DNA of 64,000 bases from Veillonellales bacterium (GTDB taxonomy: Bacteria > Bacillota > Negativicutes > JAAYSF01). The DNA is taken from the NCBI GenBank assembly GCA_039680175.1, contig JBDKTO010000117.1:47278-111277 (forward strand). Reading direction: 5' to 3'. Below are positions 1 through 64,000 of this stretch, in pieces (position 1 is the stretch's first letter; the number at the start of each line of letters is the position of its first letter). Both the position numbers and the translations under genes were made by a program. Below the pieces are notes generated by a model, which saw nothing but the letters and a program-made list of their open reading frames with translations, made no database searches and was not told where the DNA came from.

Positions 1-592
1 ACATCAATTAAGAAATTATGTTCCATAATGGTAAAAGCCGACATGGAGCGTGCGCAACGAGATTTGCTGTGCAAACAGAATGGTTTTAAAGTTAGAAAGT
101 ATTCTTGACCTGTTTGGGGAATTTTAGTCAGTGGCTCAGGGGGAGAGCCACAAAGAAATCAGTGGCTCTCAATAAATCCATCAATACGGTGGACAGGTGT
201 TAATGCGTCCTTTCTCTTACGTTATAGACGCTTCCCCGCCAAATAGTAAATAGTATGATGCAAGATTCCATGAACAATTCTATCGAGGATTGCCAGAGAT
301 AGGATTTCCTGCAATTCGACGATTCCGTCCGTCTGACGCGAATGTGAACGATAGTAGTAGATGCGTTTTTATGACTCACATCAACAATCTCAATCAGATT
401 CTTGGTTTCATTGTTGCTTAAGTGAACAATAAACAACTTATTAAGGATCACTAGTTTAATCTTTTTGTATTAATCACGAGAGGGCTACGTTTTGTGCGTT
501 TAAGAAAAGTATGAACGTATATCTGATGACACTTTCGGAGGCAGTCAGGGGTACAAAGTTACAAATTTAATAATGGAAAGATTTACAAATTA

Positions 593-1915
593 GTGGTTGA
601 TATATTTTCAGCTGATGAGTCAGACTTTGATAGGGGAAATAAACACATGGTGAGTTATGCAAATATAAAAAAAACGAGTTATCATAATAAAGAGTCTCTT
701 TTATATCGGATATGTAATAGTATGGTCGCAACTAGTGCAATTATTCTCTTTTTTCTTATGATGTTTTCTCCCCGAACTAACCTGTTAGCGAAGGTGCCAT
801 TTTTACTTTTTATTTTAATTTCAAGGTCACTTATTATTATCCAAACTGGAAGAATTAAGATCAACACTAAAGTTTTTTTGTGGGCTTTGATTTATGTAAG
901 TTTCGGTGCTTTATGGGGCGCATATGGATTGGTCAATTCTAAAGAATATGCAATTGATTTTTTGCGCTTAAATATAATATGGGTAATTTTTTATATGTTT
1001 TTTGTCTTAATTATTTCAAAACCAGAACATATTAAAATGGCTCAAAAAGTTATGATTTGGGCTTCATTAGCTATAGCACTATATAATATTAATTATGTTT
1101 TATACGGTATGGGTTACTTGCATATACCTCAATTAATTGATTTAGATATGGGACAGGCAGTAGGATTACATGCTGGATATGTGCAACTTACTGCTCATAA
1201 TATAGGGAGCCTGATGTTCTTATTCCCATTTCTCTTTAGTGGAATGGCGATTACACGGGGTGGATATTTTGCGGGAGTACCTAAGTGGTTTTTGACTTTA
1301 GTATTAATCATGTGTTTGATCACAGTATTTCTATCAGGAAGAAGAATGTTGTGGTTAATAACTATAATAGCTCCATTATTATATTTTGGCATTATTGAAT
1401 TTGGAACTAAAAGTATTGCTAAGTTTAAGTTTAAACAAGTATTACCTTTGTTTATTGTAGGTATTATAATCGTTTTGGGGCAGTACTTGTTTTTTGAAAC
1501 GGGAGGATGGGACTTAGATAATTTTATAGAACGGCTTACTTTTTCTGGAGAACAGGCGCAAGGATATGATTACCGTATAAATAGTATTGACAGTTTAATG
1601 AATGATATGCGGGACTGTTTGTTTTTTGGTACAGGTGGCGGAAGCCCTGCGTTTGAGGTAACATTTATGCAGGTCTTTCACGAAACTGGAATTATAGGAT
1701 TACCTATATTTATAGGCCTTTTCCTTTGGGTTTATTTTCAGATATTTAGGCTTATAAAACAAAAAAAAGGAAACATAGAGCAAGGAATACCGTTGCTGAT
1801 AGGTGGCATTTGTTTCTTTTTAGGAATGTTTTCCAATCCGTACTATAGTTCTTTTGATTTTATGTGGAGTCTATTTTTGCCACTGGCTTATGTAAATGTA
1901 TATTTGCGGGGATGA
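593..1915 (+). CDS. O-antigen ligase/polymerase (Wzy-like) family polytopic membrane protein
   Basis: 440 aa, extremely hydrophobic with ~10+ predicted TM segments and a periplasmic-loop-like middle region. First gene of an AT-rich glycosyltransferase cluster. The family call comes from composition and context only. Confidence 0.45.
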   Translation: MVDIFSADESDFDRGNKHMVSYANIKKTSYHNKESLLYRICNSMVATSAIILFFLMMFSPRTNLLAKVPFLLFILISRSLIIIQTGRIKINTKVFLWALIYVSFGALWGAYGLVNSKEYAIDFLRLNIIWVIFYMFFVLIISKPEHIKMAQKVMIWASLAIALYNINYVLYGMGYLHIPQLIDLDMGQAVGLHAGYVQLTAHNIGSLMFLFPFLFSGMAITRGGYFAGVPKWFLTLVLIMCLITVFLSGRRMLWLITIIAPLLYFGIIEFGTKSIAKFKFKQVLPLFIVGIIIVLGQYLFFETGGWDLDNFIERLTFSGEQAQGYDYRINSIDSLMNDMRDCLFFGTGGGSPAFEVTFMQVFHETGIIGLPIFIGLFLWVYFQIFRLIKQKKGNIEQGIPLLIGGICFFLGMFSNPYYSSFDFMWSLFLPLAYVNVYLRG

Positions 1916-2008
1916 AGTCGTTTTTGCTGTAGAAAAAGTATCCGTATGGTTTGCGACAACTCTCTTGACAGCTACCGAAGGGGATCATGATATAGGAGTA
2001 TTAGAATT

Positions 2009-2899
2009 ATGAGAATGGATAATTGGCAATTAAAGCGTGAGTCAGTGTGCGCTATTATAATCTCTTATGATGGTGGAAATACAATTATTGAAACTATAAA
2101 TGCAATTAGAGATCAAGTTGACTATATAATAATCATAGATAATAATTCTAATACTTGGACTAAGGAAGTTTTAAGATTATTTTCTGATGATGAAAATATT
2201 GAAATAATTTATAATAGTGATAATTTTGGAATTGCATACGCATTAAACCAAGGAGTTTTATTTTCTTATCAACGTGGTTTTAAATGGGTGCTAACAATGG
2301 ATCAAGATAGCATAGCCGAGGAAAACATGGTTTCTGAAATGCTAAATTGTGCATTGATTTGCCAAGATAACGTAGTTTCTATATCGCCTACCATTGTATG
2401 TAATGACGAAAAATCAAGCGAGTTCTTTATGACGATGTCCCCAAAATATGAAGAACGATTAACGGTTATAACTTCTGGGAACTTGGTTAAAACGAAGATG
2501 TATGAAATGATTGGTGGTTATAATGAGAATTTATTTATTGATTCTGTAGATTTCGACTTCTGTTTGCGTTTGCAAAAGAGTGGGTATAAAATAGCAAGAT
2601 GTACTACTGCACGGTTATTCCATTCATTAGGAAGAACTGAAAAGATGAATATACTGGGCATAAACATATCAATAATTGTTCATTCACCACTAAGAAAGTA
2701 TTATATTATGCGTAATCATATATATATGCTTAAAAGATATTTTGTATCATTTCCTATATTTTGTATAAAACAGCATATTGGTGTTCTGTTTTTGATAATT
2801 AAAATTATACTTTTCGAAAAAGCAAAAATGCAAAGTTTGAAATATATATTTATAGGTTTATTCCATGGTTTAAATAATAGATACGGTATTTATAGATAA
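2009..2899 (+). CDS. Glycosyltransferase family 2 (rhamnosyltransferase-like)
   Basis: N-terminal GT-A fold signature (IIIDNNS, DQD-type acidic motif, TMDQD). 296 aa. Lies in the polysaccharide cluster. Confidence 0.6.
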   Translation: MRMDNWQLKRESVCAIIISYDGGNTIIETINAIRDQVDYIIIIDNNSNTWTKEVLRLFSDDENIEIIYNSDNFGIAYALNQGVLFSYQRGFKWVLTMDQDSIAEENMVSEMLNCALICQDNVVSISPTIVCNDEKSSEFFMTMSPKYEERLTVITSGNLVKTKMYEMIGGYNENLFIDSVDFDFCLRLQKSGYKIARCTTARLFHSLGRTEKMNILGINISIIVHSPLRKYYIMRNHIYMLKRYFVSFPIFCIKQHIGVLFLIIKIILFEKAKMQSLKYIFIGLFHGLNNRYGIYR

Positions 2900-2918
2900 A
2901 TATATTGGAGAAAACATA

Positions 2919-3731
2919 ATGAAAAATTATTACTTTATTTGTGTTAATTTTAATAATGCACATTTTACGATAAAGTTTGTTGAAAGCATTAATCGTTTAA
3001 AAATCAATTCTGGTAATATTCATATTATTATAGTTGATAATGATTCTACAGAAGAGGATTATAAAAATTTAGTTGAATCATTTGAATCAGTCAATAATAT
3101 CAATTTGTTAAGAAATAAAGAAAATGTTGGATATTTTAAAGCACTAAACATTGGTATTTGCAGTGTTGATGATAAAGATAATAGTTTTTTTATCATTGGT
3201 AATAATGATATCCAGTTTAAGGATGATTTTCTTATTAAGTTAGACCAAATTGTATACAATAATGATGTTTTAGCAATAGCGCCAAATATAATAACAGCAA
3301 ATGGTTATCATCAAAACCCACACTGTGTTACCAGAGTATCAACTTTCAGGAAAATGGCTTATCGACTATATTTTACTAATTATTATTTAGGACGGTTTTT
3401 GTATTGGTTAGCTACAAAGCACAAAAAAATAAAAGGGAATAAGGACAATGCATTGTATGACAAGCATTGCTATATCTATATGGGAATAGGTGCGAGTTAT
3501 GTTTTAACAGAACATTTCTTTAAGTTTTATACGAAACTTGACGACCGAGTGTTCTTGTGGGGAGAGGAAGCGCTACTCGCAGGTCAATTAAGTGCCGTAG
3601 GAGGGAAGTTACTTTATAATCCTAATATAATTGTATATCATGCTGAAAATAGTAGCGTAAAAAAAATACCGTCTAGAGAGACATATGAAATTACTAGAAA
3701 ATCTTATAAAATTTATTCTAAGTATTTGTAG
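2919..3731 (+). CDS. Glycosyltransferase family 2
   Basis: IIVDNDS and GNND-type motifs typical of GT-A enzymes. 270 aa. Tightly packed in the same cluster. Confidence 0.55.
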   Translation: MKNYYFICVNFNNAHFTIKFVESINRLKINSGNIHIIIVDNDSTEEDYKNLVESFESVNNINLLRNKENVGYFKALNIGICSVDDKDNSFFIIGNNDIQFKDDFLIKLDQIVYNNDVLAIAPNIITANGYHQNPHCVTRVSTFRKMAYRLYFTNYYLGRFLYWLATKHKKIKGNKDNALYDKHCYIYMGIGASYVLTEHFFKFYTKLDDRVFLWGEEALLAGQLSAVGGKLLYNPNIIVYHAENSSVKKIPSRETYEITRKSYKIYSKYL

Positions 3732-3761
3732 TGTATTGACGAGGGGTGGAACCAAACAGTA

Positions 3762-4628
3762 ATGAGAATTTTGATTACAGCTAAAAAAAGCTATGTTGGT
3801 TTGAGTTTGAAAACATGGTTAGGACAATGGCCTAACAAATATAGAGTCGATACGATGTCCTCACGAAATGACGAATGGCGTAATATAGACTTTTCTCAAT
3901 ATGATGTGCTTTTTCATGTAGCCGCTTTTGTGCATAAAAAAGAAGAAGCGAAAATGGAAGGGAATTATTATAAAGTCAACAGAGATTTAACGATTAGTCT
4001 TGCGAGAAAAGCCAAACAATCTGGGGTAAAACAATTTATTTTTATGAGTACTGTAGCCGTATATGGACTTGTTGGTAAAGTCAAGGAAAATATTGTGATA
4101 AATAAAGATACACCTTGTTTGCCAACTACTTTTTATGGAAAAAGCAAATTGCAAGCAGAAAAGGAGCTAGAAAAATTAAATGACAAATGTTTCCATGTGG
4201 CGATTATTAGATCTCCAATGATTTATGGACCAAATTGTCCAGGGAATTATAATCGTTTAAAAAAGTTTGTGATGCATGTTCCTGTATTTCCGCAAATAAA
4301 CAATCAAAGAAGTATGATTTTTATAGATAATTTATCAGAATTTATTAGGTTATTAGTGATTAATAATGAATATGGATTATTTTTTCCCCAAAATAAAGAG
4401 TATGTAAATACTTCTGAAATGGTGAGGTTAATAATGCAAGAAAAATCAAAAAGAATATATTTCTCTAGAATAATAGCTTTTGGAATGAACATTGAAAAGT
4501 ACATAAGTATATGGAATAAAGTCTTTGGTAATTTAGTTATTGATCATCAATTATCATCCTATAAAAATGTAGAATATTGCGTTGCTGATTTTGAGCAATC
4601 TATAAAGATTTGCGAAACTAAACTATAA
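3762..4628 (+). CDS. NAD-dependent epimerase/dehydratase family protein (short-chain, CapN-like)
   Basis: Rossmann-like N-terminus and a YGKSK catalytic YxxxK motif. 288 aa. Adjacent to the L-FucNAc genes. Confidence 0.5.
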   Translation: MRILITAKKSYVGLSLKTWLGQWPNKYRVDTMSSRNDEWRNIDFSQYDVLFHVAAFVHKKEEAKMEGNYYKVNRDLTISLARKAKQSGVKQFIFMSTVAVYGLVGKVKENIVINKDTPCLPTTFYGKSKLQAEKELEKLNDKCFHVAIIRSPMIYGPNCPGNYNRLKKFVMHVPVFPQINNQRSMIFIDNLSEFIRLLVINNEYGLFFPQNKEYVNTSEMVRLIMQEKSKRIYFSRIIAFGMNIEKYISIWNKVFGNLVIDHQLSSYKNVEYCVADFEQSIKICETKL

Positions 4629-4643
4629 AAATTAGGTGCTAAT

Positions 4644-5894
4644 GTGAAAAAAGATATATTGATAATGTGTCAATATTTTTATCCGGAATATGTTTCGTCT
4701 GCTACTTTACCTACGGAGTTGGCGGAGGATTTAGTTATGGATGGATTAACGGTAGATGTATTATGTGGTTATCCTAAAGAATACTATGATGGTAAAAATA
4801 TACCTAGAAATGAACGATATAACGGTATAAATATACATAGGGTTAAATATACTCGATTTAACAATAAAAATAAGATTGGCCGCATAACCAACTTCTGCTC
4901 TTTTTTTATTGCAATATTAATGAGATCTTTTAACTTATTTAAATATAAATGCATTTTAGTATATTCTAATCCTCCATTATTGCCGTTAATACCATATGTT
5001 GTTTCTCGTCTTTCTAAAGTGAAATTTGTTTTTGTAGCATTTGATTTATATCCAGATAATGCTCTGGTCATGCGGGCAATAAAAAAAGGCGGCATAATTG
5101 AAAAAATAATGCATTTTATCAATAAAAAAGTCTACAAATATGCTGATAGTGTAGTTGCCATTGGTACTGAGATGAAACAGTATATGATAAGTCATGGAAT
5201 TGCTATTAATCCAGAAATAATTAATATTATTCCAAACTGGTACAGCGAAGAGAAACTTTCAAGCCCAATTCTTATCAGCGATGAATTTAGAAGATTAAGG
5301 GAAAAATGGCCTTTTATCGTATTATACAGTGGAAATATGGGCGCTTGCCAGGATATGGAAACCATTTTAAAAACTGTGTCTCGGTTTAAGAATAATGAAA
5401 ATATTTTTTTTATATTTACTGGTCATGGAAACAAATTGGAATATGTTAAGAGATATATAAATATCAATGGCATAAATAATGCAAAGGTATATGGCTTCTT
5501 ATTAGGAACTGACTATAGTGATGTATTAAATATTGCAGATGTTTGTTTGGTGAGTCTTGAAAAGGGCATTGAGGGTCTAGGTGTTCCAAGCAAAACATAT
5601 GGATATTTCGCTGCCGGGAAGCCAGTATTAGCGATAATGTCATATGAAACTGATATAGTTAAGAATTTGAATGAATATAACGCAGGTGGAAGTGTTCTAC
5701 AAACGGATGTTGATGGTTTTGAAAATTTAATTTGGAGATTCATGGAAAATAAAGAACTAGTTAGAATATGTGGAGAAAACGCAAAGGCCGTATTCCATGC
5801 TTTATATGATAGACAAATATGTACAGATATGTATTATAAATTAATTACGAGAATAATTAATGAGACAGAGGAAGGTGACATAAGAGATGTTTAA
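4644..5894 (+). CDS. Glycosyltransferase family 4 (WbuB-like putative L-FucNAc transferase)
   Basis: 416 aa GT-B fold with a C-terminal EX7E-like region. GTG start. Located immediately upstream of fnlABC, as in L-FucNAc O-antigen and capsule loci. Confidence 0.55.
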   Translation: MKKDILIMCQYFYPEYVSSATLPTELAEDLVMDGLTVDVLCGYPKEYYDGKNIPRNERYNGINIHRVKYTRFNNKNKIGRITNFCSFFIAILMRSFNLFKYKCILVYSNPPLLPLIPYVVSRLSKVKFVFVAFDLYPDNALVMRAIKKGGIIEKIMHFINKKVYKYADSVVAIGTEMKQYMISHGIAINPEIINIIPNWYSEEKLSSPILISDEFRRLREKWPFIVLYSGNMGACQDMETILKTVSRFKNNENIFFIFTGHGNKLEYVKRYININGINNAKVYGFLLGTDYSDVLNIADVCLVSLEKGIEGLGVPSKTYGYFAAGKPVLAIMSYETDIVKNLNEYNAGGSVLQTDVDGFENLIWRFMENKELVRICGENAKAVFHALYDRQICTDMYYKLITRIINETEEGDIRDV

Positions 5895-6933
5895 AGATAA
5901 AACACTACTAATCACAGGCGGTACCGGTTCCTTCGGACATGCTGTAATGAAAAGATTCATCAATACAAAAATTAAAGAGATCCGCATCTTTTCTAGAGAT
6001 GAAAAAAAACAAGATGATATGAGAAAGCAATATAAAAATGACAAACTGAAATTTTATATAGGGGATGTAAGGGATATAGCCAGTGTAAAAAATGCTATGC
6101 ATGGTGTGGATTACATATTCCATGCAGCTGCGTTAAAGCAGGTGCCATCATGTGAATTCTTCCCTCTGGAAGCGGTCAAAACTAATGTATTGGGCACTGA
6201 CAATGTGCTTACAGCGGCGATTGAATGCGGAGTAAAAAAAGTAATATGTCTTTCAACAGATAAAGCTGCTTATCCTATCAATGCTATGGGAATTTCTAAA
6301 GCCATGATGGAGAAAGTTTTTGTGGCAAAGGCAAGAACAGTGTCACCGGATAAAACTCTTATTTGCGGTACCCGATATGGAAATGTAATGGCATCGCGTG
6401 GTTCGGTTATCCCGCTTTTTATCGAACAAATAAAAAACGGACAACCTCTGACGGTGACGGATCCGAATATGACTCGATTCCTGATGAGTCTTGAAGAGGC
6501 TGTAGAACTGGTAGTTTTTGCATTTGAACATGCAGAAGCTGGGGATATTATGGTGCAAAAATCGCCGGCATCTACTATCGGCGATTTAGCACAAGCAATA
6601 AAAGAGTTATTTCATGCAGATAATGAAATTAAAATTATTGGCACTCGTCATGGCGAAAAGCTATATGAAACTCTTCTTACCAAGGAAGAATATATCCGCG
6701 CTGAAGATTTGGGTGGATTTTTTAGAGTGCCTGCCGATAAAAGAGATCTTAATTATGATAAGTACTTTGTTGAGGGAAATCAAAAACTGTCTACTGAGCA
6801 AGAATACAATTCACATACTACTCAAATTCTGAACGTGGCGCAGATTAAAGAGAAATTGTTAGAGCTAGATTATGTAAAAGAAGAATTAGAAATAATATCT
6901 GTGATAAATGAAGCTGCTGCAACTAAAAAATAG
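5887..6933 (+). CDS. fnlA: UDP-N-acetylglucosamine 4,6-dehydratase/5-epimerase (FnlA/CapE/WbjB)
   Basis: The N-terminus MFKDKTLLITGGTGSFG is the hallmark of the CapE/FnlA family. An extended SDR fold follows, with the YxxxK region (GISKAMMEK). 348 aa. Confidence 0.85.
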   Translation: MFKDKTLLITGGTGSFGHAVMKRFINTKIKEIRIFSRDEKKQDDMRKQYKNDKLKFYIGDVRDIASVKNAMHGVDYIFHAAALKQVPSCEFFPLEAVKTNVLGTDNVLTAAIECGVKKVICLSTDKAAYPINAMGISKAMMEKVFVAKARTVSPDKTLICGTRYGNVMASRGSVIPLFIEQIKNGQPLTVTDPNMTRFLMSLEEAVELVVFAFEHAEAGDIMVQKSPASTIGDLAQAIKELFHADNEIKIIGTRHGEKLYETLLTKEEYIRAEDLGGFFRVPADKRDLNYDKYFVEGNQKLSTEQEYNSHTTQILNVAQIKEKLLELDYVKEELEIISVINEAAATKK

Positions 6934-6966
6934 CTCAAATCATAATTAGAAAGGAATTGGCAGAAC

Positions 6967-8076
6967 ATGCAGATATTAGTTACCGGGGCGAAAGGTTTTG
7001 TTGGTAAGAATCTTATAGTTGAATTAAAGAATAAAGGCTATACGGATATTTTTGAGTTTGATATAGATACTGAAAAAAATTTTCTCGAGGAGTACACTAA
7101 AAAATGCGAATTTGTCTTCCATTTAGCTGGTGTGAATAGACCCATAGATGAAAAAGAGTTTATGAAAGGCAATTTTGGGTTTACATCTGACCTATTAGAA
7201 TTACTGAAAAAGCATCAGAATAAAGCACCGATACTGATTACTTCATCCATTCAAGCGGAAAAAGATAATCCATATGGCAGGAGTAAGAAAGCCGGAGAAG
7301 ATTTATTGCTACAATATAGTAAAGAAACAGGTGCTAAGGTATTAGTGTATAGACTTCCGAACTTATTTGGTAAGTGGAGTAAACCTAACTATAATACAGT
7401 GGTAGCAACCTATTGCCATAATATTGCAAGAGATTTAGATATACAAATTCATAATCCTGAGGCGGAACTTACTTTATGCTATATTGATGATGTGTTAGAT
7501 GAATTTATAAGAGCATTAGAAGGTAAGGCAACGGCTAGAGATGGATATTGTTTTGTACCTGTTCAGCATCATATAAAGCTCGGAGAATTAGCAGAAAAAA
7601 TAAGAAGTTTTAAGCAAACGAGAATAGACTTAAATATTCCCAATATGCAAGATGAACTCACAAAAAAGCTATATAGTACCTATTTAAGTTTTTTACCGGA
7701 AACGGAGTTTTCTTATGAATTAAAAATGAATTGCGATCATCGGGGTTCTTTTACCGAATTTATTCGGACGACTGATAGAGGGCAAGTTTCCATTAATGTT
7801 TCAAAGCCTGGAATTACAAAGGGGAATCATTGGCATCATACCAAAAATGAAAAATTTATGGTAGTTAGTGGCAACGGGCTTATTAGATTTAGAAAAATAA
7901 ATTCACAAGAAATAATAGAATATAGAGTTAGCGGTGAAAAGTTAGAAGTTGTAGATATTCCAACGGGTTATACCCATTCCATTGTTAATGTTGGCAGCTG
8001 TGATTTAGTGACGATTATGTGGGCGAATGAATGCTTTAATAAAGATAGACCGGACACATACTATTTGGAGGTTTAG
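6967..8076 (+). CDS. fnlB: Bifunctional reductase/epimerase of UDP-L-FucNAc synthesis (FnlB/CapF/WbjC)
   Basis: 369 aa. N-terminal Rossmann fold (VTGAKGFVGKNL) plus a C-terminal cupin-like domain, matching CapF architecture. Lies between the fnlA-like and fnlC-like genes. Confidence 0.75.
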   Translation: MQILVTGAKGFVGKNLIVELKNKGYTDIFEFDIDTEKNFLEEYTKKCEFVFHLAGVNRPIDEKEFMKGNFGFTSDLLELLKKHQNKAPILITSSIQAEKDNPYGRSKKAGEDLLLQYSKETGAKVLVYRLPNLFGKWSKPNYNTVVATYCHNIARDLDIQIHNPEAELTLCYIDDVLDEFIRALEGKATARDGYCFVPVQHHIKLGELAEKIRSFKQTRIDLNIPNMQDELTKKLYSTYLSFLPETEFSYELKMNCDHRGSFTEFIRTTDRGQVSINVSKPGITKGNHWHHTKNEKFMVVSGNGLIRFRKINSQEIIEYRVSGEKLEVVDIPTGYTHSIVNVGSCDLVTIMWANECFNKDRPDTYYLEV

Positions 8077-8078
8077 AA

Positions 8079-9209
8079 TTGATGAATAAAATGAGGGTAA
8101 TGACTATAGTTGGGACACGACCTGAAATAATCAGGTTATCTGAGGTTATTCGAGCTTGTGATAGATACTTTGATCATATTTTAGTACACACGGGACAGAA
8201 CTGGGACTATAGTTTGAATGATGTATTTTTTAAAGAGCTTGAATTAAGAGAGCCAGATCATTATCTAAATGCCGTTGGAGAGCATTTGGGTGATACTATG
8301 GGCAATATTATTGGGAAGTCCTATGAAATACTATCAAAAGAAAAGCCGGATGCTTTACTTATTCTCGGGGATACAAATTCTGCGCTAAGTGCAATATCAG
8401 CTAAACGTCTAAAAATACCAATATTTCATATGGAAGCAGGCAATCGGTGTTTTGATCAAAACGTACCTGAAGAAATAAATAGAAAGATTGTGGATCATAT
8501 ATCGGATGTTAACTTACCATATACGGAACATAGCAGAAGATATTTACTATCCGAAGGTATAAGAAAAGAGCATATTTATGTTACAGGTTCACCTATGACT
8601 GAAGTATTACACAAGAATATGCATAAGATAGAGCAGAGTAAAATATTAAAAGAACTTGGCTTAGAAACAGGTGAATATATTTTAGTTTCTGCCCATAGAG
8701 AGGAAAATATTGATAATGAGAAAAATTTTTTCTCACTAATGAATGCTATTAATGAGATCGCTGAGAAATATCAAATGCCGGTAATTTATTCTACTCACCC
8801 AAGAAGCAAAAACACGATTGAAAAAAGAAGGTTTAAATTCCATCCTTTAGTTAGAAATCTAAAACCCTTTGGTTTTTTTGATTATAATCAACTTCAGGTT
8901 AATGCTTATTGTGTTCTTTCTGATAGCGGAACAGTTCCTGAAGAAGCGTCAATATTAGGGTTCCCTGCTGTATCCATTAGAACTTCCACAGAACGCCCGG
9001 AAGCATTGGATAAAGGGGCAATTATTCTTGGCGGAATAAAGAAAGAGGATGTATTACAGTCAGTTGAACTATGTAGAAGTATGTGGGAAAACAAGGAGCA
9101 AGTTCTCCCGGTCACAGACTATATAGATACTAATGTGTCAGTAAAGGTAATCAAAATAATTCAAAGCTATACAAAGATAGTGAATAGAGTAATATGGGCA
9201 AAAGAATAA
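8079..9209 (+). CDS. fnlC: UDP-N-acetylglucosamine 2-epimerase, non-hydrolysing (FnlC/CapG/WbjD)
   Basis: N-terminal MTIVGTRPEIIRL and the overall 376-aa length are typical of the WecB/CapG family. It completes the three-gene L-FucNAc pathway. Confidence 0.8.
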   Translation: MMNKMRVMTIVGTRPEIIRLSEVIRACDRYFDHILVHTGQNWDYSLNDVFFKELELREPDHYLNAVGEHLGDTMGNIIGKSYEILSKEKPDALLILGDTNSALSAISAKRLKIPIFHMEAGNRCFDQNVPEEINRKIVDHISDVNLPYTEHSRRYLLSEGIRKEHIYVTGSPMTEVLHKNMHKIEQSKILKELGLETGEYILVSAHREENIDNEKNFFSLMNAINEIAEKYQMPVIYSTHPRSKNTIEKRRFKFHPLVRNLKPFGFFDYNQLQVNAYCVLSDSGTVPEEASILGFPAVSIRTSTERPEALDKGAIILGGIKKEDVLQSVELCRSMWENKEQVLPVTDYIDTNVSVKVIKIIQSYTKIVNRVIWAKE

Positions 9210-9447
9210 GCTTATCTGAGGGTTTTGTATTATTCGCGGAGTGGGTTTATCCCGATGTAGCCGCTAACTTCCTTTGACCATGCCGTGTTCAGCGGTTTTG
9301 TCCATCACAGGCTAAAATTGCTCTCTTGCATTGTCACTTACCCCGGTATATAATTCCCAGTAAATAACTGGTGCCGGGGTGAAATAGTAAAGCCACGCTG
9401 CGAGTGCCCTGAATAAGTTCTCGTAACGTGGCTGACTACAAATAACA

Positions 9448-9588
9448 ATGGTCATACTATCACGTTATGAGATAAAGTTCAATCCAAATCACATATTTTT
9501 TGTTACCAGTAAGGATTTTCCCATCTGCCCTTGTTGCGGTAAAACGCTTTCCGGCTATGACCATCATCCTCGCATGGCTCGGCTCTGA
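9448..9588 (+). other. Small ORF with a CPCCG-type zinc-ribbon motif; possible remnant of a transposase N-terminus (coordinates approximate)
   Basis: 46-codon ORF MVILSRYEIKFNPNHIFFVTSKDFPICPCCGKTLSGYDHHPRMARL at the start of the repeat junkyard. The family is not identified. Confidence 0.2.
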
Positions 9589-9669
9589 TGTGGTATCAAG
9601 GTTCAGTTTCTTGCGGAAGCAGTGGGACGCTCATTTTGCTCCGTCTATGATAAGATATTTATCAGGCTG

Positions 9670-11022
9670 TTATCGAAAAGCAGCTGGATGAGTTGAAAAA
9701 GATCGCTGCGATTGTGTTGACTCGGTAAACATAGATAGCTTTTCCACTGCATACAGCGGTAGGCTTAGCAGCCAATCTTCCTTTTTATAATCGGCCATTG
9801 ATGTGCGTATCGACAGTTTGGGCCGGAATTTTTCATAATACGTTTTTAGACTCTTTGCCTTTAAATTTGTTTCAGCCTTGACTTCGATGGGAATGACGTT
9901 ACTGCCATTATCCGCTGCAAAGTCGATTTCCGCAGTACCGCGGTTATTTGTCCAGTAATATGTGTCCAGTCCTTTGATCGTTTTTAGCTGTTGCAATACG
10001 TATTGTTCGGTAAGCGCACCTTTGAATTCCTTAAAAAGTTCGTTACCATCCAAAAGGGTGCTTTGATTAAGGCGTACCATGCAAGAAAGCAGTCCTACAT
10101 CCAACAGAAACAGCTTAAAGGCTTTCACATCTTCATAAGCCTTTAGTGGAACAGCCGGTGCAGTCACACGATGTACTTTATGCACCAGGCCGCAGTCGGT
10201 CAGCCAGAGCAGTGCCAATTCGTATTCCTTGGCTCTGGCGCCATTTCTGATCAGTCCATAGATAAATTTTTTATTCTCTTTGGCGAGCTGAGCGGGGATA
10301 CTGTTCCAGAGCATTCTAATTCTGGGTACGGTTTCATTAGGCGCGTGTTTGGAAAAGTCCTGCTCGTAAGCTGCAAGAATGCGCTGTTGTATCTCGCGTG
10401 CTTCGTTAAAATCTTTATTTTCGGAAAAATGCAGTACCGCTTCCGGCATTCCACCAACATAGTAATAATATTTGAGAATGTCTATATATGTCTGTCTGAA
10501 GGCAGTTACCATGTCAAAGTCGCCATGCTGCAGCAGCTCTGCATACTGTTCATGTCCCATTGCCATCAAAAATTCAGTGAAACTGAGCGGGTATAAATCA
10601 AGGAATTCCACTTTACCGACAGGAAAAGATGTACCGCCATGCAGTGCCACACCCAACAGGGATCCGGCGCATATGATCTGATATTCCGGGGCATTCTCAT
10701 TAAAGTATTTCAGAGAAGTCAGCGCTTGCGGCACTTCTTGTATTTCATCAAAAATCAGCAGTGTATTGGCAGGGTCAATTTTTTGGCCGGAATAAAGTTC
10801 CAGTCCGGTTACAATGCGTCCGATATCCAAGTCGGATGAAAACAGATCCTTCATCCGCCGATTGTTGTCAAAGCTGATATAAACAGTTTTAGCAAAAGCA
10901 AGTTTTCCGAACTCTTTCATTAGCCAGGTTTTTCCAACTTGTCTTGCTCCACGGATAATCAGCGGTTTTTTATTTCGTTTTGCTTTCCACTTAGTAAGCT
11001 CTTCCATTGCTGTTCTATACAT
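9670..11022 (-). CDS. AAA+ ATPase (DUF4143-type ATP-binding protein)
   Basis: Walker A GARQVGKT near the N-terminus and Walker B LLIFDEIQ. 450 aa, with the C-terminal DUF4143-like region typical of this widespread family. Confidence 0.7.
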   Translation of the reverse strand: MYRTAMEELTKWKAKRNKKPLIIRGARQVGKTWLMKEFGKLAFAKTVYISFDNNRRMKDLFSSDLDIGRIVTGLELYSGQKIDPANTLLIFDEIQEVPQALTSLKYFNENAPEYQIICAGSLLGVALHGGTSFPVGKVEFLDLYPLSFTEFLMAMGHEQYAELLQHGDFDMVTAFRQTYIDILKYYYYVGGMPEAVLHFSENKDFNEAREIQQRILAAYEQDFSKHAPNETVPRIRMLWNSIPAQLAKENKKFIYGLIRNGARAKEYELALLWLTDCGLVHKVHRVTAPAVPLKAYEDVKAFKLFLLDVGLLSCMVRLNQSTLLDGNELFKEFKGALTEQYVLQQLKTIKGLDTYYWTNNRGTAEIDFAADNGSNVIPIEVKAETNLKAKSLKTYYEKFRPKLSIRTSMADYKKEDWLLSLPLYAVEKLSMFTESTQSQRSFSTHPAAFR

Positions 11023-11258
11023 GATGCATCACTCCATAAGAACAGTATAACATGGCAAAAACAAAAAATACAACGAAAATATGTATAATAAGAACATTTT
11101 TTCGAACTAAAAAAATAAAGCAGAGATGTAAGTCCATCAAATGCAGTGCCATTAAGATGCCACCTTGATAATGACAGCTCTAAAAGGCACACAAGGCAGC
11201 AACGAGAGATTGCTTCGCTGCGCTCGCAATGACAGGTTGAAGAATCAGGGACGTTTTT

Positions 11259-11483
11259 TTGCTTCTTTTTCCCACAGGCTGCCGGTTGTTTTGTCCTGAA
11301 TTTGTCCGTGAATTTTGGTATGCTGCGGCGCTGGGTAACAGTAGGGGGGATCATTGTTATAATAAGGCCGAAGGCAGCAGAGAAACGGCAAAGCGGCTGT
11401 TGGACATGGGAATGTCGGTTTCTGATATTACCAAAGCAACTGGTTTGTCTGAGACGGAAGTCCATCAAATGCAGTGCCATTAA
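11259..11483 (+). pseudogene. Orphan C-terminal module of the Rpn-family nuclease (the same ~45 aa as the end of the 13230..14066 protein)
   Basis: The translation ends ...GDHCYNKAEGSRETAKRLLDMGMSVSDITKATGLSETEVHQMQCH. The C-terminus of the Rpn-like protein reads GNRETAKRLLDMGMSVSDIAKATGLSETEVRQLQCH. A third copy lies at ~15650-15745. Confidence 0.5.
11265..11380 (+). repeat. Repeated promoter-like leader module, copy 1. Other copies lie at ~14862-14910 (partial), ~15555-15655 and ~15890-15995.
   Basis: Near-identical stretch caggctgccggttgttttg...gaattttggtatgctgcggcgctgggtaaca...cattgttataataagg containing a TATAAT box. It precedes orphan copies of the Rpn C-terminal module. Confidence 0.5.
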
Positions 11484-11619
11484 GACGCCACCTTGATAAT
11501 GACAGCTCTAAAAGGCACACAAGGCAGCAACGAGAGATTGCTTCGCTGCGCTCGCAATGACAGGTTGAAGAATCAGGGACGTTTTTTTGCTTCTTTTGAA
11601 AATAGGGGAGCCTATTCCT

Positions 11620-11730
11620 TTCGTTAGGCTGCCGGTTGTGTTGCTTGCTGGGTTTAGGGTATAATAAAAGTGGAATATCGTATTGTATACTCAGCATAAT
11701 GGAAGAGGCAGGTGGGTTTTGCGTGAAACC
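11620..11730 (+). repeat. Second repeated leader module (TATAAT-containing), copy 1. Copy 2 lies at ~14995-15105.
   Basis: aggctgccggttgtgttgcttgctgggtttagggtataataaaagtggaatatcgtattgtatactcagcataatggaagaggcaggtgggttttgcgtgaaacc is repeated with few mismatches upstream of both copies of the small MEEAGGF protein gene. Confidence 0.5.
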
Positions 11731-11950
11731 GACAGTAGAATTTGCCAAGGCTATGGGGAAAACCAGAGAAAAGGTAAATGCAGCCGCTCAAAATGGTATT
11801 ATATTAGAGAAATCCCCGAGAATTCGGTTTCGGAGTGAAAGTGAGAAAGCGGCACTGTGCCGATCTGTTATTTTTACTGTTGAACAAGCGAAGCGATCCG
11901 GGAGGCTGCATAAATCGGGAAAAGGTTATGTACTATCATGGAAGAACTAA
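11636..11950 (+). CDS. Small hypothetical protein (copy 1 of a duplicated gene). The true start is probably the internal MEEAGGF near 11699.
   Basis: Roughly 90% identical at protein level to ORF 15041..15322. The function is unknown. Confidence 0.45.
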   Translation: MCCLLGLGYNKSGISYCILSIMEEAGGFCVKPTVEFAKAMGKTREKVNAAAQNGIILEKSPRIRFRSESEKAALCRSVIFTVEQAKRSGRLHKSGKGYVLSWKN

Positions 11951-12530
11951 AAAAGCGGCTAAAAGGATGTATAAATATTCAAGATAGCTTACAACAAATG
12001 ACAGCCGCCGGTATAGTGAGCCAGGCTTTTAAAAAATATAATCTTATTCCGGCTGTCGTAGGAGGGCTGGCGGTGGAATTTTATACATTGTCTAATTACC
12101 TAACCAGGGATATAGATATGGTGATTCCCGGAGACCAATATGCAAATGAGGTAATGATCGAACTCGGCTTTAGTAAAAGGGGCAGTACTTGGATTTTTTC
12201 GGACGATCCTACCATAATGTTGACTTTCCCGGAAGTCCTTTAGGTGGTTCGTGGGATAAAGTTTTACCGGTTGAACTTGACTCCGGTGACATTGTCTATG
12301 TTATTTCGATTGAAGATATTATAGTGGATCGAATCTTAGCTGTGAAATATTGGGGCGATTCGGAAGAGTGGGCGCAATATATGATGGCGGCTCATTATGA
12401 CGACATAGATTGGGAGTATTGTTTTAAAAGGGCAGATAAAGAGCTTTGCTTGGATGGTTTAGAAAAAATGAAAAAATGGTCAGCAGAACACCGTGAGGCA
12501 TTCTATTGCGGGCAAGTAGAGAAAAAATGA
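11938..12530 (+). pseudogene. Nucleotidyltransferase-like gene disrupted by a frameshift near 12220-12245
   Basis: Two overlapping ORFs, 11938..12243 and 12189..12530, read continuously if a 1-nt frameshift is allowed (..LTFPEVL* versus ..DFPGSPLGGSWDKV). The first part carries a GG..DID minimal-nucleotidyltransferase motif (VVGGLAVEF...TRDIDMV). Confidence 0.5.
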
Positions 12531-12560
12531 GTAAAATATGTAATTGACAGGAGATAATAC

Positions 12561-13106
12561 ATGGATAATATCAGTCTAAGAGATTTAAAAAAACATTTAA
12601 CGACAGTGCCCTTTGATGAAATGGTCGCGGATATAATCACTTTATATAAGGACATTCCGGCAGTCAGAGAATATTATCTCATAAAGTTATGTCCTGCTGC
12701 CGAAATTACTCTATTGGAAAAATACAAAAAAATTATTGAAAATGAGTTTTTTCCTAATAGAGGTTTTGGCAAGGCGCGAGCTTCAGTTGTCAGAAAAGCA
12801 ATTAGTGACTTCAAAAAAATTGCCAAGTCGCCATACAATATAGTTGATTTATTATTTTTCCACGTTTCAATAGGAGTAGACTTTACCAATTCATATGGCG
12901 ATATTGACGATGTATTTTACGCAAGCTTAGGAAACAGTTTTGAACAGGCATTAAAATATGGCTTTAAACATGGTATAGCCGACGAAATTAGGAAAAGCGC
13001 AAAAATAGTACTAGAAAAATGCCAAGGATTCGGCTGGGGGTTTAGCGACGTTATTGATGATATTTATTATACATATTACGATTCTTATGAAGAAGATAAC
13101 GATTAA
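12561..13106 (+). CDS. Hypothetical protein (AT-rich, acidic C-terminus)
   Basis: 181 aa with no recognisable motif. It is followed directly by a copy of the GGGACGTACATTTTGCT hairpin. Confidence 0.5.
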   Translation: MDNISLRDLKKHLTTVPFDEMVADIITLYKDIPAVREYYLIKLCPAAEITLLEKYKKIIENEFFPNRGFGKARASVVRKAISDFKKIAKSPYNIVDLLFFHVSIGVDFTNSYGDIDDVFYASLGNSFEQALKYGFKHGIADEIRKSAKIVLEKCQGFGWGFSDVIDDIYYTYYDSYEEDND

Positions 13107-13113
13107 GGTTTAG

Positions 13114-13140
13114 AAAGCATAGGGACGTATATTTTGCTTC
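13114..13140 (+). terminator. Conserved hairpin aagcaTAGGGACGTAtATTTTGCTT (member of a 5-copy family)
   Basis: Stem aagca/tgctt with a conserved loop, placed immediately 3' of a + strand stop codon and followed by a U-rich run. Confidence 0.4.
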
Positions 13141-13229
13141 TCTTATGGGGACAATTATCTATCGTCAGAAGAGGAGACTGTATTTTTTTCAAATATCTGG
13201 TATACTAAAAATACAAGGGAGGAATACGA

Positions 13230-14066
13230 ATGGAATGGAATCTGAACCGAATCAACGACTATTTGTTTAAGTGGGTATTTGGCCGTGAGGAAAATAAAGA
13301 AATTTTGCTCAGCTTTCTGAACTCCGTATTGTCTCCCAGCGGGCAGGACGAATTAGCGGACATTATGCTGGCGGAACGGGAATTGGATCCGGAGCATATT
13401 GCCGATAAAATGTCGCGACTGGATATTTTAGGCAAGGGAAACGACGGCAGCATCATTAATATCGAAGTGCAAATTGCCAATCAGTATGACATAGATAAAC
13501 GGACACTGTATTACTGGGCAAAGCTGTACCAGGGACAGATGCAGAAAGGGCAGAGGTATAAAGAACTCTCCCGCACCATTACCGTTAATGTACTAAACTT
13601 TGCTTTTCTGCCGAAGGAAGAGAAGTATCATAGTATGTTTGCCCTGTATGAGACGGAGACAGGGTACCGATTAAACCGGGATTTGGAGATTCATTTTTTG
13701 GAACTGTCAAAATGGAAACAGCTGCAGGTGCCGCCGCGAACGCGGCTGGATAAGTGGCTGATGTATCTATCGAATGCCAATCCGGAGGAAATGGAGGAGA
13801 TAGCTATGAGCGAACCAGCGATTCGCAAGGCGTTAAGTGCAGAGGAAATCTTTTTAAAGCAGGATAAAGAAAGATATTTGTACGAGATGAGAGAGAAAGC
13901 CATATTGGATCATATTTCCGCCATTAGCGGTGCGGAAGAAAAAGGAAGAGCCGAAGGAAACAGGGAAACGGCAAAGCGGCTATTGGACATGGGAATGTCG
14001 GTTTCTGATATTGCCAAAGCAACGGGGTTGTCTGAGACGGAAGTCCGTCAGCTGCAGTGTCATTGA
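13230..14066 (+). CDS. Rpn-family recombination-promoting nuclease / putative transposase (PD-(D/E)XK; YhgA-like)
   Basis: 278 aa. The N-terminal region MEWNLNRINDYLFKWVFGREENKEILLSFLNSVL...LDILGKGNDGSIINIEVQ is characteristic of the Rpn/YhgA-like (TIGR01784-type) family. Good RBS (agggagg). Fragments of its C-terminus are scattered nearby. Confidence 0.7.
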   Translation: MEWNLNRINDYLFKWVFGREENKEILLSFLNSVLSPSGQDELADIMLAERELDPEHIADKMSRLDILGKGNDGSIINIEVQIANQYDIDKRTLYYWAKLYQGQMQKGQRYKELSRTITVNVLNFAFLPKEEKYHSMFALYETETGYRLNRDLEIHFLELSKWKQLQVPPRTRLDKWLMYLSNANPEEMEEIAMSEPAIRKALSAEEIFLKQDKERYLYEMREKAILDHISAISGAEEKGRAEGNRETAKRLLDMGMSVSDIAKATGLSETEVRQLQCH

Positions 14067-14244
14067 AACGTCGCTGTTGGAATCATCGGGGGCGGGCGCT
14101 TTTTTGCTTCGTTTGTGATCCAAAGAAACTATTTTTTCGTCAGGCTGCCGGTTTTGTGCTTAGCCGGTCAGGGTATAGCGGAAGCAGATGAAGAAGAAGG
14201 GGTATGGCAGGCATTACTGCGGATCGCCGGAGAGTGAGCAGGGG

Positions 14245-14345
14245 AACACACACCCCGCCCTAACGGGCACCCCCACTCTGTATAATTCGACTGGCGAAAC
14301 TCAAAAAGCAGAGTTTCGAGTCTCATCTATCTTTCTAGAGGGGAT
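14245..14345 (+). repeat. MITE-like composite dispersed repeat with ACACCCCGCC / GGCGGGGTGT-type termini, copy 1
   Basis: acaccccgccctaacgggcacccccactctgtataattcgactggcgaaactcaaaaagcagagtttcgagtctcatctatctttctagagggga recurs at ~38408-38562, ~47850-47948 and ~50213-50460. Partial copies lie at ~25878-25930, ~41455-41580 and ~47606-47660. Confidence 0.6.
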
Positions 14346-14790
14346 TATGTGGGAAGCAGTGGGACGTTCTTTTTGCTCCGCCTATGATAAGATATTTATC
14401 AGGCCGTAAGCGAAAAGCAGCTGGATGAGTTGAAAAAGCTCGCTGCGATTGTGCTGACTCGGTAAACATGTATAGCTTCTCCACTGCATACAGCGGCAGG
14501 TTCAGCAGCCAATCTTCCTTTTTATAATCGGCCATTGATGCGCGTATCGATAGTTTGGGCCGGAATTTTTCATAATACGTTTTTAGACTCTTTGCCTTCA
14601 AATTTGTTTCGGCTTTGACTTCGATGGGGATGATTTCACTGCCATTATCCGCTGCAAAGCTTAAAGGCTTTCATATCTTCATAAGCCTTTAGTGGAACAG
14701 CCGGTGCAGTCACACGATGTACTTTATGCACCAGGCTGCAGTCGGTAACATAGTAATAATATTTGAGAATGTCTAAACAAAAAATACAAC
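14335..14790 (-). pseudogene. Decayed partial duplicate of the DUF4143 AAA+ ATPase gene
   Basis: Nucleotide stretches 14341-14640, 14641-14740 and 14741-14830 are near-identical to parts of 9590-11100, with internal deletions. The 88-aa ORF matches the ATPase C-terminus (KAKSLKTYYEKFRPKLSIR...). Confidence 0.65.
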
Positions 14791-15040
14791 GGAAATATGT
14801 ATAATACGTACATTTTTTCGAACTAAAAAATTTAAAGCAGTAGGGACGATTTCAGGCTGCCGGGGGTTTTGCCTCGGAATACCCGTGAATTTTGGTATGC
14901 TGTGGCGCTGGGGAAATCAAGAAAGAAATAACGCCCCTTCAAGCAACGGGGACGCTGTTTTTGTTTCTTGATTGATAGAGTATTTATTCTTTCGGCAGGC
15001 TGCCGGTTGTTTTGCTTGCCGGGTTTAGGGTATAATAAAA

Positions 15041-15322
15041 ATGGAATATCCGTATTGTATGTTCAGCATAATGGAAGAGGCAGGTGGGTTTTGCATGAAA
15101 CCGGCAATAGAGTTTGCAAAGGCTATTGGGAAAACCAGAGAAAAGGTAAATGCAGCAGCTCAAAATGGTATTATATTAGAGAAATCCCCAAGGGTTCGGT
15201 TTCGGAACGAAAGTGAGAAAGCGGCACTGTGCCGATCTGTTGTTTTTACTGTTGAACAAGCGAAGCGATCCGGGAGGCTGCATAAATCGGGAAAAGGTTA
15301 TGTATTATCATGGAAGAATTAA
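15041..15322 (+). CDS. Small hypothetical protein (copy 2 of a duplicated gene). It is followed by a truncated nucleotidyltransferase start (MEELKKRLKGCI*).
   Basis: Near-identical to 11636..11950. The downstream partner gene is truncated after 12 codons at ~15310-15348. Confidence 0.4.
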   Translation: MEYPYCMFSIMEEAGGFCMKPAIEFAKAIGKTREKVNAAAQNGIILEKSPRVRFRNESEKAALCRSVVFTVEQAKRSGRLHKSGKGYVLSWKN

Positions 15323-16017
15323 AAAAGCGGCTAAAAGGATGTATATAAAAAGCATAGGGACGTACATTTTGCTTCTCCTATAGAAATAATTATCTATCGA
15401 GACGGAAGTTCGTCAGATGCAGTGCCATTAAGACGCCACCTTGATAATGATAGCTCTAAAAGGCACACAAGGCAGCAACGAGAGATTGCTTCGCTGGCGC
15501 TCGCAATGACAGGCTGAAGAATCAGGGACATTCTTTACTCCTTTTATGTATGGTTCCCAGGCTGCCGGTTGTTTTGTTCTGAAATTGCCGGTGAATTCTG
15601 GTATGCTGCGGTGCCGGGTGACAATAGGTGGATCATTGTTATAATAAAGCCGAAGGCAGCAGGGAAACGGCAAAGCGGCTGCTGGACATGGGGATGTCGG
15701 TGTCTGATGTTGCCAAAGCAACGGGGTTGTCTTAGACGGAAGTTCGTCGATGCAGTGCCATTAAGACTCTGCTTGATAATGACAGCTTCTAAAAGGCACA
15801 AGGCAGCAACGAGAGATTGCTTCGCTGGCGCTCGCAATGACAGGCTGAAGAATCAGGGATGTTCCTTTTGTTTCCTCCATGTATGGTTTCCGCTTTTTTA
15901 CAGGCTGCCGGTTTTTTTGTCTGAATTTGTTCGTGAATTTTGGTATGCTGCGGTGTCGGGTGACAATAGGGTGGATCATTGTTATAATAAGGATAAAGAG
16001 GAAAAGAGGCGAAGCCT

Positions 16018-16452
16018 ATGGGTGCCAATCTGGCTGGAAAGAAGCGTAACGACAGGCTGCTGCAAGTATTAACCCCTTTTTTGTTGTCCAGAACGGAGAT
16101 TCAGTTTGCCTGGTTATTTGGATCGTATGCCACGGGGCGGAATACGGCATCCAGTGATATCGATATTGCTATTTTTGTTAACGATCTGAGACTATTGGGT
16201 GATACGGATTGGTATCTTGGCTTGAAATCAGATTTAATGGCTTTGACACATAAAGAAATCGATTTGATACTTTTGAACAATGCGAAGCCGTTGATGAAAC
16301 ATGCGGCTAATATGAAAAAAATAGTTTTACTGGCTCGTGATCCGTTGTTTGAGGCGGAATATGCGTTATCGGTCATTAAAGAATATAATGATGTGCGGTA
16401 TTGGGCGCAGCTTTCCCGGCAGCGCTTACTAGGAGGAGCGAAGCATGGTTAA
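16018..16452 (+). CDS. mntA: Minimal nucleotidyltransferase (MNT) antitoxin of a HepT/MNT type VII toxin-antitoxin pair
   Basis: GS-x10-DID motif (FGSYATGRNTASSDIDIAIF). 144 aa. Overlaps the downstream HEPN gene by 8 nt. Confidence 0.7.
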   Translation: MGANLAGKKRNDRLLQVLTPFLLSRTEIQFAWLFGSYATGRNTASSDIDIAIFVNDLRLLGDTDWYLGLKSDLMALTHKEIDLILLNNAKPLMKHAANMKKIVLLARDPLFEAEYALSVIKEYNDVRYWAQLSRQRLLGGAKHG

Positions 16453-16858
16453 GCATGATATTGTAGAACGGAAGTTGTGCCAAATTCAAAAATCTTTGGA
16501 AAAGATTTTGCTTTACCGTTCTTTGTCTTATGAGGAGTTTGTTAATCACGCAGTTGCCAGAGATGTGGTCGAATACAATCTTTTTATTATTATTAATTCC
16601 ATGATTGATATTGTAAATCATATTGTGACTGATGATGAATTGGGAGAAGTAGACATGCTGGCAGATGGATTTCGTATTTTAGAGACTTATGGATATTGGG
16701 ACAAAGAGCAAGCAAGCATATATACTAAAATGGTTGCTTTTCGTAATATGATTGCTCATCAGTATGCTGATATTGGCGCTCATGTAGTGTATGATGTTTT
16801 GCAGCATAAACTTGAAGGTGTTGAAAATTTCAACCGGCAGATTAGTGATAAATTGTAG
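16445..16858 (+). CDS. hepT: HepT-like HEPN toxin (DUF86)
   Basis: R-x4-H-x-Y motif present (FRNMIAHQY). 137 aa. Translationally coupled to the MNT gene. Confidence 0.7.
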   Translation: MVKHDIVERKLCQIQKSLEKILLYRSLSYEEFVNHAVARDVVEYNLFIIINSMIDIVNHIVTDDELGEVDMLADGFRILETYGYWDKEQASIYTKMVAFRNMIAHQYADIGAHVVYDVLQHKLEGVENFNRQISDKL

Positions 16859-16940
16859 ACGCGGTGAGGAGGGAAGCAGTGGGGACGTTATTCTCGCTTC
16901 GCTTGCGATGGGGAGTGTTGCTGCTCACAGGTAAAATCGA

Positions 16941-16968
16941 AGCGTGAGGGACGTACATTTTGCTCCTT
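16941..16968 (+). terminator. Conserved hairpin aagcgTGAGGGACGTACATTTTGCT (family member). A degenerate second copy lies at ~16875-16905.
   Basis: Same conserved loop GGGACGTACATTTT. Lies 3' of hepT. Confidence 0.35.
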
Positions 16969-17008
16969 CTATTTGTAAGGAAACCTCATTTCTTACAGGA
17001 GGCGTGTC

Positions 17009-17212
17009 ATGACCGAATATGATGTAACGATAAGCAGTGAAGAACAATTCGTTTTACAAGCGTTGGATAGTATTGTTAACAAAGTAGACCAAGAGTATAA
17101 TAAAAAAGAACATGTGTCCCTTTCCGACTTAAACGGCAGGCTGAAAATGGATGAGGTCATGGTCCTTAATTCGGCTTCAAACCAGCCAAAGAAGTTGTCA
17201 AAAGCGATTTAA
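17009..17212 (+). CDS. Small hypothetical protein
   Basis: 67 aa. Good RBS (aggagg) 8 nt upstream. Confidence 0.35.
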   Translation: MTEYDVTISSEEQFVLQALDSIVNKVDQEYNKKEHVSLSDLNGRLKMDEVMVLNSASNQPKKLSKAI

Positions 17213-17239
17213 GCAGAAGCAGAGGGAGAAGAGGGAGTT

Positions 17240-18115
17240 ATGGCGATAAAAAAGGGAATTATTTTGGCCGGGGGGTCGGGTACCCGGCTGTATCCGGTTA
17301 CGAAGTCGATTAGTAAGCAGTTGATGCCTGTATTTGACAAACCGATGGTATATTACCCGCTGTCGACGCTAATGCTGGCTGGGATTCAGGATATTCTGGT
17401 CATTACGACGCCTCAGGATCAGGCAAGTTTTCAACAGTTATTGGGGTCAGGCGATCAGTGGGGGATTAATTTGTCGTATGCGGTCCAGCCTAGCCCGGAT
17501 GGTTTGGCTCAGGCATTTATTATTGGGGAGTCCTTTATTGATGGGGCCGGATGCGCTTTGGTTTTGGGGGATAATATTTTTTATGGGTACGGATTTAGCG
17601 AAAAGCTGCAAAAGGCGAGGCAGCAGGAGCAGGGGGCTACGGTTTTTGCTTATTGGGTGAAGGACCCGGAACGGTATGGGGTGGTAGAGTTTGATGCAGC
17701 CGGAAAAGCTGTGAGCCTGGCAGAAAAACCGGTTAAGCCGAAGTCCAATTATGCGGTTACAGGGTTGTATTTTTATGACAGCCAAGTGGTGGAATTGGCG
17801 AAAATGGTGAAACCGTCTACCCGGGGGGAACTGGAAATCACTGATTTAAACCGGCTGTATTTGGAGCGGGATACACTTCGGGTAGAGACGCTGGGCCGGG
17901 GTTATGCCTGGCTGGATACGGGAACACATGAGTCTCTGCTGCAGGCTTCCGATTATATCGCGACGATTCAGGAGCGGCAGGGCCTGATGGTGGCCTGCCC
18001 GGAGGAAATTGCTTACCGAATGGGGTATATTTCCCGGAAGCAGCTGGCAGCTCAGGGTGATGTGATGAAGAAGAACGGCTATGGCAGGTATTTGCTGCGG
18101 ATTGCCGGGGAGTGA
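17240..18115 (+). CDS. rfbA: Glucose-1-phosphate thymidylyltransferase
   Basis: N-terminus [17 protein letters not shown] is the classic RmlA motif. 291 aa. Confidence 0.9.
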
Positions 18116-18153
18116 GCGGGGGACGGACAAAGGGGAATTTTAGCTGATAAGGT

Positions 18154-18726
18154 ATGGAGTTGATGGATATGAATATAGTAGAAACAAAATTGCCGGGGGT
18201 ATTGATTGTTGAAACCAGGGCTTTTGGTGATGAACGGGGTTTTTTTAAGGAAACTTGGCGGCAGGAGCGGTACGAGGCGCTGGGCATAAAGGGGCCGTTT
18301 GTCCAGGATAATTTATCGTATTCCACTCGCGGGGTGCTTCGGGGGCTGCATTATCAGAATCCGCATTCTCAGGGGAAATTGGTATCAGTGGTGCTGGGGG
18401 CAGTATTTGATGCGGCGGTGGATATTCGGGTGGGTTCGCCGACCTTTGGCCAGTGGACCGGGGTGGAGCTTTCCGGTGACAATCATCGTCAATTCTGGAT
18501 TCCGTCCGGATTTGCCCATGGTTTTTGTGTGTTGAGCGATACTGTATATTTTACTTATAAATGCACGGATGTTTATACGCCTTCGGCGGAAGGCGGGATC
18601 ATCTGGAATGATCCGGATATCGGGATTCAGTGGCCGGTCGAGGCCGGGGTGCTTTCGGATAAGGATCAGGTGTATCCGAGATTAAAGGATATAGCAGCGG
18701 ATAAGCTGCCCGTATATAGGGGATAA
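18154..18726 (+). CDS. rfbC: dTDP-4-dehydrorhamnose 3,5-epimerase
   Basis: RmlC cupin motifs (RGLHYQ, FWIPSGFAHGF). ~185 aa. The start is possibly at the internal Met near 18163-18169. Confidence 0.85.
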   Translation: MELMDMNIVETKLPGVLIVETRAFGDERGFFKETWRQERYEALGIKGPFVQDNLSYSTRGVLRGLHYQNPHSQGKLVSVVLGAVFDAAVDIRVGSPTFGQWTGVELSGDNHRQFWIPSGFAHGFCVLSDTVYFTYKCTDVYTPSAEGGIIWNDPDIGIQWPVEAGVLSDKDQVYPRLKDIAADKLPVYRG

Positions 18727-18909
18727 TGGGGGGCGGCTTTTGAACCGCCCTACCATCTATAGTGAAGCAATCTTAGGAACAATACAGAGTATCATGAAAA
18801 AGAATGCGGGAGGCTCTACAGATCGCCGCGTCGCTATCGCTCCTCGCGATGACAAAATTGTTGAAAAATCATTAGTTCGTTAGTTATAGCGGCGGAAGGA
18901 TGATAGGAT

Positions 18910-19734
18910 ATGAAAATTTTGGTAACCGGTGCTAATGGCCAGCTGGGCCGGGAAGTGGCACGGCAGGGAAAGGAATATGAGCTGATACTGACGGATGCGG
19001 ATACACTCGACATTACCGATGGAGCGGCAGTGAAAAGGTGTATGCGGGACAGTAAGCCGGACGCGGTGATTCATTGTGCGGCCTATACCAATGTGGACAA
19101 GGCGGAGACGGATGAAGACGGCGCTTTCCGGGTGAATGTTGTCGGTGCTCGGAATCTGGCGGCCGGTTGTTTGGCTACCGGAGCGCGGATGGTGTATGTG
19201 AGTACCGACTATGTGTTTGACGGGGCGGGAAATCGGGCCTACCGTGAATTCGATGCGGTTAATCCACAGACGGTATATGGCCGGACGAAATGGCAGGGAG
19301 AAGAGATGGTGCGGCATTTGCTGGGGCAGCATTATATTGTCAGGACCGCTTGGCTGTATGGTGAGGGAAATAATTTTGTCGCCACGATGCTGAGACTGGC
19401 AAATGAGCAGGATGCGCTGCGTGTTGTGGCGGATCAGATTGGGTCGCCCACATCTACCGTGGATTTGGCGAGGGTGATTTTTAAATTGCTGTCGACAGAC
19501 GGTTATGGGACATATCATGCCACTTGTCAGGGGCATTGTTCCTGGTATGATTTTGCCTGTGAAATCTTCCGGCAGGCAGGGAAAAAGGTCAAAGTCGAAC
19601 CGGTAACGACAGCGGAATTTCCCCGTCCGGCCAAGCGACCGGCTTATTCCGTACTGGACAATTACATGCTCCGAATGACGGTGGGTGATCCGGTCAGGGG
19701 ATGGCAGGAGGCGCTCCGGGCTTATTTGAAGTGA
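18910..19734 (+). CDS. rfbD: dTDP-4-dehydrorhamnose reductase
   Basis: MKILVTGANGQLG Rossmann N-terminus with the RmlD-like length (274 aa) and YxxxK region. Confidence 0.85.
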   Translation: MKILVTGANGQLGREVARQGKEYELILTDADTLDITDGAAVKRCMRDSKPDAVIHCAAYTNVDKAETDEDGAFRVNVVGARNLAAGCLATGARMVYVSTDYVFDGAGNRAYREFDAVNPQTVYGRTKWQGEEMVRHLLGQHYIVRTAWLYGEGNNFVATMLRLANEQDALRVVADQIGSPTSTVDLARVIFKLLSTDGYGTYHATCQGHCSWYDFACEIFRQAGKKVKVEPVTTAEFPRPAKRPAYSVLDNYMLRMTVGDPVRGWQEALRAYLK

Positions 19735-19767
19735 AGCTGGCAGGAGACGACGGAGGTTAAAAGTATA

Positions 19768-20850
19768 ATGCAGAGGGAGAGAAAAAATCGTATGCAAACT
19801 ATTCTTGTTACCGGCGGAGCCGGGTTTATCGGCAGCAATTTTATTCATATTGCCTTACAGGAGCCGGCTATTCGTATTCTGAATCTGGACAAGCTTACAT
19901 ATGCGGGAAATTTGGATTCACTCACAGCTGTGGAACATGATCCCCGCTATACTTTTATTCAGGGGGATATTTGTGATCAAACATTAGTAGAGAATCTTTT
20001 TGCCAAATATCAGCCGGATGCTATCGTTCATTTTGCTGCCGAGTCTCATGTGGATCGATCGATTGACGGGCCGGCAGCTTTTATTCGGACGAATATTAAC
20101 GGGACGTTTTCGCTGCTGGAAGCAGCCAAAAGCTATTGGCGGGATTTGACGGCGAAGAAAAAAGACAAGTTTCGCTTTTTGCATGTTTCTACCGATGAAG
20201 TGTACGGCTCCTTAGGAGAGACCGGCTTTTTTACGGAAGAAACGCCTTATGCGCCGAATTCTCCCTATTCCGCTTCTAAGGCTTCATCGGATCATCTGGT
20301 GCGGGCTTACTATCATACCTATGGGCTGCCGGTATTGCTGACCAATTGTTCCAATAATTACGGCCCTTACCAGTTCCCGGAGAAGCTGATTCCCTTGATG
20401 ATTCTCAACGCGCTGGAGGGAAAGCCGCTGCCTGTTTACGGCAATGGGCAGAATGTGCGGGACTGGCTGTATGTGGAGGATCATTGCCGGGCTATTCTTA
20501 GGGTTTTGGCAGCGGGGAAAGCGGGAGAGAAGTATAATATCGGCGGACATAATGAAAAAAAGAATCTGGATATTGTCCATGGGTTGTGTGATATATTGGA
20601 TGAGAAGCAGCCTCGCAGTGACGGAAAGTCTTACCGGGAGCAGATTGCTTATGTGAAGGATCGTCCCGGGCATGATCTGCGGTATGCGATCGATGCGTCG
20701 AAGATCCGGCGTGAGTTGGGCTGGGTGCCGGCGGAGACATTTGCGACCGGGATTGTGAAGACGGTGGAGTGGTATTTGGCTAATCGGGAATGGTGTCGGC
20801 GGGTGACGGACGGGAGCTACCGGCGGGAACGGCTGGGGGTTGATGCGTAG
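19768..20850 (+). CDS. rfbB: dTDP-glucose 4,6-dehydratase
   Basis: [14 protein letters not shown] and a [15 protein letters not shown] catalytic region. 360 aa (perhaps starting at the internal MQTIL). Confidence 0.9.
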
Positions 20851-20852
20851 TT

Positions 20853-21605
20853 ATGCTTTATTTTTTAAAATTTGCCGCCAGCTTTTTGTTGCCGCCGGGT
20901 ATTTTTATTTTAATGCTGCTGCTGGTCGTTTTCTTGCTTAAAAAACGCCGGGGGTATGTACATAAAGGGCTGTGCTTGATTATTGTTCTTTTTTATATTT
21001 TTTCCACCGGCTATGTGGGAGATTGTTTGCTCCAGACACTGGAGGCAAGGCATGTGCCGCCGGCAGAGGTTTCCGGTGACGTGATCATCATGCTGGGCGG
21101 CGGGGCTACTTTGGATACGCCGGATATAGACGGGCCGGGGCATTTGTCCGGCAGTGCGGCCAATCGGCTGCTGACGGCCGCCAGGCTGCAGCGCAGGCTG
21201 GGGGTGCCGGTTATTGTATCCGGTGGTCAGGTGTTTGAGGATTCCGGCCGGGAAGCGGTTATTGCCCGGCGGATTTTACTGGGACTGGGGATACCGGAAG
21301 AACAGATCCTGGTGGAGGATACCAGCCTGAACACTACCCAGAATGCGGTGAATGTAAAGAAAATTCTGGGCGAAAGGGGATTCCGGCAGCCGATTCTGGT
21401 GACGTCGGCGTTTCATATGGAACGGTCGATATTGAATTTTGCCAAACAAGGGGTAAGGGCAGAGGCTTATCCGGCGGATTATCTGGTCAGTACAACCCCC
21501 GGGCTGTATGCGAATAATTTTGTTCCGTCGGCGGACGGACTGCGGAGTTCGGCGATTTTTTTCCGGGAATGGCTGGGAATCTGGGCGCTGCGGGTGAGAC
21601 AATAG
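20853..21605 (+). CDS. YdcF/SanA-like DUF218 family membrane-associated protein
   Basis: N-terminal TM segment plus a DUF218-like core (PVIVSGG...ILVTSAFHMERS). 250 aa. Confidence 0.6.
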   Translation: MLYFLKFAASFLLPPGIFILMLLLVVFLLKKRRGYVHKGLCLIIVLFYIFSTGYVGDCLLQTLEARHVPPAEVSGDVIIMLGGGATLDTPDIDGPGHLSGSAANRLLTAARLQRRLGVPVIVSGGQVFEDSGREAVIARRILLGLGIPEEQILVEDTSLNTTQNAVNVKKILGERGFRQPILVTSAFHMERSILNFAKQGVRAEAYPADYLVSTTPGLYANNFVPSADGLRSSAIFFREWLGIWALRVRQ

Positions 21606-21610
21606 GCGCA

Positions 21611-21644
21611 AAAAGCAGGGGGGACGTACATTTTGCTTTTTAGT
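21611..21644 (+). terminator. Conserved hairpin aaagcaGGGGGGACGTACATTTTGCTTTTT (family member), 3' of the rml-DUF218 operon
   Basis: Stem aaagca/tgcttt with the conserved loop and a T-run. Plausible intrinsic terminator. Confidence 0.5.
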
Positions 21645-21889
21645 CGCTTAATGTGCCCGGCGTCAGGTTAAATGAAGGGATAATTTACGGTTAGGCACAG
21701 CGGGAGAAGCTGTTCTTTTTATTTTGACTGAACAGGAAATATTTATTAAATAGAGAATTTCTATAAGTATAATCTGCTAAAATTTTCTTGCGTTGTCATT
21801 GTAAGGCTGAGAAAGTAATTTTAGGCGTACAGGTTTTTCTTTCTTGCTAATGACAGCAGCCACTTCAATGAAAAGGAGCTGCGAATTGA

Positions 21890-23272
21890 ATGAAGGTAAT
21901 TATTTTGGCCGGCGGCGGCGGAACCCGGTTATTCCCATTGTCCAGGGCGTGCTTTCCCAAGCAGTTTCTGCAGATTGACCAGGGAAAATCTCTGCTGGTT
22001 CAGACAGTGGAACGGTTTAAGCTCCTGGTAAAAGCGGCTGATCTGGTGATTGTGACTAATCAGGCGTATTTTCATCATGTAAAGACCGAGCTGGCAGCCT
22101 GTGGGGCGGCAGAGGCTCATATCCTGCTGGAACCGGTGGGGCGGAATACGGCTCCGGCCATTGCGCTGGCAGCCCGGTATTGCCTGGATGAGCTGGGGGC
22201 GGGCCGTGACGAAGTGTTGTTTGTGACGCCTTCCGATCATATTATCAAGCCGGTGGAATCTTTTGTCCGGTCGGTACGTCAGGCGGCGGCTCTGGCAGTT
22301 CGGGACAAGGTGGTAACTTTCGGCATTCAGCCGGATAAACCGGAGACGGGATATGGCTATATTCAGGCCGGTAAGGCTATAGAAATCGGTTATGAGGTCG
22401 AATCTTTTAAGGAAAAACCGGATCAGGCGACGGCAGAGGAGTACCTGGCAGCAGGAAATTATTATTGGAACTCAGGCATGTTTGCGTTTACGGTTGGCTG
22501 TGTTATGGAGGAGCTTCAATCGTATCAGCCTGAGATTTATCAGTTAGCCATGGCGCCCCTGGCGGATGTTTTGGCACATTTTTCCGAGATGCCTACTATC
22601 TCTATCGATTATGCGGTGGCGGAAAAATCCAGGCGGACGGCGATTATTCCTTTCGCCGCTTATTGGAATGATATTGGGTCCTGGGATGCCATTTATGAAG
22701 TGCTGGGAAAGGATGAGGCGGGGAATGCCCTGCAGGGGGACTGTCTCCCCATTGATTGCACCAACAGTCTGATGCTGGGCCGCAGCCGGTTGATTGCCGG
22801 TATCGGGCTGGAGGATGTACTCGTTGTGGAGACGGATGATGTTATTCTGGTGGCGAAGAAAGGCGAGTCCCAGAAGGTCAAGGATCTGGTTGGCGAATTA
22901 AAGGCCCGGGGACGGCGGGAGGCCAGTGAGCAGACGACTATGTACCGGCCCTGGGGCAGCTATACGGTGCTGGGAGAAGGGCCGGGCTACAAGATGAAGA
23001 AGATCGTGGTCAATCCCGGCGAGCAGCTGAGTCTGCAACTGCATTATCACCGCAGCGAGCACTGGATTGTCATCGGCGGAACAGCCAAGGTGACCGTAGG
23101 CGACAGGGTGCAGATGGTTCATGAGAATGAGAGTATTTTTGTGCCCCAGACGACTAAGCACCGGCTGGAGAATCCGGGAAAGATTCCTTTGGCGATTATT
23201 GAAGTCCAGAACGGCAGTTATTTAGGGGAAGACGATATTGTCCGGTTTGAAGATATTTATGGCAGAGCCTAA
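21890..23272 (+). CDS. manC: Mannose-1-phosphate guanylyltransferase / mannose-6-phosphate isomerase (bifunctional ManC/CpsB type)
   Basis: N-terminal IILAGGGGTRLFPLSR nucleotidyltransferase motif plus a C-terminal cupin (HYHRSEHWIVIGGTAKVTVGD). 460 aa. Confidence 0.85.
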   Translation: MKVIILAGGGGTRLFPLSRACFPKQFLQIDQGKSLLVQTVERFKLLVKAADLVIVTNQAYFHHVKTELAACGAAEAHILLEPVGRNTAPAIALAARYCLDELGAGRDEVLFVTPSDHIIKPVESFVRSVRQAAALAVRDKVVTFGIQPDKPETGYGYIQAGKAIEIGYEVESFKEKPDQATAEEYLAAGNYYWNSGMFAFTVGCVMEELQSYQPEIYQLAMAPLADVLAHFSEMPTISIDYAVAEKSRRTAIIPFAAYWNDIGSWDAIYEVLGKDEAGNALQGDCLPIDCTNSLMLGRSRLIAGIGLEDVLVVETDDVILVAKKGESQKVKDLVGELKARGRREASEQTTMYRPWGSYTVLGEGPGYKMKKIVVNPGEQLSLQLHYHRSEHWIVIGGTAKVTVGDRVQMVHENESIFVPQTTKHRLENPGKIPLAIIEVQNGSYLGEDDIVRFEDIYGRA

Positions 23273-23306
23273 GGAAGCGGACTAAAAAATCAGGGAAAAA
23301 AGGAGC

Positions 23307-24902
23307 TTGTTTATGAATTTGCGAGTATTAAGTTCGACGGTAGCGTTAGGTCTGATCCTTGCCGCAGTGCCGGCAGTGTATGCTCAGGACAATCCGGGCG
23401 GCGGGGGGGCGAGCCGTGTGCCTTATCAGGATCAGCTATCCGGCAATGTTCCTCTCGACAGCTATGTGTATGATTATCTGGATAAGCTGGACGGTTTGGG
23501 ATATTTGCGCCAGATGCAGACCGGAACGAAGCCTTATACCCGGATGCAGGTGGCAGGCTGGGTTGTTCAGATGGATCGGCTGGCAGCACAAAAACAGGAG
23601 ATGGCGCCTTATGCCAAGTCTTTGCTGCGGGAACTGAAGACAGAATTTAAAAATGAACTGGCGGTTTTGAACGGGACGGCCCGGCCCGGCGGTTTGGCGC
23701 TGCGGGAAATTCAGTTTGAGGAAAATTTTTACCATGGCGGTACTGTTTCACAGAAGCCCTGGACGAAGTCTACCTATCAGCCCCTGAATGTGAATAATGA
23801 CGGCTATAAATATGGCAGGAACGCTAATGAGATGCTGTCCCTGCGGCTGGAAGGCAGTCTGGGAGAGCACTTGATGCTGAGTGTGACGCCGCGGACGGAT
23901 TACAATAGTACGGATGACAGCAAAACTACCGTTGAATCGGGGTATATCAAGACCAATATTAATAATCTGTCGATTCAGATTGGGAAAGACGCCAACAGCT
24001 GGGGCCAGGGGGTTAGGAGCCACCTGACTTATTCCAACAATGCCGAGCCGATGACGTCGATCAGATTGTCTAATATAGAACCAATGAAAATCAAGCATGG
24101 GTATTTCAAATTTTTGCGGGAGTCGAATACTACCTTTACGTATGCGAGGATGGAAGGAAACCGGTCTGATGTGCCGCATCCTTCTTTTGTCGCCTGGCGC
24201 AAGGACTTCACGCCAAGTGACAACTTTACCTTTGCTTTGGAACACGCGTCGATTATCGGGGGCCTGGGTCATGCTTTGAGCGGTTCCGATTATTATCGCT
24301 TGCTAACAGGCAGGAATGCCGGCAACTGTTCATCTCCTAATACCATCGATGAATGGAATACTCAGGCCGGCGGTGATTTCCGCTGGCGGCTGCCTCACCT
24401 GAATGGAATCCAGGTTTACGGTGAGTTTTATGGGGAAGACCGGCACCGGTATATTCTGTATTATCCTTACCGGTTTGCCGAGATCATGGGTGTGTATATT
24501 CCCCGTTTGACTAGGGATGGAAGCTGGGATGCTACTTTGGAAGTGCATCACACTGATCCCTGTTGGTATATGCATGGAACGTATACCGACGGCTGGGTGT
24601 TCAAAGGCAATATTATCGGGGATGCAATTGGCAATCATGCCAAAAGCTATTATGCGAAAGTGACTCACTATCAGGATAACGGTTCCCAGTTGTCTTTTAA
24701 TCTGGAACAGGTGAAGATGGAGTATGAAAGCCCCGAATCGCAAAAATTTAATTCCGCCTGGGCCAATTACCGGACAAAGCTGGATCAGGATATGTTTATG
24801 GATTTGACGGCGGGAGTGTCGCATATTGATAATTTTAACTTTTTGTCCGGGGAGAATAAACGGAACTATAAAGTAGGGCTGGGGATTACGAAACGCTATT
24901 AA
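23307..24902 (+). CDS. Secreted outer-membrane protein, possibly a Wzi-like capsule assembly protein
   Basis: Signal peptide (LGLILAAVPAVYAQ). 531 aa, with aromatic-rich beta-strand-like repeats and a C-terminal ..GLGITKRY. The Wzi assignment is tentative and rests on size, N-terminal helical region and context. Confidence 0.4.
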   Translation: MFMNLRVLSSTVALGLILAAVPAVYAQDNPGGGGASRVPYQDQLSGNVPLDSYVYDYLDKLDGLGYLRQMQTGTKPYTRMQVAGWVVQMDRLAAQKQEMAPYAKSLLRELKTEFKNELAVLNGTARPGGLALREIQFEENFYHGGTVSQKPWTKSTYQPLNVNNDGYKYGRNANEMLSLRLEGSLGEHLMLSVTPRTDYNSTDDSKTTVESGYIKTNINNLSIQIGKDANSWGQGVRSHLTYSNNAEPMTSIRLSNIEPMKIKHGYFKFLRESNTTFTYARMEGNRSDVPHPSFVAWRKDFTPSDNFTFALEHASIIGGLGHALSGSDYYRLLTGRNAGNCSSPNTIDEWNTQAGGDFRWRLPHLNGIQVYGEFYGEDRHRYILYYPYRFAEIMGVYIPRLTRDGSWDATLEVHHTDPCWYMHGTYTDGWVFKGNIIGDAIGNHAKSYYAKVTHYQDNGSQLSFNLEQVKMEYESPESQKFNSAWANYRTKLDQDMFMDLTAGVSHIDNFNFLSGENKRNYKVGLGITKRY

Positions 24903-24949
24903 GCCTGGCTGTGTATCCCGGATTTTTCCATACAGAAAGGTGTGGTCCG

Positions 24950-25909
24950 ATGCAAAAGCAGAAGATTCGTAAGGCGATTATTCCCGCGGCAGGGCTTGGC
25001 ACGAGGTTTCTTCCGGCGACGAAGGCTCAGCCGAAGGAAATGCTGCCGATTGTGGATAAGCCGGCCATTCAGTTTATTATTGAGGAAGCCATTCAGTCGG
25101 GAATTGAGGAGATCTTGATTATTACCGGCCGGAACAAGCGGGCGATTGAGGACCATTTCGACCGGGCCGTGGAACTGGAGCTGACTCTGAAGCAACAGGG
25201 AAAATATGATTTGCTGGGATTGGTGCAGGAGATAGCGGATGTGACCATTCACTATATCCGGCAGAAAGAAGCGAAAGGGCTGGGACATGCTGTGCTTTGC
25301 GCCAGGCAGTTCGTGGGGGATGAGCCTTTTGCCGTACTGCTGGGCGATGATATTGTGGATGCCAAGGTGCCTTGCCTGCGGCAGCTGATGGATGTGTATG
25401 AGGACTGCGGCGGCAGTGTGCTGGGAGTACAGGAGGTTCCTCAGGACAGGGTCAGCAGTTATGGAATTGTGAAGCCCAGACCGGTAAAGGAGAATCTGTG
25501 GCAGGCGGAGGATCTGGTGGAAAAACCGGCGGTGGAGGAAGCTCCTTCCCGGCTGGCGGTTCTGGGCCGCTATATTATTGAGCCGGAGATTTTTCCCCTG
25601 CTGGAAGATACGCCGCCGGGACGGGGCGGGGAGATCCAGTTGACGGACGCACTGAGGCGGCTGGCGGCGGATAGACCGGTGTATGCTTTTTGTTTTGACG
25701 GACGAAGGTATGATATTGGCGATAAGCAGGGGTATCTGGAGGCGACGGTGGAGTATGCGCTGAAGCGGCCGGAGCTCAGGGACAAGTTTTTGCGGTATTT
25801 GCTGAAGACGGTGGGTACGCTGGCCAGTCCGGAGGCGGCAGCGGCGGCGACGGAAGACGGACCGGGGACGCCACCCCCCGTCGCTTCGCGCCACCCCCAC
25901 TCTGTATAA
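24950..25909 (+). CDS. galU: UTP--glucose-1-phosphate uridylyltransferase
   Basis: KAIIPAAGLGTRFLPATKAQPKEMLPIVDKP is the canonical GalU N-terminus. The start is placed at the internal Met with RBS gaaaggtg. The ORF reads through into a downstream repeat element, so the true C-terminus may be shorter. Confidence 0.85.
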   Translation: MQKQKIRKAIIPAAGLGTRFLPATKAQPKEMLPIVDKPAIQFIIEEAIQSGIEEILIITGRNKRAIEDHFDRAVELELTLKQQGKYDLLGLVQEIADVTIHYIRQKEAKGLGHAVLCARQFVGDEPFAVLLGDDIVDAKVPCLRQLMDVYEDCGGSVLGVQEVPQDRVSSYGIVKPRPVKENLWQAEDLVEKPAVEEAPSRLAVLGRYIIEPEIFPLLEDTPPGRGGEIQLTDALRRLAADRPVYAFCFDGRRYDIGDKQGYLEATVEYALKRPELRDKFLRYLLKTVGTLASPEAAAAATEDGPGTPPPVASRHPHSV

Positions 25910-26023
25910 TTCGATTAGCGACACAGAGTATCATGAAAGAGCATCGGGGGAGGCTCCAGAGATCGCCGCGTCGCTATCGCTCCTCGCGATGACAGAATTC
26001 AGTGCTATGCACCAAGTACGACG

Positions 26024-26066
26024 TACCAAGTACCATGAGCTATGAGCTATGAGCTATGAGCTATGC
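26024..26066. repeat. Heptanucleotide tandem repeat (ATGAGCT)n
   Basis: ccatgagctatgagctatgagctatgagctatgcgccatgcgcc. Related arrays lie at ~42949-43008, ~47173-47245 and ~52579-52632. Confidence 0.7.
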
Positions 26067-26120
26067 GCCATGCGCCGAATCTCCGCGTTATCCGAGAGAC
26101 TAATCCATAGGAGGCTGACG

Positions 26121-27107
26121 ATGAATGTATTGATTACCGGGGGGGCCGGGTATATTGGGTCCCATACGGTGCGGGAGTTAATGAAGCGTGCTTCGGTTGT
26201 GGTGTATGACAATCTGTCCAAAGGCCACCGGGAGTCGGTGCCGGCGGGGGTGGACTTTGTTCAGGGAGATATCCGGGACAAGAAGCTGCTGACCGGGGTA
26301 TTGCGGCAGTACGGCATTGAGGCGGTAGTGCATTTCGCCGCCGACAGTCTGGTCGGGGAGTCGATGCGGCAGCCGTCGAAATATTACCATAACAATGTGG
26401 CGGCAACGCTGGAACTGTTGGATGCAATGACGGAATGCGGCGTGAAAAAAGTTGTGTTTTCTTCTACGGCGGCTGTTTACGGCCAGCCGGAGATTTGGCC
26501 GATTAGCGAGGAAACGGCGACGGCGCCGACGAATGTGTATGGCCGGACGAAGCTGGTGATTGAGGGGATGCTGGCCGATTTTGCCATGGCTTACGGCCTC
26601 CGCTATGTGTCTTTGCGCTATTTTAATGCTGCCGGAGCGCTGGCAGGCGGGGCGATCGGGGAAGACCACGAGCCGGAAACTCATTTGATTCCGCTGATTC
26701 TGCAGACGGCCCTGGGGCAGCGGGATGGGATCAGCGTTTTTGGCGCAGACTATGAAACACCGGACGGGACTTGCGTCCGGGACTATGTTCATGTGACGGA
26801 TCTGGCGGCGGCTCATGTGCTGGCGTTGCAGCATCTGGCAGCCGGGGGAGATTCCCGGGTATACAATCTTGGCTCGGAGACGGGATTCAGTGTCCGGCAG
26901 GTGATTGACCGGGCGAAAGCGATTACGGAAGTTGATTTTCCGGTGCGGCAGGCGGCCAGAAGGGACGGCGATCCGGCAGTGCTGGTGGCTTCGGCGGCGA
27001 AGATTCGCCGGGAATTGGGCTGGAAGCCGGTACAGAGCGATCTGTCGTCGATTCTTCGCAGTGCCTGGATTTGGCAGCAGGGACATCCGGCGGGATATAG
27101 CAGGTAA
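26121..27107 (+). CDS. galE: UDP-glucose 4-epimerase
   Basis: MNVLITGGAGYIGSHT start with a YGRTK catalytic motif. ~328 aa from the internal start. Confidence 0.85.
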   Translation: MNVLITGGAGYIGSHTVRELMKRASVVVYDNLSKGHRESVPAGVDFVQGDIRDKKLLTGVLRQYGIEAVVHFAADSLVGESMRQPSKYYHNNVAATLELLDAMTECGVKKVVFSSTAAVYGQPEIWPISEETATAPTNVYGRTKLVIEGMLADFAMAYGLRYVSLRYFNAAGALAGGAIGEDHEPETHLIPLILQTALGQRDGISVFGADYETPDGTCVRDYVHVTDLAAAHVLALQHLAAGGDSRVYNLGSETGFSVRQVIDRAKAITEVDFPVRQAARRDGDPAVLVASAAKIRRELGWKPVQSDLSSILRSAWIWQQGHPAGYSR

Positions 27108-27137
27108 GCTTCATTTGAGATAGGGAGGTCGCAGCAA

Positions 27138-28502
27138 TTGGAAAAGTTTAAGCGGAATGCGTTCAAGGCCTATGATATCCGGGGCAAGGTGCCGGGCGAG
27201 CTGAATGAGGCAATGGCTTACCGGATTGGCCGGGCTTATGTGGAGATTTTCAAGGTAAAGAAGGTGGCTGTGGGACGGGACATCCGGCTGTCCGGTCCGG
27301 TTCTGCGGGATGCTTTGGTTAACGGACTGACGGAGGCCGGCTGTGATGTGGTGGATATCGGCGTCTGCGGTACGGAAATGATCTATTTTACCACGGCTCA
27401 TTTCAAGCTGGACGGGGGCATCATGATTACCGCCAGCCACAATCCCCAGGATTATAACGGCATGAAGCTGGTGCGGGAAGGCTCCCGGCCGATCAGTGCC
27501 GACAGCGGGCTGAAGGAGATCGAGGAACGGGTGGTGACCGGGGAGTTTCCCGCCGGGGCTGCCGGGCAGCCCCGGGGGCAGGTCACAAAACGGGACATTA
27601 TGGATGAGTATATTCAGCATTTGCTGACTTATATCGATATTGACAGTCTGAAGCCTTTCAAAGTGGTGGTGAACGCCGGCAACGGCTGCGCCGGTCCGAT
27701 TTTGGATCAGCTGGAACGGTTTCTGCCTTTTAAATTCATTAAACTCAATCATGAGCCGGACGGGACGTTTCCTCATGGCGTACCCAATCCCCTGCTGGTG
27801 GAAAACCGGGATGCCACGGCGAAGGTGGTGCGGGAGCAGGGAGCGGCTGCGGGAATTGCCTGGGACGGCGATTTTGACCGCTGTTTCCTGTTTGATGAAC
27901 AGGGCGGCTTTATTGAAGGCTATTATCTGGTGGGATTTTTGGCTCAAGCCTTTTTGCGGAGAGCTCCCGGGTCTAAGATTATTCACGATCCCCGGCTGAC
28001 CTGGAATACGATTGAGGTGGTTAAGGCAGCCGGCGGCATTCCGGTGCAGTCGAAGAGCGGCCACTCTTTTATGAAAGAAACGCTGCGGCGGGTGGATGCG
28101 GTATACGGCGGCGAGGTGTCGGCCCATCACTTTTTCCGCGATTTTTCCTAGTGCGACAGCGGCATGATTCCCTGGCTGCTGGTACTGGAGATCATGAGCC
28201 AAGGCGGCAAGCCGCTGTCGGTGCTGATGCAGGAACGGATGGCCTGTTATCCGATCAGCGGGGAAATTAATAGTACGGTGGCCAATCCGCAGGCGATAGT
28301 AGAGCAGATGGAGGAGAAATTTGCCAAGGGTGCGGTTTCCGTGGAGCATATTGACGGACTGAGTGTGGAGTTTGACACCTGGCGGTTCAATGTGCGGCTG
28401 TCCAATACGGAGCCGGTGCTGCGGCTGAATGTGGAGACGAAATGCGATCCAAAATTGCTGCAGCAGAAGACGGAGGAACTATTGGCGTTTATTCGGAGGT
28501 AG
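27138..28502 (+). pseudogene. manB: Phosphomannomutase/phosphoglucomutase (ManB/CpsG-like) interrupted by a single in-frame TAG at 28149..28151
   Basis: Active-site TASHNPQDYNGMK. ..[14 protein letters not shown] is followed in the same frame by [11 protein letters not shown]. In intact PMMs this region reads [16 protein letters not shown], so the TAG replaces a conserved Tyr codon. TTG start. Confidence 0.75.
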
Positions 28503-28544
28503 AAAAGCATTTTGCGGGATTGTTTGCGGGAGGTCAGGCGCTGA

Positions 28545-30029
28545 ATGAATGATCAGGATTTGCGGCCGATTGTGGAGGTCAGTTATTTAAGCACGGACAA
28601 CACCTGGCGGTACCGGGCTATTTTGCGGTACTGCTTTCTCCAGCATGAGCGTTTGCGCCACTATGTGTATCCGGAAGAGATTTATCAGGATTTGCGGCAA
28701 AACAGTTTTTTTGCCGAATACAGCGAGGACCAGCTGCAGCAGGATTTAAAGCAGCTGGTGGAGTGGAAGAATTTGATTCCCCGGCAGGAAACGGGACGGG
28801 TTCATACGATTGAGGACTTTAAGCGAAAAAAGTTTCGCTATCAATGTACGCCCTACACGATTGAAATTGAACGGATGGTGAATAAGCTGGCCCAGCTGGG
28901 GGGCGGCTTTGGCGGCGGTTCTCTGGAGGTTACGCTGTTTGAGCGGCTGCTATCATCGCTGGTGCGGCTGCTGGAGCAGGGAATGACTCTGGAGGCGGGG
29001 GAACTGAATCAGACGTGGGAAGATTTGTACGGCTATTTTCGCGACATGGTGCAGAATGCTTCCGATTATCTGGCGCATTTGAAAAGCGACAAGGTGGAGG
29101 AGCACATGATGACGGAGGCGTTTGTCGCGTATAAGAATGCGTTTACCCAGTATTTGCAGAATTTTATTTTGAGTATGCAGCGGACTTCTTTTAAAATCGA
29201 GGGGGCGCTGAAAAAGGCTTCGCCGGAGCTGGCAGCCGGGATCGCCGGGAGGCTGGCGGATTACCAGCTGAGCATTCCCCGGATGGAGCCCCAACCCGGA
29301 CGGGAAGAGTGGCAGGAAAGCTATCAGGATAAATACCGCAGTCTGTCCGAGTGGTTTTTGGGGCGGGGAAATCATCCCAGCGAACTGATCACGCTGCAGA
29401 ATGAGACGACGGAAACAATCAGGCGGATTACCCGGTTTGCCCAGCGGGTGGGGGAGAGACGGCAGGCGTTCCGCAGCCGGCGTCATGATTATCTGCATTT
29501 GGCCGGCTGGTTTGCCGGTCTGCCGGCAGTGGGGGAATGCCATCAGCTGTCGTCGCTCTTATTCGGCATTGCCCATACCCGCCATTTTTACGGCGAACCC
29601 CGGCTCAGCGAGGATATGGACAGTTTGGTGTGGGACGAAGCGCCGACAGTGGTGACGGTGACGCCGCGGGTCGCAGGCTACCGGGAGAAGAGCCGGCCGG
29701 GGGCGGTGGTTGACCGGACGGCGGAAAAGCGGGCCGCTTTGCAGGAGTATATTGCCGGTCAGCGGCAGAAGGAAGCGTTGCTTGAGGGGTTAATCTGCAA
29801 TCAGCGGATTGTATTGGCCGATTTGCCGGAAGTGGATCCCTTTGTCCGCAAAACGCTGCTGGTGTGGATTACCCGCTGCATGCAAAATAAGGAGCGGCGG
29901 ATTCAGACTGAGACCGGGCGAAGCATCCGGCTGCTGGACGGCGTCAGGGGCAGCCGGACTGTGCTGCGCAGTACGGACGGCGAACTGGAGATGCCGAATT
30001 ATATTTTAGAATTCAGCGGTGCCCGGTAA
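28545..30029 (+). CDS. jetA: Wadjet JetA-like / MksF-like kleisin-type subunit (DUF3375 / TIGR02677-type)
   Basis: 494 aa. It is the first of four co-oriented, overlapping genes ending in a >1400-aa SMC-like ATPase and a Toprim protein. Glycine-rich linker GGGFGGGS. Size and position fit JetA. The family was not verified by search. Confidence 0.6.
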   Translation: MNDQDLRPIVEVSYLSTDNTWRYRAILRYCFLQHERLRHYVYPEEIYQDLRQNSFFAEYSEDQLQQDLKQLVEWKNLIPRQETGRVHTIEDFKRKKFRYQCTPYTIEIERMVNKLAQLGGGFGGGSLEVTLFERLLSSLVRLLEQGMTLEAGELNQTWEDLYGYFRDMVQNASDYLAHLKSDKVEEHMMTEAFVAYKNAFTQYLQNFILSMQRTSFKIEGALKKASPELAAGIAGRLADYQLSIPRMEPQPGREEWQESYQDKYRSLSEWFLGRGNHPSELITLQNETTETIRRITRFAQRVGERRQAFRSRRHDYLHLAGWFAGLPAVGECHQLSSLLFGIAHTRHFYGEPRLSEDMDSLVWDEAPTVVTVTPRVAGYREKSRPGAVVDRTAEKRAALQEYIAGQRQKEALLEGLICNQRIVLADLPEVDPFVRKTLLVWITRCMQNKERRIQTETGRSIRLLDGVRGSRTVLRSTDGELEMPNYILEFSGAR

Positions 30030-30051
30030 ACAGAAAAGTGTGGAGGATGTT

Positions 30052-31254
30052 ATGGCGCAGGACAATCTGGTTTCGCTGCAGGCTGATCCGGAAGATATCA
30101 GAGAAGCAACGACGTTACTATTGGAAAATTATTGGATTCTCCGGGAGGAACAGCCGGAGCAGTATCAGCTGATCCGCCGTTATGAACCGGCGTTAAGACG
30201 GTATTTTTTTGAAAAATGCGGCTGGCGGCTGATTCAAAATCCTCAGTTCTACAAGCTGGAAAAAATTCCGGATCAGCCCCAGGCCTGGATGGGAATTGAA
30301 AGTTTTCAGCAACCCAGGGATTATTCGCTGCTGTGCTGCCTGCTGGCTTTTTTGGAAGAAAAGGCGGTAGAGGAGCAATTTTTGCTCAGTGAGCTGTGTG
30401 AAAGCATTTTGGCTTTCTATCCTCACGAGGCGGGGGACGGCGGCAGGCTGAACTGGGAAAATTATGAGCATCGCCGGTCGCTGGTCCGGGTCCTTGCCTT
30501 TGCGGCGGAAGCCGGACTGCTGCGGCTGGTGGATGGAGACAGCGAGCAGTTTGCGATGCGCCGGGAGGGGGAAGCCTTGTATGAGGTGACTCTGTTGGCG
30601 CGTTATTTTTTACGTTCCTATCCGAAAGATTTGCAGCAGTACGACAGCATGCAATCGCTGCAGGCCGCCGAGCTTTCCGACGACGAGGCTGCTACGGGGA
30701 CGGGGCGCCGGAACCGGATTTACCGGCAGCTGCTGCTGACGGCGGCGTATAACGGCGACGACGCCCGGCCGGAAGATTTCGCCTATTTACGGAATATGCA
30801 GCGGCGGCTGCGGGAGGAACTGGAGAATACGACCGGTCTGCAGTTTGAACTGTACAAGGATTGCGCTATGCTGACAAGCCCGGAACGGACCGGCTGGGGC
30901 CGGCAGATTTTTCCGGCTTATCGCAGCGGGATTCATGCCGTGGTTTTGCATTTTGCGGCACTGTACCGCCGGCAGCGGCAGAAAAAAGAGGCGCCGGACA
31001 GTCTGAGCGCCGTGGAATTCGAGGGTTTGGCGGCGGAATGCCGCCGGGAGTATGGGTCGGGCTGGACGAAGGAATACCGGGAGCTGCCGCTGGGCAGACT
31101 GGCTGCCACTGTGCTGGCGGAGCTGGTGGAGTGGAATATGGCGGTAACCGACAGGGAAACCGGACTGATTCAATTCCGACCGGCGCTGGGACGGCTGCAG
31201 GGGCAGTATCCGACGGATTATCAGGGCAAGAGCCGGGAGGGGAAAAGCAGATGA
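30052..31254 (+). CDS. jetB: Wadjet JetB-like / MksE-like subunit (DUF4194 / TIGR02678-type)
   Basis: ~400 aa. A strong RBS (ggagg) lies 7 nt upstream of the ATG at 30052. Its stop TGA overlaps the jetC ATG (ATGA at 31251-31254). Confidence 0.55.
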   Translation: MAQDNLVSLQADPEDIREATTLLLENYWILREEQPEQYQLIRRYEPALRRYFFEKCGWRLIQNPQFYKLEKIPDQPQAWMGIESFQQPRDYSLLCCLLAFLEEKAVEEQFLLSELCESILAFYPHEAGDGGRLNWENYEHRRSLVRVLAFAAEAGLLRLVDGDSEQFAMRREGEALYEVTLLARYFLRSYPKDLQQYDSMQSLQAAELSDDEAATGTGRRNRIYRQLLLTAAYNGDDARPEDFAYLRNMQRRLREELENTTGLQFELYKDCAMLTSPERTGWGRQIFPAYRSGIHAVVLHFAALYRRQRQKKEAPDSLSAVEFEGLAAECRREYGSGWTKEYRELPLGRLAATVLAELVEWNMAVTDRETGLIQFRPALGRLQGQYPTDYQGKSREGKSR

Positions 31255-34200
31255 GGAACAAATGGCAGATGAACCGGGCCGGTGTGCTGAATTACTGGTA
31301 TTATGATGAGGAAGAATTTGATTTTGCCGATGGACGGCTGCTGCTGCGAGGCAGCAACGGATCGGGAAAATCGGTGACGATGCAAAGCTTGATTACGGTG
31401 CTGCTTGACGGGGTCAAGAGTCCGGACCGTTTGGACAGCTTTGGTTCCCGTTCCCGGCGGATGGAGGATTATCTGCTGGGGGAAAAGGAAATCGTCAACC
31501 GGGATGAGCGTACCGGCTATCTGTATCTGGAGTACAAGCGGCAGCAGACGGATCAATATGTGACCACCGGTATCGGTCTTCACGCCCGGCGCGGCGGCAC
31601 CGTTGATTTTTGGGGCTTTGTCATTACCGACAACCGGCGTATCGGCCGGGATTTCTGGCTGTATAAGCGGGAGATGAATCCGGAAGACGGCTCCCCCCAG
31701 CGCATCCCTTTTACCCGGGCCGAGCTGGAACGGGCCGTCGGCTCCGGCGGACAGGTGGTGCGGTCGCAGAAGGACTATATGGAACTGGTGAACCGGCATG
31801 TATTCGGGTTCGAGAATTTGGAGCAGTATCAGGAACTGATGAAGCTTCTCATTCAGCTGCGCAGTCCGAAATTGTCTAAGGATTTTAAGCCCAGTGTTAT
31901 TTATGAAATTTTAAATGAATCGCTGCCGTCTTTGTCGGATGAAGAATTGCGTCCGTTGTCGGATACGATTGAAAGCATGGAGCGGATCAAGCTTCAGATC
32001 GAGCAAATGGAACGGGATCGCCAGGCTTTGAACCGGTTGTGCCGCCAGTATGACGGATATAACGAGTATGTGCTGGCGGAAAAGGCGGACTTGGCGCAAA
32101 AAGCCGAACGGCGGCACAGCCGGCTGGAACGGGAGGGCAAAGAACTGGCGGAAGGACTAGCGGAAGCAGCCGGACTGCTGACGGAACAGCGGCGGAGTCA
32201 GGCGGAGCTGGAACGGGAGCTGGCAGTTCTGGAAGTGGAAAAGGCGGAACTGGAGAAGCATGATGTATTTCAGGTGGAGCAGCAAAAGCAGGCCAAGGAA
32301 CAGCAGCTGATCCAGCTGGAGGGTGAGCAGAAAAACCGGGAAGAGAAATTGGCGGAGCGGCAAAAGGGAGAGCGGGAAGAACGGCAGCTGGTTTTGGAAT
32401 ATGAAGGACAGCGGGAAACCTTCCGGCAGGGAATGGAAGAACAGCTGGAAGACATGGCTGCTTTGGCGGCGGAAGCTGATTTCAGCGATCATGAGTTGTT
32501 GGCGCGGGATTTTGCCGTTCAGCCGGCAAAGGTTTCTTTCGGGGGATGGCGGCAAAATTCCCAATCCCATGTAGCAAGGCTGGAAGCGGGGCTGCAGGTG
32601 CTGCGTCGGCAGCGGGAAGCCCGGCTGCGCCGCGACCGGATTGAACAGGAACTGGGGGAGGAACGGCGACTGCTCGACGAATACCGGGGCGAACATCGTA
32701 AGCTGGAGCAGCGGTTTCTGGAGGTCCGGGAGCAGCTGTTGGCCGATGTGTACAGCTGGCAGCAGCGTTATGACGCTGATTTGCCGCTGGAGAAGGAAGA
32801 ACTGCGGCAGATTGCCCAGGGCATTCAGGGATTGTATGAAGGACGGCTGTGGAGCGATGTGCAGGCGCCGCTGGATACAGCTTACGGGCGGCAGGTCGAC
32901 CGGCTGAACCAGGAACTGGGTTTAAACGGAGCCCGGCTGCGCCAGCTGGAGGAACAGGAACAGGGTCTGCAGCAGGAACTGCAATCCTGGCGGGATCAGC
33001 GGGATCCGGAGCCGGAGCGGCTGCCGGATGTGGAGGCGACCCGCCGGCTGCTGACGGAAAAACAGGTCCCTTTCGTGCCTTTTTATGCGGCTGTCGAATT
33101 TGATTCCAGGGTGACGCCGGCCATGCGGGAGCGTCTGGAAGCGGCACTGACCGATATGGGGCTGCTGGATGCTTTGATTGTTCCGGCCGGCCGGCTGCCG
33201 GAACTTTCCGGACTGGAGGCTTACGGTTCGGTGTTTTATCCGGATCCCCAGATTATGACTGCCACGCTGGCGGATTATCTGCAGCCGACTCCGCCGGTAG
33301 ACGGGAAGGTGTCGGCGGCGGATATTGATGAGGTTCTGCGGAGCATTTTGATTGACGACTGCCGGCCGGGGACAGGGCCGGCGGCGAATGGCAGCAGCCA
33401 GCCGGTGCTTTCGGCTGACAGCGGCGATTACCGGTTGAACCTCGTCAGCGGTCGGGCGTCCCGCCGCCAGTCGGCGGTCTATATCGGCAGGCAGGCCCGT
33501 CAGGAATACCGGCGCCGGCAGATGGCTGAGCTGGAGGAAAAGCTACGGGAAACGGCGCTGGCTGTGGAAGAGGTTCATGGGAAAATGCAGCTGCTGCGAA
33601 GCCGTCAGGAGAAAAATCGCCAGGCCAGGGAAGACTTTCCGGCAGAAACGGAAATCCGGGAGATTTTTCATAACAAGCAGGCGGTGACCGCGAATATTGT
33701 CCGGCAGGAACAGCGGGTCAATGTAGTGGACGGGCGGCTGCGGGAAGTTACCGGTGAAGTGCTGTCTTTGCGGCAGGAGTGGCAGAAGGTCAGCGACGGG
33801 CTGAAGCTGCCGGCGGATGAATCCGGTTATGAAGGCGCGGTGTCGGTGATGCGGCAGTATCAGCAGAGTCTCCATGAGCTGGAATTGAGCCGGCAGGGAT
33901 TTTTGAACAGCAGCGATAATGCCCGGCAATGCGGCCGACGGCTGGCGGATTTGTCCGCCGAGGTGGACGGATTGAAAGGCGAACTGCTGGTGCAGGAAGG
34001 CCGGCTGCAGACGATCCGGCTGGAAATTGACCGGCTGGAAAGCCGGATGCGGGAGATGGGAGCGGAAGAACTGCGGGAGCGTGTTCGGTTTGTGGCCAAA
34101 CGGCTGAAGGAAATACCGGCAGCGGTCAAAGAACTGATTGCCGCTGCTGCCAAACTGGAAGGCGATATTCGCCTCCAGGAAAGCCGCAAGCTGGAAGTGG

Positions 34201-35480
34201 CGGCTAAGACTCAGTTTGTCGGACAGCTGATTGTCTGCTGGCAGCAGCTGCTGAAGCAGGAATTGCAGCTGGGTTTGGTTTATCCGCCGGACGAGACGAC
34301 TGACAGCGGCGGGATCCTTCGCGACAAGGGCGGCTGGCTGAAGCCTGACAAACCGGACCGCATCAGCCTGACGGATCGGATCAGCAAAAGCTTTGCGGTG
34401 GAAAATAATGTGCTGATGGAATACCGGATGCAGCTGGAGCCGCTGACTGTTGAAATTAAGGCTGTACCGGTTTTGCCGGAAAATAGGGAGGAAGACGACG
34501 GACTGGCCGCCGATCTGGAAAAGCTGCGGGAGAAATCGCATCGTCTGGTGATTACTCTGGATTACGACGGACGGCGGCAGAATCCTTATCAACTGCAGCA
34601 GGTTTTGAACCGGCAAATTGAGGAGCAAAAGGCGATTTTGTCCGATAAGGACAAGGAATTGTATGAAGAAGTGATTATGAACAGTATCGGCCGGATTATC
34701 AGCCGCCGCATCCGTTCGGCTCAGCAATGGGTAGAGAAAATGAACAAACTGATGCAGCAGCGGGACAATTCCAGCGGATTGAAGTTTAAACTGGAGTGGA
34801 AAGCGCGGACCGCGGACCGGGATGAGGAACTGGATACGCAGGATTTGGTGCGGCTGCTGCATGCCGATCCGGCGGTTCTAAAGGAAGAGGATTTAGCGAA
34901 AATGGTGAGCCACTTTCAGTCCCGCATCCAGCAGGCCAAGCAGGCCAGCGAAGGAGCAGCCGGGGAAGCCGAGGCCACTTTTCAGCAGGCCGTCCGGCAG
35001 CTGCTGGATTATCGCCTCTGGTTCCAATTTAAGCTGCAGTATACCCAGGTAAATTTGAACTGGCGGGAACTGAGCGATAAGGTATTTTTCAAGTTCAGCG
35101 GCGGTGAAAAAGCCATGGCCATGTATATTCCCCTATTTTCAGCCGCTTATTCCCGTTATCAGGAGGCCGGTCCGGACGCGCCGTATATTATTACTTTGGA
35201 TGAAGCCTTTGCCGGGGTGGATGAAAACAATATCCGGGATACTTTTGCCTTAGTGGAGCAGTTAGGGTTTAATTATATTATGAATTCCCAGGCGTTGTGG
35301 GGAGATTATGATGTGGTGCCGTCTTTGGCGGTTTGCGAGCTGATTCGCCCCCAGAATGCGCCTTATGTTACGGTGGTGCGGTATCACTGGAACGGGTCGG
35401 TGCGGACACTGCAGGCAGCCGGCGAGGCGGAACAGGCTGCTTCTTCGGTGGTGGCCGCCGCCCGGCAGGGGGAACAATGA
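31251..35480 (+). CDS. jetC: Wadjet JetC-like / MksB-like SMC-family ATPase
   Basis: 1409 aa from the ATG at 31251. The ORF-track start at 30861 lies inside jetB and is rejected. Walker A GSNGSGKS (aa 34-41). Two long E/Q/R/L-rich coiled-coil arms. C-terminal ABC signature FSGGEKAMAMYIPLF and Walker B YIITLDEAFAGVDE. Confidence 0.8.
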   Translation: MRNKWQMNRAGVLNYWYYDEEEFDFADGRLLLRGSNGSGKSVTMQSLITVLLDGVKSPDRLDSFGSRSRRMEDYLLGEKEIVNRDERTGYLYLEYKRQQTDQYVTTGIGLHARRGGTVDFWGFVITDNRRIGRDFWLYKREMNPEDGSPQRIPFTRAELERAVGSGGQVVRSQKDYMELVNRHVFGFENLEQYQELMKLLIQLRSPKLSKDFKPSVIYEILNESLPSLSDEELRPLSDTIESMERIKLQIEQMERDRQALNRLCRQYDGYNEYVLAEKADLAQKAERRHSRLEREGKELAEGLAEAAGLLTEQRRSQAELERELAVLEVEKAELEKHDVFQVEQQKQAKEQQLIQLEGEQKNREEKLAERQKGEREERQLVLEYEGQRETFRQGMEEQLEDMAALAAEADFSDHELLARDFAVQPAKVSFGGWRQNSQSHVARLEAGLQVLRRQREARLRRDRIEQELGEERRLLDEYRGEHRKLEQRFLEVREQLLADVYSWQQRYDADLPLEKEELRQIAQGIQGLYEGRLWSDVQAPLDTAYGRQVDRLNQELGLNGARLRQLEEQEQGLQQELQSWRDQRDPEPERLPDVEATRRLLTEKQVPFVPFYAAVEFDSRVTPAMRERLEAALTDMGLLDALIVPAGRLPELSGLEAYGSVFYPDPQIMTATLADYLQPTPPVDGKVSAADIDEVLRSILIDDCRPGTGPAANGSSQPVLSADSGDYRLNLVSGRASRRQSAVYIGRQARQEYRRRQMAELEEKLRETALAVEEVHGKMQLLRSRQEKNRQAREDFPAETEIREIFHNKQAVTANIVRQEQRVNVVDGRLREVTGEVLSLRQEWQKVSDGLKLPADESGYEGAVSVMRQYQQSLHELELSRQGFLNSSDNARQCGRRLADLSAEVDGLKGELLVQEGRLQTIRLEIDRLESRMREMGAEELRERVRFVAKRLKEIPAAVKELIAAAAKLEGDIRLQESRKLEVAAKTQFVGQLIVCWQQLLKQELQLGLVYPPDETTDSGGILRDKGGWLKPDKPDRISLTDRISKSFAVENNVLMEYRMQLEPLTVEIKAVPVLPENREEDDGLAADLEKLREKSHRLVITLDYDGRRQNPYQLQQVLNRQIEEQKAILSDKDKELYEEVIMNSIGRIISRRIRSAQQWVEKMNKLMQQRDNSSGLKFKLEWKARTADRDEELDTQDLVRLLHADPAVLKEEDLAKMVSHFQSRIQQAKQASEGAAGEAEATFQQAVRQLLDYRLWFQFKLQYTQVNLNWRELSDKVFFKFSGGEKAMAMYIPLFSAAYSRYQEAGPDAPYIITLDEAFAGVDENNIRDTFALVEQLGFNYIMNSQALWGDYDVVPSLAVCELIRPQNAPYVTVVRYHWNGSVRTLQAAGEAEQAASSVVAAARQGEQ

Positions 35481-36853
35481 GCGGAAAGAAGCCGCAGGAC
35501 CTACTGCTGGCCGAGGCGGCGGACTACTTTCATTCCCATTCCGGCCTGGAGCGCCTCCTGGCCGGAATGACGGAAAAGTACCGTACGCTGGGCCGGCTGG
35601 CGGGAGTCGTGGTATTGACCGGAGTCAGCAGGGAAGAAAAGACAGCTTTGGAGTCTTTTTTTCGCCGGGTGCTGCCGGCAGGCAGTCTGCGGATTTCCGC
35701 CGAAAAGTTTAAAACCGCCTTGGCGGAAACCCGGTTCGGCGGTTTGGACCCCTTGGCGGTACTGGCGGCCTGGCAGGGAGAACCCCTTGTCAGCCGCCGG
35801 GAGAAGCAGGAGCAGGCAGAGAGCCGGCGGCGCCGGGCGTTGACAGCATTGTTGGCTAAGTTTTCTCAGCCTTTTTGCCAGGCTTGGCTGAAAGGGGCGC
35901 TGGACCGGGAAGAAGGTACAAGACGGGTGCAGACGGCCTTTCGCCGCGATCCCCGTCGGTTTATGGAGAATATGTCAGTGGCGCTGCGGGCTATGGCCGG
36001 GTTGCCGGAAGAATATCGGCGGCTGCCGGTATTTTCCCGGGAAATATGCGGCAATCCCCACGGCCTGGATATTGACGGTGAGGCCGGGAAACTGCTGTTG
36101 GAAGGACTGGCATATATCCGCCGGTCAAGGCAGGAAGAGTGCGACAGCTCCTTTTGCACCGGCGACGGCGGCGAATCGCCGGAGAGACTGTCGGCTATTG
36201 AAGTAATTACGGAACTGTTGTATCATTTTCGGCTGCTGAGGGATGATTTGCTGAATTTTGTGACTTGCATCGGTTTGGCCGCTGATGACCGGCGGGGAGA
36301 GATCGTCTACTGGCGCCGGGCGGTTCAGGCCGGTGCGCCGCTGAATCTGCCCCTGCGGGAGGTAGTGCGGGCGGTAAAAATTTATCCGGCGGCAGCCGGG
36401 CGAGAGAACGATGCTGGTTATGAGGTGCTGGTGGTGGAAAATTCCGGAGTATTTTCGGCCCTGCTGGATGAAAAAGGCGGGGACGGCAGCTGGGGGGGAA
36501 AACCGCTGGTTTGTCTCCACGGTCAGCCGAAGCTGGCTTCCTGGGCTCTGCTGGATCGTCTTGCCGGCAGCGGTGCGCTGCTGCGCTATGCCGGCGATTT
36601 TGATCCGGAAGGGCTGCAGATTGCCCAGAAATTACTGCGGCGGTATGCCGGCCGGGCCGGTCTTTGGCGCATGACGGCGGCGGATTACCGGGAGGCCGGT
36701 CCGTCTGAACCCATCGGCCGGGGCCGGCTGAACAAATTACGGTCTGTTGTCCTGCCGGAACTGGCGCCGCTGTGTCAGCTGATGGAGCAGACGGGCCTGG
36801 CGGCTTATCAGGAGGGATTGCTGGCAAAGCTGGCCGCGGATATAGAACTTTAA
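35477..36853 (+). CDS. jetD: Wadjet JetD-like / MksG-like protein with a C-terminal Toprim-like domain (DUF3323+DUF2220-type)
   Basis: 458 aa. ATGA overlap with the jetC stop. The C-terminal region has Toprim-like acidic motifs (LVVENSGVF ... AGDFDPEGLQIA). Confidence 0.65.
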   Translation: MSGKKPQDLLLAEAADYFHSHSGLERLLAGMTEKYRTLGRLAGVVVLTGVSREEKTALESFFRRVLPAGSLRISAEKFKTALAETRFGGLDPLAVLAAWQGEPLVSRREKQEQAESRRRRALTALLAKFSQPFCQAWLKGALDREEGTRRVQTAFRRDPRRFMENMSVALRAMAGLPEEYRRLPVFSREICGNPHGLDIDGEAGKLLLEGLAYIRRSRQEECDSSFCTGDGGESPERLSAIEVITELLYHFRLLRDDLLNFVTCIGLAADDRRGEIVYWRRAVQAGAPLNLPLREVVRAVKIYPAAAGRENDAGYEVLVVENSGVFSALLDEKGGDGSWGGKPLVCLHGQPKLASWALLDRLAGSGALLRYAGDFDPEGLQIAQKLLRRYAGRAGLWRMTAADYREAGPSEPIGRGRLNKLRSVVLPELAPLCQLMEQTGLAAYQEGLLAKLAADIEL

Positions 36854-36859
36854 AAATAG

Positions 36860-38386
36860 GTGCAGATGGGAGCGACTGACATGACAAAACAGAGTAATTT
36901 CCTTAAACTGGAGTCTGGTTTTTGTTTTGACTATACCAACCTGTTTGGCGAGCAAAAAGTGACGGCCGGGGATGTTAACGAGCTGGCCGGCCGGCTGGAA
37001 CAGGCTCATCAGGCAGTCTGCCGGATGCGGGATACAGGTGAGGTCAGGGGGCATCGGTCGAAAGACGGTACGGCGGAAAAAGTGCTGTTTACTCAGTTGC
37101 CTTATATTGCCGACGGACAGTTGAATTCCCCGGCTTCCCTGGAACGGCTGAAGAATTTCGGTCGCTCCCTGCGCTGCCGGGCGGATGCGGTGGTGTCTTT
37201 TGGTATCGGCGGGTCCTATTTGGGCAATAAGGTTTTATTTGATGTTCACTGCGGTGAGTTTTGGAACAGTAAGACGGCTGAGGAACGGGACGGCTATCCT
37301 AAGCTGTATTTCAGCGGCAATAATATTGATCCTCGGCGGACGGGGGATTTGGTGGAGCAATTGGTGCGGGAAGCGAAGAGAAAGGACAACACACCCCACC
37401 CGGCAGGTACCCCTCTTGCTAGAGTGGATTGTAAACAGCCTTATAAGGTTACTTTGATTGTGATTTCCAAATCCGGGTCGACATTGGATACGATGTCGAA
37501 TTTTCTGGTGGTGTATGATGCGCTGCAAAAGCAGGCGCCGCTGATTGAAGTCGAGGTTGCGGCGGTGACGGATCCGGCGGCGGGGGAAAAGGCGACGCTG
37601 CTAAAAAAATTGGCTGGCGAGCAGGGATGGCGGACTTTCAGCGTGCCGGACGGCGTCGGCGGGCGGTTCAGTATATTTTCCGAAGTGGGGCTGATTACGG
37701 CGGCTTGCATCGGCTTTGACATGGACGGCTTTTTGGCCGGAGCCCGGAATATGGATGAAGTCTGTCAGACCGGGGATGTGTGGCGCAATCCGGCGATGCT
37801 GAATGCGGCGCTGAAATATCTGGCAGCGGCCAAGTACGGGCGGAATATTGAGGTATTTATGCCTTATGGTGATTATCTGAAGTCAGTGGCTGAGTGGTAT
37901 GTCCAGCTGCTGGCGGAATCTCTGGGAAAGCGAACCGATCGTGAGGGCAGGGACGTGTTTTACGGCCGGACGCCGATTGTGGCGGTCGGGACAACGGATA
38001 TGCATGCTCAGACCCAGCAGCATCAGGACGGCAAGCGAGATAAAGTGGTGCAGTTTGTCAGGGTGGCACAGTGGGAAAAAGACCCGGTGATTCCCAATTT
38101 GTATCCCCGGGTGGAGAAACTGGCCGATATGGCGGGAATTACTCTGGGTCAGGCACTGGAAGTCGCCCGGGAAGCCAACGCCGGGGCGCTGGCGGGCGAC
38201 GGACGGTTTAACGCCGTGTTTACACTGCCGCAGCTTACGGCTTATCATCTGGGAGAATTGCTGTATCTGCTGGCACTGTCGGTGGCTTACGAAGGGGAAC
38301 TTGCCAATGTGGATGCTTTCGACCAACCGGGAGTGGAGGCCTATAAGCGGCTGATGGGGCCAAGACTGAGAGCGCTAAAGAGTTAA
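36860..38386 (+). CDS. pgi: Glucose-6-phosphate isomerase
   Basis: PGI signatures GIGGSYLG, ISKSGSTLDT and DGVGGRFSIFSEVG. ~500 aa. Starts 7-28 nt after the jetD stop. Confidence 0.8.
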   Translation: MQMGATDMTKQSNFLKLESGFCFDYTNLFGEQKVTAGDVNELAGRLEQAHQAVCRMRDTGEVRGHRSKDGTAEKVLFTQLPYIADGQLNSPASLERLKNFGRSLRCRADAVVSFGIGGSYLGNKVLFDVHCGEFWNSKTAEERDGYPKLYFSGNNIDPRRTGDLVEQLVREAKRKDNTPHPAGTPLARVDCKQPYKVTLIVISKSGSTLDTMSNFLVVYDALQKQAPLIEVEVAAVTDPAAGEKATLLKKLAGEQGWRTFSVPDGVGGRFSIFSEVGLITAACIGFDMDGFLAGARNMDEVCQTGDVWRNPAMLNAALKYLAAAKYGRNIEVFMPYGDYLKSVAEWYVQLLAESLGKRTDREGRDVFYGRTPIVAVGTTDMHAQTQQHQDGKRDKVVQFVRVAQWEKDPVIPNLYPRVEKLADMAGITLGQALEVAREANAGALAGDGRFNAVFTLPQLTAYHLGELLYLLALSVAYEGELANVDAFDQPGVEAYKRLMGPRLRALKS

Positions 38387-38407
38387 GACGAAAAGGCGGA
38401 CAAGGAG

Positions 38408-38562
38408 ACACACCCCGCCCTGCGGACGATTTGCCTGTTCTGTATAATTCGGCTAACGAAACCAAAAGATGGTTTCGAGTCTTATCTATTTTTCTAATGG
38501 GGAATAGGCGGTCTTAAAATCCCCTCTAAAAAGAGGGGTGGCGCGTTAGCGACGGGGTGTGT
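38408..38562 (+). repeat. MITE-like composite dispersed repeat, full-length copy with ACACACCCCGCC...GGCGGGGTGTGT termini
   Basis: Contains internal hairpins (cgaaaccaaaagatggtttcg; cccctctaaaaagagggg). Same family as 14245-14345. Confidence 0.6.
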
Positions 38563-38755
38563 ACAGCGTGAGTTCTGCGATTTTTTCTACATTCCGAGCA
38601 TAATAATTCGCTTTGCATAACTCGACTTAGCGGGAGCATATAAAATATAAATTTGAGTGTACCAAAAAAATCCTGTCAGCCAGTGACAGGATTTTTACAT
38701 AAGATGTAGAAAAAGTTACTCTACGGTAGAAATAAATGACAATGGAGTTATTGTT

Positions 38756-39337
38756 ATGAAGATAGCCGAATACTGGGACAAGTTTACATCGCGGGAAAGA
38801 CGGCTGATTCTTCTTGGGGTCGGAGTTGCAGCCATTGTGGGAATTTACGGCTTATGGAATTCCCGTGTGGCTGTGGCGCCGATGCCGCCGATGATGCCTG
38901 TCCGCGCTGATGGCGGCGCAGCGGTTAGCCAGCCGGCGATGCCTCAGGGGTATTCGCCGCCGCTTCAGGGAAACGGTGAGTTGAGAGATCCTTTTGCTAT
39001 CCCGCCGGGGTATCAGGACAAAGAGCAATCTGCCAATACAGCTGCTTTGGGCGGATCGGCTGCTAAGGCGGAAAATCGTTTTTCCGGTTCTTCGGCTGCT
39101 GCCAGCCGGAGAACTGCCGACTCTTCCACGGCTAAACAGCAGGCTGCGCTGCCGGTGCTGACCGGTGTCGGCGGGGCGGATAACCGGCGGGTGGCGCTGA
39201 TCCAGTATGGCGGCAGGGCCCAGCCTTATGAGACCGGAGAAATGATTGGTTCCAGCTATCAATTATTGGCCGTTTATGATAGTTCCGCTACATTATGGGG
39301 ACCGAACGGAAAACTTGTACTGACGTTGGGAAGGTGA
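38756..39337 (+). CDS. PilP-like pilus/secretin-associated protein (tentative)
   Basis: N-terminal TM/lipoprotein-like anchor, a Pro/Ala/Ser-rich linker with an RDPF motif, and a C-terminal beta-domain (VALIQYGG...YQLLAVYD). Immediately upstream of the secretin. Confidence 0.45.
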   Translation: MKIAEYWDKFTSRERRLILLGVGVAAIVGIYGLWNSRVAVAPMPPMMPVRADGGAAVSQPAMPQGYSPPLQGNGELRDPFAIPPGYQDKEQSANTAALGGSAAKAENRFSGSSAAASRRTADSSTAKQQAALPVLTGVGGADNRRVALIQYGGRAQPYETGEMIGSSYQLLAVYDSSATLWGPNGKLVLTLGR

Positions 39338-39342
39338 TAGTA

Positions 39343-40626
39343 ATGCATGGCAGAAAGCTATCTGTTTCGCTGCTGCTTGTATTGGTGATGCTGTGTGTTG
39401 CCCCCCCGGCAGCCTGGGCGGCCAATCCGCTGGTAAGCTTGAATGTGGTGGACGAGGATATCGGTCCGGTGCTGCATACTTTAGCCAGACTCGGCGGCAT
39501 GAATGTGGTGATTGATGAATCGGTATCCGGCAAGGTAACGCTTGAATTGAACAATATTCCCTTTGAAACGGCTATGGATATCGTGACTAAAATTAAAGGC
39601 CTCAGTTATCAAAAAATCGGCAATGTCGTTGTGGTGGGGCCGGCGGAGAAAATGAATAAAGGATTCGGCGATATTCATATATTCAAAATTCAGTATGCCA
39701 ATGCGGCCGATGCGGCCAGCTTAATCAGTGTAGCGCTGAAGGACAGTCAGACAGCTTCTTCCCAGCCGTCGGGTCAGTCTGCCCAGGGACAGCAGCAGGG
39801 GCAGAATTCTCAGTCCCAGCAGGGACAAAATATCAGCACCCGGATCCGGGTGGATGATGTGACCAATTCCATTGTCTTTATCGGCTCTCCCGGGGAAGTG
39901 GAGCAAATCCGGAAAATTTTGCTGGAAATCGATGTTCCCTGTCAGCAGGTATCCCTGGAGGCGGAAGTGCTGTCGCTGAATAAAACGGCTACTAAGGACC
40001 TGGGAATAGACTGGACCTGGACATCTACCAGTACCCGCTCCACCGATACGTCGTCCGACAACTCTTCCAGTAGTTCTTCCAACAATTCCTCCAATATTCA
40101 AACAAGTTTCGGGCGGACTTTTAATTACCAGGCAACGGTAAAAGCGTTGATAACCCATGGCGATGCTACCGTACTGTCCAAACCGAAAATTACTACTATC
40201 AACGGTAAGGAAGCTATCATCAATATTGGCGACGAAGTGCCGATCGCTTCCACTACGACTTCCAATAATATCACCACGACTTCTTATACCTATCGAACAG
40301 CAGGCATTATTTTAAAGTACACTCCCCGGATCAGTGCCGACGGCGATATTACGGCTGTTGTCCATACGGAAGTCAGTGCGCCGGTTTATGTGACGGATTT
40401 AAAGGCTTATAAGTTTACCAACCGCTCGGCGGATACCCAGGTGCGGCTGAAAGACGGTGAAACCATGGTAATTGGCGGCCTGATTGGTAAAGATGAATCC
40501 GATTCCGTCAGTAAGATTCCTTTTTTAGCGAATTTGCCTTTAGTGGGTAAATTATTTCAAAGCCATGATAAATCCAAGAACGAAACTGAAGTCGTTATCT
40601 TTTTAACGGCCCGGATTGTGAAATAA
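39343..40626 (+). CDS. pilQ: Type IV pilus / type II secretion secretin (PilQ/GspD family)
   Basis: Signal peptide (LLLVLVMLCVAPPAAWA). N0-like domain, then an S/Q/T-rich low-complexity insert, then the C-terminal secretin motif VIGGLIGKDESDSVSKIPFLANLPLVGKLF. Implies an outer membrane. Confidence 0.8.
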   Translation: MHGRKLSVSLLLVLVMLCVAPPAAWAANPLVSLNVVDEDIGPVLHTLARLGGMNVVIDESVSGKVTLELNNIPFETAMDIVTKIKGLSYQKIGNVVVVGPAEKMNKGFGDIHIFKIQYANAADAASLISVALKDSQTASSQPSGQSAQGQQQGQNSQSQQGQNISTRIRVDDVTNSIVFIGSPGEVEQIRKILLEIDVPCQQVSLEAEVLSLNKTATKDLGIDWTWTSTSTRSTDTSSDNSSSSSSNNSSNIQTSFGRTFNYQATVKALITHGDATVLSKPKITTINGKEAIINIGDEVPIASTTTSNNITTTSYTYRTAGIILKYTPRISADGDITAVVHTEVSAPVYVTDLKAYKFTNRSADTQVRLKDGETMVIGGLIGKDESDSVSKIPFLANLPLVGKLFQSHDKSKNETEVVIFLTARIVK

Positions 40627-40644
40627 CCAAGGAGGTGAAAAGTC

Positions 40645-41316
40645 GTGCCGATTAAAATACTGATTGCAGACGATCACGCGCTGCTGCGTGAGGGAATTAA
40701 AAATGTATTGGAACTGGAACACGACTTTATTGTGATCGGGGAGGCGGCAGACGGGGAGGAAACTCTGCAGAAAGTCGCCGAATTGGATCCGGATGTGCTT
40801 TTGCTTGATATTAATATGCCGCATTACAATGGGCTGGAGGTTATTAAAAAGCTGCAAAGCACCCGGCCGGATACGAAGGTAATTGTTCTTACGATTCATG
40901 ATGACGAAAGCTATGTACTGGAAGTCGTCAAGTCCGGTGCTGTCGGCTATCTTCTGAAAGATATTGAGCCGGGGATGCTGGTTAAGGCCATTCGCAAGGT
41001 ATATGAAGGCGAGTCATTTATTTACCCGACGCTGGCTACAAAATTGTTTGGTGAGCTTAACCGCCAGGAAGAGAAAAAACAGGAAAAAACTAAATTGCAG
41101 GAACGCCGGAAAGAAGACCGGCTGACTTACCGGGAGATTGAGGTGCTGGAGCTGATTTGCCAGGGAATGAGCAATCAGGCCATTGCCGAGAAATTATTTT
41201 TAAGCGAGAAAACAGTCAAGAATCATCTTACGAATATTTTTCGCAAAATTAATGTCGCCGATCGCACCCAGGCAGTGTTGTACGCGCTGAAAAATAAGAT
41301 TGTGGAACTGGGATAG
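40645..41316 (+). CDS. Two-component response regulator, NarL/FixJ (LuxR HTH) family, DegU-like
   Basis: Receiver domain (ILIADDH, DVLLLDINMP with the phospho-acceptor Asp) plus a C-terminal LuxR-type HTH (EIEVLELICQGMSNQAIAEKLFLSEKTVKNHL). GTG start. Confidence 0.8.
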   Translation: MPIKILIADDHALLREGIKNVLELEHDFIVIGEAADGEETLQKVAELDPDVLLLDINMPHYNGLEVIKKLQSTRPDTKVIVLTIHDDESYVLEVVKSGAVGYLLKDIEPGMLVKAIRKVYEGESFIYPTLATKLFGELNRQEEKKQEKTKLQERRKEDRLTYREIEVLELICQGMSNQAIAEKLFLSEKTVKNHLTNIFRKINVADRTQAVLYALKNKIVELG

Positions 41317-41644
41317 GGGAGAGGACGGCGCGGGGATCGAAGGACTTTGCGCGGTCCACCGGAGTGTCATTGCGAGCGGCAGCGAAGCAATCTCCTTGCT
41401 GCTAATGCTAAAATTTTTTGTCAGCGAAACCGTCCCCGGTGATATTTGGTAAAATCCCCTCTAGAAAGATAAGTGAGACTCGAAACCACGCCTTTTGGTT
41501 TCGTCAGCCGAACTTATGCAAAGCTAGAAAAGATGCGAAACTCTGCTTTTTGAGTTTCGCTAGTCGAATTATGCAATGAATTCGTAACATCTAGCTATAT
41601 TATCGCATATAGTATCCTATCCCAGGCAAAGGGGGTAGGATATT

Positions 41645-42118
41645 TTGTGCTTTTCCTATATGGCCAGTGTGGTTATGGTAGCGTTGGCGCTTTATGGGGC
41701 CTGGCTGCTGGTCCGGGATGTATGGGAATTGTTTCTGGCACCGGAATTGATGCCGCTGCCCAGCGTCAGTTTTCTCATTGGTGTACGGAACGGGGAGCAG
41801 GAGATCGAAGACTTAATCCGTTATTTAGGACGGGAAATAGAGGCCGCCGGCCTGGCTTGCGATGTGGTCGTGGTTGATTATGATTCGGAGGATCTTACGC
41901 CGCTGATTTTAACCCGACTGGCTGAGCAGCTGCCTTTTTTGCAGTTGTTTCGACTAAGCGGCGGCCACCGGACTTTAGCCGACGGACTGCCCTTGTGCCG
42001 GGGAGAAGTCATTCATGTCTTGGAACTGGGGACTCGTCTCAGTGCCGAACAATTTAGGGCGGCGGTGCGCAGACTGCTGCGGCAGGATCAGCGGGAAGCG
42101 GCCTTGCTCCGGGAATAG
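41645..42118 (+). CDS. Hypothetical membrane-anchored protein
   Basis: 157 aa with one N-terminal TM helix. No recognisable motif. Confidence 0.35.
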   Translation: MCFSYMASVVMVALALYGAWLLVRDVWELFLAPELMPLPSVSFLIGVRNGEQEIEDLIRYLGREIEAAGLACDVVVVDYDSEDLTPLILTRLAEQLPFLQLFRLSGGHRTLADGLPLCRGEVIHVLELGTRLSAEQFRAAVRRLLRQDQREAALLRE

Positions 42119-42224
42119 AGAATAGGATCAATTTAGGTGTCGGGTTTAGAAAGGAAAGTTTGTAATTAATAAAAATCTTTTAGCCAAGGGCCATGAGCTA
42201 TGAGCCAAGTGCCGAAAAGACTTG

Positions 42225-42803
42225 CTAGCGGCGGTTCTTACTGGCAAGAAAATGGCAGGCAATATCAATTAGTTTGTGGATCAGAGGGATAAGTTCCCCG
42301 TAATCGGCCTGACTTTCCCGCAGGGTGATACCGGTGGGAGCGGGGGTATCGGAAATCGCCAGGCGGGCGTGCTGCAGCTGCCTGATGACAGTTGCTCTTG
42401 CCCAGAGAACGGGAATCTCGGTACCTCCGGCTAACGTAATGGCCGATTGAAACGGCGGGTTGCTACATTTTTGCACATTGTTTACCGCATGATAATTAAC
42501 ATAACCGGTGCTGGTATCGCCGGCAATGCGCGGCCTTCGCACTTTGACCGGACAAAGGACAAGTCCGGGAGATAAGGGCAGCGGTGTTAGAATTACCCGC
42601 TGGGTGGTCCGGGTGACATGCTGTTTTAAAGCGATAAGATCGGTAGACCGGCTCAGGGCAATACGGCGAATAACGGTGTGTACTTTTGTGGCGTTGGTGC
42701 GGCTTTGGCCATCGGTTGTAATAATGGTGGTGGCGTCGCCGGTGGAAGAGTAGCAGGGCAGAATGGCGGCAATAGAATCCGGTGCAGGGATTTGTTCGGA
42801 CAT
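42225..42803 (-). CDS. Hypothetical protein
   Basis: 192 aa. A GGAG-containing RBS lies upstream and there is no competing ORF on the + strand. The function is unrecognised. Confidence 0.35.
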   Translation of the reverse strand: MSEQIPAPDSIAAILPCYSSTGDATTIITTDGQSRTNATKVHTVIRRIALSRSTDLIALKQHVTRTTQRVILTPLPLSPGLVLCPVKVRRPRIAGDTSTGYVNYHAVNNVQKCSNPPFQSAITLAGGTEIPVLWARATVIRQLQHARLAISDTPAPTGITLRESQADYGELIPLIHKLIDIACHFLASKNRR

Positions 42804-43035
42804 AATATTTGGCAGTCTCCTTTCAAAGTTGTAAATGCAAGAACAATGCAGAACATATGTTTGATATATTATCTATATAGTAACAAAATTTCCTGCTAAT
42901 GGCAATAGAAAAATGAGAACGGATTTGGCGATGGGCAGAAAACCAAGGCGCATGGCTCATGGCTCATGGCTCATAGCGCATGGCTTATAGCGCATGGCTC
43001 ATAGCCAAGTATTAGCACAGAATACCCTATTACTC

Positions 43036-43124
43036 TGTCATCGCGAGGCGTCAGCCGCGGCGATCTCAAAGGAGGAAAGAGGCGATAGAGGCCGGGAGAT
43101 TGCTTCGCTGCCGCTCGCAATTAC
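43036..43124. repeat. ~90-bp dispersed element with terminal inverted repeats TGTCATYGCGAG / CTCGCAATKACA. This is the long version. Other copies lie at 46783-46877 and 59504-59593.
   Basis: tgtcatcgcgaggcgtcagccgcggcgatctcaaa...gagattgcttcgctgccgctcgcaattaca. Short half-copies (gagattgcttcgctg[cg]gctcgcaatgacag) lie at ~11203-11236, ~11527-11560, ~15478-15513, ~15808-15843, ~18822-18867, ~25959-26003, ~41356-41395 and ~45300-45345. Confidence 0.65.
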
Positions 43125-43215
43125 AAATCCAAGTCCTCAGTCCCCAGTCCCCAGTGCCAGGTGCCAAGTTCCAAGTCCCAAGTCCCCAGTTCCAAGTTCC
43201 AAGTGCCAGTCTCTG
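43125..43215. repeat. Heptanucleotide tandem repeat array, consensus CCMRGTN (STRR-like)
   Basis: ccaagtc ctcagtc cccagtc cccagtg ccaggtg ccaagtt ccaagtc ccaagtc cccagtt ccaagtt ccaagtg: 11-12 contiguous units of period 7. Confidence 0.75.
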
Positions 43216-43291
43216 CGCTTCGATTTGCGGATGATTTTGCCGGAAGGTATAATATTGTCAGAATGTTGATGGGAAATATCGAGGTGAAAAT

Positions 43292-45184
43292 ATGGGAGTT
43301 TTACGGATTGACGGCTTGACGAAAGCTTTTGGGATAGAAACATTATTTTCCAATGTGAGTTTTGAACTTCGGCGGGGCGATAAAGTGGGACTGATCGGCG
43401 GCAATGGCGCTGGCAAGACGACGCTGCTGAAGTGCTTGCTGGGAATGGAGCGGACGGACGGCGGTCAGGTGGCTATGCCGGCAGGGGAGACCATCGGTTA
43501 TGTGGAGCAGGATGCCGGGCTGGGCCGGGGGACCCTGTATGAGGAACTTTGCAGTGCTTATCAGGATGTAATCAATTGGCAGAAACAAATGCGGCAGCTG
43601 GAAAAGACAATTGCCGCCGAGCAGGATGAAACGGTGCTGGCCGAACTGATGAAAGAATACGGCAGGCTGGTGGAAAATTTTGAAAGGGGCGGCGGGTACG
43701 AATATGAGAATAGCGTACGCCGGGTCGCTTTTGGGCTGGGCTTTACCGATGAGGACTTCAGCCGGGATTTAGACACGTTTTCCGGCGGACAAAAGACGCG
43801 GATTTGTTTGGCCAGGGCATTGATACGCCAACCGGATTTTTTATTTCTCGATGAGCCGACGAATCATCTGGATATCAGCATGGTGGAATGGCTGGAGGAT
43901 TTTCTTGCCGGTTATCCGGGGGGAGTCTTGATTATTTCTCATGACCGTTATTTTTTGGACAAGGTAGCCGGACGGATACTGGAGCTGGAAGGCGGCACAG
44001 TGACTTGCTACGCCGGCAACTATAGCGATTATTTGGGGCAGAAGGCCGAGCGGCTGGCAGCCATGGAAAACGCTTATGAGAAGCAGCAGGCTTTTATTGC
44101 AAAAACCGAGGCTTTTGTTGACCGCTACCGGGCCGGGGTGAAATCCAAGCAGGCCAGGGGGCGGGAGAAACGGCTGGGGCGGATGGAACGGATCGTGCTG
44201 CCGGCTGCCGGTGCCCGGTTTGATTATTTTGCCTTTAATCCGCCGGGGGAATGTGCCGAGCGGGTGGCCGAGCTGGAGGAGGTTTCGGCCGCTTATGGTC
44301 AGCGGATTATTTTTGAACATCTTTCCCTGTTGATCCGGAAGGGCGACGGGGTGGCTCTCATCGGACCGAACGGAGCCGGCAAGACGACGCTGCTGAAACT
44401 GCTGACCGGAGATTTGCCGCCGACAGCCGGTCGGGTAAAACTGGGCAGCCGGGTGAAGGTAGGTTACTTTTCTCAGGAGCATGAAGGCCTGAATCCCGGC
44501 AATCGCATCCTGGATGAACTGAATCAGGAATTCGGCTTAAGCGAGGAGCGATCCCGGCATTATTTAGGGGCCTTTTTGTTCCGGGGGGATGATGTGCTCA
44601 AGTTGATCGGCGATTTAAGCGGCGGGGAAAAAGCCCGCCTGGCTTTGCTTAAGCTGATGCTGACCGGAGCAAATTTTATCATTCTGGATGAACCGACCAA
44701 TCATTTGGACATTCCCGCCAAGGAAGCGGTGGAAGAAGCCATTATGAGTTTCCCCGGCACTTTTTTAACCGTGTCTCATGACCGGTATTTTTTGGACAAG
44801 GTGGCCAACTGCGTGCTGGAGCTTTCAGCGGGAAAACTGGTGGAATACACCGGCAACTACAGCTACTATCGGGAGAAAAAGCTGGCAGAGGGAAAAGCGG
44901 CAGCTGCCGTGAAAGAGGCCGCACCCCACACCGCGGCCGGAGGAAAGAAGTCTCAGCAGCAGCGGCAGCCTCGCAGGCAGGATACGGAGCGGCGGCAGAA
45001 AAAGCTGGAGGGAGAAATCGCCTGCTTTGAGGCGGAGGTCGCCGAACTGGAACGGCGGCTCAATGATCCGGCCAGCCACACAGATCCCTCCGCCAGCTGG
45101 GAACTGGCAGAGGAGTACCGGCAGCGCCAGGCCGAGCTGTCGGAGAAGTATGATGAGTGGATGGCGCTGGGAGAAGAGGAGTGA
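43292..45184 (+). CDS. ABC-F family ATPase (two tandem ABC domains, no TM domain; ribosome-associated type)
   Basis: Two Walker A motifs (GGNGAGKTT, GPNGAGKTT). Two signatures (FSGGQKTRI, LSGGEKARL). Two Walker B (FLFLDEPTNHLD, FIILDEPTNHLD). C-terminal charged coiled-coil tail. 630 aa. Confidence 0.85.
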   Translation: MGVLRIDGLTKAFGIETLFSNVSFELRRGDKVGLIGGNGAGKTTLLKCLLGMERTDGGQVAMPAGETIGYVEQDAGLGRGTLYEELCSAYQDVINWQKQMRQLEKTIAAEQDETVLAELMKEYGRLVENFERGGGYEYENSVRRVAFGLGFTDEDFSRDLDTFSGGQKTRICLARALIRQPDFLFLDEPTNHLDISMVEWLEDFLAGYPGGVLIISHDRYFLDKVAGRILELEGGTVTCYAGNYSDYLGQKAERLAAMENAYEKQQAFIAKTEAFVDRYRAGVKSKQARGREKRLGRMERIVLPAAGARFDYFAFNPPGECAERVAELEEVSAAYGQRIIFEHLSLLIRKGDGVALIGPNGAGKTTLLKLLTGDLPPTAGRVKLGSRVKVGYFSQEHEGLNPGNRILDELNQEFGLSEERSRHYLGAFLFRGDDVLKLIGDLSGGEKARLALLKLMLTGANFIILDEPTNHLDIPAKEAVEEAIMSFPGTFLTVSHDRYFLDKVANCVLELSAGKLVEYTGNYSYYREKKLAEGKAAAAVKEAAPHTAAGGKKSQQQRQPRRQDTERRQKKLEGEIACFEAEVAELERRLNDPASHTDPSASWELAEEYRQRQAELSEKYDEWMALGEEE

Positions 45185-45220
45185 CGGGGCGCATAGCAGG
45201 GGGATAGGGACGAAAGAATG

Positions 45221-45281
45221 GGACTTGGGACTTGGGACTTGGAATTCAGTTCCCATTACTAAGTTCCAAGTTCCGCTTTTT
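45221..45281 (+). terminator. Probable intrinsic terminator built from inverted heptamer repeats (gggacttgggacttgg ... ccaagttccaagttcc + TTTTT)
   Basis: Imperfect inverted repeat of the CCAAGTN units followed by a T-run, directly after the ABC-F stop. Confidence 0.45.
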
Positions 45282-45659
45282 CTGTCCCTAGCTTCTCCTG
45301 CTTGTCAGCGCGAGGAGCGATAGCGACGCGGCGATCTGTGGAGCCTCCCAGATGCTCTTTCACGCTACTCTATGTAATTCTTTCATGCTCGTTGCGAGAG
45401 ATAGCGAAGTAAGCTAACGCTTTTTTGTCAATCATTACCTTGATGTCACCCACGGCTATCATCGCCTCGCGATGACAACCCATCCTGCAGCCAGCAGCTC
45501 ACAGTCCGCAGCTTATGGCTCACGGCCAATAACCAGTAGTTTTAGCCGACTAACGTGATGAGTCACGCTGAGCCGGCTTTTGTTTTTCCTTTTTTGGCAT
45601 GGTACAGTACAACCAGCGCGAATATCGAGGGACCGGTTCCTCACAACAGGTGAGGGAAA

Positions 45660-46247
45660 ATGGAATTAGTGGATTTAGTACAGCAAGCGCAGGCGGGGGA
45701 TGAAGCTGCATTTACCACCATTTGCCGTCGGTTCGAAGGACTGGTTAAAAAGCAGGCTCGTCAGCCCCATTTGCGGACTATTGCCGAAGATGCGGAGGCG
45801 GAAGCCTGGCTGGCGGTGGTTCAGGCGGTTAAGACATACCGGCCGTCAGTGGGAGTGCCGGTGGCCGGATATATTGAAAGCAAGATAAAATACGCCTTGT
45901 GGAATCTGTTTAAGTGTCAGCGGCGGAACTGGCAGCGGGAAGTGCTGTTATCCGACAGGGAGGATCGGAAAGAAGGCGGACTGAGTCTGGAACTGATACC
46001 GGATTCCCGGAATGTAGCGCAGGAAGCGGAGAATCACTGGCTTGAACGGGAAATGCGTCAGGCCATTGAGGAACTGCCGGTGCGTCAGCGGCAGGTTGTG
46101 GTGCTGGCGCTGCTGGGCGACAGCAGTCTTACCGCCCTGGCCCGGCAGCTGGATGTTACGGTACAGGCGGTACACAATTTGAAACAGCGGGGCTTGACCC
46201 GTTTAAAACGGCGGTTCAGCGGAATGTATGAGAGTGAAAGGGGGTGA
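45660..46247 (+). CDS. Sigma-70 family RNA polymerase sigma factor (small; SigO/YvrI-like by context)
   Basis: Region-2-like segment (AEAWLAVVQAVKTYRP) and a region-4 HTH (LTALARQLDVTVQAVHNLKQRGLTRLKRR). 195 aa. Followed by DUF1659, DUF2922 and YvrJ-type small proteins. Confidence 0.7.
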   Translation: MELVDLVQQAQAGDEAAFTTICRRFEGLVKKQARQPHLRTIAEDAEAEAWLAVVQAVKTYRPSVGVPVAGYIESKIKYALWNLFKCQRRNWQREVLLSDREDRKEGGLSLELIPDSRNVAQEAENHWLEREMRQAIEELPVRQRQVVVLALLGDSSLTALARQLDVTVQAVHNLKQRGLTRLKRRFSGMYESERG

Positions 46248-46251
46248 GACA

Positions 46252-46476
46252 ATGGCAGTAAATAAAGTAGCCCAAAGCACCCGGCTGGTTGTGAAAGTGC
46301 AGACTGGAACAAATGCCGCAGGTAATCCGGTTTATCGTCAGCGCAGCTTTACCAATACTAAAGCCAGTGCCGCCGACAGCGACGTGTACGCCATCGGCCA
46401 GGGCCTGGGCAGTCTGCAGAAGTACCCGGTAATCAGCATTTCCCGTTTGGACGAAAACACTCTGGTGAATCAGTAA
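46252..46476 (+). CDS. DUF1659-type small protein
   Basis: ~75 aa starting MAVNKVAQSTRLVVKVQTGTNAAGNPVYRQRSF. Typical member of the DUF1659/DUF2922 pair found in sporulating Firmicutes. Confidence 0.5.
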   Translation: MAVNKVAQSTRLVVKVQTGTNAAGNPVYRQRSFTNTKASAADSDVYAIGQGLGSLQKYPVISISRLDENTLVNQ

Positions 46477-46511
46477 GAAAGGAATAATTGGCAGGAAAGG
46501 AGGAATCTGAT

Positions 46512-46724
46512 ATGGTAAAAACACTGGAATTGGTTTTCCGCAACCAAAGCGGCAAAGAAGTGACGATCAACCTGGCCGACCCCCGGGATGACGTTACCCA
46601 GGCTCAGGCAAAAACCGTGATGCAGGATATCCTGACAAAGAATGTTTTTAGCACCAAAGGCGGCGATCTGGCACAAATCGTCGACGCCCGCGTTCGCACC
46701 CGCGAAGCAGTATCCCTGGCGTAA
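46512..46724 (+). CDS. DUF2922-type small protein
   Basis: ~70 aa starting MVKTLELVFRNQSGKEVTINLADPRDDVT. Partner of the DUF1659 protein. Confidence 0.5.
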   Translation: MVKTLELVFRNQSGKEVTINLADPRDDVTQAQAKTVMQDILTKNVFSTKGGDLAQIVDARVRTREAVSLA

Positions 46725-46934
46725 AGGGGCTGTGAGCCTAGGGCGATGAGCCATGGGCTATTGGTTAGGCGCTTTCTCAGAGTTGTCATTTGCGAGGCGT
46801 CAGCCGCGGCGATCTCAAAACGGCAAGCGGCAGCCTGGAACCGGGAGATTGCTTCGCTGCGGCTCGCAATGACAGAATTTAGAGCCGAATGCCTTAAGCC
46901 AACAGCCAATCGCCCCCAAAAGGAGGTAACCGCT

Positions 46935-47078
46935 ATGGATCAATTGCTTGGTTATGCGGCCAATTATGGTTTTCCCATGATGATTTCCGTATACTTACTG
47001 GTACGCATCGAAGGGAAGCTGGAACAGCTGGCTGCCAGTATCAATGAACTGAGCAAAGTAATAGCTGAAAAATTGTAA
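46935..47078 (+). CDS. YvrJ-family small protein
   Basis: 47 aa MDQLLGYAANYGFPMMISVYLLVRIEGKLEQLAASINELSKVIAEKL. The upstream part of the ORF-track ORF (from 46746) is a repeat element, so the internal start is used. Confidence 0.5.
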   Translation: MDQLLGYAANYGFPMMISVYLLVRIEGKLEQLAASINELSKVIAEKL

Positions 47079-47254
47079 CGAAGAAAGCATCAGAGCCTGT
47101 GTCAGGTTCTGATGCTTTTCTGTTTAGGACTATAATATTTTATTCCTTTCGCCAAGTACTAACTATCAACTGCCAAGTGCCATGAGCTATGAGCTATGAG
47201 CTATGAGCTATGAGCTATGAGCTATGAGCCATGAGCCATGAGCCAAAAAACGCG

Positions 47255-47515
47255 CTAGCGGCTTGTCTTATCTTTTGTGTCCAGTTGTTCCAGGGCCTGG
47301 GCTAGCTGATCCGGGCAGGACGTGTCCTTTAGACCGCAGCAAATGCCTCGCAGCCGTTTGATGACTTCCGGGACAGGCATGCCTTCCACTAGTCGGCTGA
47401 TGCCCTGTAAATTACCGGGGCAGCCGGAAATAAAGGTCACGTTTTTGACCATTCCGTTGTCAATTTCGAATTTGATTTCTTTGGAGCAAACGCCGGAAGT
47501 CGTGTAATGATTCAT
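47255..47515 (-). CDS. TSCPD-domain small protein (TIGR03905-like)
   Basis: 86 aa with the cysteine pairs CxxC...TSCPD (GICCGLKDTSCPDQLAQAL). Confidence 0.6.
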   Translation of the reverse strand: MNHYTTSGVCSKEIKFEIDNGMVKNVTFISGCPGNLQGISRLVEGMPVPEVIKRLRGICCGLKDTSCPDQLAQALEQLDTKDKTSR

Positions 47516-47849
47516 GTTGGGTTATCCTTTCTTGAGGTAAATGGAAAACTTTATTACTATTCGACAATCTTTGCATTTTTCCTGTTGGCACGGGCGGGAA
47601 GGGAGACAGACGGACACACCCCGCCCTTCGTGCCATTCCCCTCTTTTTAGAGGGGAATGGCACGACTTGAATCCTGGATTCCCGGAAATACATAACGAGG
47701 TGGCTTCAACCCCTTGTCATTGCTAAAAACTGGCATCGTTATGTATTTTTTACTCATAACGATGTACTTGCTATATCAAAATACCGGAAAGTCTTGACTT
47801 TGCCGAACATTTTAGAAAACTTCGATATGAGTAAGCGGGAATCCAGGTT

Positions 47850-47948
47850 GAATCCCCTCTAGAAAGATAGATGAGACTCGAAACCGCGCCTTTCGGTTTC
47901 GTTAGTCGAATTATACAGAGTGGGGGTGGCGCGTAGCGACGGGGTGTG
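47850..47948 (-). repeat. MITE-like composite repeat (inverted orientation relative to the 14245 copy)
   Basis: cccctctagaaagatagatgagactcgaaaccgcgcctttcggtttcgttagtcgaattatacagagtgggggtggcgcgtagcgacggggtgtgt. Confidence 0.55.
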
Positions 47949-48049
47949 TAAATCTCTGCCCGCTTTGCAGGATTTACGTCTGCCTTTTACGAATAATGGA
48001 ATGATAACAAGCGCCGCTCTTGGTGGTGGTTGTAAAGGAGTGGCAGTGA

Positions 48050-50206
48050 ATGGAACGGTTAGAAGGAACGGTGGAAACAATTACCTTTCAAAACGAAGAC
48101 GGCAGTTTTACGGTTTTTAAACTGAAGCCTTCGCAAGAATGCGGCCCGGTGGCGGTAGTGGGCAATATGCCGGCGCCGCTGGTGGGGGAGCAGCTGGAGT
48201 TAAACGGCGACTGGGTAGAGCACGCCCGCTTCGGCCGGCAGTTTAAGGCTGTATCCTGCCGGCGGATTGCTCCCACCAGCCTGAAAGGCATCGAGCGATT
48301 TTTAGCTTCCGGGATTATCAAAGGAATTGGGCCGGCGACAGCCGCCCGGCTGGTCAGGCATTTTGGCCAGGAAACCCTGGAGGTTATTGAATATAAACCG
48401 CACCGGCTGGCGGAAGTAGACGGGATCGGCACGAAAAAAGCGGATATAATCCACCGATCCTACAGTGAGCATGCCGAAATGCGGGAAGTGATGCTGTTTT
48501 TGGAAGCCCACGGCGTTACCGGCGCTTACGCCGCTAAAATTTTTGCCCAATACGGTTCTATGGCCATTGAGGTGCTGCAGCAAAATCCTTATCGTCTGGC
48601 AGAGGAAGTCAACGGTATCGGGTTTCGGACTGCAGATCAAATTGCTTTATCTTTGGGGATGGATCGCAATCGCAACGAACGGATTGTCGCCGGAATTGAT
48701 TTTGCACTGCTCAATATTGCCCAGGCCGGCCACTGCTGTGTACCGGAGGATATATTGGTGCAGGAAGCGGCAAAACTGCTGCTGGCAGACCGGCTGGAAG
48801 TCGCCCGTCACGTATCGGAACTTTTGAAGGCGAATCAGTTGTTTGTGGAAGACTGCCACGGCATGACACTGATCTATCCCCGCTATTTATATTATGCGGA
48901 GAAACAGGTGGCAGAGCGCTTGCTGCGTTTAAAAGACCGGGCCAAGGCGGCAAAGGACAGTGATTTTGATACCATTGTGGCAGCCTGGGAGGCAACAGCC
49001 GGTATCACTTTGGCGGCTGCTCAGCATCAGGCTATGGTTTCCGCCCTGACGCATGGCGTTCTGGCTCTTACCGGCGGACCGGGAACCGGAAAAACGACGG
49101 TCGTCAAGGGAATATTGGCGGTACTGGAACAGCAGGGCTTCAAGATTCTCCTGGGGGCGCCAACCGGCCGGGCGGCGAAACGGTTAAGCGAGGCCACCGG
49201 GCGGGAAGCAGTGACGATTCACCGTCTGCTGGAATCTACCGGCGGGGTGGAAGGGGCTCCGGTATTTCTCCGCAACGAAGAGGAGCCGCTGGATGCCGAT
49301 GTGGTCATCGTTGACGAAGTGTCGATGATGGATATTGTATTGATGAATTATTTCTTGCGGGCGGTGCCTGACGGCTGCCGGGTGGTGCTGGTGGGAGATG
49401 TGGATCAGCTGCCGGCAGTGGGTCCGGGATCGGTGTTGAAAGATATTCTGCGGTCGGAAACGGTGCCTGTGGTACGGCTTACGGAAGTGTTCCGCCAAGC
49501 GGGAGAGAGCATGATCGTCGTCAATGCTCACCGCATCAATCGGGGAATGCAGCCGGACTGCAGCAGCAGCTTGGACTTTCAGTTCCGGGAAATCAGTTCC
49601 AGCGAAGAAGTGGCCCGGGCGATTGTAAGGCTGTGCAAGGACGAATTGGCGGAAGAGGGATTTGATGCTTGGCGGGATGTCCAGGTGCTGTCGCCTATGC
49701 ACCGGCTGGACTGCGGCGTGGAAAACCTGAACAAATTGCTGCAGCAGGCGTTGAATCCGGCTGTTGAGGGAAAAGCAGCCGTCAGCGGAACCGGTCAGAC
49801 ATTGCGGGAAGGCGATAAGGTGATGCAGATCCGCAACAATTATAGCAAAGGCGTGTTTAACGGCGATATCGGCTTTATTTACCGGATTGATGAAGGCGTG
49901 GTAGTGGTACGTTATCCTGACAATGATGTGCCCTATGAAAAAAAGGAACTGGACGAACTGCATCTGGCCTATGCCATGAGTGTCCACAAAAGTCAGGGCA
50001 GCGAGTATTCCGTAGTGGTCATGCCCCTGATTCCCGGTCATCATATAATGCTGCAGCGGAATCTCTTGTATACGGCGGTAACCAGAGCCAAAGAACGGGT
50101 GGTACTGTTGGGTACAAAAGCGGCGCTGAATACTGCTCTTGCCAACGACCGGACCCGGAGACGCTACTCTCTCCTGGCCGACCGCCTGCGGGGAGAGTGG
50201 CTGTAG
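48050..50206 (+). CDS. recD2: RecD2-type SF1B ATP-dependent DNA helicase
   Basis: 718 aa. N-terminal OB/HhH region, Walker A LTGGPGTGKTT, Walker B VVIVDEVSMMD, and C-terminal SH3-like and helicase motifs (YAMSVHKSQGSE). Confidence 0.85.
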   Translation: MERLEGTVETITFQNEDGSFTVFKLKPSQECGPVAVVGNMPAPLVGEQLELNGDWVEHARFGRQFKAVSCRRIAPTSLKGIERFLASGIIKGIGPATAARLVRHFGQETLEVIEYKPHRLAEVDGIGTKKADIIHRSYSEHAEMREVMLFLEAHGVTGAYAAKIFAQYGSMAIEVLQQNPYRLAEEVNGIGFRTADQIALSLGMDRNRNERIVAGIDFALLNIAQAGHCCVPEDILVQEAAKLLLADRLEVARHVSELLKANQLFVEDCHGMTLIYPRYLYYAEKQVAERLLRLKDRAKAAKDSDFDTIVAAWEATAGITLAAAQHQAMVSALTHGVLALTGGPGTGKTTVVKGILAVLEQQGFKILLGAPTGRAAKRLSEATGREAVTIHRLLESTGGVEGAPVFLRNEEEPLDADVVIVDEVSMMDIVLMNYFLRAVPDGCRVVLVGDVDQLPAVGPGSVLKDILRSETVPVVRLTEVFRQAGESMIVVNAHRINRGMQPDCSSSLDFQFREISSSEEVARAIVRLCKDELAEEGFDAWRDVQVLSPMHRLDCGVENLNKLLQQALNPAVEGKAAVSGTGQTLREGDKVMQIRNNYSKGVFNGDIGFIYRIDEGVVVVRYPDNDVPYEKKELDELHLAYAMSVHKSQGSEYSVVVMPLIPGHHIMLQRNLLYTAVTRAKERVVLLGTKAALNTALANDRTRRRYSLLADRLRGEWL

Positions 50207-50212
50207 GGAAAG

Positions 50213-50460
50213 GGCGGGGGACGTAACACACCCCGCCCTACGGGAACCCCCACTCTGTATAATTCGACTTACGAAACCGAAAGGCGCGGGTTCGAGTCTC
50301 ATCTATCTTTCTAGAGGGGACTACACCCCCTCTACACTGTATAGTTCGACTGACGAAACCGAAGTGCGTAATTTGGAGTTTTATTTATCTTTCTAAGGGG
50401 AATAGGCAGGGGGATAAATCCCCTCTAAAAAGAGGGGTGGCGCGAAGCGACGGGGTGTGT
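50213..50460 (+). repeat. Tandem/nested copies of the MITE-like composite repeat
   Basis: Two consecutive ..cactctgtataattcgact.acgaaacc...tctatctttcta..gggga units, then the cccctctaaaaagaggggtggcgcgaagcgacggggtgtgt end. Confidence 0.55.
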
Positions 50461-50541
50461 AAAATGTCTATCTACTATAATCGTGTGCCGGTACGTGGTT
50501 GTGCGTGAGAGCGCGGGAACGAACAAGAAGGGGGGCTCGCG

Positions 50542-51201
50542 GTGCTTAATCAATGGTGGGGGGCATTGCTGGATTTGGTATATCCGCCGAAATGTCCGGT
50601 GTGCCGCAGCAGGGTGGACTGCCATGGGGCGTGGTGCCAGAAGTGTATGACCGGTATTATTGCGCCGCGGGAGATTAATCTGCTGATTCATCATCTGGGG
50701 GCGCTGGACGGCTGTCAGGCGGTGTGCGCATATACCGGCGGAATCAAGCGGCTGATCCATGACATGAAGTTTCGTCATGCCGGAAACCGTGCCGTCTATC
50801 TGACCTGGTTATTGGAACAGAGCGGCGGCTGGCAGCTGCCGAAGGAGATTGAACTGGTAATACCGGTGCCGCTGCATGACAAACGTTTAAACGAACGCGG
50901 GTTTAATCAAACAGAACGCATCTTTCGAAATTGGGTCAGACAAAAGAATTTATTGTGGCTTGACAACTGCCTGATTCGACAAAGAGCGACGATGCCGCAA
51001 TGGCAGCTTAACCTGGCCGCCCGCCGGGCTAATATAAAAGGCGCGTTTTCAGTAACGTGCCCGGAGTGTGTTCAGGGAAAACATATTTTATTAGTGGATG
51101 ATATTGTGACAACAGGCATTACCATGAACGAATGCGCCCGAGTGCTGAAGCGGGCCGGCGCCGTTCAGGTCCGGGCTCTGGCTTTGGCCAGCGGGGCTTG
51201 A
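50542..51201 (+). CDS. comFC: ComF family protein (ComFC-like phosphoribosyltransferase-fold competence protein)
   Basis: N-terminal zinc-finger CPVCRSRVDCHGAWCQKC and a C-terminal PRTase motif ILLVDDIVTTGITMNE. 219 aa. Confidence 0.8.
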   Translation: MLNQWWGALLDLVYPPKCPVCRSRVDCHGAWCQKCMTGIIAPREINLLIHHLGALDGCQAVCAYTGGIKRLIHDMKFRHAGNRAVYLTWLLEQSGGWQLPKEIELVIPVPLHDKRLNERGFNQTERIFRNWVRQKNLLWLDNCLIRQRATMPQWQLNLAARRANIKGAFSVTCPECVQGKHILLVDDIVTTGITMNECARVLKRAGAVQVRALALASGA

Positions 51202-51297
51202 TAAAAAAATTTTAAAAAGTAAAAAGAACACTTGTTCTATACGAGAGCTTATGATATAATTATTTTAAAGACAACCCATTCTTGATAAAGGGGTGTA

Positions 51298-51792
51298 TTG
51301 CGGATGACGGATGAGAACGTAAAACTTATTTTAGAAAAACTGGATTTTATTGCTGCCGATGTATCCGGATTGAAGACCGACGTATTGGAACTGAAAATGG
51401 ATGTATCCGGATTGAAGAATGACGTATCGGAGCTGAAAACGGATGTATCCGGATTGAAGAGTGATGTATCGGAGCTGAAAACGGATGTATCCGGATTGAA
51501 GAGTGACGTATCGGAGCTGAAAACGGACGTATCCGGATTAAAGACTGATGTATCCGGATTGAAAGGAGATATTTTAGGCCTCAAAGAGGATGTCGTGAGG
51601 CTGGATGGAAAAATTGATCATTTTGTCGCCGAACAGCAAAAAGATGTTGTGGTTTTGCTGAATATTATGAACACAAAACTGGATAAACAGTCCGAAATAT
51701 TAAAGATACTTTCCACCCGTTCCATAGAACAGGAAGCGGATATTGCTCTTTTAAAAAAGTTTAAAGAAAAGCTAAAAACAGAATGCGCTTAG
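51298..51792 (+). CDS. Tandem-heptad-repeat protein (DVSGLKT/DVSELKT x ~11). Hypothetical.
   Basis: 164 aa. Nucleotides 51355-51590 are near-perfect 21/42-nt tandem repeats. The opposite-strand ORF 51249..51584 is a shadow of the same repeats. The C-terminal LDGKIDHF..LKK tail resembles that of ORF 53118..53516. Confidence 0.5.
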   Translation: MRMTDENVKLILEKLDFIAADVSGLKTDVLELKMDVSGLKNDVSELKTDVSGLKSDVSELKTDVSGLKSDVSELKTDVSGLKTDVSGLKGDILGLKEDVVRLDGKIDHFVAEQQKDVVVLLNIMNTKLDKQSEILKILSTRSIEQEADIALLKKFKEKLKTECA

Positions 51793-51821
51793 CTGCATTC
51801 TGTTTTTATATGATGAAAATA

Positions 51822-52433
51822 TTAGCCTAACGCTTCAATAAACGCTTTGACCACATCCTGGTCAAAAGCCGTTCCTGACAGGCTTAAGAGTTCCCGTTCC
51901 GCTTCTTCCTTGGTTTTTACCCAGTGCTCGGTACAAGGATTGATATAGCGGTCATAGTGGTTGACGACAGAAATAATACGAGCGCCAAGGGGAATGTTTA
52001 CTCCTTTAAGTCGTTTTGGATAGCCCTTGCCGTCCCAGCGTTCGTGGTGATAACGGATATAGGGAATGATTTCCTGGCAGGAAGCGATATTTTCCAGCAT
52101 GCAGCTGCCTGCGTTGCAATGGTTTTTATATACGCTCTTTTCCCGGGTGGAGAAGTAGGGGATTTTCGCCAGTACGGCATTCGGTACGGTAAGATGGCCG
52201 ACATCGTGAAGCAGGGCACCTACCCGGATCCGTTCAATTTCGCTCCGGGGAAGACGCATTTTAGCAGCAACACTCACAGCATAATTTGCAACCTGCTGGC
52301 TGTGCAAGTGCAATTTTGAATTTTTCAATTCAATCAGGTGCATAAGAGTGGCGATTACATTGTTCAACGTTTCGGTTTCACTGGTATAAGCTTCAGGATC
52401 TTGCATAAGTGTCAGCATAGACATGACCAACAA
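51822..52433 (-). CDS. HD-GYP domain phosphohydrolase (putative c-di-GMP phosphodiesterase)
   Basis: HD motif (GALLHDVGH) and the HD-GYP signature HHERWDGKGYP. 203 aa. Confidence 0.8.
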   Translation of the reverse strand: MLVMSMLTLMQDPEAYTSETETLNNVIATLMHLIELKNSKLHLHSQQVANYAVSVAAKMRLPRSEIERIRVGALLHDVGHLTVPNAVLAKIPYFSTREKSVYKNHCNAGSCMLENIASCQEIIPYIRYHHERWDGKGYPKRLKGVNIPLGARIISVVNHYDRYINPCTEHWVKTKEEAERELLSLSGTAFDQDVVKAFIEALG

Positions 52434-52578
52434 ACGCCTTTCGTCATAAAATCACGTATTATTTAAGGTTAGCCATAAAACAACATAATCCTGCCGGGAG
52501 ATTAAAAAAATATATATTTTCCCTAAAAGACAACAAAAATTCTGGCAATTAGTCGGACAATATTAGTATAATAGAGAT

Positions 52579-52632
52579 GGGCTGTGGGCTGTGGGCTGTG
52601 GGCTGTGGGCCAAGTGCCAAGTGCCAATCGCC
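52579..52632. repeat. Heptanucleotide tandem repeats (GGGCTGT)x4 followed by (GCCAAGT)x2-3
   Basis: gggctgtgggctgtgggctgtgggctgtgggccaagtgccaagtgccaatcgcc, directly upstream of the yvyF-like gene. Confidence 0.7.
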
Positions 52633-52661
52633 AATATTACTTCACACGGGAGGAATTCATC

Positions 52662-53066
52662 ATGGGTTTGAAAAATTGTCCGGAATGCGGCCGGTTGTTT
52701 GTTGATAATCTTACGGGAATGTGTATTGATTGCTATAAACAGGTGGAAGAGGATGAGTTAACGGTAGCGAATTATCTGCGGGAAGTGCGGAAAGCATCCC
52801 TGGAGCAAATCCATGAGGCCACTGGTGTAAAGGAAAAAATCATTTTGCGGATGATCAGACGGGGCCGCATTACCAGCGATTTCTACGTTACCTATCCCTG
52901 CGAAACCTGCGGTGCTCCCATCCATGAAGGTCGGGTATGTCCGGCTTGCAGCAAGAATATTCTGGATCAGGTACACGCTGACAAGGAAAAACCGCCACAG
53001 AAGAACAAACTGAATACATTGAATGCGGAACGGATGTACCAGGAGAGAGTGCGGAATAAAAATTAG
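52662..53066 (+). CDS. Flagellar operon zinc-ribbon protein (YvyF/TIGR03826-like)
   Basis: Two CxxC pairs (CPECG...CIDC and CETCG...CPAC). ~135 aa from the internal Met. Position upstream of flgM matches Bacillus yvyF. Confidence 0.55.
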   Translation: MGLKNCPECGRLFVDNLTGMCIDCYKQVEEDELTVANYLREVRKASLEQIHEATGVKEKIILRMIRRGRITSDFYVTYPCETCGAPIHEGRVCPACSKNILDQVHADKEKPPQKNKLNTLNAERMYQERVRNKN

Positions 53067-53117
53067 CTTTGGCACTGGGGCGAAAAAAGAACAAGCGCAA
53101 AAGGAGGGAGTGGGGCT

Positions 53118-53516
53118 GTGGAAGAATTGCTAAAACAGCTCATTGCAGGGCAAAAGCAAATTTTAGGGCGGATGGACCACATTGAAAAAGAGCAAATTGA
53201 TGTAAAACAGGCAGTCGTTCGTCTTGAAAAAGAGCAAACCGATACAAAACAGGCAGTCGTTCGTATTGAGAAAGAGCAGAGCGATACAAAACAGGCAATG
53301 GCCCGTATGGAAAAAGAGCAAGCTGATATAAAACAGGCAGTCGTTCGCATGGAAAATCAGCATGGTGAAAAATTAGCGGCGCTTTATGATGCCCGCGAAG
53401 TCCAATTGGACGTCAATGAGCGAATTTTTGACAGCCTAAACCGGATTGAAGGAAAAATAGACCGGATTTCTCTAAAGGTATCATCCCACGAAACCTTGCT
53501 CAAAAAAGTAAAATAA
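53118..53516 (+). CDS. Tandem-repeat coiled-coil protein (EKEQxDxKQAVVR x4). Hypothetical.
   Basis: 132 aa with 39-nt tandem repeats. GTG start. The opposite-strand ORFs (53063..53350, 53163..53363) are repeat shadows. Confidence 0.45.
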   Translation: MEELLKQLIAGQKQILGRMDHIEKEQIDVKQAVVRLEKEQTDTKQAVVRIEKEQSDTKQAMARMEKEQADIKQAVVRMENQHGEKLAALYDAREVQLDVNERIFDSLNRIEGKIDRISLKVSSHETLLKKVK

Positions 53517-53667
53517 CCAAAACGGCAGATAAAATACTGAGCAAATCCGCTGAAAATACCGCTGAAAATAAAAATTTTAAAAATATTTCATGGCAGGGGT
53601 TAATATCCCTGCCATTTTTGTCGATAGTAATAACAGAGAAGTATCTGAAGTGCGCGAGGTGTTTAAA

Positions 53668-53961
53668 ATGAATGTGAACCAAATTAAAAATGTCATGAAA
53701 GTGTATGGCGAACAAACTAAAACGGCGAAAACCGCAGGCACGGGAAAAACAAGTCCAACCCAGAAAAAAGACGAAGTCATTCTGTCTCCCCAGGCTCAGG
53801 AATTCGGTCAGGTTCTGCAGTCGATTAAAGGCTTGCCTGATGTGCGGGAAGCGAAAGTAGCGGAACTCAGCCAAAAAATTAGTGACAATACCTATCAGAT
53901 TCCTGCTAAAGACGTCGCCGAAAAAATGATCAGCCAGGTAAAAGCGGATCGCAATCGTTAG
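53668..53961 (+). CDS. flgM: Anti-sigma-28 factor FlgM
   Basis: 97 aa from the internal Met. The C-terminal VREAKVAELSQKISDNTYQIPAKDVAEKM matches the FlgM sigma-28-binding helix. Confidence 0.75.
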   Translation: MNVNQIKNVMKVYGEQTKTAKTAGTGKTSPTQKKDEVILSPQAQEFGQVLQSIKGLPDVREAKVAELSQKISDNTYQIPAKDVAEKMISQVKADRNR

Positions 53962-53972
53962 GAGAGGCCAAT

Positions 53973-54473
53973 GTGAAAGAAATATGGACAAAATTGCAAA
54001 ACGTATTAAATGAGATGCTGGAATTCTATCAGACTCTTTTAGCCGTCAGCCGAAAAAAAAGAGCTGTTTTGGTATCCGGTAAAGCCAGGGAACTGGAAGC
54101 CGTCACGAAGGAAGAAGAAATTCTTATCCTTCAGGCCGGGAAACTGGAAAGCCGGAGAGAAAAAATCATTGTGGAAATTGCTGTCGGCTATGGATTAAAT
54201 ACGGAAGAAATTACTTTTGCCAAGATTAAGGAACTTGCCGATGAAACTGACGCGGCTCAGCTGGAACAGCTGGCAAAAAGTCTGGAAGCGGTCGTCGCTG
54301 AAATCAAGCAGCTCAATCAGGTGAACACCAAATTGATTCAGCAGTCGCTGCGGTTTATTCAATATAATATCAACATTTTGACCCAAAACACCTCAGGCCC
54401 AACCTATGAGCCTCAGGGCAAGACAACAGAACAGACAGGCCAAGGACGGAACCTGTTTGACAGGAAAGCCTAA
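53973..54473 (+). CDS. flgN: FlgN-family flagellar export chaperone
   Basis: 166 aa helical protein between flgM and flgK. GTG start with an aggagagg RBS. Confidence 0.65.
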   Translation: MKEIWTKLQNVLNEMLEFYQTLLAVSRKKRAVLVSGKARELEAVTKEEEILILQAGKLESRREKIIVEIAVGYGLNTEEITFAKIKELADETDAAQLEQLAKSLEAVVAEIKQLNQVNTKLIQQSLRFIQYNINILTQNTSGPTYEPQGKTTEQTGQGRNLFDRKA

Positions 54474-54496
54474 ATACAAATGGAGTTGAGAAAACA

Positions 54497-56305
54497 ATGA
54501 GTTCAACCTTCGGCGGTTTGAATACCGCAATGCTTGGTTTATACGCCCAGCGGGCATCCTTAAATACAGTCGGGCACAATGTTGCGAATTCCAGTACCGA
54601 CGGCTATTCCCGGCAAAGCGTGAATTTGACGGCGATCAGCGGCCCGGATATTTACGGAAGCGGTGGAACGTACCAGACCGGAGGCGGCGTTACCGTTACC
54701 TCGGTTACCAGGGCACGGGATTTTTATATCGACCGGCAGATGTGGCAGGAATCTTCCACATTAAGCTATAGTCAGTCCAAGCAGAGTTCCCTGGAGAAAA
54801 TTCAGGACGTTTTCAGCGAACCTTCCACTACCGGTGTGCAATCTGTTTTAAATAAATTCTGGAGCTCCTGGCAGTCGCTGGCCACGAACGCTTCCGATTC
54901 CGGCACCCGGATGGAAGTGCGGGAACAGGGCGCGGCGCTGGTTAATGCCATTAAACAGGCTGATCAGAAATTGACCGATATGGTCGGCGATATCAACTTC
55001 CAAATTGATACGAAAGTTGACACGATGAATCAGATTTCTTCTGGGATCTACAGCTTGAATAAACAGATATCCAATATTGAACTTGGCGGCGCTGATCATG
55101 CCAATGACCTGCGGGATCAGCGGGATTTGCTGGTGGATCAATTATCGGCAATCACTAGTGTCTCGGTCAATGAAGATCAATACGGCAATTACAAAATCAG
55201 AGCCGGCAACGTGGAATTGGTAAGCAGTACAGGTTATACCAAGCTGGCTACGACTTCGGACGATTCTGATCCCACCTATGGATATCAGACGAAAAATGTA
55301 GTCGTTGCCGGAGATACGCCCAAGCCGGTAACCTTCACCGACGGAGCAATCAGAGCTCTGGTGGATTCCCGGGACTCTACGACGACCGGTGTAAAGGCGT
55401 ACATGAACCAACTGGACAATATCAGCAAATTTTTGCTCCAGGATTTTAATACCGTTCACCAAGCGGGATATGGAGCGGATAATCAGAGCGGACGAAATTT
55501 CTTCGGCAAGGACAGTGGGACTAACTATATCACCTCACCAGTGGCTGACGGCAAATGGGTGAATGAATTAAAGGTCAACCCGGATTTGTATGATCCCGCC
55601 GGCGGCCTTGATAAAATCGCTGCAAAGACCGCTATTAATGCGATTGCTGTTACCCAAAGCAACCAAACCGGCAGCGGCGCGGCTACTGTGAAGACAACCG
55701 GGACGTATACGGGGGGAACCACGGCAACGCCTGTCACAGTAAAAATTATGTCCACGGATATTTCCAATAATGTAACCGGAATTCAGTATTCCACCGATAA
55801 CGGGAAGACATGGAGTGCTACTATTGGTAATAATGGCAATGCCGGCTCGTTTACGATACCGGCACCGCCGGCGACAACCATCAATGGGTTAACCGTTACA
55901 GTGGACATAGCGGCTAACGCCAAAAATGCAGCAAATGATACCTATACCTTTTCTTTATCCAGCGGCAACAACGCCAGCGGCGATAACGCGCTGAAGCTGT
56001 CCAACCGGCTGACAAGCGATCCGTCTGTCACGCTGGGGAATGCCTCTTTAGCTGATTACTATTCTTCCAATATTGGGGCATTGGGCATCAACACCCAGGA
56101 TGTTCAGCGGCAGACGGCCAATCAGCAAACTCAGGTCGATCAGATTACCAACTGGCGGGAACAGGATTCCGGGGTTAACATGGATGAAGAAATGGCCAAC
56201 ATGATCCGCTTTCAACAAGGCTACAATTCGGCCGCCAGAATTTTGACGACCATGGATGAAATGTTGGATAAATTAATTAACGGTACCGGCACTGTCGGCC
56301 GATAG
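54497..56305 (+). CDS. flgK: Flagellar hook-associated protein 1 (FlgK)
   Basis: N-terminal FGGLNTAMLGLYAQRASLNTVGHNVANSSTDGYSRQ and C-terminal QQGYNSAARILTTMDEMLDKLIN are canonical FlgK termini. 602 aa. Confidence 0.9.
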   Translation: MSSTFGGLNTAMLGLYAQRASLNTVGHNVANSSTDGYSRQSVNLTAISGPDIYGSGGTYQTGGGVTVTSVTRARDFYIDRQMWQESSTLSYSQSKQSSLEKIQDVFSEPSTTGVQSVLNKFWSSWQSLATNASDSGTRMEVREQGAALVNAIKQADQKLTDMVGDINFQIDTKVDTMNQISSGIYSLNKQISNIELGGADHANDLRDQRDLLVDQLSAITSVSVNEDQYGNYKIRAGNVELVSSTGYTKLATTSDDSDPTYGYQTKNVVVAGDTPKPVTFTDGAIRALVDSRDSTTTGVKAYMNQLDNISKFLLQDFNTVHQAGYGADNQSGRNFFGKDSGTNYITSPVADGKWVNELKVNPDLYDPAGGLDKIAAKTAINAIAVTQSNQTGSGAATVKTTGTYTGGTTATPVTVKIMSTDISNNVTGIQYSTDNGKTWSATIGNNGNAGSFTIPAPPATTINGLTVTVDIAANAKNAANDTYTFSLSSGNNASGDNALKLSNRLTSDPSVTLGNASLADYYSSNIGALGINTQDVQRQTANQQTQVDQITNWREQDSGVNMDEEMANMIRFQQGYNSAARILTTMDEMLDKLINGTGTVGR

Positions 56306-56318
56306 GAGGTAAGCGGAT

Positions 56319-57242
56319 ATGCGGATAACGAATCATATGATGACCTACAATTATTTGAGCAGTCTCAATAAATCCCTGGAACGGCAGAACTCTCTCACGG
56401 AAAAGCTGTCGGACGGCCTGGAAATTCACCGTCCTTCGGATGATCCCGTTAAAGTTGTGCGGAGCTTAAAGTTTCACAGCAGTCTGAACGCGAATGACCA
56501 GTATATCCAGAATGCGAAGGACGCTCAGTCCTGGATGACCATGAGTGATAATTCCATGCAGGATTTGAGTTCCATCATGACGGAAATTAAAGGAAAAGTT
56601 GTTGAAGCCAGCAACTCCAATCCCCAGGATGCGCTTCAAGCAATCGGGGCTTCCGTTGATAATATGATCAATCAAATGGTCAATATTGGCAATACTAAAA
56701 TCGGCGAACGCTATATTTTTGCCGGGCAGAACGATCAAACAGCGCCTTTTGTCCGCAATGGCGACGTGATTACCTATAGCGGCGACGACACCAAGATTTC
56801 CATGCCGATTCAGCCCGGTGTAGCCACTCCCACTCAGGACAGCATCAACTTGACCGGGCAGGAGGTGTTTGGCGCCGCCGATCCGGTAACCGGAACGCCA
56901 AAAATTCTGCAGGATTTAATTGATATCAAAAATCATTTGATGTCAGGGACTACGGGAGATCAGAAATGGCTTTCGGACACGGGGCTGGATAATCTGGCTA
57001 AGGATCAGTCCCAGATGCTGCAATCCCATACCGCTCTTGGCACCCGGATGGCTACCTATAACATGGCCCAGGATATGCTGGACGGTAACAATACAATCAT
57101 TAGCCAGCAAGTAGCCGGCAATGAGGGACTGGATGTTCCGAAAGCGATTACCGATTACAAAACTAACGAAAGCGTCTATAAAATGGCACTGCAAATCGGC
57201 GCCAATATCTTGCCGCTATCTCTGGCGGACTTCTTAAAGTAA
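56319..57242 (+). CDS. flgL: Flagellar hook-associated protein 3 (FlgL)
   Basis: N-terminal MRITNHMM...LSSLNKSLERQNSLTEKLSDG and C-terminal flagellin-like helices. 307 aa. Confidence 0.85.
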   Translation: MRITNHMMTYNYLSSLNKSLERQNSLTEKLSDGLEIHRPSDDPVKVVRSLKFHSSLNANDQYIQNAKDAQSWMTMSDNSMQDLSSIMTEIKGKVVEASNSNPQDALQAIGASVDNMINQMVNIGNTKIGERYIFAGQNDQTAPFVRNGDVITYSGDDTKISMPIQPGVATPTQDSINLTGQEVFGAADPVTGTPKILQDLIDIKNHLMSGTTGDQKWLSDTGLDNLAKDQSQMLQSHTALGTRMATYNMAQDMLDGNNTIISQQVAGNEGLDVPKAITDYKTNESVYKMALQIGANILPLSLADFLK

Positions 57243-57243
57243 G

Positions 57244-57801
57244 GTGATGGCTATGCTTAGGCTTACCATATCCTCGCAGCCCATTAAACTGGAATACACC
57301 TCGCAAAATGCCCAGCTAGACCAGCAGACAATTCTGCCAAAACTGCAGCTGGAGACAACGCCGGCAACGGTGGAGATTCATCAGTCTCAGGGCGAACTGA
57401 CGATTGATCAGACGCCCTGCCGCTATTCCATCGGTCTGAAAAATATCAGCGATTTTTCCCGGGATATCGCCAACCAAGGCAAGCAGGCCGTTTTGGATAC
57501 TATCGGCTCCATCGCCGAAGACGGCGACCGGATGGGCGCCATTGAGAACAAGGGGGACTCTATTGCCCAAATGGCGGCCGACTCCACGATCGAAGAGCCG
57601 CCGGGCATTACTCTCGTTCCCATCGACGCTCCGATCATCCGCTACGAGGCCAACCCCGTCCAATTCAATCCCACCCCAGGAAAAATCAACTACTTCGTTG
57701 AGCCCGGAACCGTCAATGGCGATTATCATCCGGGCTCTGTTGATTTTCGCATCACCCAGTATCCCAGCGTTCAGATCGGGGTAGTGGATGTGAACGCGTA
57801 G
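57244..57801 (+). CDS. DUF6470-type (YviE-like) protein of the flagellar late operon
   Basis: 185 aa. Its position between flgL and fliW matches B. subtilis yviE. Confidence 0.5.
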   Translation: MMAMLRLTISSQPIKLEYTSQNAQLDQQTILPKLQLETTPATVEIHQSQGELTIDQTPCRYSIGLKNISDFSRDIANQGKQAVLDTIGSIAEDGDRMGAIENKGDSIAQMAADSTIEEPPGITLVPIDAPIIRYEANPVQFNPTPGKINYFVEPGTVNGDYHPGSVDFRITQYPSVQIGVVDVNA

Positions 57802-57985
57802 CGGGCGGGACGGAGAGCGGAACTTAGCACTTGGGACTTGGAATGAGGGGAGAGGGACGGGGACGGAGTGCGGAATTTGGGACTGGGAACGTTAAGAGAT
57901 TTGGAATTGGAAGCTGGATTTTAAGAAGCTTGGCTTTCCCGGAAAGAACTTTCCCATCATTAAAGAGAAGAGGGAATATGTGTTT

Positions 57986-58357
57986 ATGGCTGAGTTACAT
58001 GGATTCAGGGACCTTCGTGTGTGGCAGGATGCTATGAAATTAGCAGTCGATGTGGTCAAACTTGCAGACAAACTACCAAGGCAGGAACTGCATGGGCTAA
58101 GCTTGCAAATCCGTCGAAGCGCGGTTTCGGTTCCATCCAACATTGCCGAGGGGTGGGGCAGAAAGAGGGATAAAGAATTTTGTTATTTTATTGATATTGC
58201 TTATGGAAGTCTGTGTGAAGTAGAGACACAATTAGAATTAGCTTTGCGTTGTTATGGGATGGAAATTAATGATATAATAATCCAGTGTAATGGTATACAA
58301 AAACAGCTTCGGGCTTTGCGAAAAAAGATTGAGGAACGAGTACAGGGAAAGGGGTAA
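57986..58357 (+). CDS. Four-helix-bundle protein (rRNA-intervening-sequence-type, TIGR02436-like)
   Basis: MAELHGFRDLRVWQDAMKLAVDV...SNIAEGWGRKRDKEFCYFIDIAYGSLCEVETQLELAL is typical of this widely inserted family. Flanked on both sides by inverted heptamer-repeat arrays. Confidence 0.7.
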   Translation: MAELHGFRDLRVWQDAMKLAVDVVKLADKLPRQELHGLSLQIRRSAVSVPSNIAEGWGRKRDKEFCYFIDIAYGSLCEVETQLELALRCYGMEINDIIIQCNGIQKQLRALRKKIEERVQGKG

Positions 58358-58713
58358 TGAGAAGTTGGCACTTGGGACCTGAAAATTGGAAATTGGTAAG
58401 GAGAGACGGTGCGAAGAGTTGGAACTTGGCACCTGGCAAGAAGAAACGGGTATTAAGGACTGGGGACTGCACTTAGCATTTGGCACCTGGGACTTGGTAA
58501 GAATTCTAAGTGCGAAATACTAAGCACCGGCCGGGCCACTCAGTGTGTTCTTTCGTTTTTCGTGTTTCCCCAAGTTCCAAGTCCTAAGTACCAAATTCCG
58601 CTTTTTCCCCGTTCCACTCTTTCCTTCGTTCCCCTTCCAAGTCCCCATTACCAAGTTCCAAGTCCCGTTTTCCCCCAAGTCCCCATTACCAATCCCGAAT
58701 AGGAGGCCTACCC

Positions 58714-59172
58714 ATGCTTATTCACTCTACCCGCTTCGGCGACATTGACGTTCCCGCAGAACAAATACTTCAGTTTCCTCATGGAATACCCGGTTTTCCG
58801 GCGGAAAAGGTTTTTGCTTATCTGGTACGGGACAAGAAAAGTCCTTTTTCTTTTTTACAGTCAGCTTCCGATCCGAATCTGACTTTTTTATTGGCGGAAC
58901 CGTTTACTTTTTTCAATGATTATGAATTTGCGCTTGATGACGGAATTGCTCAGGAAATGGGGTTGTCGGAGGAAAATCCGCCTCAGATTTTTACCATGGC
59001 GACGCTGAAAGGCAAGCTGGAAGACATGACGGTGAATCTCTTGGCGCCACTAGTCATCAACACCAAGGAGCGCACCGGCAGGCAAATCATTCTGGATCGG
59101 TCCCAGTATTCAACCCGCCAGAAATTATTTCCCAACGGCTTGCCCCAGCAAGCTGCCAAAGGGGGTAAATAA
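58714..59172 (+). CDS. fliW: Flagellar assembly factor FliW
   Basis: MLIHSTRFGDIDVPAEQILQFPHGIPGFP is the canonical FliW N-terminus. 152 aa. Confidence 0.9.
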   Translation: MLIHSTRFGDIDVPAEQILQFPHGIPGFPAEKVFAYLVRDKKSPFSFLQSASDPNLTFLLAEPFTFFNDYEFALDDGIAQEMGLSEENPPQIFTMATLKGKLEDMTVNLLAPLVINTKERTGRQIILDRSQYSTRQKLFPNGLPQQAAKGGK

Positions 59173-59173
59173 G

Positions 59174-59410
59174 ATGCTGGCACTTACTCGCAAGACCGGT
59201 GAACGGATTGTCGTCGGCGATAACGTGGTTATTACCATTTTCGATATCAAAGGCGATAGCGTCCGCTTGTCCATTGAAGCTCCCAAAGAAGTGAAAGTCT
59301 ACCGCGGCGAACTCTTCGACGCCATCGCCGCCGAGAATAAGCAGGCCGCCGTCCTGAATGACCTGGAAGGACTGGCGGGGATTAAGAGACGGGATGAGAG
59401 CGGGACTTAG
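59174..59410 (+). CDS. csrA: Carbon storage regulator CsrA
   Basis: MLALTRKTGERIVVGDNVVITIFDIKGDSVRLSIEAPKEVKVYRGEL. 78 aa. Confidence 0.9.
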   Translation: MLALTRKTGERIVVGDNVVITIFDIKGDSVRLSIEAPKEVKVYRGELFDAIAAENKQAAVLNDLEGLAGIKRRDESGT

Positions 59411-59437
59411 TATTGGGGACTGGGAAATTGGAAATTA

Positions 59438-59492
59438 GGACTTGGGACTTGGAATTCAGTTTCCATTACCAAGTTCCAAGTCCCGCTTTTTT
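59438..59492 (+). terminator. Probable intrinsic terminator after csrA, formed by inverted heptamer repeats (ggacttgggacttgg ... ccaagttccaagtcc + TTTTTT)
   Basis: 15-nt arms with one mismatch, a 16-nt loop and a T-run. Confidence 0.5.
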
Positions 59493-59771
59493 CAGTCTCC
59501 TGCTTGTCATCGCGAGGCGTAAGCCGCGGCGATCTCAAAGCCGGAGAGGCGTCAGGAAGAGCGAGATTGCTTCGCTGCCGCTCGCAATGACAGAATATTC
59601 ATTCAAGTCCCCACTGCCAAGTCCCAAGAGCTCTTTACCGCCTTATTCCAAGTGCCAATTACCAAGTCCCATCTTCCCGTTCCCCCCCCAAGTTCCAAGT
59701 CCCCATTACCAAGTTCCGTTTCCCTCGTCCCCCCATTTCCAAGTGCCAAAAAAAAAATCCCCGTTCCCTCT

Positions 59772-59798
59772 TAAGTTTTCTGTCGAACCATCCGATAT
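59772..59798 (+). promoter_or_regulatory. Putative sigma-28 (SigD/FliA) promoter of the flagellin gene
   Basis: TAAG-N15-tCCGATAT matches the consensus TAAA-N15-GCCGATAT. ~115 nt upstream of the flagellin ATG, which has RBS aaggaggag. Confidence 0.55.
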
Positions 59799-59912
59799 AT
59801 AGGTTGTACATGTCAAATAGCTCACTTTCCCGAACCGGCCGGAGGGAAAGCTGAGCGTAAGGCAAAATAAGCCGGGCAAGGACGCCCGGTAATACTCAAG
59901 GAGGAGAACTTT

Positions 59913-62345
59913 ATGATTATTAACACCAATATGGCGGCTCTGAATACCACTCGTCAGTTGGGTATTAATGAAAAGAATACCCAGAGTTCTTTGGCAAAAT
60001 TGTCTTCCGGTCTTCGCATCAACAGCGCGGCTGACGATGCAGCCGGTCTGGCGATTTCCGAAAAAATGCGGGGCCAGATTCGCGGTTTGAACCAAGCTTC
60101 GGCTAACGCTCAGAATGGTATCTCGATGGTATCCACCGCCGAAGCCAACCTGAACGAAACGACCAGCATTCTTCAGAGAATGAAAGAACTGGCTACCAAC
60201 GCAGCCAGTGACACCAATACTCCGGACGACCGGGATGCTATGCAGAAGGAAATGAACCAGTTGACTTCTGAAATCAACCGGATCGGCAATACCGCTGAGT
60301 TCAATACCCAGAAATTATTGAATGGCGGCGGCGTGGAAACCCAGCTTACGGTTAATACCGTTAAAGCCGGCGCAGCAGCAGGTAATTTTGATGGCGCGGG
60401 CGCATTTACCAGGGTGGCAGTCGGTTCAGGAACGGCCGCAGTTACTAGTGCAGTCACTGTTGACGGAACGAATACCGTTACGGTTACTTCGGGTGCTGCG
60501 AACGGAGCTACAGCAAATGCTTACTCTATCAAATTTGATTCCGCTAGTAGCGGCAGTACAACTGCAAGTGTTCAGGGAAGCGTTATTACTGTACATTTAG
60601 ATAAAACGAACGCTGCTATCGCGGCTGCTGACATCCAAACGGCACTGACTGGACTTACTGTACCCGGTTTAGACGCGAGTAAATTTACAGTAGCTGTTAG
60701 TGCGGCTGTCGACGGCACAAAAGCAATTACTAGTGCTGTTACTGGGTTAGGATCCGGTACTGCAGGTATATCTGCTGCCACAGCTCTTGTTGCTGCCGAT
60801 AATGCCTACACGATGCCCATAACTACAATAACTGCAGGTGTTCAAGGCAATGCGTCGGTATGGGATTCCGGTGCTGTTACTGCGTTAGGCAACGGGGCAA
60901 GCGGAACAGTTACTTTTAATGGTGTAACGGTATCGATTAACAGTTCTGCTTCAGGTGCGGTCGGTCCGTCTGCGACTGATGGAAGAACCGCAAGCGTAAC
61001 TGTCGCTGATGGTTCTACTGCCGATCAGACTGCTGCTGCGATTGTAAGTGCATTCAATGCGGCCAAAGCATACGGTGGTAGTGAACTAAAGGACTTTACT
61101 TTTACTACTAACGGAAGCCAATTCAAGATTACGGATACGTTTGCCAACGGCGCAACGAACAATGCTTTAAACATTACAACTTCTGGTGTAACACTTACCG
61201 GTGGTGCCAAAGTAGCTGGTGTAACGGAAGTTAGAGGTAAATACACTGTCGCAATCGATAAAGCCTTTGAAGCAGCGGGCATGAGCATCAATATTGATGG
61301 ACAAACGTTTACTACGGTGGCTTCCGGAGCTAAGGCTTCTGCTCAGCAGATTAACGTTGGAACGGATGTACATCAACAAGCTTTAGAATTGGCTCAGGCA
61401 ATGAATGCCAATGCCACTATAAGCTCTCGCTTTGATGCGACTGTAGATGATGCAGGAAAGATTACTTTGACTGAGAAAACGGGGCAAGCTTTCAATACTG
61501 CGTTGGCAAGCGGCTATGTAGTAGGGAACAAAGCTATGGCAGGTATTGCTGACTTCACTGTTGATACTCCCGTTGCAGTTGGTGGAAAATATGAGATTGA
61601 CGGCGTAAAGATTGCAGTAACGGATGATGCTAGTGATTCCAGAATTGCTCAGGGTACTGCCGTTCTGTATAATGCCGACAAAGCGACGCAAACCCAGAAC
61701 TTGATGCAGGCGATTACTGCCAATGCTAGCTTAAATACCAAATATACTGCTACCGCCTCTTCCAATACCATTACGTTGACCCAGAAAACCGGTCAGGAAT
61801 CAATGGTGAAAGCAGCCGCACTGACAGGCACGAATGCCAACGATGGCTTCACGGCTACCTTCCAAATCGGTGCCAATACCGGACAGACTATGATTGTTGA
61901 TATGTCCGATATGCGTTCACTGGCACTGGGAATCTCCGGCACGACTGCTGGTGCAACTCTCACTGCTAAGAATGGCGCTCAGGCTAATCTGACCCAGATA
62001 AAGACGGCTTCCAATGGTTCCGATAACAATAATGTGGAGTATTCCCTTGATCTGTCTACCGCTTCCAAAGCAACGGCAGCCATCAGTATTATTGACGATG
62101 CTACTGCTAAGGTTTCGGCAGAACGGGCTAAATTGGGTGCCTACCAGAACCGTCTGGAACACACCATTAACAACTTGCAGTCTTCTTCGCAGAACATCAC
62201 CAGTGCTGAAGCCAGCATCCGCGATGTAGATATGGCTTCGGAAATGACCAATTTCCAGAAAAACAACATTCTCCAACAGGCTGCACAAGCCATGCTGGCC
62301 CAAGCCAACCAACAGGGCCAGGGCGTACTGCAATTACTGAGATAA
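59913..62345 (+). CDS. fliC: Flagellin (unusually long, 810 aa, with a large hypervariable central domain)
   Basis: Canonical D0/D1 N-terminus (MIINTNMAALNTTRQLGIN...LSSGLRINSAADDAAGLAISEKMRGQIRGL) and C-terminus (LGAYQNRLEHTINNLQ...ILQQAAQAMLAQANQQGQGVLQLLR). The ~550-aa A/T/G/S/V-rich middle region has internal duplications. Confidence 0.9.
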   Translation: MIINTNMAALNTTRQLGINEKNTQSSLAKLSSGLRINSAADDAAGLAISEKMRGQIRGLNQASANAQNGISMVSTAEANLNETTSILQRMKELATNAASDTNTPDDRDAMQKEMNQLTSEINRIGNTAEFNTQKLLNGGGVETQLTVNTVKAGAAAGNFDGAGAFTRVAVGSGTAAVTSAVTVDGTNTVTVTSGAANGATANAYSIKFDSASSGSTTASVQGSVITVHLDKTNAAIAAADIQTALTGLTVPGLDASKFTVAVSAAVDGTKAITSAVTGLGSGTAGISAATALVAADNAYTMPITTITAGVQGNASVWDSGAVTALGNGASGTVTFNGVTVSINSSASGAVGPSATDGRTASVTVADGSTADQTAAAIVSAFNAAKAYGGSELKDFTFTTNGSQFKITDTFANGATNNALNITTSGVTLTGGAKVAGVTEVRGKYTVAIDKAFEAAGMSINIDGQTFTTVASGAKASAQQINVGTDVHQQALELAQAMNANATISSRFDATVDDAGKITLTEKTGQAFNTALASGYVVGNKAMAGIADFTVDTPVAVGGKYEIDGVKIAVTDDASDSRIAQGTAVLYNADKATQTQNLMQAITANASLNTKYTATASSNTITLTQKTGQESMVKAAALTGTNANDGFTATFQIGANTGQTMIVDMSDMRSLALGISGTTAGATLTAKNGAQANLTQIKTASNGSDNNNVEYSLDLSTASKATAAISIIDDATAKVSAERAKLGAYQNRLEHTINNLQSSSQNITSAEASIRDVDMASEMTNFQKNNILQQAAQAMLAQANQQGQGVLQLLR

Positions 62346-62392
62346 TTGGATTTATGTTGAGCTAGCCAGTTAATAAAGGTTTCTTTGAACGG

Positions 62393-62427
62393 GAGCCAGG
62401 GACGCTTGTCTCTGGCTCTTGTTTTAG
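62393..62427 (+). terminator. Intrinsic terminator after the flagellin gene
   Basis: gagccagggacgcttgtctctggctc hairpin followed by ttgttttag. Confidence 0.55.
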
Positions 62428-62654
62428 TTACAGGTACTGAGCGGGTACTTGGTACTTGGCACCTGGAACTTGGGGGAGGGCGGGTACTGGAGTGGTAATG
62501 GGCACTTGGCACTTGGAGCTTGGCAGGGGAACGGGCGTATGTGCCGTTGGTGCGTGATGATGCGCTCCGTTCTTCCCCAAGTCCCTATTTCTAAGTTCCA
62601 AGTTCCCATTACCAAGTGCCAACTACCAAAACTACAACTAGGAGAGTGTTTCCT

Positions 62655-63899
62655 ATGGCAAAAATGCGAACAATCCTGCAGCCTCAGTACGTAGCGAAGT
62701 TCCGGTGCATCGGTCCGGCCTGCGAAGACAGCTGTTGTATTGGCTGGCAAGTACCGATTGATAAAACGACTTACCAAAAGTATCGTAAATGTGCTGATGA
62801 AAAATTGCGCTCGCAGATGGATGACAAAGTGACCCGCAATCGCGGCGCCAATATGGCGGATGATAATTATGCCAAAGTAAAACTCAATGATGATAATTCC
62901 TGCCCGTTTATCGATAGCGACCGGCTCTGCGCGATTCAGCGACAGTTGGGCGAGGAATGGCTGTCCCTTACTTGTGCCACCTATCCCCGTATTACGAATA
63001 AAGTGAATGGAACATTAGAAAGGTCAATGACTTTATCTTGTCCGGAAGCTGCTCGGCTGGCATTACTGACCACCGGATTGATGGAGTTTGATCAGTTGGA
63101 AGAATCCGACAGTATTCGGTATAACCCGGAAAAAAACATCGATACCGATGATATTAAACTTGCGGCGAAGCCGCAAAGATATCTCTGGGAGCTGCGTATC
63201 TTTATAATCACACTCCTGCAGAATCGCGTTTATCCTCTTTGGCAGCGCCTTGTCGTCCTCGGGCTGTTTTGCAATCAGCTTACCGAACTTGTCGGTAATG
63301 GCAAAGTACATGATATTCCGATGCTCATCGGTACGTATCTGAACCGTTTGGAACAAGGCGATATCCTCAGCAATATGGAGGCGATCCCCGAAAAGCAGAC
63401 GATTCAGATGGAACTATTGAAAGAATTAGCCGATGAACGGTTTGCTACCGGTATAATTAGCCCCCGCTTTTTGGCGTATTTTGCTGAATTTCTGCAGGGA
63501 ATTCAGTATATGGAGGCTGCTGGCAAAGCGGAGATCGGCGTTCGTTATGCCGAGGCTTATGAACGGTATTATCAGCCGTTTATGGAACAACATGAATATA
63601 TACTGGAAAACTATCTGGTTAATTATGTATTTAAAAATCTATTCCCCTTTGAGGGAGAGAAGCATATTTTTGATAATTTTATGCTGCTTGTTGTGCATTA
63701 TGCGATGATAAAGATGATGCTTATAGGTATGTCCGGGTTCCATAAGGATAAATTCGGCATGGATCAAGTGCTGAATCTGATTCAGTCTTTCGTCAAAGTT
63801 GTCGAGCATAGTCCCTCTTATTTGAAGAAAGTGTGTGATTTGCTTAAAGCCAATCAGATGAATACTCTGCCGTATATGACGATACTGATCAAGAATTAA
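62655..63899 (+). CDS. fliB: FliB-family flagellin lysine-N-methylase (putative)
   Basis: Cysteine-rich N-terminus (FRCIGPACEDSCCIGWQVPIDKTTYQKY...SCPFIDSDRLCAIQ) typical of flagellin lysine-N-methylases. Immediately downstream of the flagellin. ~414 aa from the internal start. Confidence 0.55.
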   Translation: MAKMRTILQPQYVAKFRCIGPACEDSCCIGWQVPIDKTTYQKYRKCADEKLRSQMDDKVTRNRGANMADDNYAKVKLNDDNSCPFIDSDRLCAIQRQLGEEWLSLTCATYPRITNKVNGTLERSMTLSCPEAARLALLTTGLMEFDQLEESDSIRYNPEKNIDTDDIKLAAKPQRYLWELRIFIITLLQNRVYPLWQRLVVLGLFCNQLTELVGNGKVHDIPMLIGTYLNRLEQGDILSNMEAIPEKQTIQMELLKELADERFATGIISPRFLAYFAEFLQGIQYMEAAGKAEIGVRYAEAYERYYQPFMEQHEYILENYLVNYVFKNLFPFEGEKHIFDNFMLLVVHYAMIKMMLIGMSGFHKDKFGMDQVLNLIQSFVKVVEHSPSYLKKVCDLLKANQMNTLPYMTILIKN

Positions 63900-63908
63900 C
63901 GGGTGAGA

Positions 63909-64000
63909 AAATGAATGTGTATAATGACCCTGCCCACGAGATTGTCTATCATATTCTGGGTTTATTGCCAACCATCGAGGCGGCTTTGACGCATATGGTG
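63909..64000 (+). CDS. 5' end of an unidentified gene (partial; runs off the window)
   Basis: ATG with an upstream gggtgag RBS. The open frame continues to the window end. Confidence 0.3.

Follow-up and report, generated by a model that had tools for sequence, protein, structure and literature searches.

A small defence/toxin-antitoxin islet that evolves fast occupies 9.2-17.2 kb of the window (the whole 64,000-nt stretch analysed, part of a metagenome-assembled genome (MAG) contig from an uncultured member of the Veillonellales, class Negativicutes). It separates a low-GC polysaccharide cassette of variable content from the conserved rml genes. Its repeats are genuine, and the islet is an ordinary case of a pattern already known for rpn genes, in which rpn genes multiply into arrays through direct tandem duplication, gain standalone rpnSs copies downstream by duplication, lose these by deletion or fusion, and group with defence genes (PMC10400941). 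Most of what a preliminary description had called a junkyard reduces to three processes, namely tandem copying of a block, a ~330-bp tandem duplication, and deletions. Ordinary duplication and decay of a defence islet is the probable explanation for most of the region.

Content and setting of the islet

The islet carries genes for a DUF4143 ATPase, a 93-aa ORF, a DUF6036-like nucleotidyltransferase, a DUF6155 protein, an intact Rpn nuclease and the MntA/HepT pair (Table 1). Repeats within it are 80-100% identical, with E values of 1e-8 to 1e-160, far above chance. GC content is 28-38% ahead of 9 kb, 38-46% inside the islet and ~50% from rmlA onward, and this step, together with an embedded rmlA 3' fragment, bears out the earlier placing of decayed duplicates at the edge of the polysaccharide cassette. 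The rmlA fragment itself had been missed in the preliminary description.

The junction regions of O-antigen and capsule clusters, as in enterobacterial O-antigen loci, collect gene remnants at cassette-swap breakpoints. The islet is similar in its position at a GC step between a variable cassette and the rml genes, with part of rmlA embedded, but it holds remnants of defence genes where those clusters hold IS or H-repeat elements, and it belongs to a diderm organism of the class Negativicutes. The islet also resembles defence islands, and toxin-antitoxin islets that retain orphan antitoxin remnants: it groups a PDC-S01 ATPase, MntA/HepT, Rpn and a nucleotidyltransferase-like pair with pseudogenes and partial copies, and islet content differs between close relatives (the window and contig L004, below). 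Unlike such islands, the islet is inside a surface-polysaccharide locus and not beside a mobile element, with no integrase or transposase found in the region.

The DUF4143 ATPase (Pfam DUF4143, 1.1e-39; AAA_14, 6.6e-29) matches PADLOC candidate PDC-S01 over its full length (1.4e-189), and the type VII pair was matched by the NCBIfam equivalogs NF047752 (85.5 bits, cut-off 60) and NF047751 (98.6 bits, cut-off 60). The label "nucleotidyltransferase-like" derives from a GG...DID motif and a DUF6036 match at E 0.0023, which is below the Pfam cut-off. The product of the small ORF, which is 104 aa from a TTG start in copy 1 and 93 aa in copy 2, matched no Pfam or NCBIfam family.

The claim that an intact Rpn nuclease is present was confirmed by PDDEXK_2 and TIGR01784 matches. 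Residues D10, D65, E79, Q81 and R91 are invariant in alignment A1 and, as read from the motifs, would be equivalent to D11, D63, E82, Q84 and R94 of RpnA. Candidate internal starts are the invariant M193, with GGAGGAG 6 nt upstream, and the nearly invariant M220, and the gene is a putative RpnL/RpnS toxin-antitoxin gene-within-gene. In the predicted structure, the three C-terminal helices (a long one ending at residue 253, then 258-265 and 269-277) have a block-mean pLDDT of 73-90. Homologues vary near residue 241 by VEGR/AEGR/EGKL/QGIA repeats of four residues (12 nt) each. The gene resembles the Rpn/YhgA-like gene-within-gene toxin-antitoxin and anti-phage systems (Kingston 2017, PMC5350276; Zhong 2023, PMC10400941) in PDDEXK_2, the invariant residues, the three-helix C-terminus, the four-residue repeats and the defence-island context. 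Unlike E. coli Rpn, which is of the PF04754 family, it belongs to the PF12784/TIGR01784 branch, and its RpnS product is putative.

Table 1. Genes, remnants and repeats of the islet, in window coordinates.
Feature	Position	Strand	Basis or match
Block 1: intact DUF4143/AAA_14 ATPase gene and both flanks	9615-11123	-	CDS 9670-11022
Last 33-37 nt of rpn and 110-nt tail, REP-like palindrome and GGGACG hairpin (J3)	11123-11269	+	98% to 11451-11597, 74-92% to 15399-15545
Leader copy 1: CAGGCTGCCGGTTGTTTTG motif and predicted promoter GTAACA-17-TGTTATAAT	11270-11366	+	repeat family D5
Orphan 1: rpn codons 241-278 and stop	11367-11483	+	89.3% to 13950-14070; tblastn 87%
Tail copy (REP-like palindrome and GGGACG hairpin)	11484-11597	+	repeat comparison
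Leader2 (TTGTTT-18-TATAAT, by eye) and small ORF	11599-11950	+	90% to 14938-15345
DUF6036-like nucleotidyltransferase pseudogene	11938-12530	+	1-nt deletion at ~12217 versus intact 198-aa ORF of L004
DUF6155 gene	12561-13106	+	Pfam 4.4e-21
Segment upstream of rpn with GGGACG hairpin motif	13111-13164	+	87% to 15346-15399
Intact Rpn recombination-promoting nuclease	13230-14066	+	PDDEXK_2 3.7e-79, TIGR01784 3.9e-76
3' flank of intact rpn and decayed leader2	14067-14186	+	74-76% to 11577-11663 and 14950-15034
rmlA 3'-end fragment	14187-14245	+	86.7% to 18064-18123, E 5e-13
Dispersed ~100-bp intergenic repeat, one copy	14248-14347	+	88% to 50226-50323; five more copies
Block 2: DUF4143 remnant, three internal deletions	14352-14840	-	self-alignment to intact gene
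Truncated leader, 5' 63 nt only, no -10 element	14853-14915	+	83% to 11275-11338
Leader2, intact 93-aa ORF (15041-15322) and first 12 codons of nucleotidyltransferase-like gene	14985-15345	+	98.7% to L004
Deleted rpn: upstream segment joined to last 33-37 nt (J2 at 15399), then tail	15346-15545	+	junction twice in L004
Leader copy 2, GTGACA-16-TATAAT with TG	15555-15648	+	promoter prediction
Orphan 2: rpn codons 241-278, TAG at codon 269, 1-nt deletion in codon 274	15649-15764	+	89.7% to rpn tail
Tail copy	15765-15896	+	repeat family D15
Leader copy 3, GTGACA-17-TATAAT with TG, and mntA ribosome-binding site	15897-16017	+	promoter prediction
MntA (16018-16452) and HepT (16445-16858), type VII toxin-antitoxin pair	16018-16858	+	NCBIfam equivalogs

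Block copies and their decay

Collinear matches across the islet have a spacing that shrinks steadily (4737, 4546, 4291, 3716, 3372, 2235 and 1365 bp), the pattern of a block present twice, with nested deletions in the second copy. The versions of this ~4.7-kb block, which have diverged (86-100% identity), would lie in tandem, with the gene order DUF4143 ATPase (minus strand), 93-aa ORF, nucleotidyltransferase-like gene, (DUF6155), rpn and mntA-hepT. Successive deletions, with little or no homology at their junctions, would have shortened the second block, removing most of DUF4143 and nearly all of rpn along with the nucleotidyltransferase-like gene.

The decayed 3' copy of the ATPase gene, reported earlier near 14335-14830, was found on the minus strand and aligns in four pieces to 9615-9922 (92.5%), 10112-10200 (97.8%), 10456-10484 (100%) and 11059-11123 (92.4%) of the intact gene; its three internal deletions removed both the start codon and the P-loop. 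A second repeat (11565-11973 versus 14938-15345, 90%) includes leader2, the small ORF and the start of the next gene. The twofold occurrence of such a module had been described, as had the truncation of the second nucleotidyltransferase-like gene, which ends after exactly 12 codons (15310-15345) as read directly from the sequence; the frameshift in the first copy was misplaced at ~12230 and occurs identically in Logan contig L001.

Several of the junctions have independent support. L004, a MAG contig independent of the window, is 96-99% identical to block 2, and the 93-aa products of the two are identical. L004 has the DUF4143 junction 10484|11059 and the rpn deletion junction in common with block 2 and retains the remaining DUF4143 segments and an intact nucleotidyltransferase-like ORF, which points to stepwise decay of the block.

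Rpn tails and the mntA-hepT promoter

The rpn tail recurs twice as orphans, as had been stated, each with 38 codons (residues 241-278) and not ~45. Both orphans have the identical leader|GCCGAAGG junction (J1, codon 241), changes in common that are absent from intact rpn, and a common 3' flank that differs from that of intact rpn by a REP-like insertion. The common junction and changes argue for one ~330-bp duplication, later carried with the larger block; hence, the tail is indeed copied, but the repeated copying and shuffling proposed in the preliminary description is overstated. Two extra rpn 3'-end fragments, at 11123 and 15399, were not included in that description.

An orphan had also been placed behind each of three leaders. 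This holds for copies 1 and 2, but the third leader (15897-15990) precedes mntA. The leader, with its predicted promoter, is the mntA-hepT promoter region both in the window and in L004, and is not specific to the orphans. Before block 2 lost rpn, a ~330-bp tandem duplication of rpn codons 241-278, the 3' flank and the mntA promoter would have placed the 38-codon tail directly behind a second copy of this promoter. The junction of the duplication, at residue 241, falls within the four-residue-repeat zone of rpn. Block 1 also holds a copy of the already rearranged leader-orphan unit. Only C-terminal rpn pieces survive, consistent with the logic of toxin-antitoxin genes, under which the toxin part may be lost while the antitoxin is kept, whereas a toxin without its antitoxin would not be viable.

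Of the long helix the orphans retain no more than the final 13 residues, and helices 258-265 and 269-277 follow. The preferred reading is that they are truncated relics without function, or with a vestigial one at most, comparable to standalone rpnSs copies and not working genes. Like E. coli rpnSs (ypaA/rpnESs, rpnCSs; DUF4351; PMC10400941), they represent a duplicated C-terminal antitoxin part downstream of rpn that is locally duplicated and prone to deletion or fusion, and the window junction lies in the repeat zone highlighted by Zhong et al. 2023 (PMC10400941). Unlike E. coli rpnSs, they start at residue 241, without M193, M220 and most of helix 1, and stand behind the promoter of the neighbouring MntA/HepT genes; one is disrupted, and the former rpn partner is cut to 33-37 nt.

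Between orphans 1 and 2 there are 7 synonymous and 3 non-synonymous differences (pN/pS 0.13, binomial P 0.002). This bias is unlike the neutral divergence that dead DNA should show and counts against duplication and decay; it may have come from concerted evolution with the then-intact rpn copies. Also against that explanation, J2 (15399) and J3 (11123) start at the identical rpn nucleotide, 33-37 nt from the end of the stop codon, for which simple independent deletion is insufficient.

The clustering of three novel junctions, J1 together with J2 and J3, in the last 117 nt of rpn is suggestive of a causal role for Rpn. In this reading, in line with the shuffling first proposed, Rpn would break DNA at or near its own 3' end, and RecA-independent joining would give the orphans, the 33-37-nt fragments and the block duplications. 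Junctions with little or no homology, as judged by eye, are consistent with this, as is the rise in RecA-independent recombination seen when E. coli Rpn proteins are overexpressed (PMC5350276), and Zhong et al. 2023 offer the speculation that RpnL could set off the events behind rpnSs copies and rpn duplications (PMC10400941). However, RpnA has little or no sequence specificity in vitro (PMC5350276), so that a fixed break site is not predicted, and many junctions are unrelated to rpn (the DUF4143 deletions, the deletion in the nucleotidyltransferase-like gene, the rmlA fragment). Survivorship explains the C-terminal bias without any nuclease. Shuffling driven by Rpn is considered unlikely.

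Assembly, orphan function and cassette exchange

Alternatively, the MAG contig could chain alleles of one locus from at least two co-existing strains, with no real tandem. The source is a metagenome assembly, the blocks differ by 2-14%, which is a level typical of strain variants, and L004 shows these modules in a different arrangement elsewhere in public data. No single independent contig covers the tandem order in full, and the short-read Logan contigs from SRR15035647 end exactly at repeats. However, L001 is 100% identical over 11903-14342, spanning block 1 rpn, the rmlA fragment and the dispersed repeat, and L018 spans 15830-17914, from the leader through mntA-hepT into rmlA. The ends of L004 are two non-identical DUF4143 copies (~93% by count over 196 aligned nt), so that a second assembly also has the block in tandem. 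The joining of two alleles cannot yield the ~330-bp (328-bp) tandem repeat or the common junctions. An artefact of this kind is quite unlikely.

It is very unlikely that the orphans are working genes, which as standalone RpnS-like antitoxins or decoys with their own promoters, comparable to E. coli ypaA/rpnESs, would buffer RpnL or guard against incoming Rpn toxins. Each follows a promoter predicted to be strong (10-11 of 12 consensus positions and an extended -10), and standalone rpnSs genes are documented (PMC10400941). The frame of orphan 1 is open, has a precomputed HTH_Rpn_C (PF27070) match and appears in the MAG annotation as a 74-aa hypothetical protein (P0121), and the synonymous skew would also fit. 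Against this, in orphan 1 no start codon preceded by a Shine-Dalgarno sequence lies beyond the predicted promoter; as read from the sequence, the first ATG (M254) would give only 25 aa with helices 2 and 3. Helix 1, which in RpnAS serves for dimerisation and specificity, is mostly absent. Orphan 2 carries a stop and a frameshift, and the in-frame upstream extension differs between the two copies. The leader-orphan fusion is unique to this MAG, being found in no other protein among 5.8e9 database proteins searched and absent from L004 and from the Sporomusa ovata rpn locus.

Integron-like swapping of promoter-bearing cassettes, with the hairpin AAGCA..GGGACGTnnnTTTTGCTTC followed by CAGGCTGCCGGTTGTTTTG as recombination site, is highly improbable: although the motifs are present at almost all module boundaries (10 and 6 copies in 8 kb, versus 0.7 and 0.03 expected by chance in the whole window) and both leaders, in the window as in L004, stand before different genes, the scanned ORFs of the region included no recombinase or integrase, the junction position within the motif varies, the hairpin stem shows no covariation, and ordinary homologous recombination between duplicated terminator/promoter modules suffices. 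The motif is also present after the rml operon at 21621, which fits a terminator-like or REP-like element, and the conserved second motif includes the -35 of leader2, whose -35/-10 were read by eye and are outside the predicted-site list. Like integron arrays, the islet consists of short gene cassettes in succession, with many toxin-antitoxin genes among them and a structured motif recurring in between; unlike such arrays, it has no integrase or attC architecture, its cassettes have their own promoters, and its breakpoints are not at a fixed site. The genes behind both leaders are unrelated, an observation that hints at modular exchange at cassette edges and counts against duplication and decay.

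Gene content and setting of the region

The window begins with a low-GC (28-38%) glycosyltransferase/epimerase cassette, the last gene of which encodes a wecB-type epimerase, and the region studied here, with a GC content of 38-46%, lies between this cassette and the rmlA side. It is followed by rmlA, further rml genes including that for dTDP-glucose 4,6-dehydratase, an ElyC-like gene and manC (GC ~50%), and RecD2 and flagellar genes come last in the window. The gene order and the GC steps agree with the preliminary description, in which the region was placed at the boundary of the polysaccharide cassette and the rml genes.

As judged by its gene content (see table), the region is a defence/toxin-antitoxin islet. 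Residues 1-431 of the DUF4143 protein matched positions 3-434 of the 439 in PDLC04786, the ATPase model of PDC-S01 (E 1.4e-189). The genes for the MntA nucleotidyltransferase and the HepT RNase are adjacent and overlap by 8 nt, and their products score above the cut-off of 60 bits set for each of the two equivalogs, which places them in the MntA/HepT family. No family was assigned to a 93-aa ORF, and its partner gene gave a sub-threshold match to DUF6036 nucleotidyltransferases (E 0.0023) together with a GG...DID motif. Among the scanned ORFs of the region, no recombinase or transposase was found. Comparison with plasmid and phage collections returned weak gene-level matches only, and the region corresponds to no known segment of a plasmid or phage. 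In exact-protein look-ups, the rmlA product, the 93-aa ORF, the DUF4143 protein, an 88-aa remnant and a 74-aa ORF spanning an rpn fragment had no entry, and a PDB sequence search with the nucleotidyltransferase-like protein and Rpn gave no informative match.

A 67-aa ORF directly upstream of rmlA is preceded by a strong Shine-Dalgarno sequence (AGGAGG) and is also called as a gene on a Logan contig; it matched no Pfam, NCBIfam or PADLOC family. The stretch between wecB and the DUF4143 gene (9210-9614) holds short ORFs only, among them a 46-aa ORF with a CPCCG motif that matched no Pfam family, and may be another gene remnant.

Features of the region and dispersed copies of its repeats (window coordinates)
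Feature	Position	Strand	Remarks
wecB-type epimerase gene	8079-9209		last gene of the low-GC cassette
46-aa ORF	9448-9588		
Block 1	9615-14186		DUF4143 gene (-); 37 nt of rpn, tail, leader, orphan 1, tail; leader2; small ORF; frameshifted nucleotidyltransferase-like gene; DUF6155 gene; segment upstream of rpn; rpn
DUF4143/AAA_14 ATPase gene	9670-11022	-	full-length PADLOC match to candidate defence system PDC-S01
Leader copies	11270-11366, 15555-15648, 15897-16017		
Orphans 1 and 2	11367-11483, 15649-15764		rpn fragments
DUF6155 gene	12561-13106		
Intact rpn	13230-14066		
rmlA 3' fragment	14187-14245		between the blocks; followed by a copy of the dispersed repeat
Block 2	14352-15990		DUF4143 remnant; truncated leader; leader2; 93-aa ORF; 12 codons of nucleotidyltransferase-like gene; rpn-upstream segment fused directly to last 37 nt of rpn (rpn deleted); tail, leader, orphan 2, tail, leader
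DUF4143 remnant	14352-14840		
mntA-hepT	16018-16858		type VII toxin-antitoxin pair; NCBIfam equivalogs NF047752 (85.5 bits), NF047751 (98.6 bits)
67-aa ORF	17009-17212		
Hairpin motif	9624, 11248, 11576, 13122, 14361, 14949, 15357, 15856, 16882, 16948, 21621		(G)AAGCA-nn-GGGACGTnnnTTT-TGCTTC, conserved loop; last copy after the rml operon
Dispersed ~100-bp intergenic repeat	14248-14347, 50226-50323, 47851-47949(-), 41453-41523(-), 41520-41575(-), 38439-38506		
REP-like imperfect palindrome	11203-11235, 11531-11563, 15479-15512, 15810-15843		GAGATTGCTTCGCTG(N)CGCTCGCAATGACA
REP-like palindrome, distant copies	41365-41402(-), 43093-43125, 46842-46875, 59563-59593		

Block duplication and origin of the rpn fragments

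Self-comparison of the region gave matches of 29-483 nt with 74-100% identity (E 1e-4 to 1e-160), the repeats under discussion being 80-100% identical (E 1e-8 to 1e-160). The spacing within a collinear series of matches falls stepwise (4737, 4546, 4291, 3716, 3372, 2235 and 1365 bp), and the region therefore contains two copies of one block, with nested deletions in the second. Block 2 is directly followed by mntA-hepT. Each block includes a ~330-bp tandem repeat, in which 11123-11269 matches 11451-11597 (98%) in block 1 and 15400-15647 matches 15734-15990 (85%) in block 2. The DUF4143 remnant lacks three segments of the intact gene (9923-10111, 10201-10455 and 10485-11058). As reported earlier, the nucleotidyltransferase-like gene is frameshifted in its first copy, by a 1-nt deletion relative to an intact 198-aa homologue that lies at ~12217 and not at ~12230, and truncated in the second, to exactly 12 codons. 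All three of the earlier observations on duplicates and remnants were reproduced, with small corrections. The 59-nt fragment of the rmlA 3' end embedded between the blocks is ~87% identical to 18064-18123, which suggests that block 2 was once directly downstream of an rmlA gene.

The two orphan rpn fragments had been described as ~45 codons long, each behind a leader, and as a sign that the nuclease gene or its 3' module was repeatedly copied and shuffled. They consist of 38 codons (Rpn residues 241-278), and are homologous to intact rpn, with 89.3% and 89.7% nucleotide and 87% and 79% amino-acid identity. The leader is the mntA promoter region, both in the window and in a related independent MAG contig (L004), and its third copy stands in front of mntA rather than an orphan. 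Both orphans have the identical junction, TGTTATAATAA(G/A) joined to GCCGAAGGCAGCAG, and the same changes relative to intact rpn (GGC AGC for GGA AAC, ATG for CTG, TGC for TGT, TAA for TGA), as well as a 3' flank (tail) that differs from that of intact rpn by a REP-like insertion bracketed by AATGACAG. Given the shared junction, changes and flank, the orphans have one origin, from a now-deleted rpn allele, and repeated copying from the intact gene does not hold. If a segment comprising rpn codons 241-278, the 3' flank and the mntA promoter had been duplicated once in tandem, the modules would read rpn, tail, leader, C-terminal fragment, tail, leader, mntA, and with most of rpn then deleted this is exactly the order seen in block 2.

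The leader/codon-241 junction and the two junctions at the last 37 nt of rpn (15399 and 11123) place three breakpoints within the final 117 nt of the gene. The latter two start at the same rpn base, the centre of a small palindrome (GTCT/GAGAC, slash at the breakpoint), and a junction at this nucleotide is seen twice in L004; either one event was copied onward or the site is a break hot spot. The three clustered breakpoints are the best argument for a hot spot at the rpn 3' end, possibly nuclease-related, as suggested by Zhong et al. (PMC10400941) and in the preliminary description. However, the sequence specificity of RpnA is small, which counts against a nuclease-directed hot spot, and survivorship of antitoxin-side remnants gives an equal bias of breakpoints towards the C-terminus. 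The cluster and the position of the leader/codon-241 junction in a zone of four-residue repeats could be two guides for experiments on diversification of rpn loci.

The bin under which L004 was deposited is "Phycisphaerales", probably in error. Parts of block 2 match this contig at 96-99% identity and parts of block 1 at 94-97%, and it has in common with the window a DUF4143 deletion junction (10484/11059) and, twice, the rpn deletion junction. It retains DUF4143 segments missing from block 2 of the window and an intact nucleotidyltransferase-like ORF. Its ends carry similar, non-identical DUF4143 copies (~93% by count over 196 nt), so tandem blocks exist in a second assembly; as the two ends are not identical, a circular or assembly artefact was rejected for this contig. 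In L004 (reverse complement ~2333-3566), leader2, the promoter segment found before the 93-aa ORF, precedes a 109-aa MNT ORF, which is followed by a pair of 96-aa MNT and 111-aa HepT ORFs, and internally deleted mntA-hepT copies are also present. These cassettes indicate that promoter modules are shared between unrelated cassettes. A scan of genome contigs with the leader pattern gave 16 matches, estimated to be about the chance level for an 18-mer, with L004 the only true relative, and metagenome scans with the leader and with a 31-mer of the 93-aa gene gave no matches.

Logan short-read contigs (SRR15035647) are 100% identical to 11903-14342 and 15830-17914 and stop at the repeats. They confirm the frameshift and the joins between rpn, the rmlA fragment and the dispersed repeat, and between the leader, mntA-hepT and rmlA. 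No independent contig covers 14347-14352 or the array at 11.1-11.6 kb, and a strain-chimeric window assembly therefore keeps a low probability.

Motifs at the module edges

The leader contains a strong predicted promoter (GTGACA-16/17-TATAAT with an upstream TG; 10-11 of 12 positions). Relative to dinucleotide shuffles, leader cores (4 observed, 0.00 expected), CAGGCTGCCGG motifs (7, six of them inside the region, against 0.03) and GGGACG motifs (9 against 0.73) are all in excess. At nearly every module edge a hairpin, AAGCA..GGGACGTnnnTTT..TGCTTC, is followed by CAGGCTGCCGGTTGTTTTG, which by eye provides the -35 of leader2. RNA folding gave -27.5 kcal/mol (z -4.1) for the hairpin copy within 21590-21660, and the motif may be terminator-like or REP-like. 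In our reading, the motif pair does not form a dedicated site; its terminator-like and promoter modules have been duplicated and supply homology on which recombination can act. An integron, for which an IntI tyrosine recombinase beside the array and attC sites (R''-L''...L'-R') at each cassette end are diagnostic, was rejected, as no recombinase family was present among the scanned ORFs of the region and the edge motif is a short AAGCA/TGCTT hairpin; the second motif reads GTTAGGC in only one of seven copies.

The tails were rejected as a stable structured RNA or a clear terminator, since their folding was no better than that of shuffled sequence (z 0.0 and +2.2). An Rfam search of the region at E up to 1, and of the whole window at the gathering score, gave no match; the leaders, tails and hairpins hence do not belong to known RNA families.

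The dispersed ~100-bp repeat, which has no Rfam family either, includes an extended -10 box (TGTATAAT), an SD-like TCTAGAGGGGA and a hairpin, CGAAAC(C/T)...(G/A)GTTTCG, whose copies differ by a compensatory change; the repeat could serve as a portable promoter/5'-UTR module. The REP-like palindrome in the orphan tails has the AATGACAG direct repeat on both sides and resembles an insertion by comparison with the intact rpn 3' flank, and three of its distant copies are preceded by GCCGCGGCGATCTCAAA.

Intact Rpn and coding capacity of the orphans

For intact Rpn, a nuclease of the Rpn family, the PDDEXK_2 match (PF12784; E 3.7e-79) covers 2-228 of the 229 positions in the model and the TIGR01784 score is 256.5 bits (cut-off 52.1), identifying a PD-(D/E)XK transposase-like N-terminal domain. 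Residues D10, D65, E79, Q81 and R91 are invariant in an alignment of 15 homologues. Assigned by motif and not by direct alignment to RpnA, they would be equivalent to RpnA D11, D63, E82, Q84 and R94, mutation of which abolishes or alters the in vivo effects of RpnA (PMC5350276).

The rpn genes are gene-within-gene toxin-antitoxin systems, in which the RpnL nuclease is blocked by RpnS, a C-terminal three-helix bundle with a long first helix that forms the dimer interface and carries four-residue repeats setting specificity (Zhong et al. 2023, PMC10400941). Standalone rpnSs genes (ypaA) are born by duplication downstream of rpn and lost via deletion or fusion, and tandem direct duplication leads to rpn arrays (PMC10400941). 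In the alignment, the homologues differ in length by 4-20 residues, with VEGR/AEGR/EGKL/QGIA-type repeats, at residues 240-245, the zone where the orphans start. An AlphaFold model of intact Rpn, poor as a whole (mean pLDDT 55.8) and used for the C-terminal 60 residues only, predicts a long helix at residues 185-253 and two further helices at 258-265 and 269-277; its block-mean pLDDT is 73-90 for residues 221-278. Intact Rpn thus shows the variable C-terminal three-helix/HTH module with four-residue-repeat length variation; a precomputed match to HTH_Rpn_C (PF27070) was flagged weak. Candidate internal RpnS starts are M193, with GGAGGAG 6 nt upstream, and M220, respectively invariant and nearly invariant among the homologues.

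Beginning at residue 241, the orphans lack M193 and M220 and keep, of helix 1 as modelled, no more than the final 13 residues. Their first ATG past the predicted transcription start is M254, which has no Shine-Dalgarno sequence and would give a product of 25 aa. In orphan 2, codon 269 is TAG and 1 nt has been deleted, and the in-frame extension into the leader is not conserved from one copy to the other. The MAG annotation lists the 74-aa ORF spanning orphan 1 as hypothetical protein ABFC84_18685, and the leader-orphan fusion protein had no relative except itself among 5.8 billion (5.8e9) proteins. Orphans are absent from L004, and both orphans and leaders from the rpn locus of Sporomusa ovata. 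A standalone rpnSs gene is expected to have a complete RpnS frame with its own start, ribosome-binding site and long first helix, intact in all copies and conserved in related genomes. The orphans show neither this frame nor this conservation and, on this evidence, appear to fail as working rpnSs genes.

Between the orphans there are 7 synonymous and 3 non-synonymous changes (pN/pS 0.13; P 0.002). We attribute this bias to concerted evolution with rpn copies that were still intact at the time, or to sequence imported from other alleles; the orphans may also have been translated in the past. As the orphans run in the same direction as rpn, an antisense-RNA role was rejected. The idea that the leader is diverged rpn coding sequence was also dropped, its in-frame translation being unlike Rpn residues 200-240.

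The locus is an rpn-containing defence islet of a known kind that evolves via tandem duplication and deletion and includes truncated rpnSs-like relics, with the local twist that the relics ended up behind a toxin-antitoxin promoter, and the islet itself at a polysaccharide-locus seam. It is otherwise an ordinary decaying region, and no new mechanism is demonstrated; the repeats of the preliminary description stand, and its interpretation is partly supported. It is highly improbable that the C-terminal rpn pieces are silent cassettes, or the modules motif-bounded cassettes, used for exchange. If so, the promoter-equipped fragments, far from being junk, would store silent partial cassettes in the manner of pilS-type donors. 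Through gene conversion with intact rpn, they would provide decoy peptides or re-tune the surface on which RpnL and RpnS interact. The hairpin-plus-promoter edge motif would be a substrate for swapping defence cassettes within and between strains, and the synonymous excess and the reuse of an exact breakpoint would be footprints of exchange.

As a decaying islet, the locus is a natural non-enterobacterial example of the published picture of rpn, with local duplication, C-terminal antitoxin pieces shed or spawned, and defence-gene neighbours. It also shows that the seam of a surface-polysaccharide locus, a place prone to recombination, can house a defence islet; turnover of defence genes may be coupled to serotype switching there.

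The closest relatives of Rpn are from S. ovata and S. carbonis (81%), Desulfitobacterium hafniense (78%) and Methylomusa (70%). In S. ovata, the closest cultured homologue lies inside a glycosylation/flagellar-modification cluster (5353-12205 of contig L019) next to two Y1 transposase genes, an MNT-type nucleotidyltransferase gene and Uma2 endonuclease genes, and rpn-containing islets in surface-glycan loci may be recurrent across Sporomusa-like Negativicutes.

Follow-up and report, generated by a model that had tools for sequence, protein, structure and literature searches.

The transposases known as TIRYTs are encoded by genes flanked by inverted repeats that share the word GGGGWSAS. Some of these TIR repeats are self-complementary and moderately repeated, and in some families dimers and clusters are seen (Di Nocera et al. 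2013, PMC3733652). TIRYTs correspond to subclass 2.1 of TnpA-Y1 (Quentin et al. 2018, PMC6006769), which has in turn been equated with the Group 1 RAYTs of Bertels (PMC6006769; Bertels et al. 2017, PMC5581495). This class is the most widespread among RAYTs and also the least understood. The largest published survey, from 2018, gives 'REP: no' for subclass 2.1 (PMC6006769), and Group 1 RAYTs are described as domesticated or co-opted single-copy genes without REPINs (bioRxiv 10.1101/2021.07.10.451892). Firmicutes are absent from the main text of the 2013 paper (PMC3733652), and the REP/RAYT literature searched mentions neither Firmicutes nor Negativicutes.

The hairpins described here were analysed in a 64-kb stretch of DNA from a Veillonellales (Negativicutes) MAG, referred to below as the window. 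Proteins MEN6414780, MEN6414783 and MEN6414774, encoded on a 118,665-nt contig, match it exactly. They are very probably Bacillota REP-type repeats whose relatives flank a RAYT-like HUH-Y1 gene, and not terminators or RNA elements of 3' UTRs. The most fitting place for the repeat is in the TIRYT-associated class, as a Bacillota member with a covarying hairpin and a REPIN-like population.

Genes of the window lie nearly all on the + strand, which has a GC skew of +0.165. An accessory island of 8 kb stands between the UDP-GlcNAc 2-epimerase gene (8079-9209) and rmlA (17240), the latter followed by rmlC, rmlD, rmlB and DUF218. The island carries an AAA_14/DUF4143 ATPase gene on the - strand, DUF6155, a Rpn-family PD-(D/E)XK nuclease gene and a MNT/HepT toxin-antitoxin pair, together with many gene fragments. 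Nine of the ten copies of the hairpin are inside this island and the tenth is behind DUF218. No RAYT gene is present anywhere in the 64-kb window.

A pattern scan of the window with GGGACG-N2-8-TTTTGCTY returned eight matches, all on the + strand and located between 9624 and 21638, against none in 100 dinucleotide-preserving shuffles. The sequence GGGACGTACATTTT is found exactly at 15357, 16948 and 21621, and with one mismatch at 13122. A covariance model including window sequences (R1), run with filters off over the whole 64 kb, identified seven strong copies (9614, 13112, 14351, 15347, 16871, 16938 and 21610) and three weak ones (11237, 11565 and 15846), all on the + strand, with no comparable match in the other 52 kb. 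Because R1 contained window sequences, a second model (R2) was built without them from 37 copies, either transposase-flanking or perfectly palindromic, among which there was no window sequence and no sequence of the 'CATTTT' type. Its top four matches in the 64 kb are the copies at 15347, 13112, 21610 and 14351, followed by those at 11240 and 11568. The window copies, with one relic, are the following:

9614..9644, + strand: hairpin copy CGGAAGCAGTGGGACGCTCATTTTGCTCCGT (R1 35.0 bits, E 4.5e-10), antisense to the AAA_14/DUF4143 ATPase gene of the - strand, 26 nt past its stop.
11237..11267, + strand: degenerate copy GAAGAATCAGGGACGTTTTTTTGCTTC (R1 14.8 bits; R2 15.5 bits, E 0.02), after an orphan Rpn C-terminal fragment.
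11565..11595, + strand: degenerate copy, duplicate of 11237-11267 (R1 14.8 bits; R2 15.5 bits), repeat family D3.
13112..13142, + strand: copy AGAAAGCATAGGGACGTATATTTTGCTTCTC (R1 41.9 bits; R2 27.6 bits, E 1.8e-6), 6 nt 3' of the DUF6155 stop, the Rpn gene beginning 88 nt further on.
14078..14112, + strand: very degenerate relic GGGGCGGGCGCTTTTTTGCTTC (R1 8.5 bits, E 3, not significant alone), 12 nt past the Rpn stop, matching the other copies by its position and its TTTTGCTTC tail.
14351..14381, + strand: copy in a decayed duplicate (R1 36.3 bits; R2 20.0 bits, E 6e-4), family D1.
15347..15377, + strand: best-scoring copy AAAAAGCATAGGGACGTACATTTTGCTTCTC (R1 44.5 bits; R2 29.8 bits, E 3.3e-7), families D2/D6, preceded by a truncated pseudogene and with a rearrangement (deletion) junction exactly at its 5' foot.
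15846..15876, + strand: degenerate copy GAAGAATCAGGGATGTTCCTTTTGTTTC (R1 12.4 bits, E 0.1; R2 13.6 bits), following an orphan Rpn tail, with MNT/HepT downstream.
16871..16902, + strand: copy GGGAAGCAGTGGGGACGTTATTCTCGCTTCGC (R1 22.2 bits, E 2.6e-5), 13 nt past the stop of the HepT toxin gene.
16938..16968, + strand: copy TCGAAGCGTGAGGGACGTACATTTTGCTCCTT (R1 26.2 bits; R2 11.6 bits), 66 nt downstream of the copy at 16871.
21610..21641, + strand: copy AAAAAGCAGGGGGGACGTACATTTTGCTTTTT (R1 33.1 bits; R2 24.5 bits, E 1.9e-5), 5 nt past the DUF218 stop, at the end of rmlACDB-DUF218.

The ten copies are all intergenic and reach a density of ten in 12 kb. The window population can be described as seven clear and three to four decayed singlets of the 'CATTTT' subtype, all on the G-rich + strand and in direct orientation only, with no doublet detected among them by the R1 scan of the 64 kb. 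These copies are not all independent. Region 14352-15545 repeats 9615-14110 in decayed form, internal deletions included, so that the copy at 14351 duplicates the one at 9614 and the copy at 15347 the one at 13112. A downstream motif, AGGCTGCCGG, was considered as a part of the element and rejected, being restricted to the island and to one related locus (L014).

The architecture of the unit was deduced from 101 distinct variants pooled from related genomes, MAGs and metagenomes. About 29 nt long, it is written [A/G]GAAGCA-NN-GGG / ACGTA / CCY-N'N'-TGCTTC[C/T]. Many variants are perfect palindromes, such as GAAGCATAGGG-ACGTA-CCCTATGCTTC, and the structure is thus that of a stem of 11-12 bp topped by a 5-nt loop. 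Stem cells are paired at 83.8%, a figure that drops to about 51-57% if the 3' partners are shifted by 1-3 columns; 91% pairing is reached in the subset forming alignment A2. The covariation score is higher than in all 500 shuffles. The mid-stem pair is found as AU (33), UA (15), GU (9), UG (4), CG (2) and GC (1), and the foot pair, which lies outside the collecting pattern, as GC (22), AU (20) and GU (15). GAAGCA..GGGACG on the 5' side and GCTTC at the 3' foot are invariant, and a 'type B' variant, GAAGCAAGGGGACGTAAAATCCGCTTCGC, keeps this invariant 5' half with a different 3' arm. The foot is [A/G]GAAGC in 101 of the 101 variants, GTAG or GTGG being seen in none of them. An alternative fold obtained by single-sequence folding (H2, GGGGA-c-GUA / UGC-UUCCU) is highly paired but was rejected, its covariation not going beyond that of shuffles.

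In the subtype of the window, the upper 3' arm is ATTTT. Opposite GGG, CCC has given way to (A)TT, and GGG therefore pairs solely by G.T/G.U wobble, with one G-A mismatch. DNA folding of the window copies is weak (-1.9 to -4.4 kcal/mol), most of them folding no better than shuffles, and is equal on both strands; the + strand is favoured by RNA parameters only. With these parameters, the + and - strands give -8.3 versus -4.1 and -15.9 versus -9.4, and the consensus gives -13.9 (z -5.1). As their upper stems are degenerate and their DNA hairpins weak, the window copies may be weak substrates or relics.

These results modify in part the preliminary description of the locus. The copies named there, at 13114-13140, 15350-15376, 16941-16968 (with a neighbour at 16875-16905) and 21611-21644, are all present, and the last one does end rmlACDB-DUF218. 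Looser relatives announced near 9600, 11240, 14360 and 15850 were recovered by the covariance model, with a further one at 11565, whereas the relative near 15520 has degenerated too far to be scored. The position immediately 3' of stop codons holds for the copies at 13112, 16871 and 21610 and for the relic at 14078 (5-13 nt), but not for the copy at 15347, which follows a truncated pseudogene, nor for that at 9614, which is antisense to the sole nearby stop. The conserved loop of 13-16 nt that had been drawn turns out to be mostly stem: it holds the upper stem, GGG with CCC, or with TTT in the window subtype, and the loop common to the family is reduced to the five nucleotides ACGTA. The covariation claimed for the stem is real, albeit at positions differing from those proposed, as seen in the alignment of 101 variants. 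Recognition by a specific factor, also suggested at that time, is implied by the conservation of the sequence.

The repeat extends well beyond the window. An exact-match scan using one genome per species detected the motif in Sporomusa acidovorans, S. malonica, Sporomusaceae and Negativicutes MAGs, in 'Firmicutes bacterium UBA5766', in several Eubacteriales and Bacillota MAGs, and in a contig assigned to a Phycisphaerales bin and nearly identical to the window. The consensus in those genomes is GGAAGCAAGGGGACGTACATTTTGCTTCC, at times repeated in tandem every 30, 34 or 69 nt. A metagenome scan in which both variable stretches were left open yielded 48 contigs. Viral contigs gave six single matches to a 16-base pattern, about the chance level by our own estimate, and a full-text literature search for the motif string returned unrelated primer matches only. 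More than 100 copies were collected in 66 related loci; in loci spanning 8-13 kb, the local density reaches 5 copies per 8.8 kb (L097). Close pairs (<400 nt) in these loci comprise 28 convergent, 2 divergent and 11 direct ones, most with a distance of 59-118 nt, the convergent pairs forming doublets of about 60-120 nt with subfamily-specific spacers. No direct repeats indicative of target-site duplications were found at the ends of 29 doublets, and no conserved target word upstream of the copies. Relative to the upstream ORF, as given by a crude ORF call, about 24 singlets are co-oriented and about 14 anti-oriented (~63-70% co-oriented), and singlets lie on the locally G-rich strand in 51 cases versus 21. 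This bias of about 2:1 fits a replication-strand constraint or a transcript-level constraint alike and cannot separate them. Taken as a whole, doublets, occurrence in both orientations and singlets on the G-rich strand fit a DNA repeat of the REP/REPIN kind and not an element bound to transcripts.

When all ORFs located at most 2.5 kb from copies were clustered across loci, one recurrent family emerged, that of a REP-associated tyrosine (HUH-Y1) transposase. Two of its members, at 2786-3664(-) of locus L076 and 1-582(-) of locus L065, score 85.8 and 87.7 bits, respectively, on NCBIfam NF047646 REP_Tyr_transpos (cutoff 80), and both match Pfam Y1_Tnp. At L076, one hairpin stands about 250 nt upstream of the transposase gene and a doublet starts at its stop codon. 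Over 1,600 homologues of the transposase are found at E<=1e-20; among the best 120, identities range from 58 to 84% and every named organism belongs to Bacillota, and many are labelled RayT at source. Seven further homologue loci were searched with the hairpin model, filters off, the gene occupying 4001-4780(+) in each:

L094, Bacillota MAG: upstream copy at 3780 (+), downstream copy at 4852 (-).
L095/L096, Geosporobacter: upstream copy at 3926 (+), downstream copy at 4773 (-).
L097, Mesobacillus: upstream copy at 3783 (+), downstream copy at 4966 (-), three more copies nearby.
L098/L099, Anaerovirgula: upstream copy at 3912 (+), downstream copy at 4781 (-).
L100, Desulfotomaculum: upstream copy at 3920 (+), downstream copy at 4783 (-).
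L101, Dehalobacterium: upstream copy at 3921 (+), downstream copy at 4782 (-).
L102, Ornithinibacillus: no flanking copies, a single copy 1.7 kb off.

The arrangement hairpin -> gene <- hairpin, the hallmark of a REPtron or TIRtron, is thus found at seven of the eight transposase loci, L076 included, and in at least six genera. In Clostridia, the flanking copies are about 50 nt upstream of the gene and at its stop codon, and their loop is ACGGT in place of ACGTA, with GGGACG kept.

Using blastp against the alignment of Di Nocera et al. 2013, the transposase is closest to the TIRYTs gbm2474, pca3049, sml4509 and dau2153 (37-45% identity, E 1e-30 to 1e-36), the other TIRYTs being at 31-34% identity. 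The classical RAYTs eco b228 and pfs3939 reach 23-28% identity (E 1e-7 to 1e-12). From its locus-tag prefix, the 'dau' entry of the TIRYT alignment is presumably Desulforudis audaxviator. The motifs NHVH, FQ and YIHQNP can be read in the transposase, and its C-terminal tail (residues ~230-258) gives sub-threshold matches of HTH_23/HTH_28 type, which are precomputed in homologues. Judged from its sequence, the enzyme is of the TIRYT / subclass 2.1 type, both its motifs and its HTH tail matching those of subclass 2.1 (PMC6006769). This type is marked by NH.H, FQ or W[EQ] and Y[IV]H.NP motifs, a length of about 240-260 aa and a C-terminal HTH.

For the subtype of the window, the nearest trace of such an enzyme is at locus L027, where an exact 29-mer of this subtype precedes by 30 nt a truncated RAYT N-terminus, whose 49-aa ORF shares about 55% identity with the transposase family. 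A 42-aa stretch of this remnant used as query for an intact transposase of the window subtype matched itself only, and a second RAYT query gave no named Negativicutes among its best 120 matches. The window copies are probably linked to the transposase, as suggested by their family membership and by L027.

Compared with TIRtrons and TIRYTs, the present system is alike in the identity of the transposase, with its NHVH / FQ / Y[IV]H.NP motifs and HTH tail, in the inverted repeats flanking the gene at conserved distances, and in the dimers and clusters of repeats also found elsewhere in the genome. The likeness of the repeats themselves is partial. They contain a GGGG-A-C word that recalls the published consensus GGGGWSAS, and their forms GGGGACGT or GGGACGGT agree with this consensus at 6 of 8 positions. 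Two features differ: each repeat is here a covarying hairpin whose conserved word occupies the stem top and the loop, and the hosts are Bacilli, Clostridia and Negativicutes. The proteobacterial REP/REPIN-RAYT systems (REP/BIME and TnpA-REP of E. coli, REPINs of Pseudomonas) share with it short extragenic imperfect palindromes, often directly 3' of stop codons, that are found as inverted doublets of 60-120 nt, singlets and clusters without target-site duplication; the proteobacterial REPtron likewise has a low-copy HUH-Y1 gene between inverted copies. However, the present repeats lack the GT[AG]G foot that is canonical for proteobacterial REPs, proteobacterial RAYTs are of another transposase subclass, and these REPs are lineage-specific, whereas the core of the present repeat is near-invariant across three bacterial classes. 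Lastly, IS200/IS605 elements (IS608, ISDra2) have an enzyme of the same superfamily (Pfam Y1_Tnp), no terminal inverted repeats in the DDE sense and no target-site duplications, and their strand-specific recognition of hairpins would be a further common trait. In those elements, two different end hairpins are in direct orientation and the whole element moves; in the present system, the copies beside the gene are inverted, and the short repeats appear to be much more numerous than the gene itself.

The 3' UTR element favoured by the preliminary description (RNase or antiterminator recognition site, or small RNA) can be extended to an RNA-level stabiliser of 3' ends, a terminator without U-tract or a binding site for an RNA-binding protein, for example CsrA through the GGA of GGGGACG. 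Several window copies do begin 5-13 nt past stop codons, + strand RNA folds better than its complement with G.U pairs allowed on the + strand only, and singlets are mostly co-oriented with the upstream ORF. Nevertheless, an RNA-level function as the primary one is unlikely. No T-run follows the stem, as it sits inside the 3' arm, and a terminator scan misses the strong copies, in agreement with the earlier opinion that these are not simple intrinsic terminators. The suggested check against Rfam for a known terminator class gave no match at the gathering threshold over the 64 kb, and in the 9-22 kb region, searched by E-value, the only two matches were at chance level and lay elsewhere. Copies are found in both orientations relative to flanking genes, including anti-oriented copies and copies in divergent promoter regions (L032, L012, L042), and the 'type B' partner, devoid of a G.U-compatible arm, keeps GAAGCAAGGGGACGTA. 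The symmetric inverted doublet is the dominant arrangement outside the window (28 convergent pairs versus 2 divergent), and inverted copies are placed on both sides of the RAYT-type gene. An assimilation to sigma-54 promoters (GG-N10-GC), reading GGGACG....TTGCT by its superficial likeness to TGGCACG-N4-TTGCW, can be practically dismissed, as the GG-GC spacing is 12 nt in the main copies instead of 10 and varies between copies, which refutes it; moreover, copies stand behind genes and not before them.

Readings based on mobility by other enzymes fare little better. Copies could serve a site-specific recombinase, as cassette boundaries of attC type or as Xer/dif-like sites of 11-7-11 organisation, and so shuffle the accessory genes of the island. 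They do bound small modules, such as MNT/HepT and DUF6155 in the window and Fic/Doc-MazE at other loci (L071/L060), one rearrangement junction falls exactly at the foot of the copy at 15347, and the unit may be written as imperfect inverted arms around a centre of 5-7 nt. Yet this is highly improbable, since no attC core (RYYYAAC / GTTRRRY) is present in the copies read, the scanned ORFs of the island encode no tyrosine recombinase or integrase, copies form tandem arrays and tight doublets and are also found between housekeeping genes such as apt and mtnP (L015), and the enzyme recurrently linked to them is a HUH-Y1 transposase and not an integrase. The doublets also resemble MITEs of 60-120 nt with inverted ends of about 27 nt and an internal sequence common to subfamilies, and copies might otherwise be solo terminal inverted repeats of a DDE-type IS or the ends of a mobile Rpn gene, as the Rpn gene of the window has copies on both sides (13112 and 14078). 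Such origins have slightly poorer prospects still: the ends of doublets show no target-site duplications, no DDE transposase recurs near copies in the clustering of ORFs across loci, and the two copies beside Rpn are direct and not inverted. Rpn (PD-(D/E)XK) was also rejected as a partner enzyme, no homologue being found near copies outside the window.

If the hairpins are REP-type repeats served by a RAYT-like transposase, their spread may be pictured by analogy with TnpA-REP of E. coli and with IS200/IS605. The enzyme would recognise the hairpin when the strand carrying it is single-stranded at the replication fork, would read the invariant GAAGCA..GGGACG half and would then cut. Rejoining of DNA by HUH-Y1 chemistry would disperse copies without target-site duplications. 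Mobilisation of the repeats by the transposase is thus what we infer from these analogous systems. A possible trace of this activity is a '5' stutter', in which a partial 5' arm lies at most 30 nt upstream of the repeat in 27 of 126 distinct copies, against 7 with such an arm downstream and 2+2 on the other strand. These partial arms end at GGGG, GGGGACG or GGGACGTACCC. Stutter units of 10 nt can arise by slippage. Slippage cannot produce those of 14-18 nt ending at GGGGACG, which may mark points where the enzyme cuts and rejoins DNA. More tentatively, transposases of subclass 2.1 / Group 1 could sustain, throughout Bacilli, Clostridia and Negativicutes, a REPIN-like population with a near-invariant GAAGCA-NN-GGGACG half-site, the stutter being perhaps the footprint of a cut in the loop (ACG^TA) followed by rejoining at the 5' foot.

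The family would provide subclass 2.1 / Group 1 RAYTs with a concrete candidate for a DNA substrate, a 29-nt hairpin with an invariant half-site across three Bacillota classes whose binding and cleavage are testable with oligonucleotides. Annotation should mask such hairpins as dispersed repeats instead of labelling them terminators or regulatory RNAs. A secondary effect at the RNA level on upstream mRNAs is possible all the same. As window copies fold better as + strand RNA, upstream mRNAs may be affected secondarily at their 3' ends: transcripts of these copies would form G.U-paired folds close behind stop codons, and such folds could protect mRNA 3' ends, as a by-product and not as the cause of sequence conservation. 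The repeats also mark rearrangement-prone DNA, and those of the window lie on either side of toxin-antitoxin and nuclease genes that have been inserted into a polysaccharide locus. Beyond the last copy, the terminator scan located a separate terminator-like hairpin with a T-run at 21697-21722.

The hairpin repeats, elements of about 29 nt, may be rearrangement hot spots, and a deletion junction at one of them lies within the accessory island itself. The stretch 14352-15545 is a decayed duplicate of 9615-14110, with several deletions inside, in which the segments 9615-9914, 10112-10200, 11059-11119, 11618-11973 and 13111-13164 are retained in their original order at 87-98% identity, and which includes pseudogene fragments both of the ATPase and of small ORFs. 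The 5' foot of the hairpin copy starting at 15347 is the exact site of one of the duplicate's deletion junctions (15345/15346, where ggatgtata meets taaaaagcata). In L014 (contig JBDKUM010000216.1), a near-identical relative of the Veillonellales window, the same hairpin foot is joined at ~2808 to a different upstream sequence (aaaatgtata meeting taaaagcgta). The ATPases of both loci share 95% amino-acid identity and the hairpin flanks are the same; L014 is binned as Phycisphaerales, and the contig is probably mis-binned. The Bacillota-type repeat is also present in L010 (Bacteroidetes) and L027 (Acidobacteriota).

A truncation ends at a repeat in L027 (4503-4714), where an exact hairpin of the window subtype stands 30 nt 5' of a transposase gene reduced to 42 residues, the truncation endpoint being a second, degenerate hairpin copy. 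Inverted copies can also bracket a toxin-antitoxin pair, as in two metagenome contigs (L071, 2634-3563, and L060, 314-1245) carrying a Fic/Doc toxin with a MazE/AbrB antitoxin, and within 15846-16902 of the window the MNT/HepT pair lies between two direct copies.

The repeats display a one-sided 5' stutter: 27 of the 126 full hairpin copies are immediately preceded by part of a further 5' arm, versus seven that are followed by one. Simple slippage does not account for stutter units ending in GGGGACG. Examples among the related loci are as follows:
L015, 7489-7505
L036, ~2950-2986
L029, ~1115-1150
L061
L079
L101

The word AGGCTGCCGG occurs at exactly seven sites, all on the + strand (11276-15911), and sits 25-40 nt 3' of several hairpin copies. 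It is found only in the island and in its near-identical relative L014, and is thus part of the local duplications rather than of the repeat family.

A promoter-like module (..GTGACA-17-TATAAT, with TG upstream) is present in three copies (11289-11483, 15572-15759 and 15914-15992), one ahead of the MNT/HepT genes and two ahead of 40-aa orphan pieces of the Rpn nuclease C-terminus. These pieces, 79-88% identical to the tail of the intact Rpn gene, could be either mini-genes in their own right or dead remnants. The Rpn-tail repeats also include four copies of a second small palindrome (..GAGATTGCTTCGCTGCGCTCGCAATGAC..), to which the hairpin model gives a weak score (8.9 bits):
11191-11218
11519-11546
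15467-15494
15798-15825

Behind the rml-DUF218 operon, the transcript more likely ends not at the last hairpin copy itself but at the following element, 55 nt past it:
21697-21722, ACAGCGGGAGAAGCTGT TCTTTTTATT, a terminator-like hairpin and its T-run

Follow-up and report, generated by a model that had tools for sequence, protein, structure and literature searches.

The amber codon and the gene that carries it

Does a stop codon in the middle of a conserved sugar-phosphate mutase gene mark the loss of the enzyme, a fault in the assembly, or a codon that the cell translates? This question is raised by manB, a phosphomannomutase/phosphoglucomutase (PMM/PGM) gene of 454 codons (27138-28502) present in a stretch of 64,000 nucleotides, hereafter the window, from the metagenome-assembled genome (MAG) of an uncultured Negativicutes bacterium. 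On the plus strand, the triplet at 28149-28151, which is codon 338 of the gene, reads TAG in frame, within CGC GAT TTT TCC TAG TGC GAC AGC GGC ATG. The original prediction had placed an in-frame TAG at this position, about 400 bp upstream of a Wadjet-like operon; the sequence and the continuous reading frame confirm the former, and the start of jetA at 28545, 394 nt past the TAG, agrees with the latter. Most likely, a knockout mutation of an ordinary kind and very recent date, or else a fault in the consensus, accounts for the codon, and not a special decoding event.

The gene starts with TTG at 27138, preceded 9 nt 5' by GGGAGG, and its natural stop is a second TAG (28500-28502). It is the only gene in the 64-kb window in which a single stop splits a continuous homology. 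The same-frame TAGs at 3729 and 53064 were considered as further split genes and rejected, as each of them separates different genes.

Taken together, the two parts of manB harbour the four domains of the alpha-D-phosphohexomutase superfamily (PMM/PGM, ManB/CpsG/XanA type), with Pfam PGM_PMM domains I, II and most of III in the 337-aa part, and the end of III plus domain IV in the 116-aa part; what the gene lacks is the uninterrupted frame of about 450 aa that characterises the superfamily. The catalytic motifs of these enzymes (TASHNP, DGDxDR, GEMSxH and RxSNTEP) are represented by TASHNP (27429-27446), DGDFDR (27864-27881), GEVSAH in the sugar-binding loop, and RLSNTEP (28395-28415). The earlier claim that both halves keep the other conserved motifs stands for TASHNP, DGDFDR and RLSNTEP, and the C-terminal domain is present. 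The joined product aligns end to end, over four domains, with the Xanthomonas citri phosphoglucomutase XanA (PDB 5BMN/6NN2; E 1.6e-171), which has Tyr at the column where the window gene has TAG, and Met in the GEMSxH loop where the latter has Val. This Val (loop at 28110-28127) stands where 115 of 116 homologues have Met, and A310S is likewise a window-specific change at a near-invariant column.

With regard to nomenclature, the NCBI entry MEN6414789.1, 'MAG: phosphomannomutase CpsG [Veillonellales bacterium]', is identical to the 337-aa product and lies on a contig of 118,665 nt. The NCBIfam family 'phosphomannomutase CpsG' (NF011943) scores best with the joined protein, at 616.6 bits, which is under the curated cut-off of 801 bits, so that neither the name CpsG nor the mannose-versus-glucose specificity of the enzyme is established. 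On the minus strand, long open reading frames lie opposite manB (27111-28349, 412 aa) and galU (24899-25924, 341 aa); these are probably by-products of G-rich codon usage, and not genes.

The position of the stop is highly conserved. Among 116 full-length homologues, the aligned column holds Tyr in 104, Phe in 11 and His in one, and at the DNA level 84 of 85 related loci, genomic and metagenomic, use TAC or TAT, the exception being TTC. TAG was found at this site in no other sequence compared, and the 12 distant relatives retrieved from JGI metagenomes with a degenerate 38-nt pattern likewise carry a Tyr codon (TAC or TAT). The proposal that the stop replaces a conserved Tyr is therefore borne out by both the protein and the codon counts. 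The closest intact relative is a 454-aa protein (P0121) with about 90% identity, falling in the same 90% cluster and encoded on a Logan contig of run SRR26782598 (L002). Its codon at the site is TAC, and one C>G transversion thus separates it from the TAG of the window. The stretch between galU and recD2 is collinear in the two sequences, with 82-90% of the nucleotides identical; L002 has ATG where the window gene has its TTG start (27138-27140). The nearest named relatives of the ManB protein belong to Sporomusa and other Negativicutes (71-77% identity). The best match in a genome collection was at 76%, and a search with the 128 aa centred on the stop yielded nothing above 71% identity.

Table 1. 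Features of the window discussed in the text, with positions counted from its first nucleotide
Feature	Position	Strand	Remarks
Glycosyltransferase and FnlABC-like (UDP-sugar) genes	593-9209		28-37% GC, against ~55% for core genes
DUF4143 AAA ATPase	9670-11022	minus	
PD-(D/E)XK family transposase	13230-14066		
Nucleotidyltransferase	16018-16452		overlaps a 137-aa ORF (16445-16858)
rmlACDB	17.2-20.9 kb		part of the surface-polysaccharide locus
manC	21890-23272	+	sugar-nucleotide gene upstream of manB, dependent on hexose-1-phosphate supply
wzi	23307-24902	+	listed with the upstream sugar-nucleotide genes
galU	24950-25909	+	upstream sugar-nucleotide gene, hexose-1-phosphate dependent
galE	26121-27107	+	upstream sugar-nucleotide gene, hexose-1-phosphate dependent
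manB (PMM/PGM), 5' part	27138-28148	+	337 codons, TTG start; domains I, II and most of III; TASHNP, DGDFDR
In-frame amber TAG	28149-28151	+	in place of a conserved Tyr codon; TAC in the closest relative
manB, 3' remainder	28152-28502	+	116 codons and natural TAG; end of PF02880, PF00408; RLSNTEP
Hairpin	28154-28219	+	perfect 10-bp stem (28154-28163 pairs with 28210-28219); z -2.67
Type II Wadjet operon jetABCD	28545-36853	+	PADLOC JetA2/B2/C2/D2; absent here in relatives
jetA	28545-30029	+	Pfam set for the operon: DUF2397, DUF2398, SMC-like, DUF3323+DUF2399
jetB	30019-31254	+	Wadjet operon
jetC	31251-35480	+	Wadjet operon
jetD	35477-36853	+	Wadjet operon
pgi (glucose-6-phosphate isomerase)	36881-38386	+	directly after manB in the closest relative

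A lost gene, a consensus error or a translated stop

The original prediction had left three options, namely, that a nonsense mutation arose very recently, that the sequencing is in error, or that the amber codon is read through, and this framing is supported by the TAC of the nearest orthologue and by the constraint acting on both halves of the gene. Indeed, both are under equally strong purifying selection, with a dN/dS relative to L002 of 0.116 upstream of the stop (336 codons) and of 0.061 downstream of it (116 codons), at a dS of about 0.46. The lack of decay past the stop implies that the change is very recent or that it is an error in the MAG; taken by itself, it fits a consensus error or a long-standing read-through equally well. 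The substitution also creates the tetranucleotide CTAG, which is strongly avoided in this part of the window, with 16 occurrences between 17 and 50 kb against about 123 expected from the base composition of positions 17000-50000. GATC occurs 120 times in the same interval. The signals of age and the creation of CTAG, considered together, are compatible with a mutation of very recent date as well as with an error. As for the protein itself, 20 derived amino-acid changes, the Met>Val of the GEMSxH loop among them, fall on the window lineage versus 8 on that of L002 (p 0.036). Relaxed selection on manB before the stop was rejected as an explanation, since galE and pgi are not significantly different in this respect (Fisher p 0.20), and the surplus of lineage-specific changes is a hint and nothing solid.

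If the TAG were an assembly or sequencing error, or a minority variant taken up as the consensus, the organism would have TAC and an intact manB. We consider this possible, albeit rather unlikely. The sequence does come from a MAG, a single base is changed, the frame downstream is perfectly conserved, and the CTAG that results is of a kind rare here. Moreover, a Logan contig of the same strain (L001, run SRR15035647, matched via JetA) breaks inside manB at 28412, a hint of mixed related strains; the break suggests that a related strain devoid of the Wadjet insertion co-occurs in the SRR15035647 sample. L001 starts past the TAG, its first position falling within the conserved SNTEP-coding stretch. 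However, over 28412-33029 (4,618 nt) it is 100% identical to the window, so that an independent assembly yields no mismatch over 4.6 kb, and no frameshift or other broken gene is found among the genes syntenic with L002; from galE to recD2, their lengths equal or closely approach those of the orthologues, over 23 kb of synteny. In short-read assemblies, substitution errors of the consensus that create stops are also far rarer than real nonsense pseudogenes. Because the assembly otherwise looks clean and real nonsense pseudogenes are the commoner event, a recent real allele is favoured, with somewhat better than even confidence, over an artefact, for which our confidence is low. The stop interrupts a conserved domain in a gene whose orthologues are intact, as is characteristic of nonsense pseudogenes, and manB would probably be a loss-of-function allele and a nascent pseudogene. 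Exact look-ups of the 337-aa and 112-aa products, GalE, ManC and P0049 returned no match for the same strain, and no mention of the run or protein accessions was found in the literature.

A real TAG might also be translated, by a pyrrolysine (Pyl) tRNA should pylTSBCD be present as in Sporomusa, or by some other amber suppressor, the full-length enzyme being then made constitutively or conditionally. We regard this as improbable. The frame past the TAG is fully conserved and a stable hairpin begins 2 nt after it, but the same hairpin exists in taxa with a Tyr codon and its stability is not exceptional. In E. coli, a U directly after the stop codon makes an efficient termination context, and a U follows the premature TAG of manB. 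No relative has TAG at the site, which belongs to a conserved aromatic residue in a family unrelated to the methylamine methyltransferases, and neither tRNA genes nor pyl-like genes occur within the 64-kb window. TAG ends 29% of the window ORFs of at least 100 aa (16 out of 56, manB itself included), and the TAG-terminated genes for a response regulator (223 aa) and RecD2 (718 aa) give products of the same lengths as their L002 orthologues; a reassignment of TAG to sense is thus rejected. That some anaerobic Firmicutes carry the Pyl machinery, as the original prediction noted, applies closely here, since Sporomusa, among the nearest named relatives, possesses a pylTScBCDSn cluster, with pyl genes in Sporomusa ovata and S. 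silvacetica (PMC3772150, PMC5609420). Furthermore, Pyl insertion requires no cis element, its outcome being set by competition against the release factor; in Acetohalobium, such insertion is a conditional event (PMC8211752). A split gene, in which the 337-aa fragment and a 112-aa fragment restarting at ATG 28164 assemble into an active enzyme, is the least credible reading of all. An in-frame ATG does lie 12 nt past the TAG, but it is not preceded by a Shine-Dalgarno-like sequence, the break falls inside domain III instead of at a domain boundary, and no relative has a split manB. The DNA around this ATG is identical to that of the intact L002 gene except for the C>G change, hence nothing there is adapted to a split gene.

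The comparison with known Pyl-containing genes leads in the same direction. The mtmB, mtbB and mttB genes of methanogens and of some Firmicutes, including Sporomusa, likewise carry an in-frame UAG within a conserved open reading frame, and the window lineage has relatives with pyl genes (PMC3772150). In contrast to these genes, the UAG of manB is not conserved among orthologues, the feature by which a Pyl-decoded gene is recognised; manB belongs to an unrelated family, its UAG occupies a Tyr position and not that of an active-site Pyl, and no pyl gene accompanies it within 64 kb. The original prediction had deemed Pyl unexpected at a structural Tyr, a view supported by the absence of TAG in relatives and of anything specific to recoding. 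If the genome has a pyl cassette, its expression would entail a leaky suppression of the manB UAG. That a Sporomusa-type pyl cassette or another suppressor is indeed present in the genome, and that the UAG is read through whenever that system is on, is highly improbable. Were it so, a core sugar-phosphate mutase and the synthesis of surface polysaccharides would depend on an expansion of the genetic code, and manB would represent an accidental 'Pyl-dependent' allele outside the methylamine methyltransferases. The wider interest of this TAG resides only in such read-through by Pyl or a suppressor, for which there is no positive evidence.

The hairpin behind the stop was examined as a PYLIS- or SECIS-like recoding element, and this interpretation was rejected. 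Among GC-matched windows of the region, its fold energy ranks in the top 4% and does not fall outside their range. An identical perfect stem is present in a Geobacteraceae and a gammaproteobacterial locus (L028 and L048), and a near-perfect one in four further loci (L023, L050, L085 and L087), all of which have a Tyr codon at the site. From these comparisons, we judge the stem to be a coincidental complementarity between the codons of DSG and PLS, residues that are conserved.

The polysaccharide locus and the Wadjet operon

A surface-polysaccharide locus of about 25 kb, which includes regions of foreign GC content and remnants of mobile elements, ends with manB, whose upstream neighbours are sugar-nucleotide genes that rely on hexose-1-phosphate. 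The C>G transversion would convert the Tyr codon TAC into TAG, and translation would end past residue 337. The truncated ManB would be devoid of the last part of domain III and the whole of domain IV, with its phosphate-binding loop, and is expected to be inactive by analogy with the well-studied PMM/PGM of P. aeruginosa. In the latter enzyme, the role of the domain IV RLSNTEP motif in phosphate binding is established. If manB encodes the sole PMM/PGM of the cell, less mannose-1-phosphate would be available to ManC and less glucose-1-phosphate to GalU and RmlA, the latter two being starved as well provided that ManB is bifunctional and unique; a second PMM/PGM gene was not found within the 64-kb window. 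The shortage of precursors would then be expected to alter the LPS or capsule produced by the adjacent polysaccharide cluster. Variants of this type are common where phages or culture conditions exert selection.

The stop resembles nonsense alleles of manB/cpsG/algC-type PMM genes in other surface-polysaccharide loci, which also have a single premature stop in an otherwise intact gene, neighbours such as manC, galU, galE and rml, and a position at the edge of a variable polysaccharide cluster. Unlike these known loss-of-function alleles, it is represented by the sequence of a single MAG, where an artefact is possible. The biology of the stop is ordinary. If real, it would add another case of a natural population losing a gene for surface-polysaccharide precursors, perhaps because of pressure from phages or culture, and the annotation should read manB pseudogene in place of a 337-aa 'CpsG'; if it is an artefact, one base in manB has to be corrected.

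Downstream of manB, the window harbours a type II Wadjet (JetA2B2C2D2) plasmid-restriction system, with all four genes in canonical order in one operon and PADLOC E-values of 1e-186, 9e-134, 0 and 4e-127 for JetA2, B2, C2 and D2, respectively. In L002, pgi follows manB after 35 nt, and the gene order in Sporomusa, Pelosinus and Selenomonas is manB-galU-pgi; in none of the 29 related loci examined (L002 and 28 others) do jet genes lie between manB and pgi. The homology to L002 breaks off at the stop codon that ends manB, and picks up again some 25 nt ahead of the start of pgi. This break and the absence of jet genes in relatives indicate that the jetABCD cassette, of about 8.3 kb (28503-36860), is an insertion into a conserved sugar-metabolism cluster. 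Flanking repeats or an integrase were not seen at the cassette, and its GC content matches that of the flanks. Since the operon was inserted between these two genes, its proximity to the TAG is without demonstrated functional meaning; the operon does not form part of the mechanism proposed for the stop. A polar effect of the TAG on jetABCD-pgi would be possible, but is speculative and not the preferred reading. The intervening 393 nt, from the premature stop to jetA, are rich in G and poor in C, with a C/G ratio of 0.55, and as such make a poor substrate for Rho loading; neither a terminator-like nor a promoter-like site was found between manB and jetA.

At the other end of the locus, the low-GC block at 593-9209 probably represents an O-antigen or capsule module gained by horizontal transfer. 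Between this module and the rml genes, the interval 9670-16858 contains short ORFs together with mobile or defence-like genes, and the 137-aa ORF might encode the toxin-antitoxin partner of the overlapping nucleotidyltransferase. The flagellar, secretin, Lpp and Wzi genes present in the window fit a motile diderm bacterium of the Negativicutes. Downstream of flgN, flgK and flgL, the flagellin gene (59913-62345) is unusually long, coding for 810 aa, with normal N- and C-terminal flagellin domains that enclose a central region of about 580 aa.

Follow-up and report, generated by a model that had tools for sequence, protein, structure and literature searches.

Type II Wadjet (JET-II) of Neobacillus vireti restricts or cleaves circular plasmid DNA, for which it needs both ATP and JetD, as was shown in vitro and in B. 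subtilis; its architecture and biochemistry were described by Roisne-Hamelin, Liu & Gruber (bioRxiv 10.1101/2025.03.10.642339). The same study reports that in its resting geometry and its channel-less hinge the type II complex resembles MukBEF, that type I systems have a dimerising KITE of ~240 aa, a smaller SMC and a doughnut-shaped hinge, and that neither JetD nor JetABC can be swapped between type I and type II. Four-gene Wadjet operons on the chromosome are also known from Mycobacterium smegmatis (EptABCD; Panas et al. 2014) and from Clostridium cellulovorans (JetABCD; PMC12287153), and in both native hosts loss of the operon raises plasmid uptake by orders of magnitude. The locus described here is, as judged from its sequence, very probably a complete type II Wadjet system (JetABCD / JET-II) in the chromosome of a member of the Veillonellales (Negativicutes). 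It is a further case of a well-described plasmid-defence family and is notable only for its insertion site.

The window analysed is the whole stretch of 64,000 nucleotides from contig JBDKTO010000117.1 (assembly GCA_039680175.1). Within it, four co-oriented, translationally coupled genes occupy positions 28545-36853, between manB and pgi:

27138..28502, forward strand: manB (phosphomannomutase/phosphoglucomutase), directly upstream of the jet genes, with an in-frame TAG at 28149-28151
28545..30029, forward strand: jetA, 494 aa, kleisin subunit of type II Wadjet
30052..31254, forward strand: jetB, 400 aa, tandem-KITE subunit (an alternative GTG start at 30019 would give 411 aa)
31251..35480, forward strand: jetC, 1409 aa, SMC/MukB-like ATPase
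35477..36853, forward strand: jetD, 458 aa, CAP-like N-terminal half and C-terminal Toprim nuclease
36881..38386, forward strand: pgi (glucose-6-phosphate isomerase, Pfam PGI), directly downstream of the jet genes, its ATG aligning with the start in the relative L009

The open reading frames are exactly those of the initial annotation, which had claimed four coupled genes for proteins of about 494, about 400, 1409 and 458 aa. Its ATGA stop/start overlaps at 31251-31254 (jetB/jetC) and 35477-35480 (jetC/jetD) were confirmed, as were a GGAGG ribosome binding site ahead of the ATG at 30052 and a gap of 42 nt between the manB stop and jetA. With this jetB start, jetA and jetB are separated by 22 nt. 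The distance from jetD to pgi, previously given as 7 nt, had to be corrected; it is 6 nt to a GTG at 36860 and 27 nt to the ortholog-supported ATG at 36881. The four jet genes are open over all of their 2,761 codons, and none of the catalytic motifs is disrupted. Gene order and sizes are identical in the closest relatives (L001, L003/4, L006 and L007) and the flanking genes differ among them, so that the jet cassette behaves as a unit.

All four proteins score far above curated cut-offs (TIGR02677, TIGR02678, TIGR02680 and TIGR02679, Pfam and the PADLOC models JetA2-D2), which bears out the proposed Wadjet JetABCD identity. The Pfam families matched are those of type II, namely DUF2397 (JetA), DUF2398 (JetB) and DUF3323 with DUF2399 (JetD). 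In these sequence comparisons the matches to the families lie far outside what chance would give, E-values running from 1e-70 down to 0. JetA, JetB and JetC match the solved N. vireti complex (PDB 9QE0/9QE1) over their full length. JetA matched DUF2397 (PF09660) with an E-value of 3e-141, JetA2 with 1e-186, TIGR02677 with 400 bits (cut-off 166) and chain 9qe0_E, 'JetA', with 4e-120 over residues 3-490.

Type I Wadjet was also considered and was rejected. In the Pfam search none of the four jet proteins matched DUF3375 or DUF2220, and DUF4194 reached only 16.3 bits on JetB, under its cut-off of 32.7. Matches to the PADLOC type I models JetB1, JetC1 and JetD1 were marginal (E-values 5e-5 to 4e-20, versus 1e-127 to 0 for type II). 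Of the Pfam families that had been put forward for checking, DUF3323 was therefore recovered, and DUF3375, DUF2220 and DUF4194 were not.

The catalytic motifs of JetC and JetD were located as follows:

31350..31373, forward strand: JetC Walker A GSNGSGKS (aa 34-41), aligning with GTNGSGKS of N. vireti JetC
35094..35222, forward strand: JetC signature FSGGEKA (1282-1288), Walker B YIITLDEAF (1312-1320) and D-loop AGVD (1321-1324), from a motif check
36431..36613, forward strand: JetD Toprim acidic residues E321 (in VVENSG, 319-324) and D374/D376 (in GDFDPEG, 373-379), conserved

JetC matched TIGR02680 with 963 bits (cut-off 463), JetC2 with 1579 bits and chain 9qe0_A, 'JetC', with an E-value of 3e-289 over residues 3-1389. 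The Pfam domains AAA_29 and SbcC_Walker_B lie one at each terminus, the latter at residues 1250-1336 (E = 2e-20), and the Walker A, ABC signature and Walker B motifs were found at the very ends to which they had been assigned. JetC is a large SMC-like protein whose heads are split by a long coiled coil, as in type II systems.

JetB matched DUF2398 (PF09661) with an E-value of 8e-100, JetB2 with 9e-134, TIGR02678 with 292 bits (cut-off 125) and chain 9qe0_D, 'JetB', with 2e-84 over residues 18-397 of 400. The 400-aa form starting at 30052, with GGAGG 5 nt upstream of its ATG, is preferred on sequence grounds because this start was called on an identical Logan contig and because residue 18 aligns with residue 15 of the solved 389-aa JetB. 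By these alignments the protein is homologous over its whole length to the 'tandem KITE' subunit in the N. vireti structure, and from homology it would adopt the four-WHD fold. The earlier suggestion that its length marks an actinobacterial variant found no support in the Pfam, NCBIfam, PADLOC, protein or PDB results; the named relatives are Negativicutes, Desulfitobacteriia and Bacillales, and the solved homologue comes from Neobacillus.

JetD matched DUF3323 (PF11796) and DUF2399 (PF09664) with E-values of 1e-43 and 6e-35, JetD2 with 4e-127 and TIGR02679 with 237 bits (cut-off 196). NCBI already labels the JetD protein from this locus as a TIGR02679 family protein. To our knowledge, no structure of a type II JetD has been solved. 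An AlphaFold2 model (pLDDT 90.9) was compared by Foldseek, and the top matches were topoisomerase VI-A (1d3y), MksG of C. glutamicum (8b7f) and JetD of P. aeruginosa (7til), each with a probability of 1.00; the model fits the type I JetD/MksG fold well in the Toprim part and loosely overall (TM 0.28-0.41). The two Toprim motifs were verified, and E321, D374, D376 and E378 do not vary across 32 aligned homologues (35-61% identity). The partner of the ATPase is Toprim/topoisomerase VI-A-like and not a phosphoesterase; the outcomes that the initial annotation had named as speaking against a Wadjet system are absent.

The insertion site could be read from relatives that lack the cassette. L009, with ~86% DNA identity, has the synteny galU-galE-manB-pgi-orf191-secretin without jet genes, and its manB and pgi are 35 nt apart. 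It aligns to the window at 26107-28497 and then directly to 36837-38361. This empty site was found in L009/L010; among further relatives, L011/L012, L013 and L014 have no jet genes ahead of pgi, so that the cassette is missing from four related lineages. Strain L008, with 97.6% DNA identity, shares the jetD-pgi junction. The jet cassette is a lineage-specific insertion of 8.34 kb right behind the manB stop, where a galU-galE-manB-pgi operon formerly had a 35-nt spacer between manB and pgi. That the L009 lineage instead lost the cassette by a precise deletion is unparsimonious, given that three further outgroups also lack it. The borders are:

28503..36845: insert of 8343 nt as compared with the empty site between manB and pgi, comprising the 42-nt leader and jetABCD
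28494..28502, forward strand: left junction motif CGGAGGTAG, the end of manB including its TAG stop, with a 7/9 match to the right motif
36837..36845, forward strand: right junction motif CGGATATAG, JetD codons Ala-Asp-Ile; the DNA downstream aligns with the ancestral manB-pgi spacer

The insertion is bordered by an imperfect 9-nt direct repeat CGGAnnTAG (CGGAGGTAG / CGGATATAG), either microhomology or chance, and the empty site has a single copy, CGGAAATAG. This repeat suggests that microhomology-mediated recombination, and not an integrase or transposase, captured the cassette. With only 7 of 9 positions matching, the junction microhomology could also be due to chance (roughly 1e-2 by a rough estimate that allows positional slack). 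There is no tRNA gene in the window, and according to the ORF list the inserted 8,343 nt carry no integrase or transposase, nor anything else beyond the 42-nt leader and the four jet genes.

The host genes galE, manB and pgi are syntenic orthologues of those in L009 (85-88% nucleotide identity). Pgi is 70-76% identical to glucose-6-phosphate isomerases of Negativicutes and 88% to its L009 orthologue. In this assembly manB is not intact. Its PGM_PMM domains I-III are encoded by 27138-28148 and domain IV by 28164-28499, separated by the TAG ~350 nt upstream of the jet genes (translation across the stop ...FFRDFS*CDSGMIPW), where L009 and L011 have TAC (Tyr). Since manB has no other decay (dN/dS 0.10 versus L009), this TAG is recent, or else an assembly or strain artefact.

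A crude consensus scan revealed no promoter-like or terminator-like sites at either junction, with the limit that it might overlook Negativicutes promoters located within manB. The 42-nt leader carries a ribosome binding site and has no significant structure (z = -1.5). Given this leader and the lack of a recognisable promoter or terminator at the junctions, read-through from the host operon probably drives transcription of the cassette, and transcription of pgi probably now passes through the cassette; co-transcription of the jet genes with the sugar genes appears plausible from this layout. The nonsense codon in manB could cause transcriptional polarity on the downstream genes. The jet genes are under purifying selection. 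The dN/dS values are 0.12 for jetA and 0.17 for jetB, both versus a relative with 76% identity, and 0.25 for jetD versus the strain with 97.6% DNA identity, the latter from only 36 substitutions; between these two close strains pgi has a lower value (0.09).

The SMC/MukB-like JetC, weak sub-threshold matches of JetB to MksE and DUF4194, and a location in the core chromosome beside housekeeping genes rather than in a defence island might point to a chromosome-organising condensin of the MksBEF/MukBEF kind instead of a defence system. We regard this as very unlikely. The fourth gene, jetD, is coupled to jetC and encodes the invariant Toprim E/DxD residues in a topoisomerase VI-A/MksG/JetD fold; all four proteins match the JetA2-D2 models and not Mks or Muk models; the absence of the cassette in close relatives marks it as accessory; and the homologous N. 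vireti complex cleaves plasmids. An SMC-like repair or abortive-infection system of the SbcCD/Rad50-Mre11 or Lamassu type is extremely improbable. It is brought to mind by the name of the best Pfam domain of JetC, SbcC_Walker_B, and by the AAA_29 match, but these are generic head-domain models, whereas the whole-length equivalog TIGR02680 is matched at 963 bits. Moreover, the neighbouring ORFs encode a kleisin, a KITE and a Toprim protein, and neither a phosphoesterase (SbcD/Mre11) nor a Lamassu effector is among them.

If the locus is taken as a genuine type II Wadjet system, it might nevertheless be silent or decaying, that is, promoterless, placed behind a nonsense-mutated manB and poorly expressed or nearing loss. 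The missing promoter-like site at the left junction, the premature TAG 350 nt upstream and the higher dN/dS of jetD compared to pgi are in line with such a state. It is nonetheless unlikely, as the open codons, catalytic motifs and translational coupling signals are all kept, the junction persists in a strain diverged by 2.4%, manB is otherwise undecayed, and even a jetD value of 0.25 still means constraint, though from few substitutions. The extent of the inserted unit was viewed differently in the initial annotation, which suggested that the block galE-manB-jetABCD-pgi, with MITE-like repeats on either side, had been gained or rearranged as one module. Same-orientation copies do exist at 25876-~26050 and 38408-38562, but they belong to a dispersed family of seven copies over 14-50 kb of the window. 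L009 contradicts the module, as it has neither of the two repeat copies and no jet genes while its galU-galE-manB-pgi-orf191-secretin order is kept at 84-89% identity, equal to that of the surrounding genes, and GC3 is the same in jet and flanking genes (0.66-0.69). Acquisition of the whole block is therefore highly improbable. Because of the synteny in L009 and the outgroups without jet genes, only ~28503-36845 was inserted.

By homology to the N. vireti system, JetA kleisin, one tandem-KITE JetB and two JetC SMC ATPases would form a motor unit, and two such units would dimerise via JetA. The complex would load on DNA and extrude loops in an ATP-driven manner, with the JetD Toprim nuclease activated only after extrusion of a small circular DNA is complete. 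The cut would be made without sequence specificity, and plasmids would be restricted while the chromosome is spared. We infer such plasmid restriction by the jetABCD locus entirely from its homologues.

The conceptual gain is small, since type II Wadjet has already been characterised biochemically and structurally. However, empty and filled sites in genomes ~86% identical provide a clean before/after pair that bears on how such cassettes move, here with a defence cassette placed to the nucleotide in an operon spacer without integrase, transposase or tRNA. A more far-reaching reading, for which we see only a slim chance, is that a promoterless Wadjet-II was captured by ~9 nt of microhomology behind the manB stop and now depends on, and is co-regulated with, the cell-envelope sugar-nucleotide operon galE-manB-[jetABCD]-pgi. 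If true, plasmid defence and the supply of surface-polysaccharide precursors would be transcriptionally linked, pgi would be expressed only via 8.3 kb of defence genes, and the recent manB nonsense codon could be a consequence or modulator of the arrangement, via polarity on jet and pgi. It would also be a concrete case of defence cassettes spreading without mobile-element machinery and becoming wired into housekeeping operons.

In comparison with known systems, the locus is closest to nvJET-II of N. vireti LMG 21834 (PDB 9QE0/9QE1), whose four genes agree with those here in order and in Pfam/TIGRFAM family. Both share an enlarged SMC (1409 aa here versus 1371 aa) and an enlarged single tandem-KITE JetB (400 versus 389 aa). 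JetC is 38 aa longer here, including a short extra stretch at ~705-725, and the sequences have diverged. The host here differs, being a diderm Firmicute (order Veillonellales), and the genomic setting, a leaderless insertion within an operon for sugar nucleotides, is particular to the present lineage. By analogy, the locus would be expected to cleave circular DNA in the same way, dependent on ATP and JetD and without sequence specificity. Type I Wadjet/MksBEFG systems (E. coli GF4-3, P. aeruginosa PA14 JetABCD and C. glutamicum MksBEFG) follow the same kleisin, KITE, SMC and Toprim logic, and JetD shares the topoisomerase VI-A-like CAP and Toprim fold with PaJetD (7til) and MksG (8b7f), whereas their protein families (the DUF3375/DUF4194/DUF3584/DUF2220-DUF3322 set) differ from those of the locus. 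MukBEF and MksBEF condensins have the SMC-kleisin-KITE architecture in common with it, but they organise chromosomes and have no nuclease subunit, unlike the present locus with its coupled JetD and intact Toprim residues. EptABCD and the C. cellulovorans operon are likened to the locus for their in vivo phenotype only. The same plasmid-uptake phenotype would be expected here by analogy, and a Wadjet barrier to plasmid transformation or conjugation into this Veillonellales lineage is to be expected, as in C. cellulovorans.

Four co-oriented genes, jetA to jetD, lie between manB and pgi. The gene order, overlaps and GGAGG motif described in the initial annotation were all seen in the ORF list and the junction sequences, and the motifs that it had named were found where it had placed them in JetC and JetD.

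Genes and sequence motifs of the jet cassette
28545-30029, + strand: jetA, 494 aa in the ORF list
30019-31254, + strand: jetB, 411 aa from a GTG or 400 aa from ATG 30052
31251-35480, + strand: jetC, 1409 aa from ATG
35477-36853, + strand: jetD, 458 aa from ATG
JetC aa 34-41: Walker A, GSNGSGKS
JetC aa 1282-1288: signature, FSGGEKA
JetC aa 1312-1320: Walker B, YIITLDEAF
JetD aa 319-324: VVENSG
JetD aa 373-379: GDFDPEG

The jetA stop codon is TAA (30027-30029), and GGAGG stands 5 nt ahead of ATG 30052. ATGA stop/start overlaps join jetB to jetC (31251-31254) and jetC to jetD (35477-35480). The 400-aa form of JetB is preferred because ATG 30052 is also the start in a gene prediction made independently on a Logan contig of the same sequence, and because residue 15 of the solved JetB homologue aligns to residue 18 of this form.

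The assignment to Wadjet was borne out by a TIGR02677-02680 profile search and a PADLOC scan, which matched all four proteins. JetA matched Pfam DUF2397 (3e-141), PADLOC JetA2 (1e-186) and NCBIfam TIGR02677 (400 bits, cut-off 166). JetB matched DUF2398 (8e-100), JetB2 (9e-134) and TIGR02678 (292 bits, cut-off 125). For JetC, the matches were Pfam SbcC_Walker_B and AAA_29, PADLOC JetC2 (1579 bits) and TIGR02680 (963 bits, cut-off 463), and for JetD they were DUF3323 (1e-43), DUF2399 (6e-35), JetD2 (4e-127) and TIGR02679 (237 bits, cut-off 196). The type I families proposed at the outset fared otherwise: in Pfam, DUF3375 and DUF2220 gave no match and DUF4194 stayed below threshold, so that type I was rejected and type II preferred. 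The PADLOC models of types I and III gave marginal matches only. By its profiles, on which Pfam, PADLOC and NCBIfam concur, jetABCD is a type II Wadjet system. JetA, JetB and JetC also aligned almost end to end with the chains of PDB 9QE0/9QE1 (E = 4e-120, 2e-84 and 3e-289), the type II Wadjet complex of Neobacillus vireti. In type II systems the SMC is larger, and there is one ~390-aa "tandem KITE" JetB in place of the usual KITE dimer (bioRxiv 10.1101/2025.03.10.642339), which accounts for the features that had seemed odd in the initial annotation.

A PDB sequence search with JetD returned no relevant match, its sole match being a spurious potassium-channel fragment (E = 0.32); structure prediction and Foldseek were therefore needed. 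The AlphaFold2 model was confident (pLDDT 90.9, pTM 0.77). Its best Foldseek matches, each with a probability of 1.00, were topoisomerase VI-A structures (1d3y, 9o7o, 9o0g), the Corynebacterium glutamicum MksG nuclease (8b7f) and Pseudomonas aeruginosa JetD (7til). In an alignment of 32 homologues at 35-61% identity, E321, D374, D376 and E378 are invariant.

The cassette is preceded by a polysaccharide (cell-envelope) region with low-GC glycosyltransferases, rmlA, rmlC, rmlD, rmlB, manC, wzi, galU, galE and manB, and followed by pgi and a 193-aa ORF; next come genes for a secretin and a LuxR-type response regulator, with flagellar genes further on. The pgi product is a typical Negativicutes protein, 70-76% identical to the glucose-6-phosphate isomerases of Thermosinus, Sporolituus, Pelosinus and Sporomusa. 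A relative with 84-89% nucleotide identity in this region and 88% amino acid identity in pgi (contigs L009/L010) has the same gene order, galU-galE-manB-pgi-orf191-secretin-response regulator, with a manB-pgi gap of 35 nt. Its alignment (L009) covers 26107-28497 and then jumps to 36837-38361. Jet genes were likewise absent 5' of pgi in three more outgroups (L011/L012, L013 and Thermosinus L014), and the jetD-pgi junction is common to the window and a strain with 97.6% DNA identity (L008, sister sample SRR15035646). From these contexts of pgi orthologues, the 8,343 nt that carry jetABCD (28503-36845) are a lineage-specific insertion directly behind the stop codon of manB. In the alignment of the junctions, the border motifs are CGGAGGTAG on the left and CGGATATAG on the right, with a single CGGAAATAG at the empty site. 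The right-hand motif leads into sequence that aligns to the ancestral spacer, and the pgi ribosome binding site and ATG 36881 are retained. The last two codons of jetD and its stop fall within the spacer-aligned sequence; since the C-terminal tail of JetD naturally varies in length among homologues, nothing essential appears to have been lost from the gene. No integrase, transposase or tRNA was found in the insert. The precise insertion into an operon spacer without hallmarks of a mobile element is the sole mildly unusual aspect of a system whose kind is well known.

The initial annotation had proposed that the whole galE-pgi block was acquired or rearranged as a module bounded by repeats. The bracketing repeats do exist, at ~25876-26050 and ~38408-38562; they are members of a dispersed MITE-like family with the core CTGTATAATTCGACTAACGAAACCGAAAGGCGCGGTTTCGAGTCTCATCTATCTTTCTAGAGGGGA and the terminal inverted repeats CACACCCCGTCGCTWCGCGCCACCCC / GGGGTGGCGCGWAGCGACGGGGTGTG. 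Explicit pattern tracing located seven copies between 14 and 50 kb of the window.

MITE-like repeat cores (intergenic, ~110-170 nt)
14278: repeat core
25902: repeat core
38440: repeat core
41557, - strand: repeat core
47899, - strand: repeat core
50255: repeat core
50337: repeat core

A generic repeat search of 24-41 kb did not reveal the family and gave only chance-level short matches in coding sequence; nor did the repeat match any Rfam family. L011 shares a 46-nt piece at 96% identity, although the genes of this outgroup reach only ~72%. The two stretches carrying the bracketing copies (25810-26106 and 38362-38646) are absent from L009, a relative of ~86% identity, where the galU-galE and pgi-orf191 spacers measure 63 and 21 nt, compared to 297 and 285 nt in the window. 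With seven dispersed copies, and both bracketing ones missing from L009, the repeats are small insertions independent of one another. The identity of galE, manB and pgi to L009 equals that of the remainder of the region, and GC3 does not distinguish the jet genes from their neighbours. Judged by these comparisons, galE, manB and pgi have descended vertically; acquisition of the block is unsupported, and the four-gene cassette alone was inserted. In the galU-galE spacer just 5' of galE, also inside the stretch missing from L009, two adjacent 7-nt microsatellites (ACCAAGT x3.6 and ATGAGCT x4.4; 26011-26065) supply several in-frame ATGs, so that the mechanically called galE ORF is inflated, at 352 aa compared to 328 aa in L009.

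An identical JetD is present at NCBI ("MAG: TIGR02679 family protein [Veillonellales bacterium]", P0001), and a Logan contig of SRR15035647 is 100% identical to 28412-36935. The next-nearest JetD has just 60% identity, and homologues occur in Negativicutes (Sporomusa, Selenomonas, Pectinatus, Methylomusa), Desulfitobacteriia and Bacillales. A scan of genome contigs with JetA returned one relative, a Negativicutes MAG that has the nearest JetA, with 76% identity (L001); on its 7-kb contig the 180 nt 5' of the jet genes hold a terminator-like hairpin and no manB. The closest relatives keep gene order and sizes (A 492-503, B 398-406, C 1404-1409, D 455-464 aa) between unrelated flanks, among them a MatE transporter, so the four jet genes are the mobile unit. 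Directly after jetABCD, the relative with a JetD of 59% identity (L003/L004 9091-9720 and L005 2202-2787) encodes a PhdYeFM antitoxin/ParE-like toxin pair, and L006 encodes an SNF2 helicase and SWIM protein pair. The relatives' cassettes thus adjoin defence-like or addiction modules, unlike that of the window. The 94-aa ORFs 5' of jetA in L003 and L006 were considered as a conserved accessory gene; they are mutually unrelated, have no meaningful Pfam matches and were set aside as coincidence.

Upstream of the cassette, manB (27138-28502) carries an in-frame TAG (28149-28151) at a conserved Tyr codon that is TAC in L009 and L011. The phosphomannomutase is thereby left in two pieces, one of 337 aa with domains I-III and one of 112 aa with domain IV. 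No other decay was seen in manB (dN/dS 0.10 against L009). Recoding of TAG was rejected: the gene's own stop is also TAG, the 64-kb window holds no tRNA genes, and a single C-to-G change separates the codon from TAC. The TAG may reflect an assembly error, a polymorphism among strains or a nonsense mutation of very recent origin. If real, it might have a polar effect on the jet genes and on pgi, and GDP-mannose supply would be broken, given manC upstream.

Over the whole window, no RNA family reached the Rfam gathering threshold. Nearly all genes lie on the + strand, where GC skew is strong, uniform and positive (about +0.15 to +0.3) up to ~53 kb, consistent with a leading-strand segment. About seven + strand ORFs at 2000-9200 have 28-35% GC, compared to ~55% in neighbouring genes; the only one scanned (4644-5894) is a GT4/GT1 glycosyltransferase. 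This block is probably a part of the polysaccharide locus that is specific to the O-antigen or capsule and has been exchanged horizontally. The border of the exchanged segment may be marked by an AAA_14/DUF4143 ATPase on the opposite strand (9670-11022, -) and a PD-(D/E)XK "PDDEXK_2" transposase-like (Rpn-type) protein (13230-14066, +), the latter lying between the low-GC block and the rml genes. Within the flgN-flgK-flgL cluster, an unusually long flagellin (59913-62345, 810 aa) has Flagellin_N and Flagellin_C at its ends and a central region of ~580 aa.

All four jet genes are open and every catalytic motif is intact. On protein-guided codon alignments, dN/dS against L008 was 0.25 for jetD (21 synonymous, 15 non-synonymous changes) and 0.09 for pgi; against L001 it was 0.12 for jetA and 0.17 for jetB. 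The leader 5' of jetA measures only 42 nt, including a GGGAGG ribosome binding site, and shows no significant RNA fold. A consensus scan found no promoter- or terminator-like sites at either junction. It is therefore most economical to suppose that the jet genes are transcribed by read-through from the host operon, in which case transcription of pgi would pass through the cassette.

By homology with the system of N. vireti, JetA1B1C2 motor units would pair via JetA, and small circular DNA would be sensed by ATP-driven loop extrusion. JetD would then make cuts at random sites, with short 5' overhangs, and linear DNA would be spared. The N. vireti system (nvJET-II) needed Mn2+. In the N. vireti study, JetD had to match its own JetABC type (bioRxiv 10.1101/2025.03.10.642339). 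Deletion of Wadjet in the native hosts M. smegmatis and C. cellulovorans raised plasmid uptake by orders of magnitude (Panas et al. 2014; PMC12287153).
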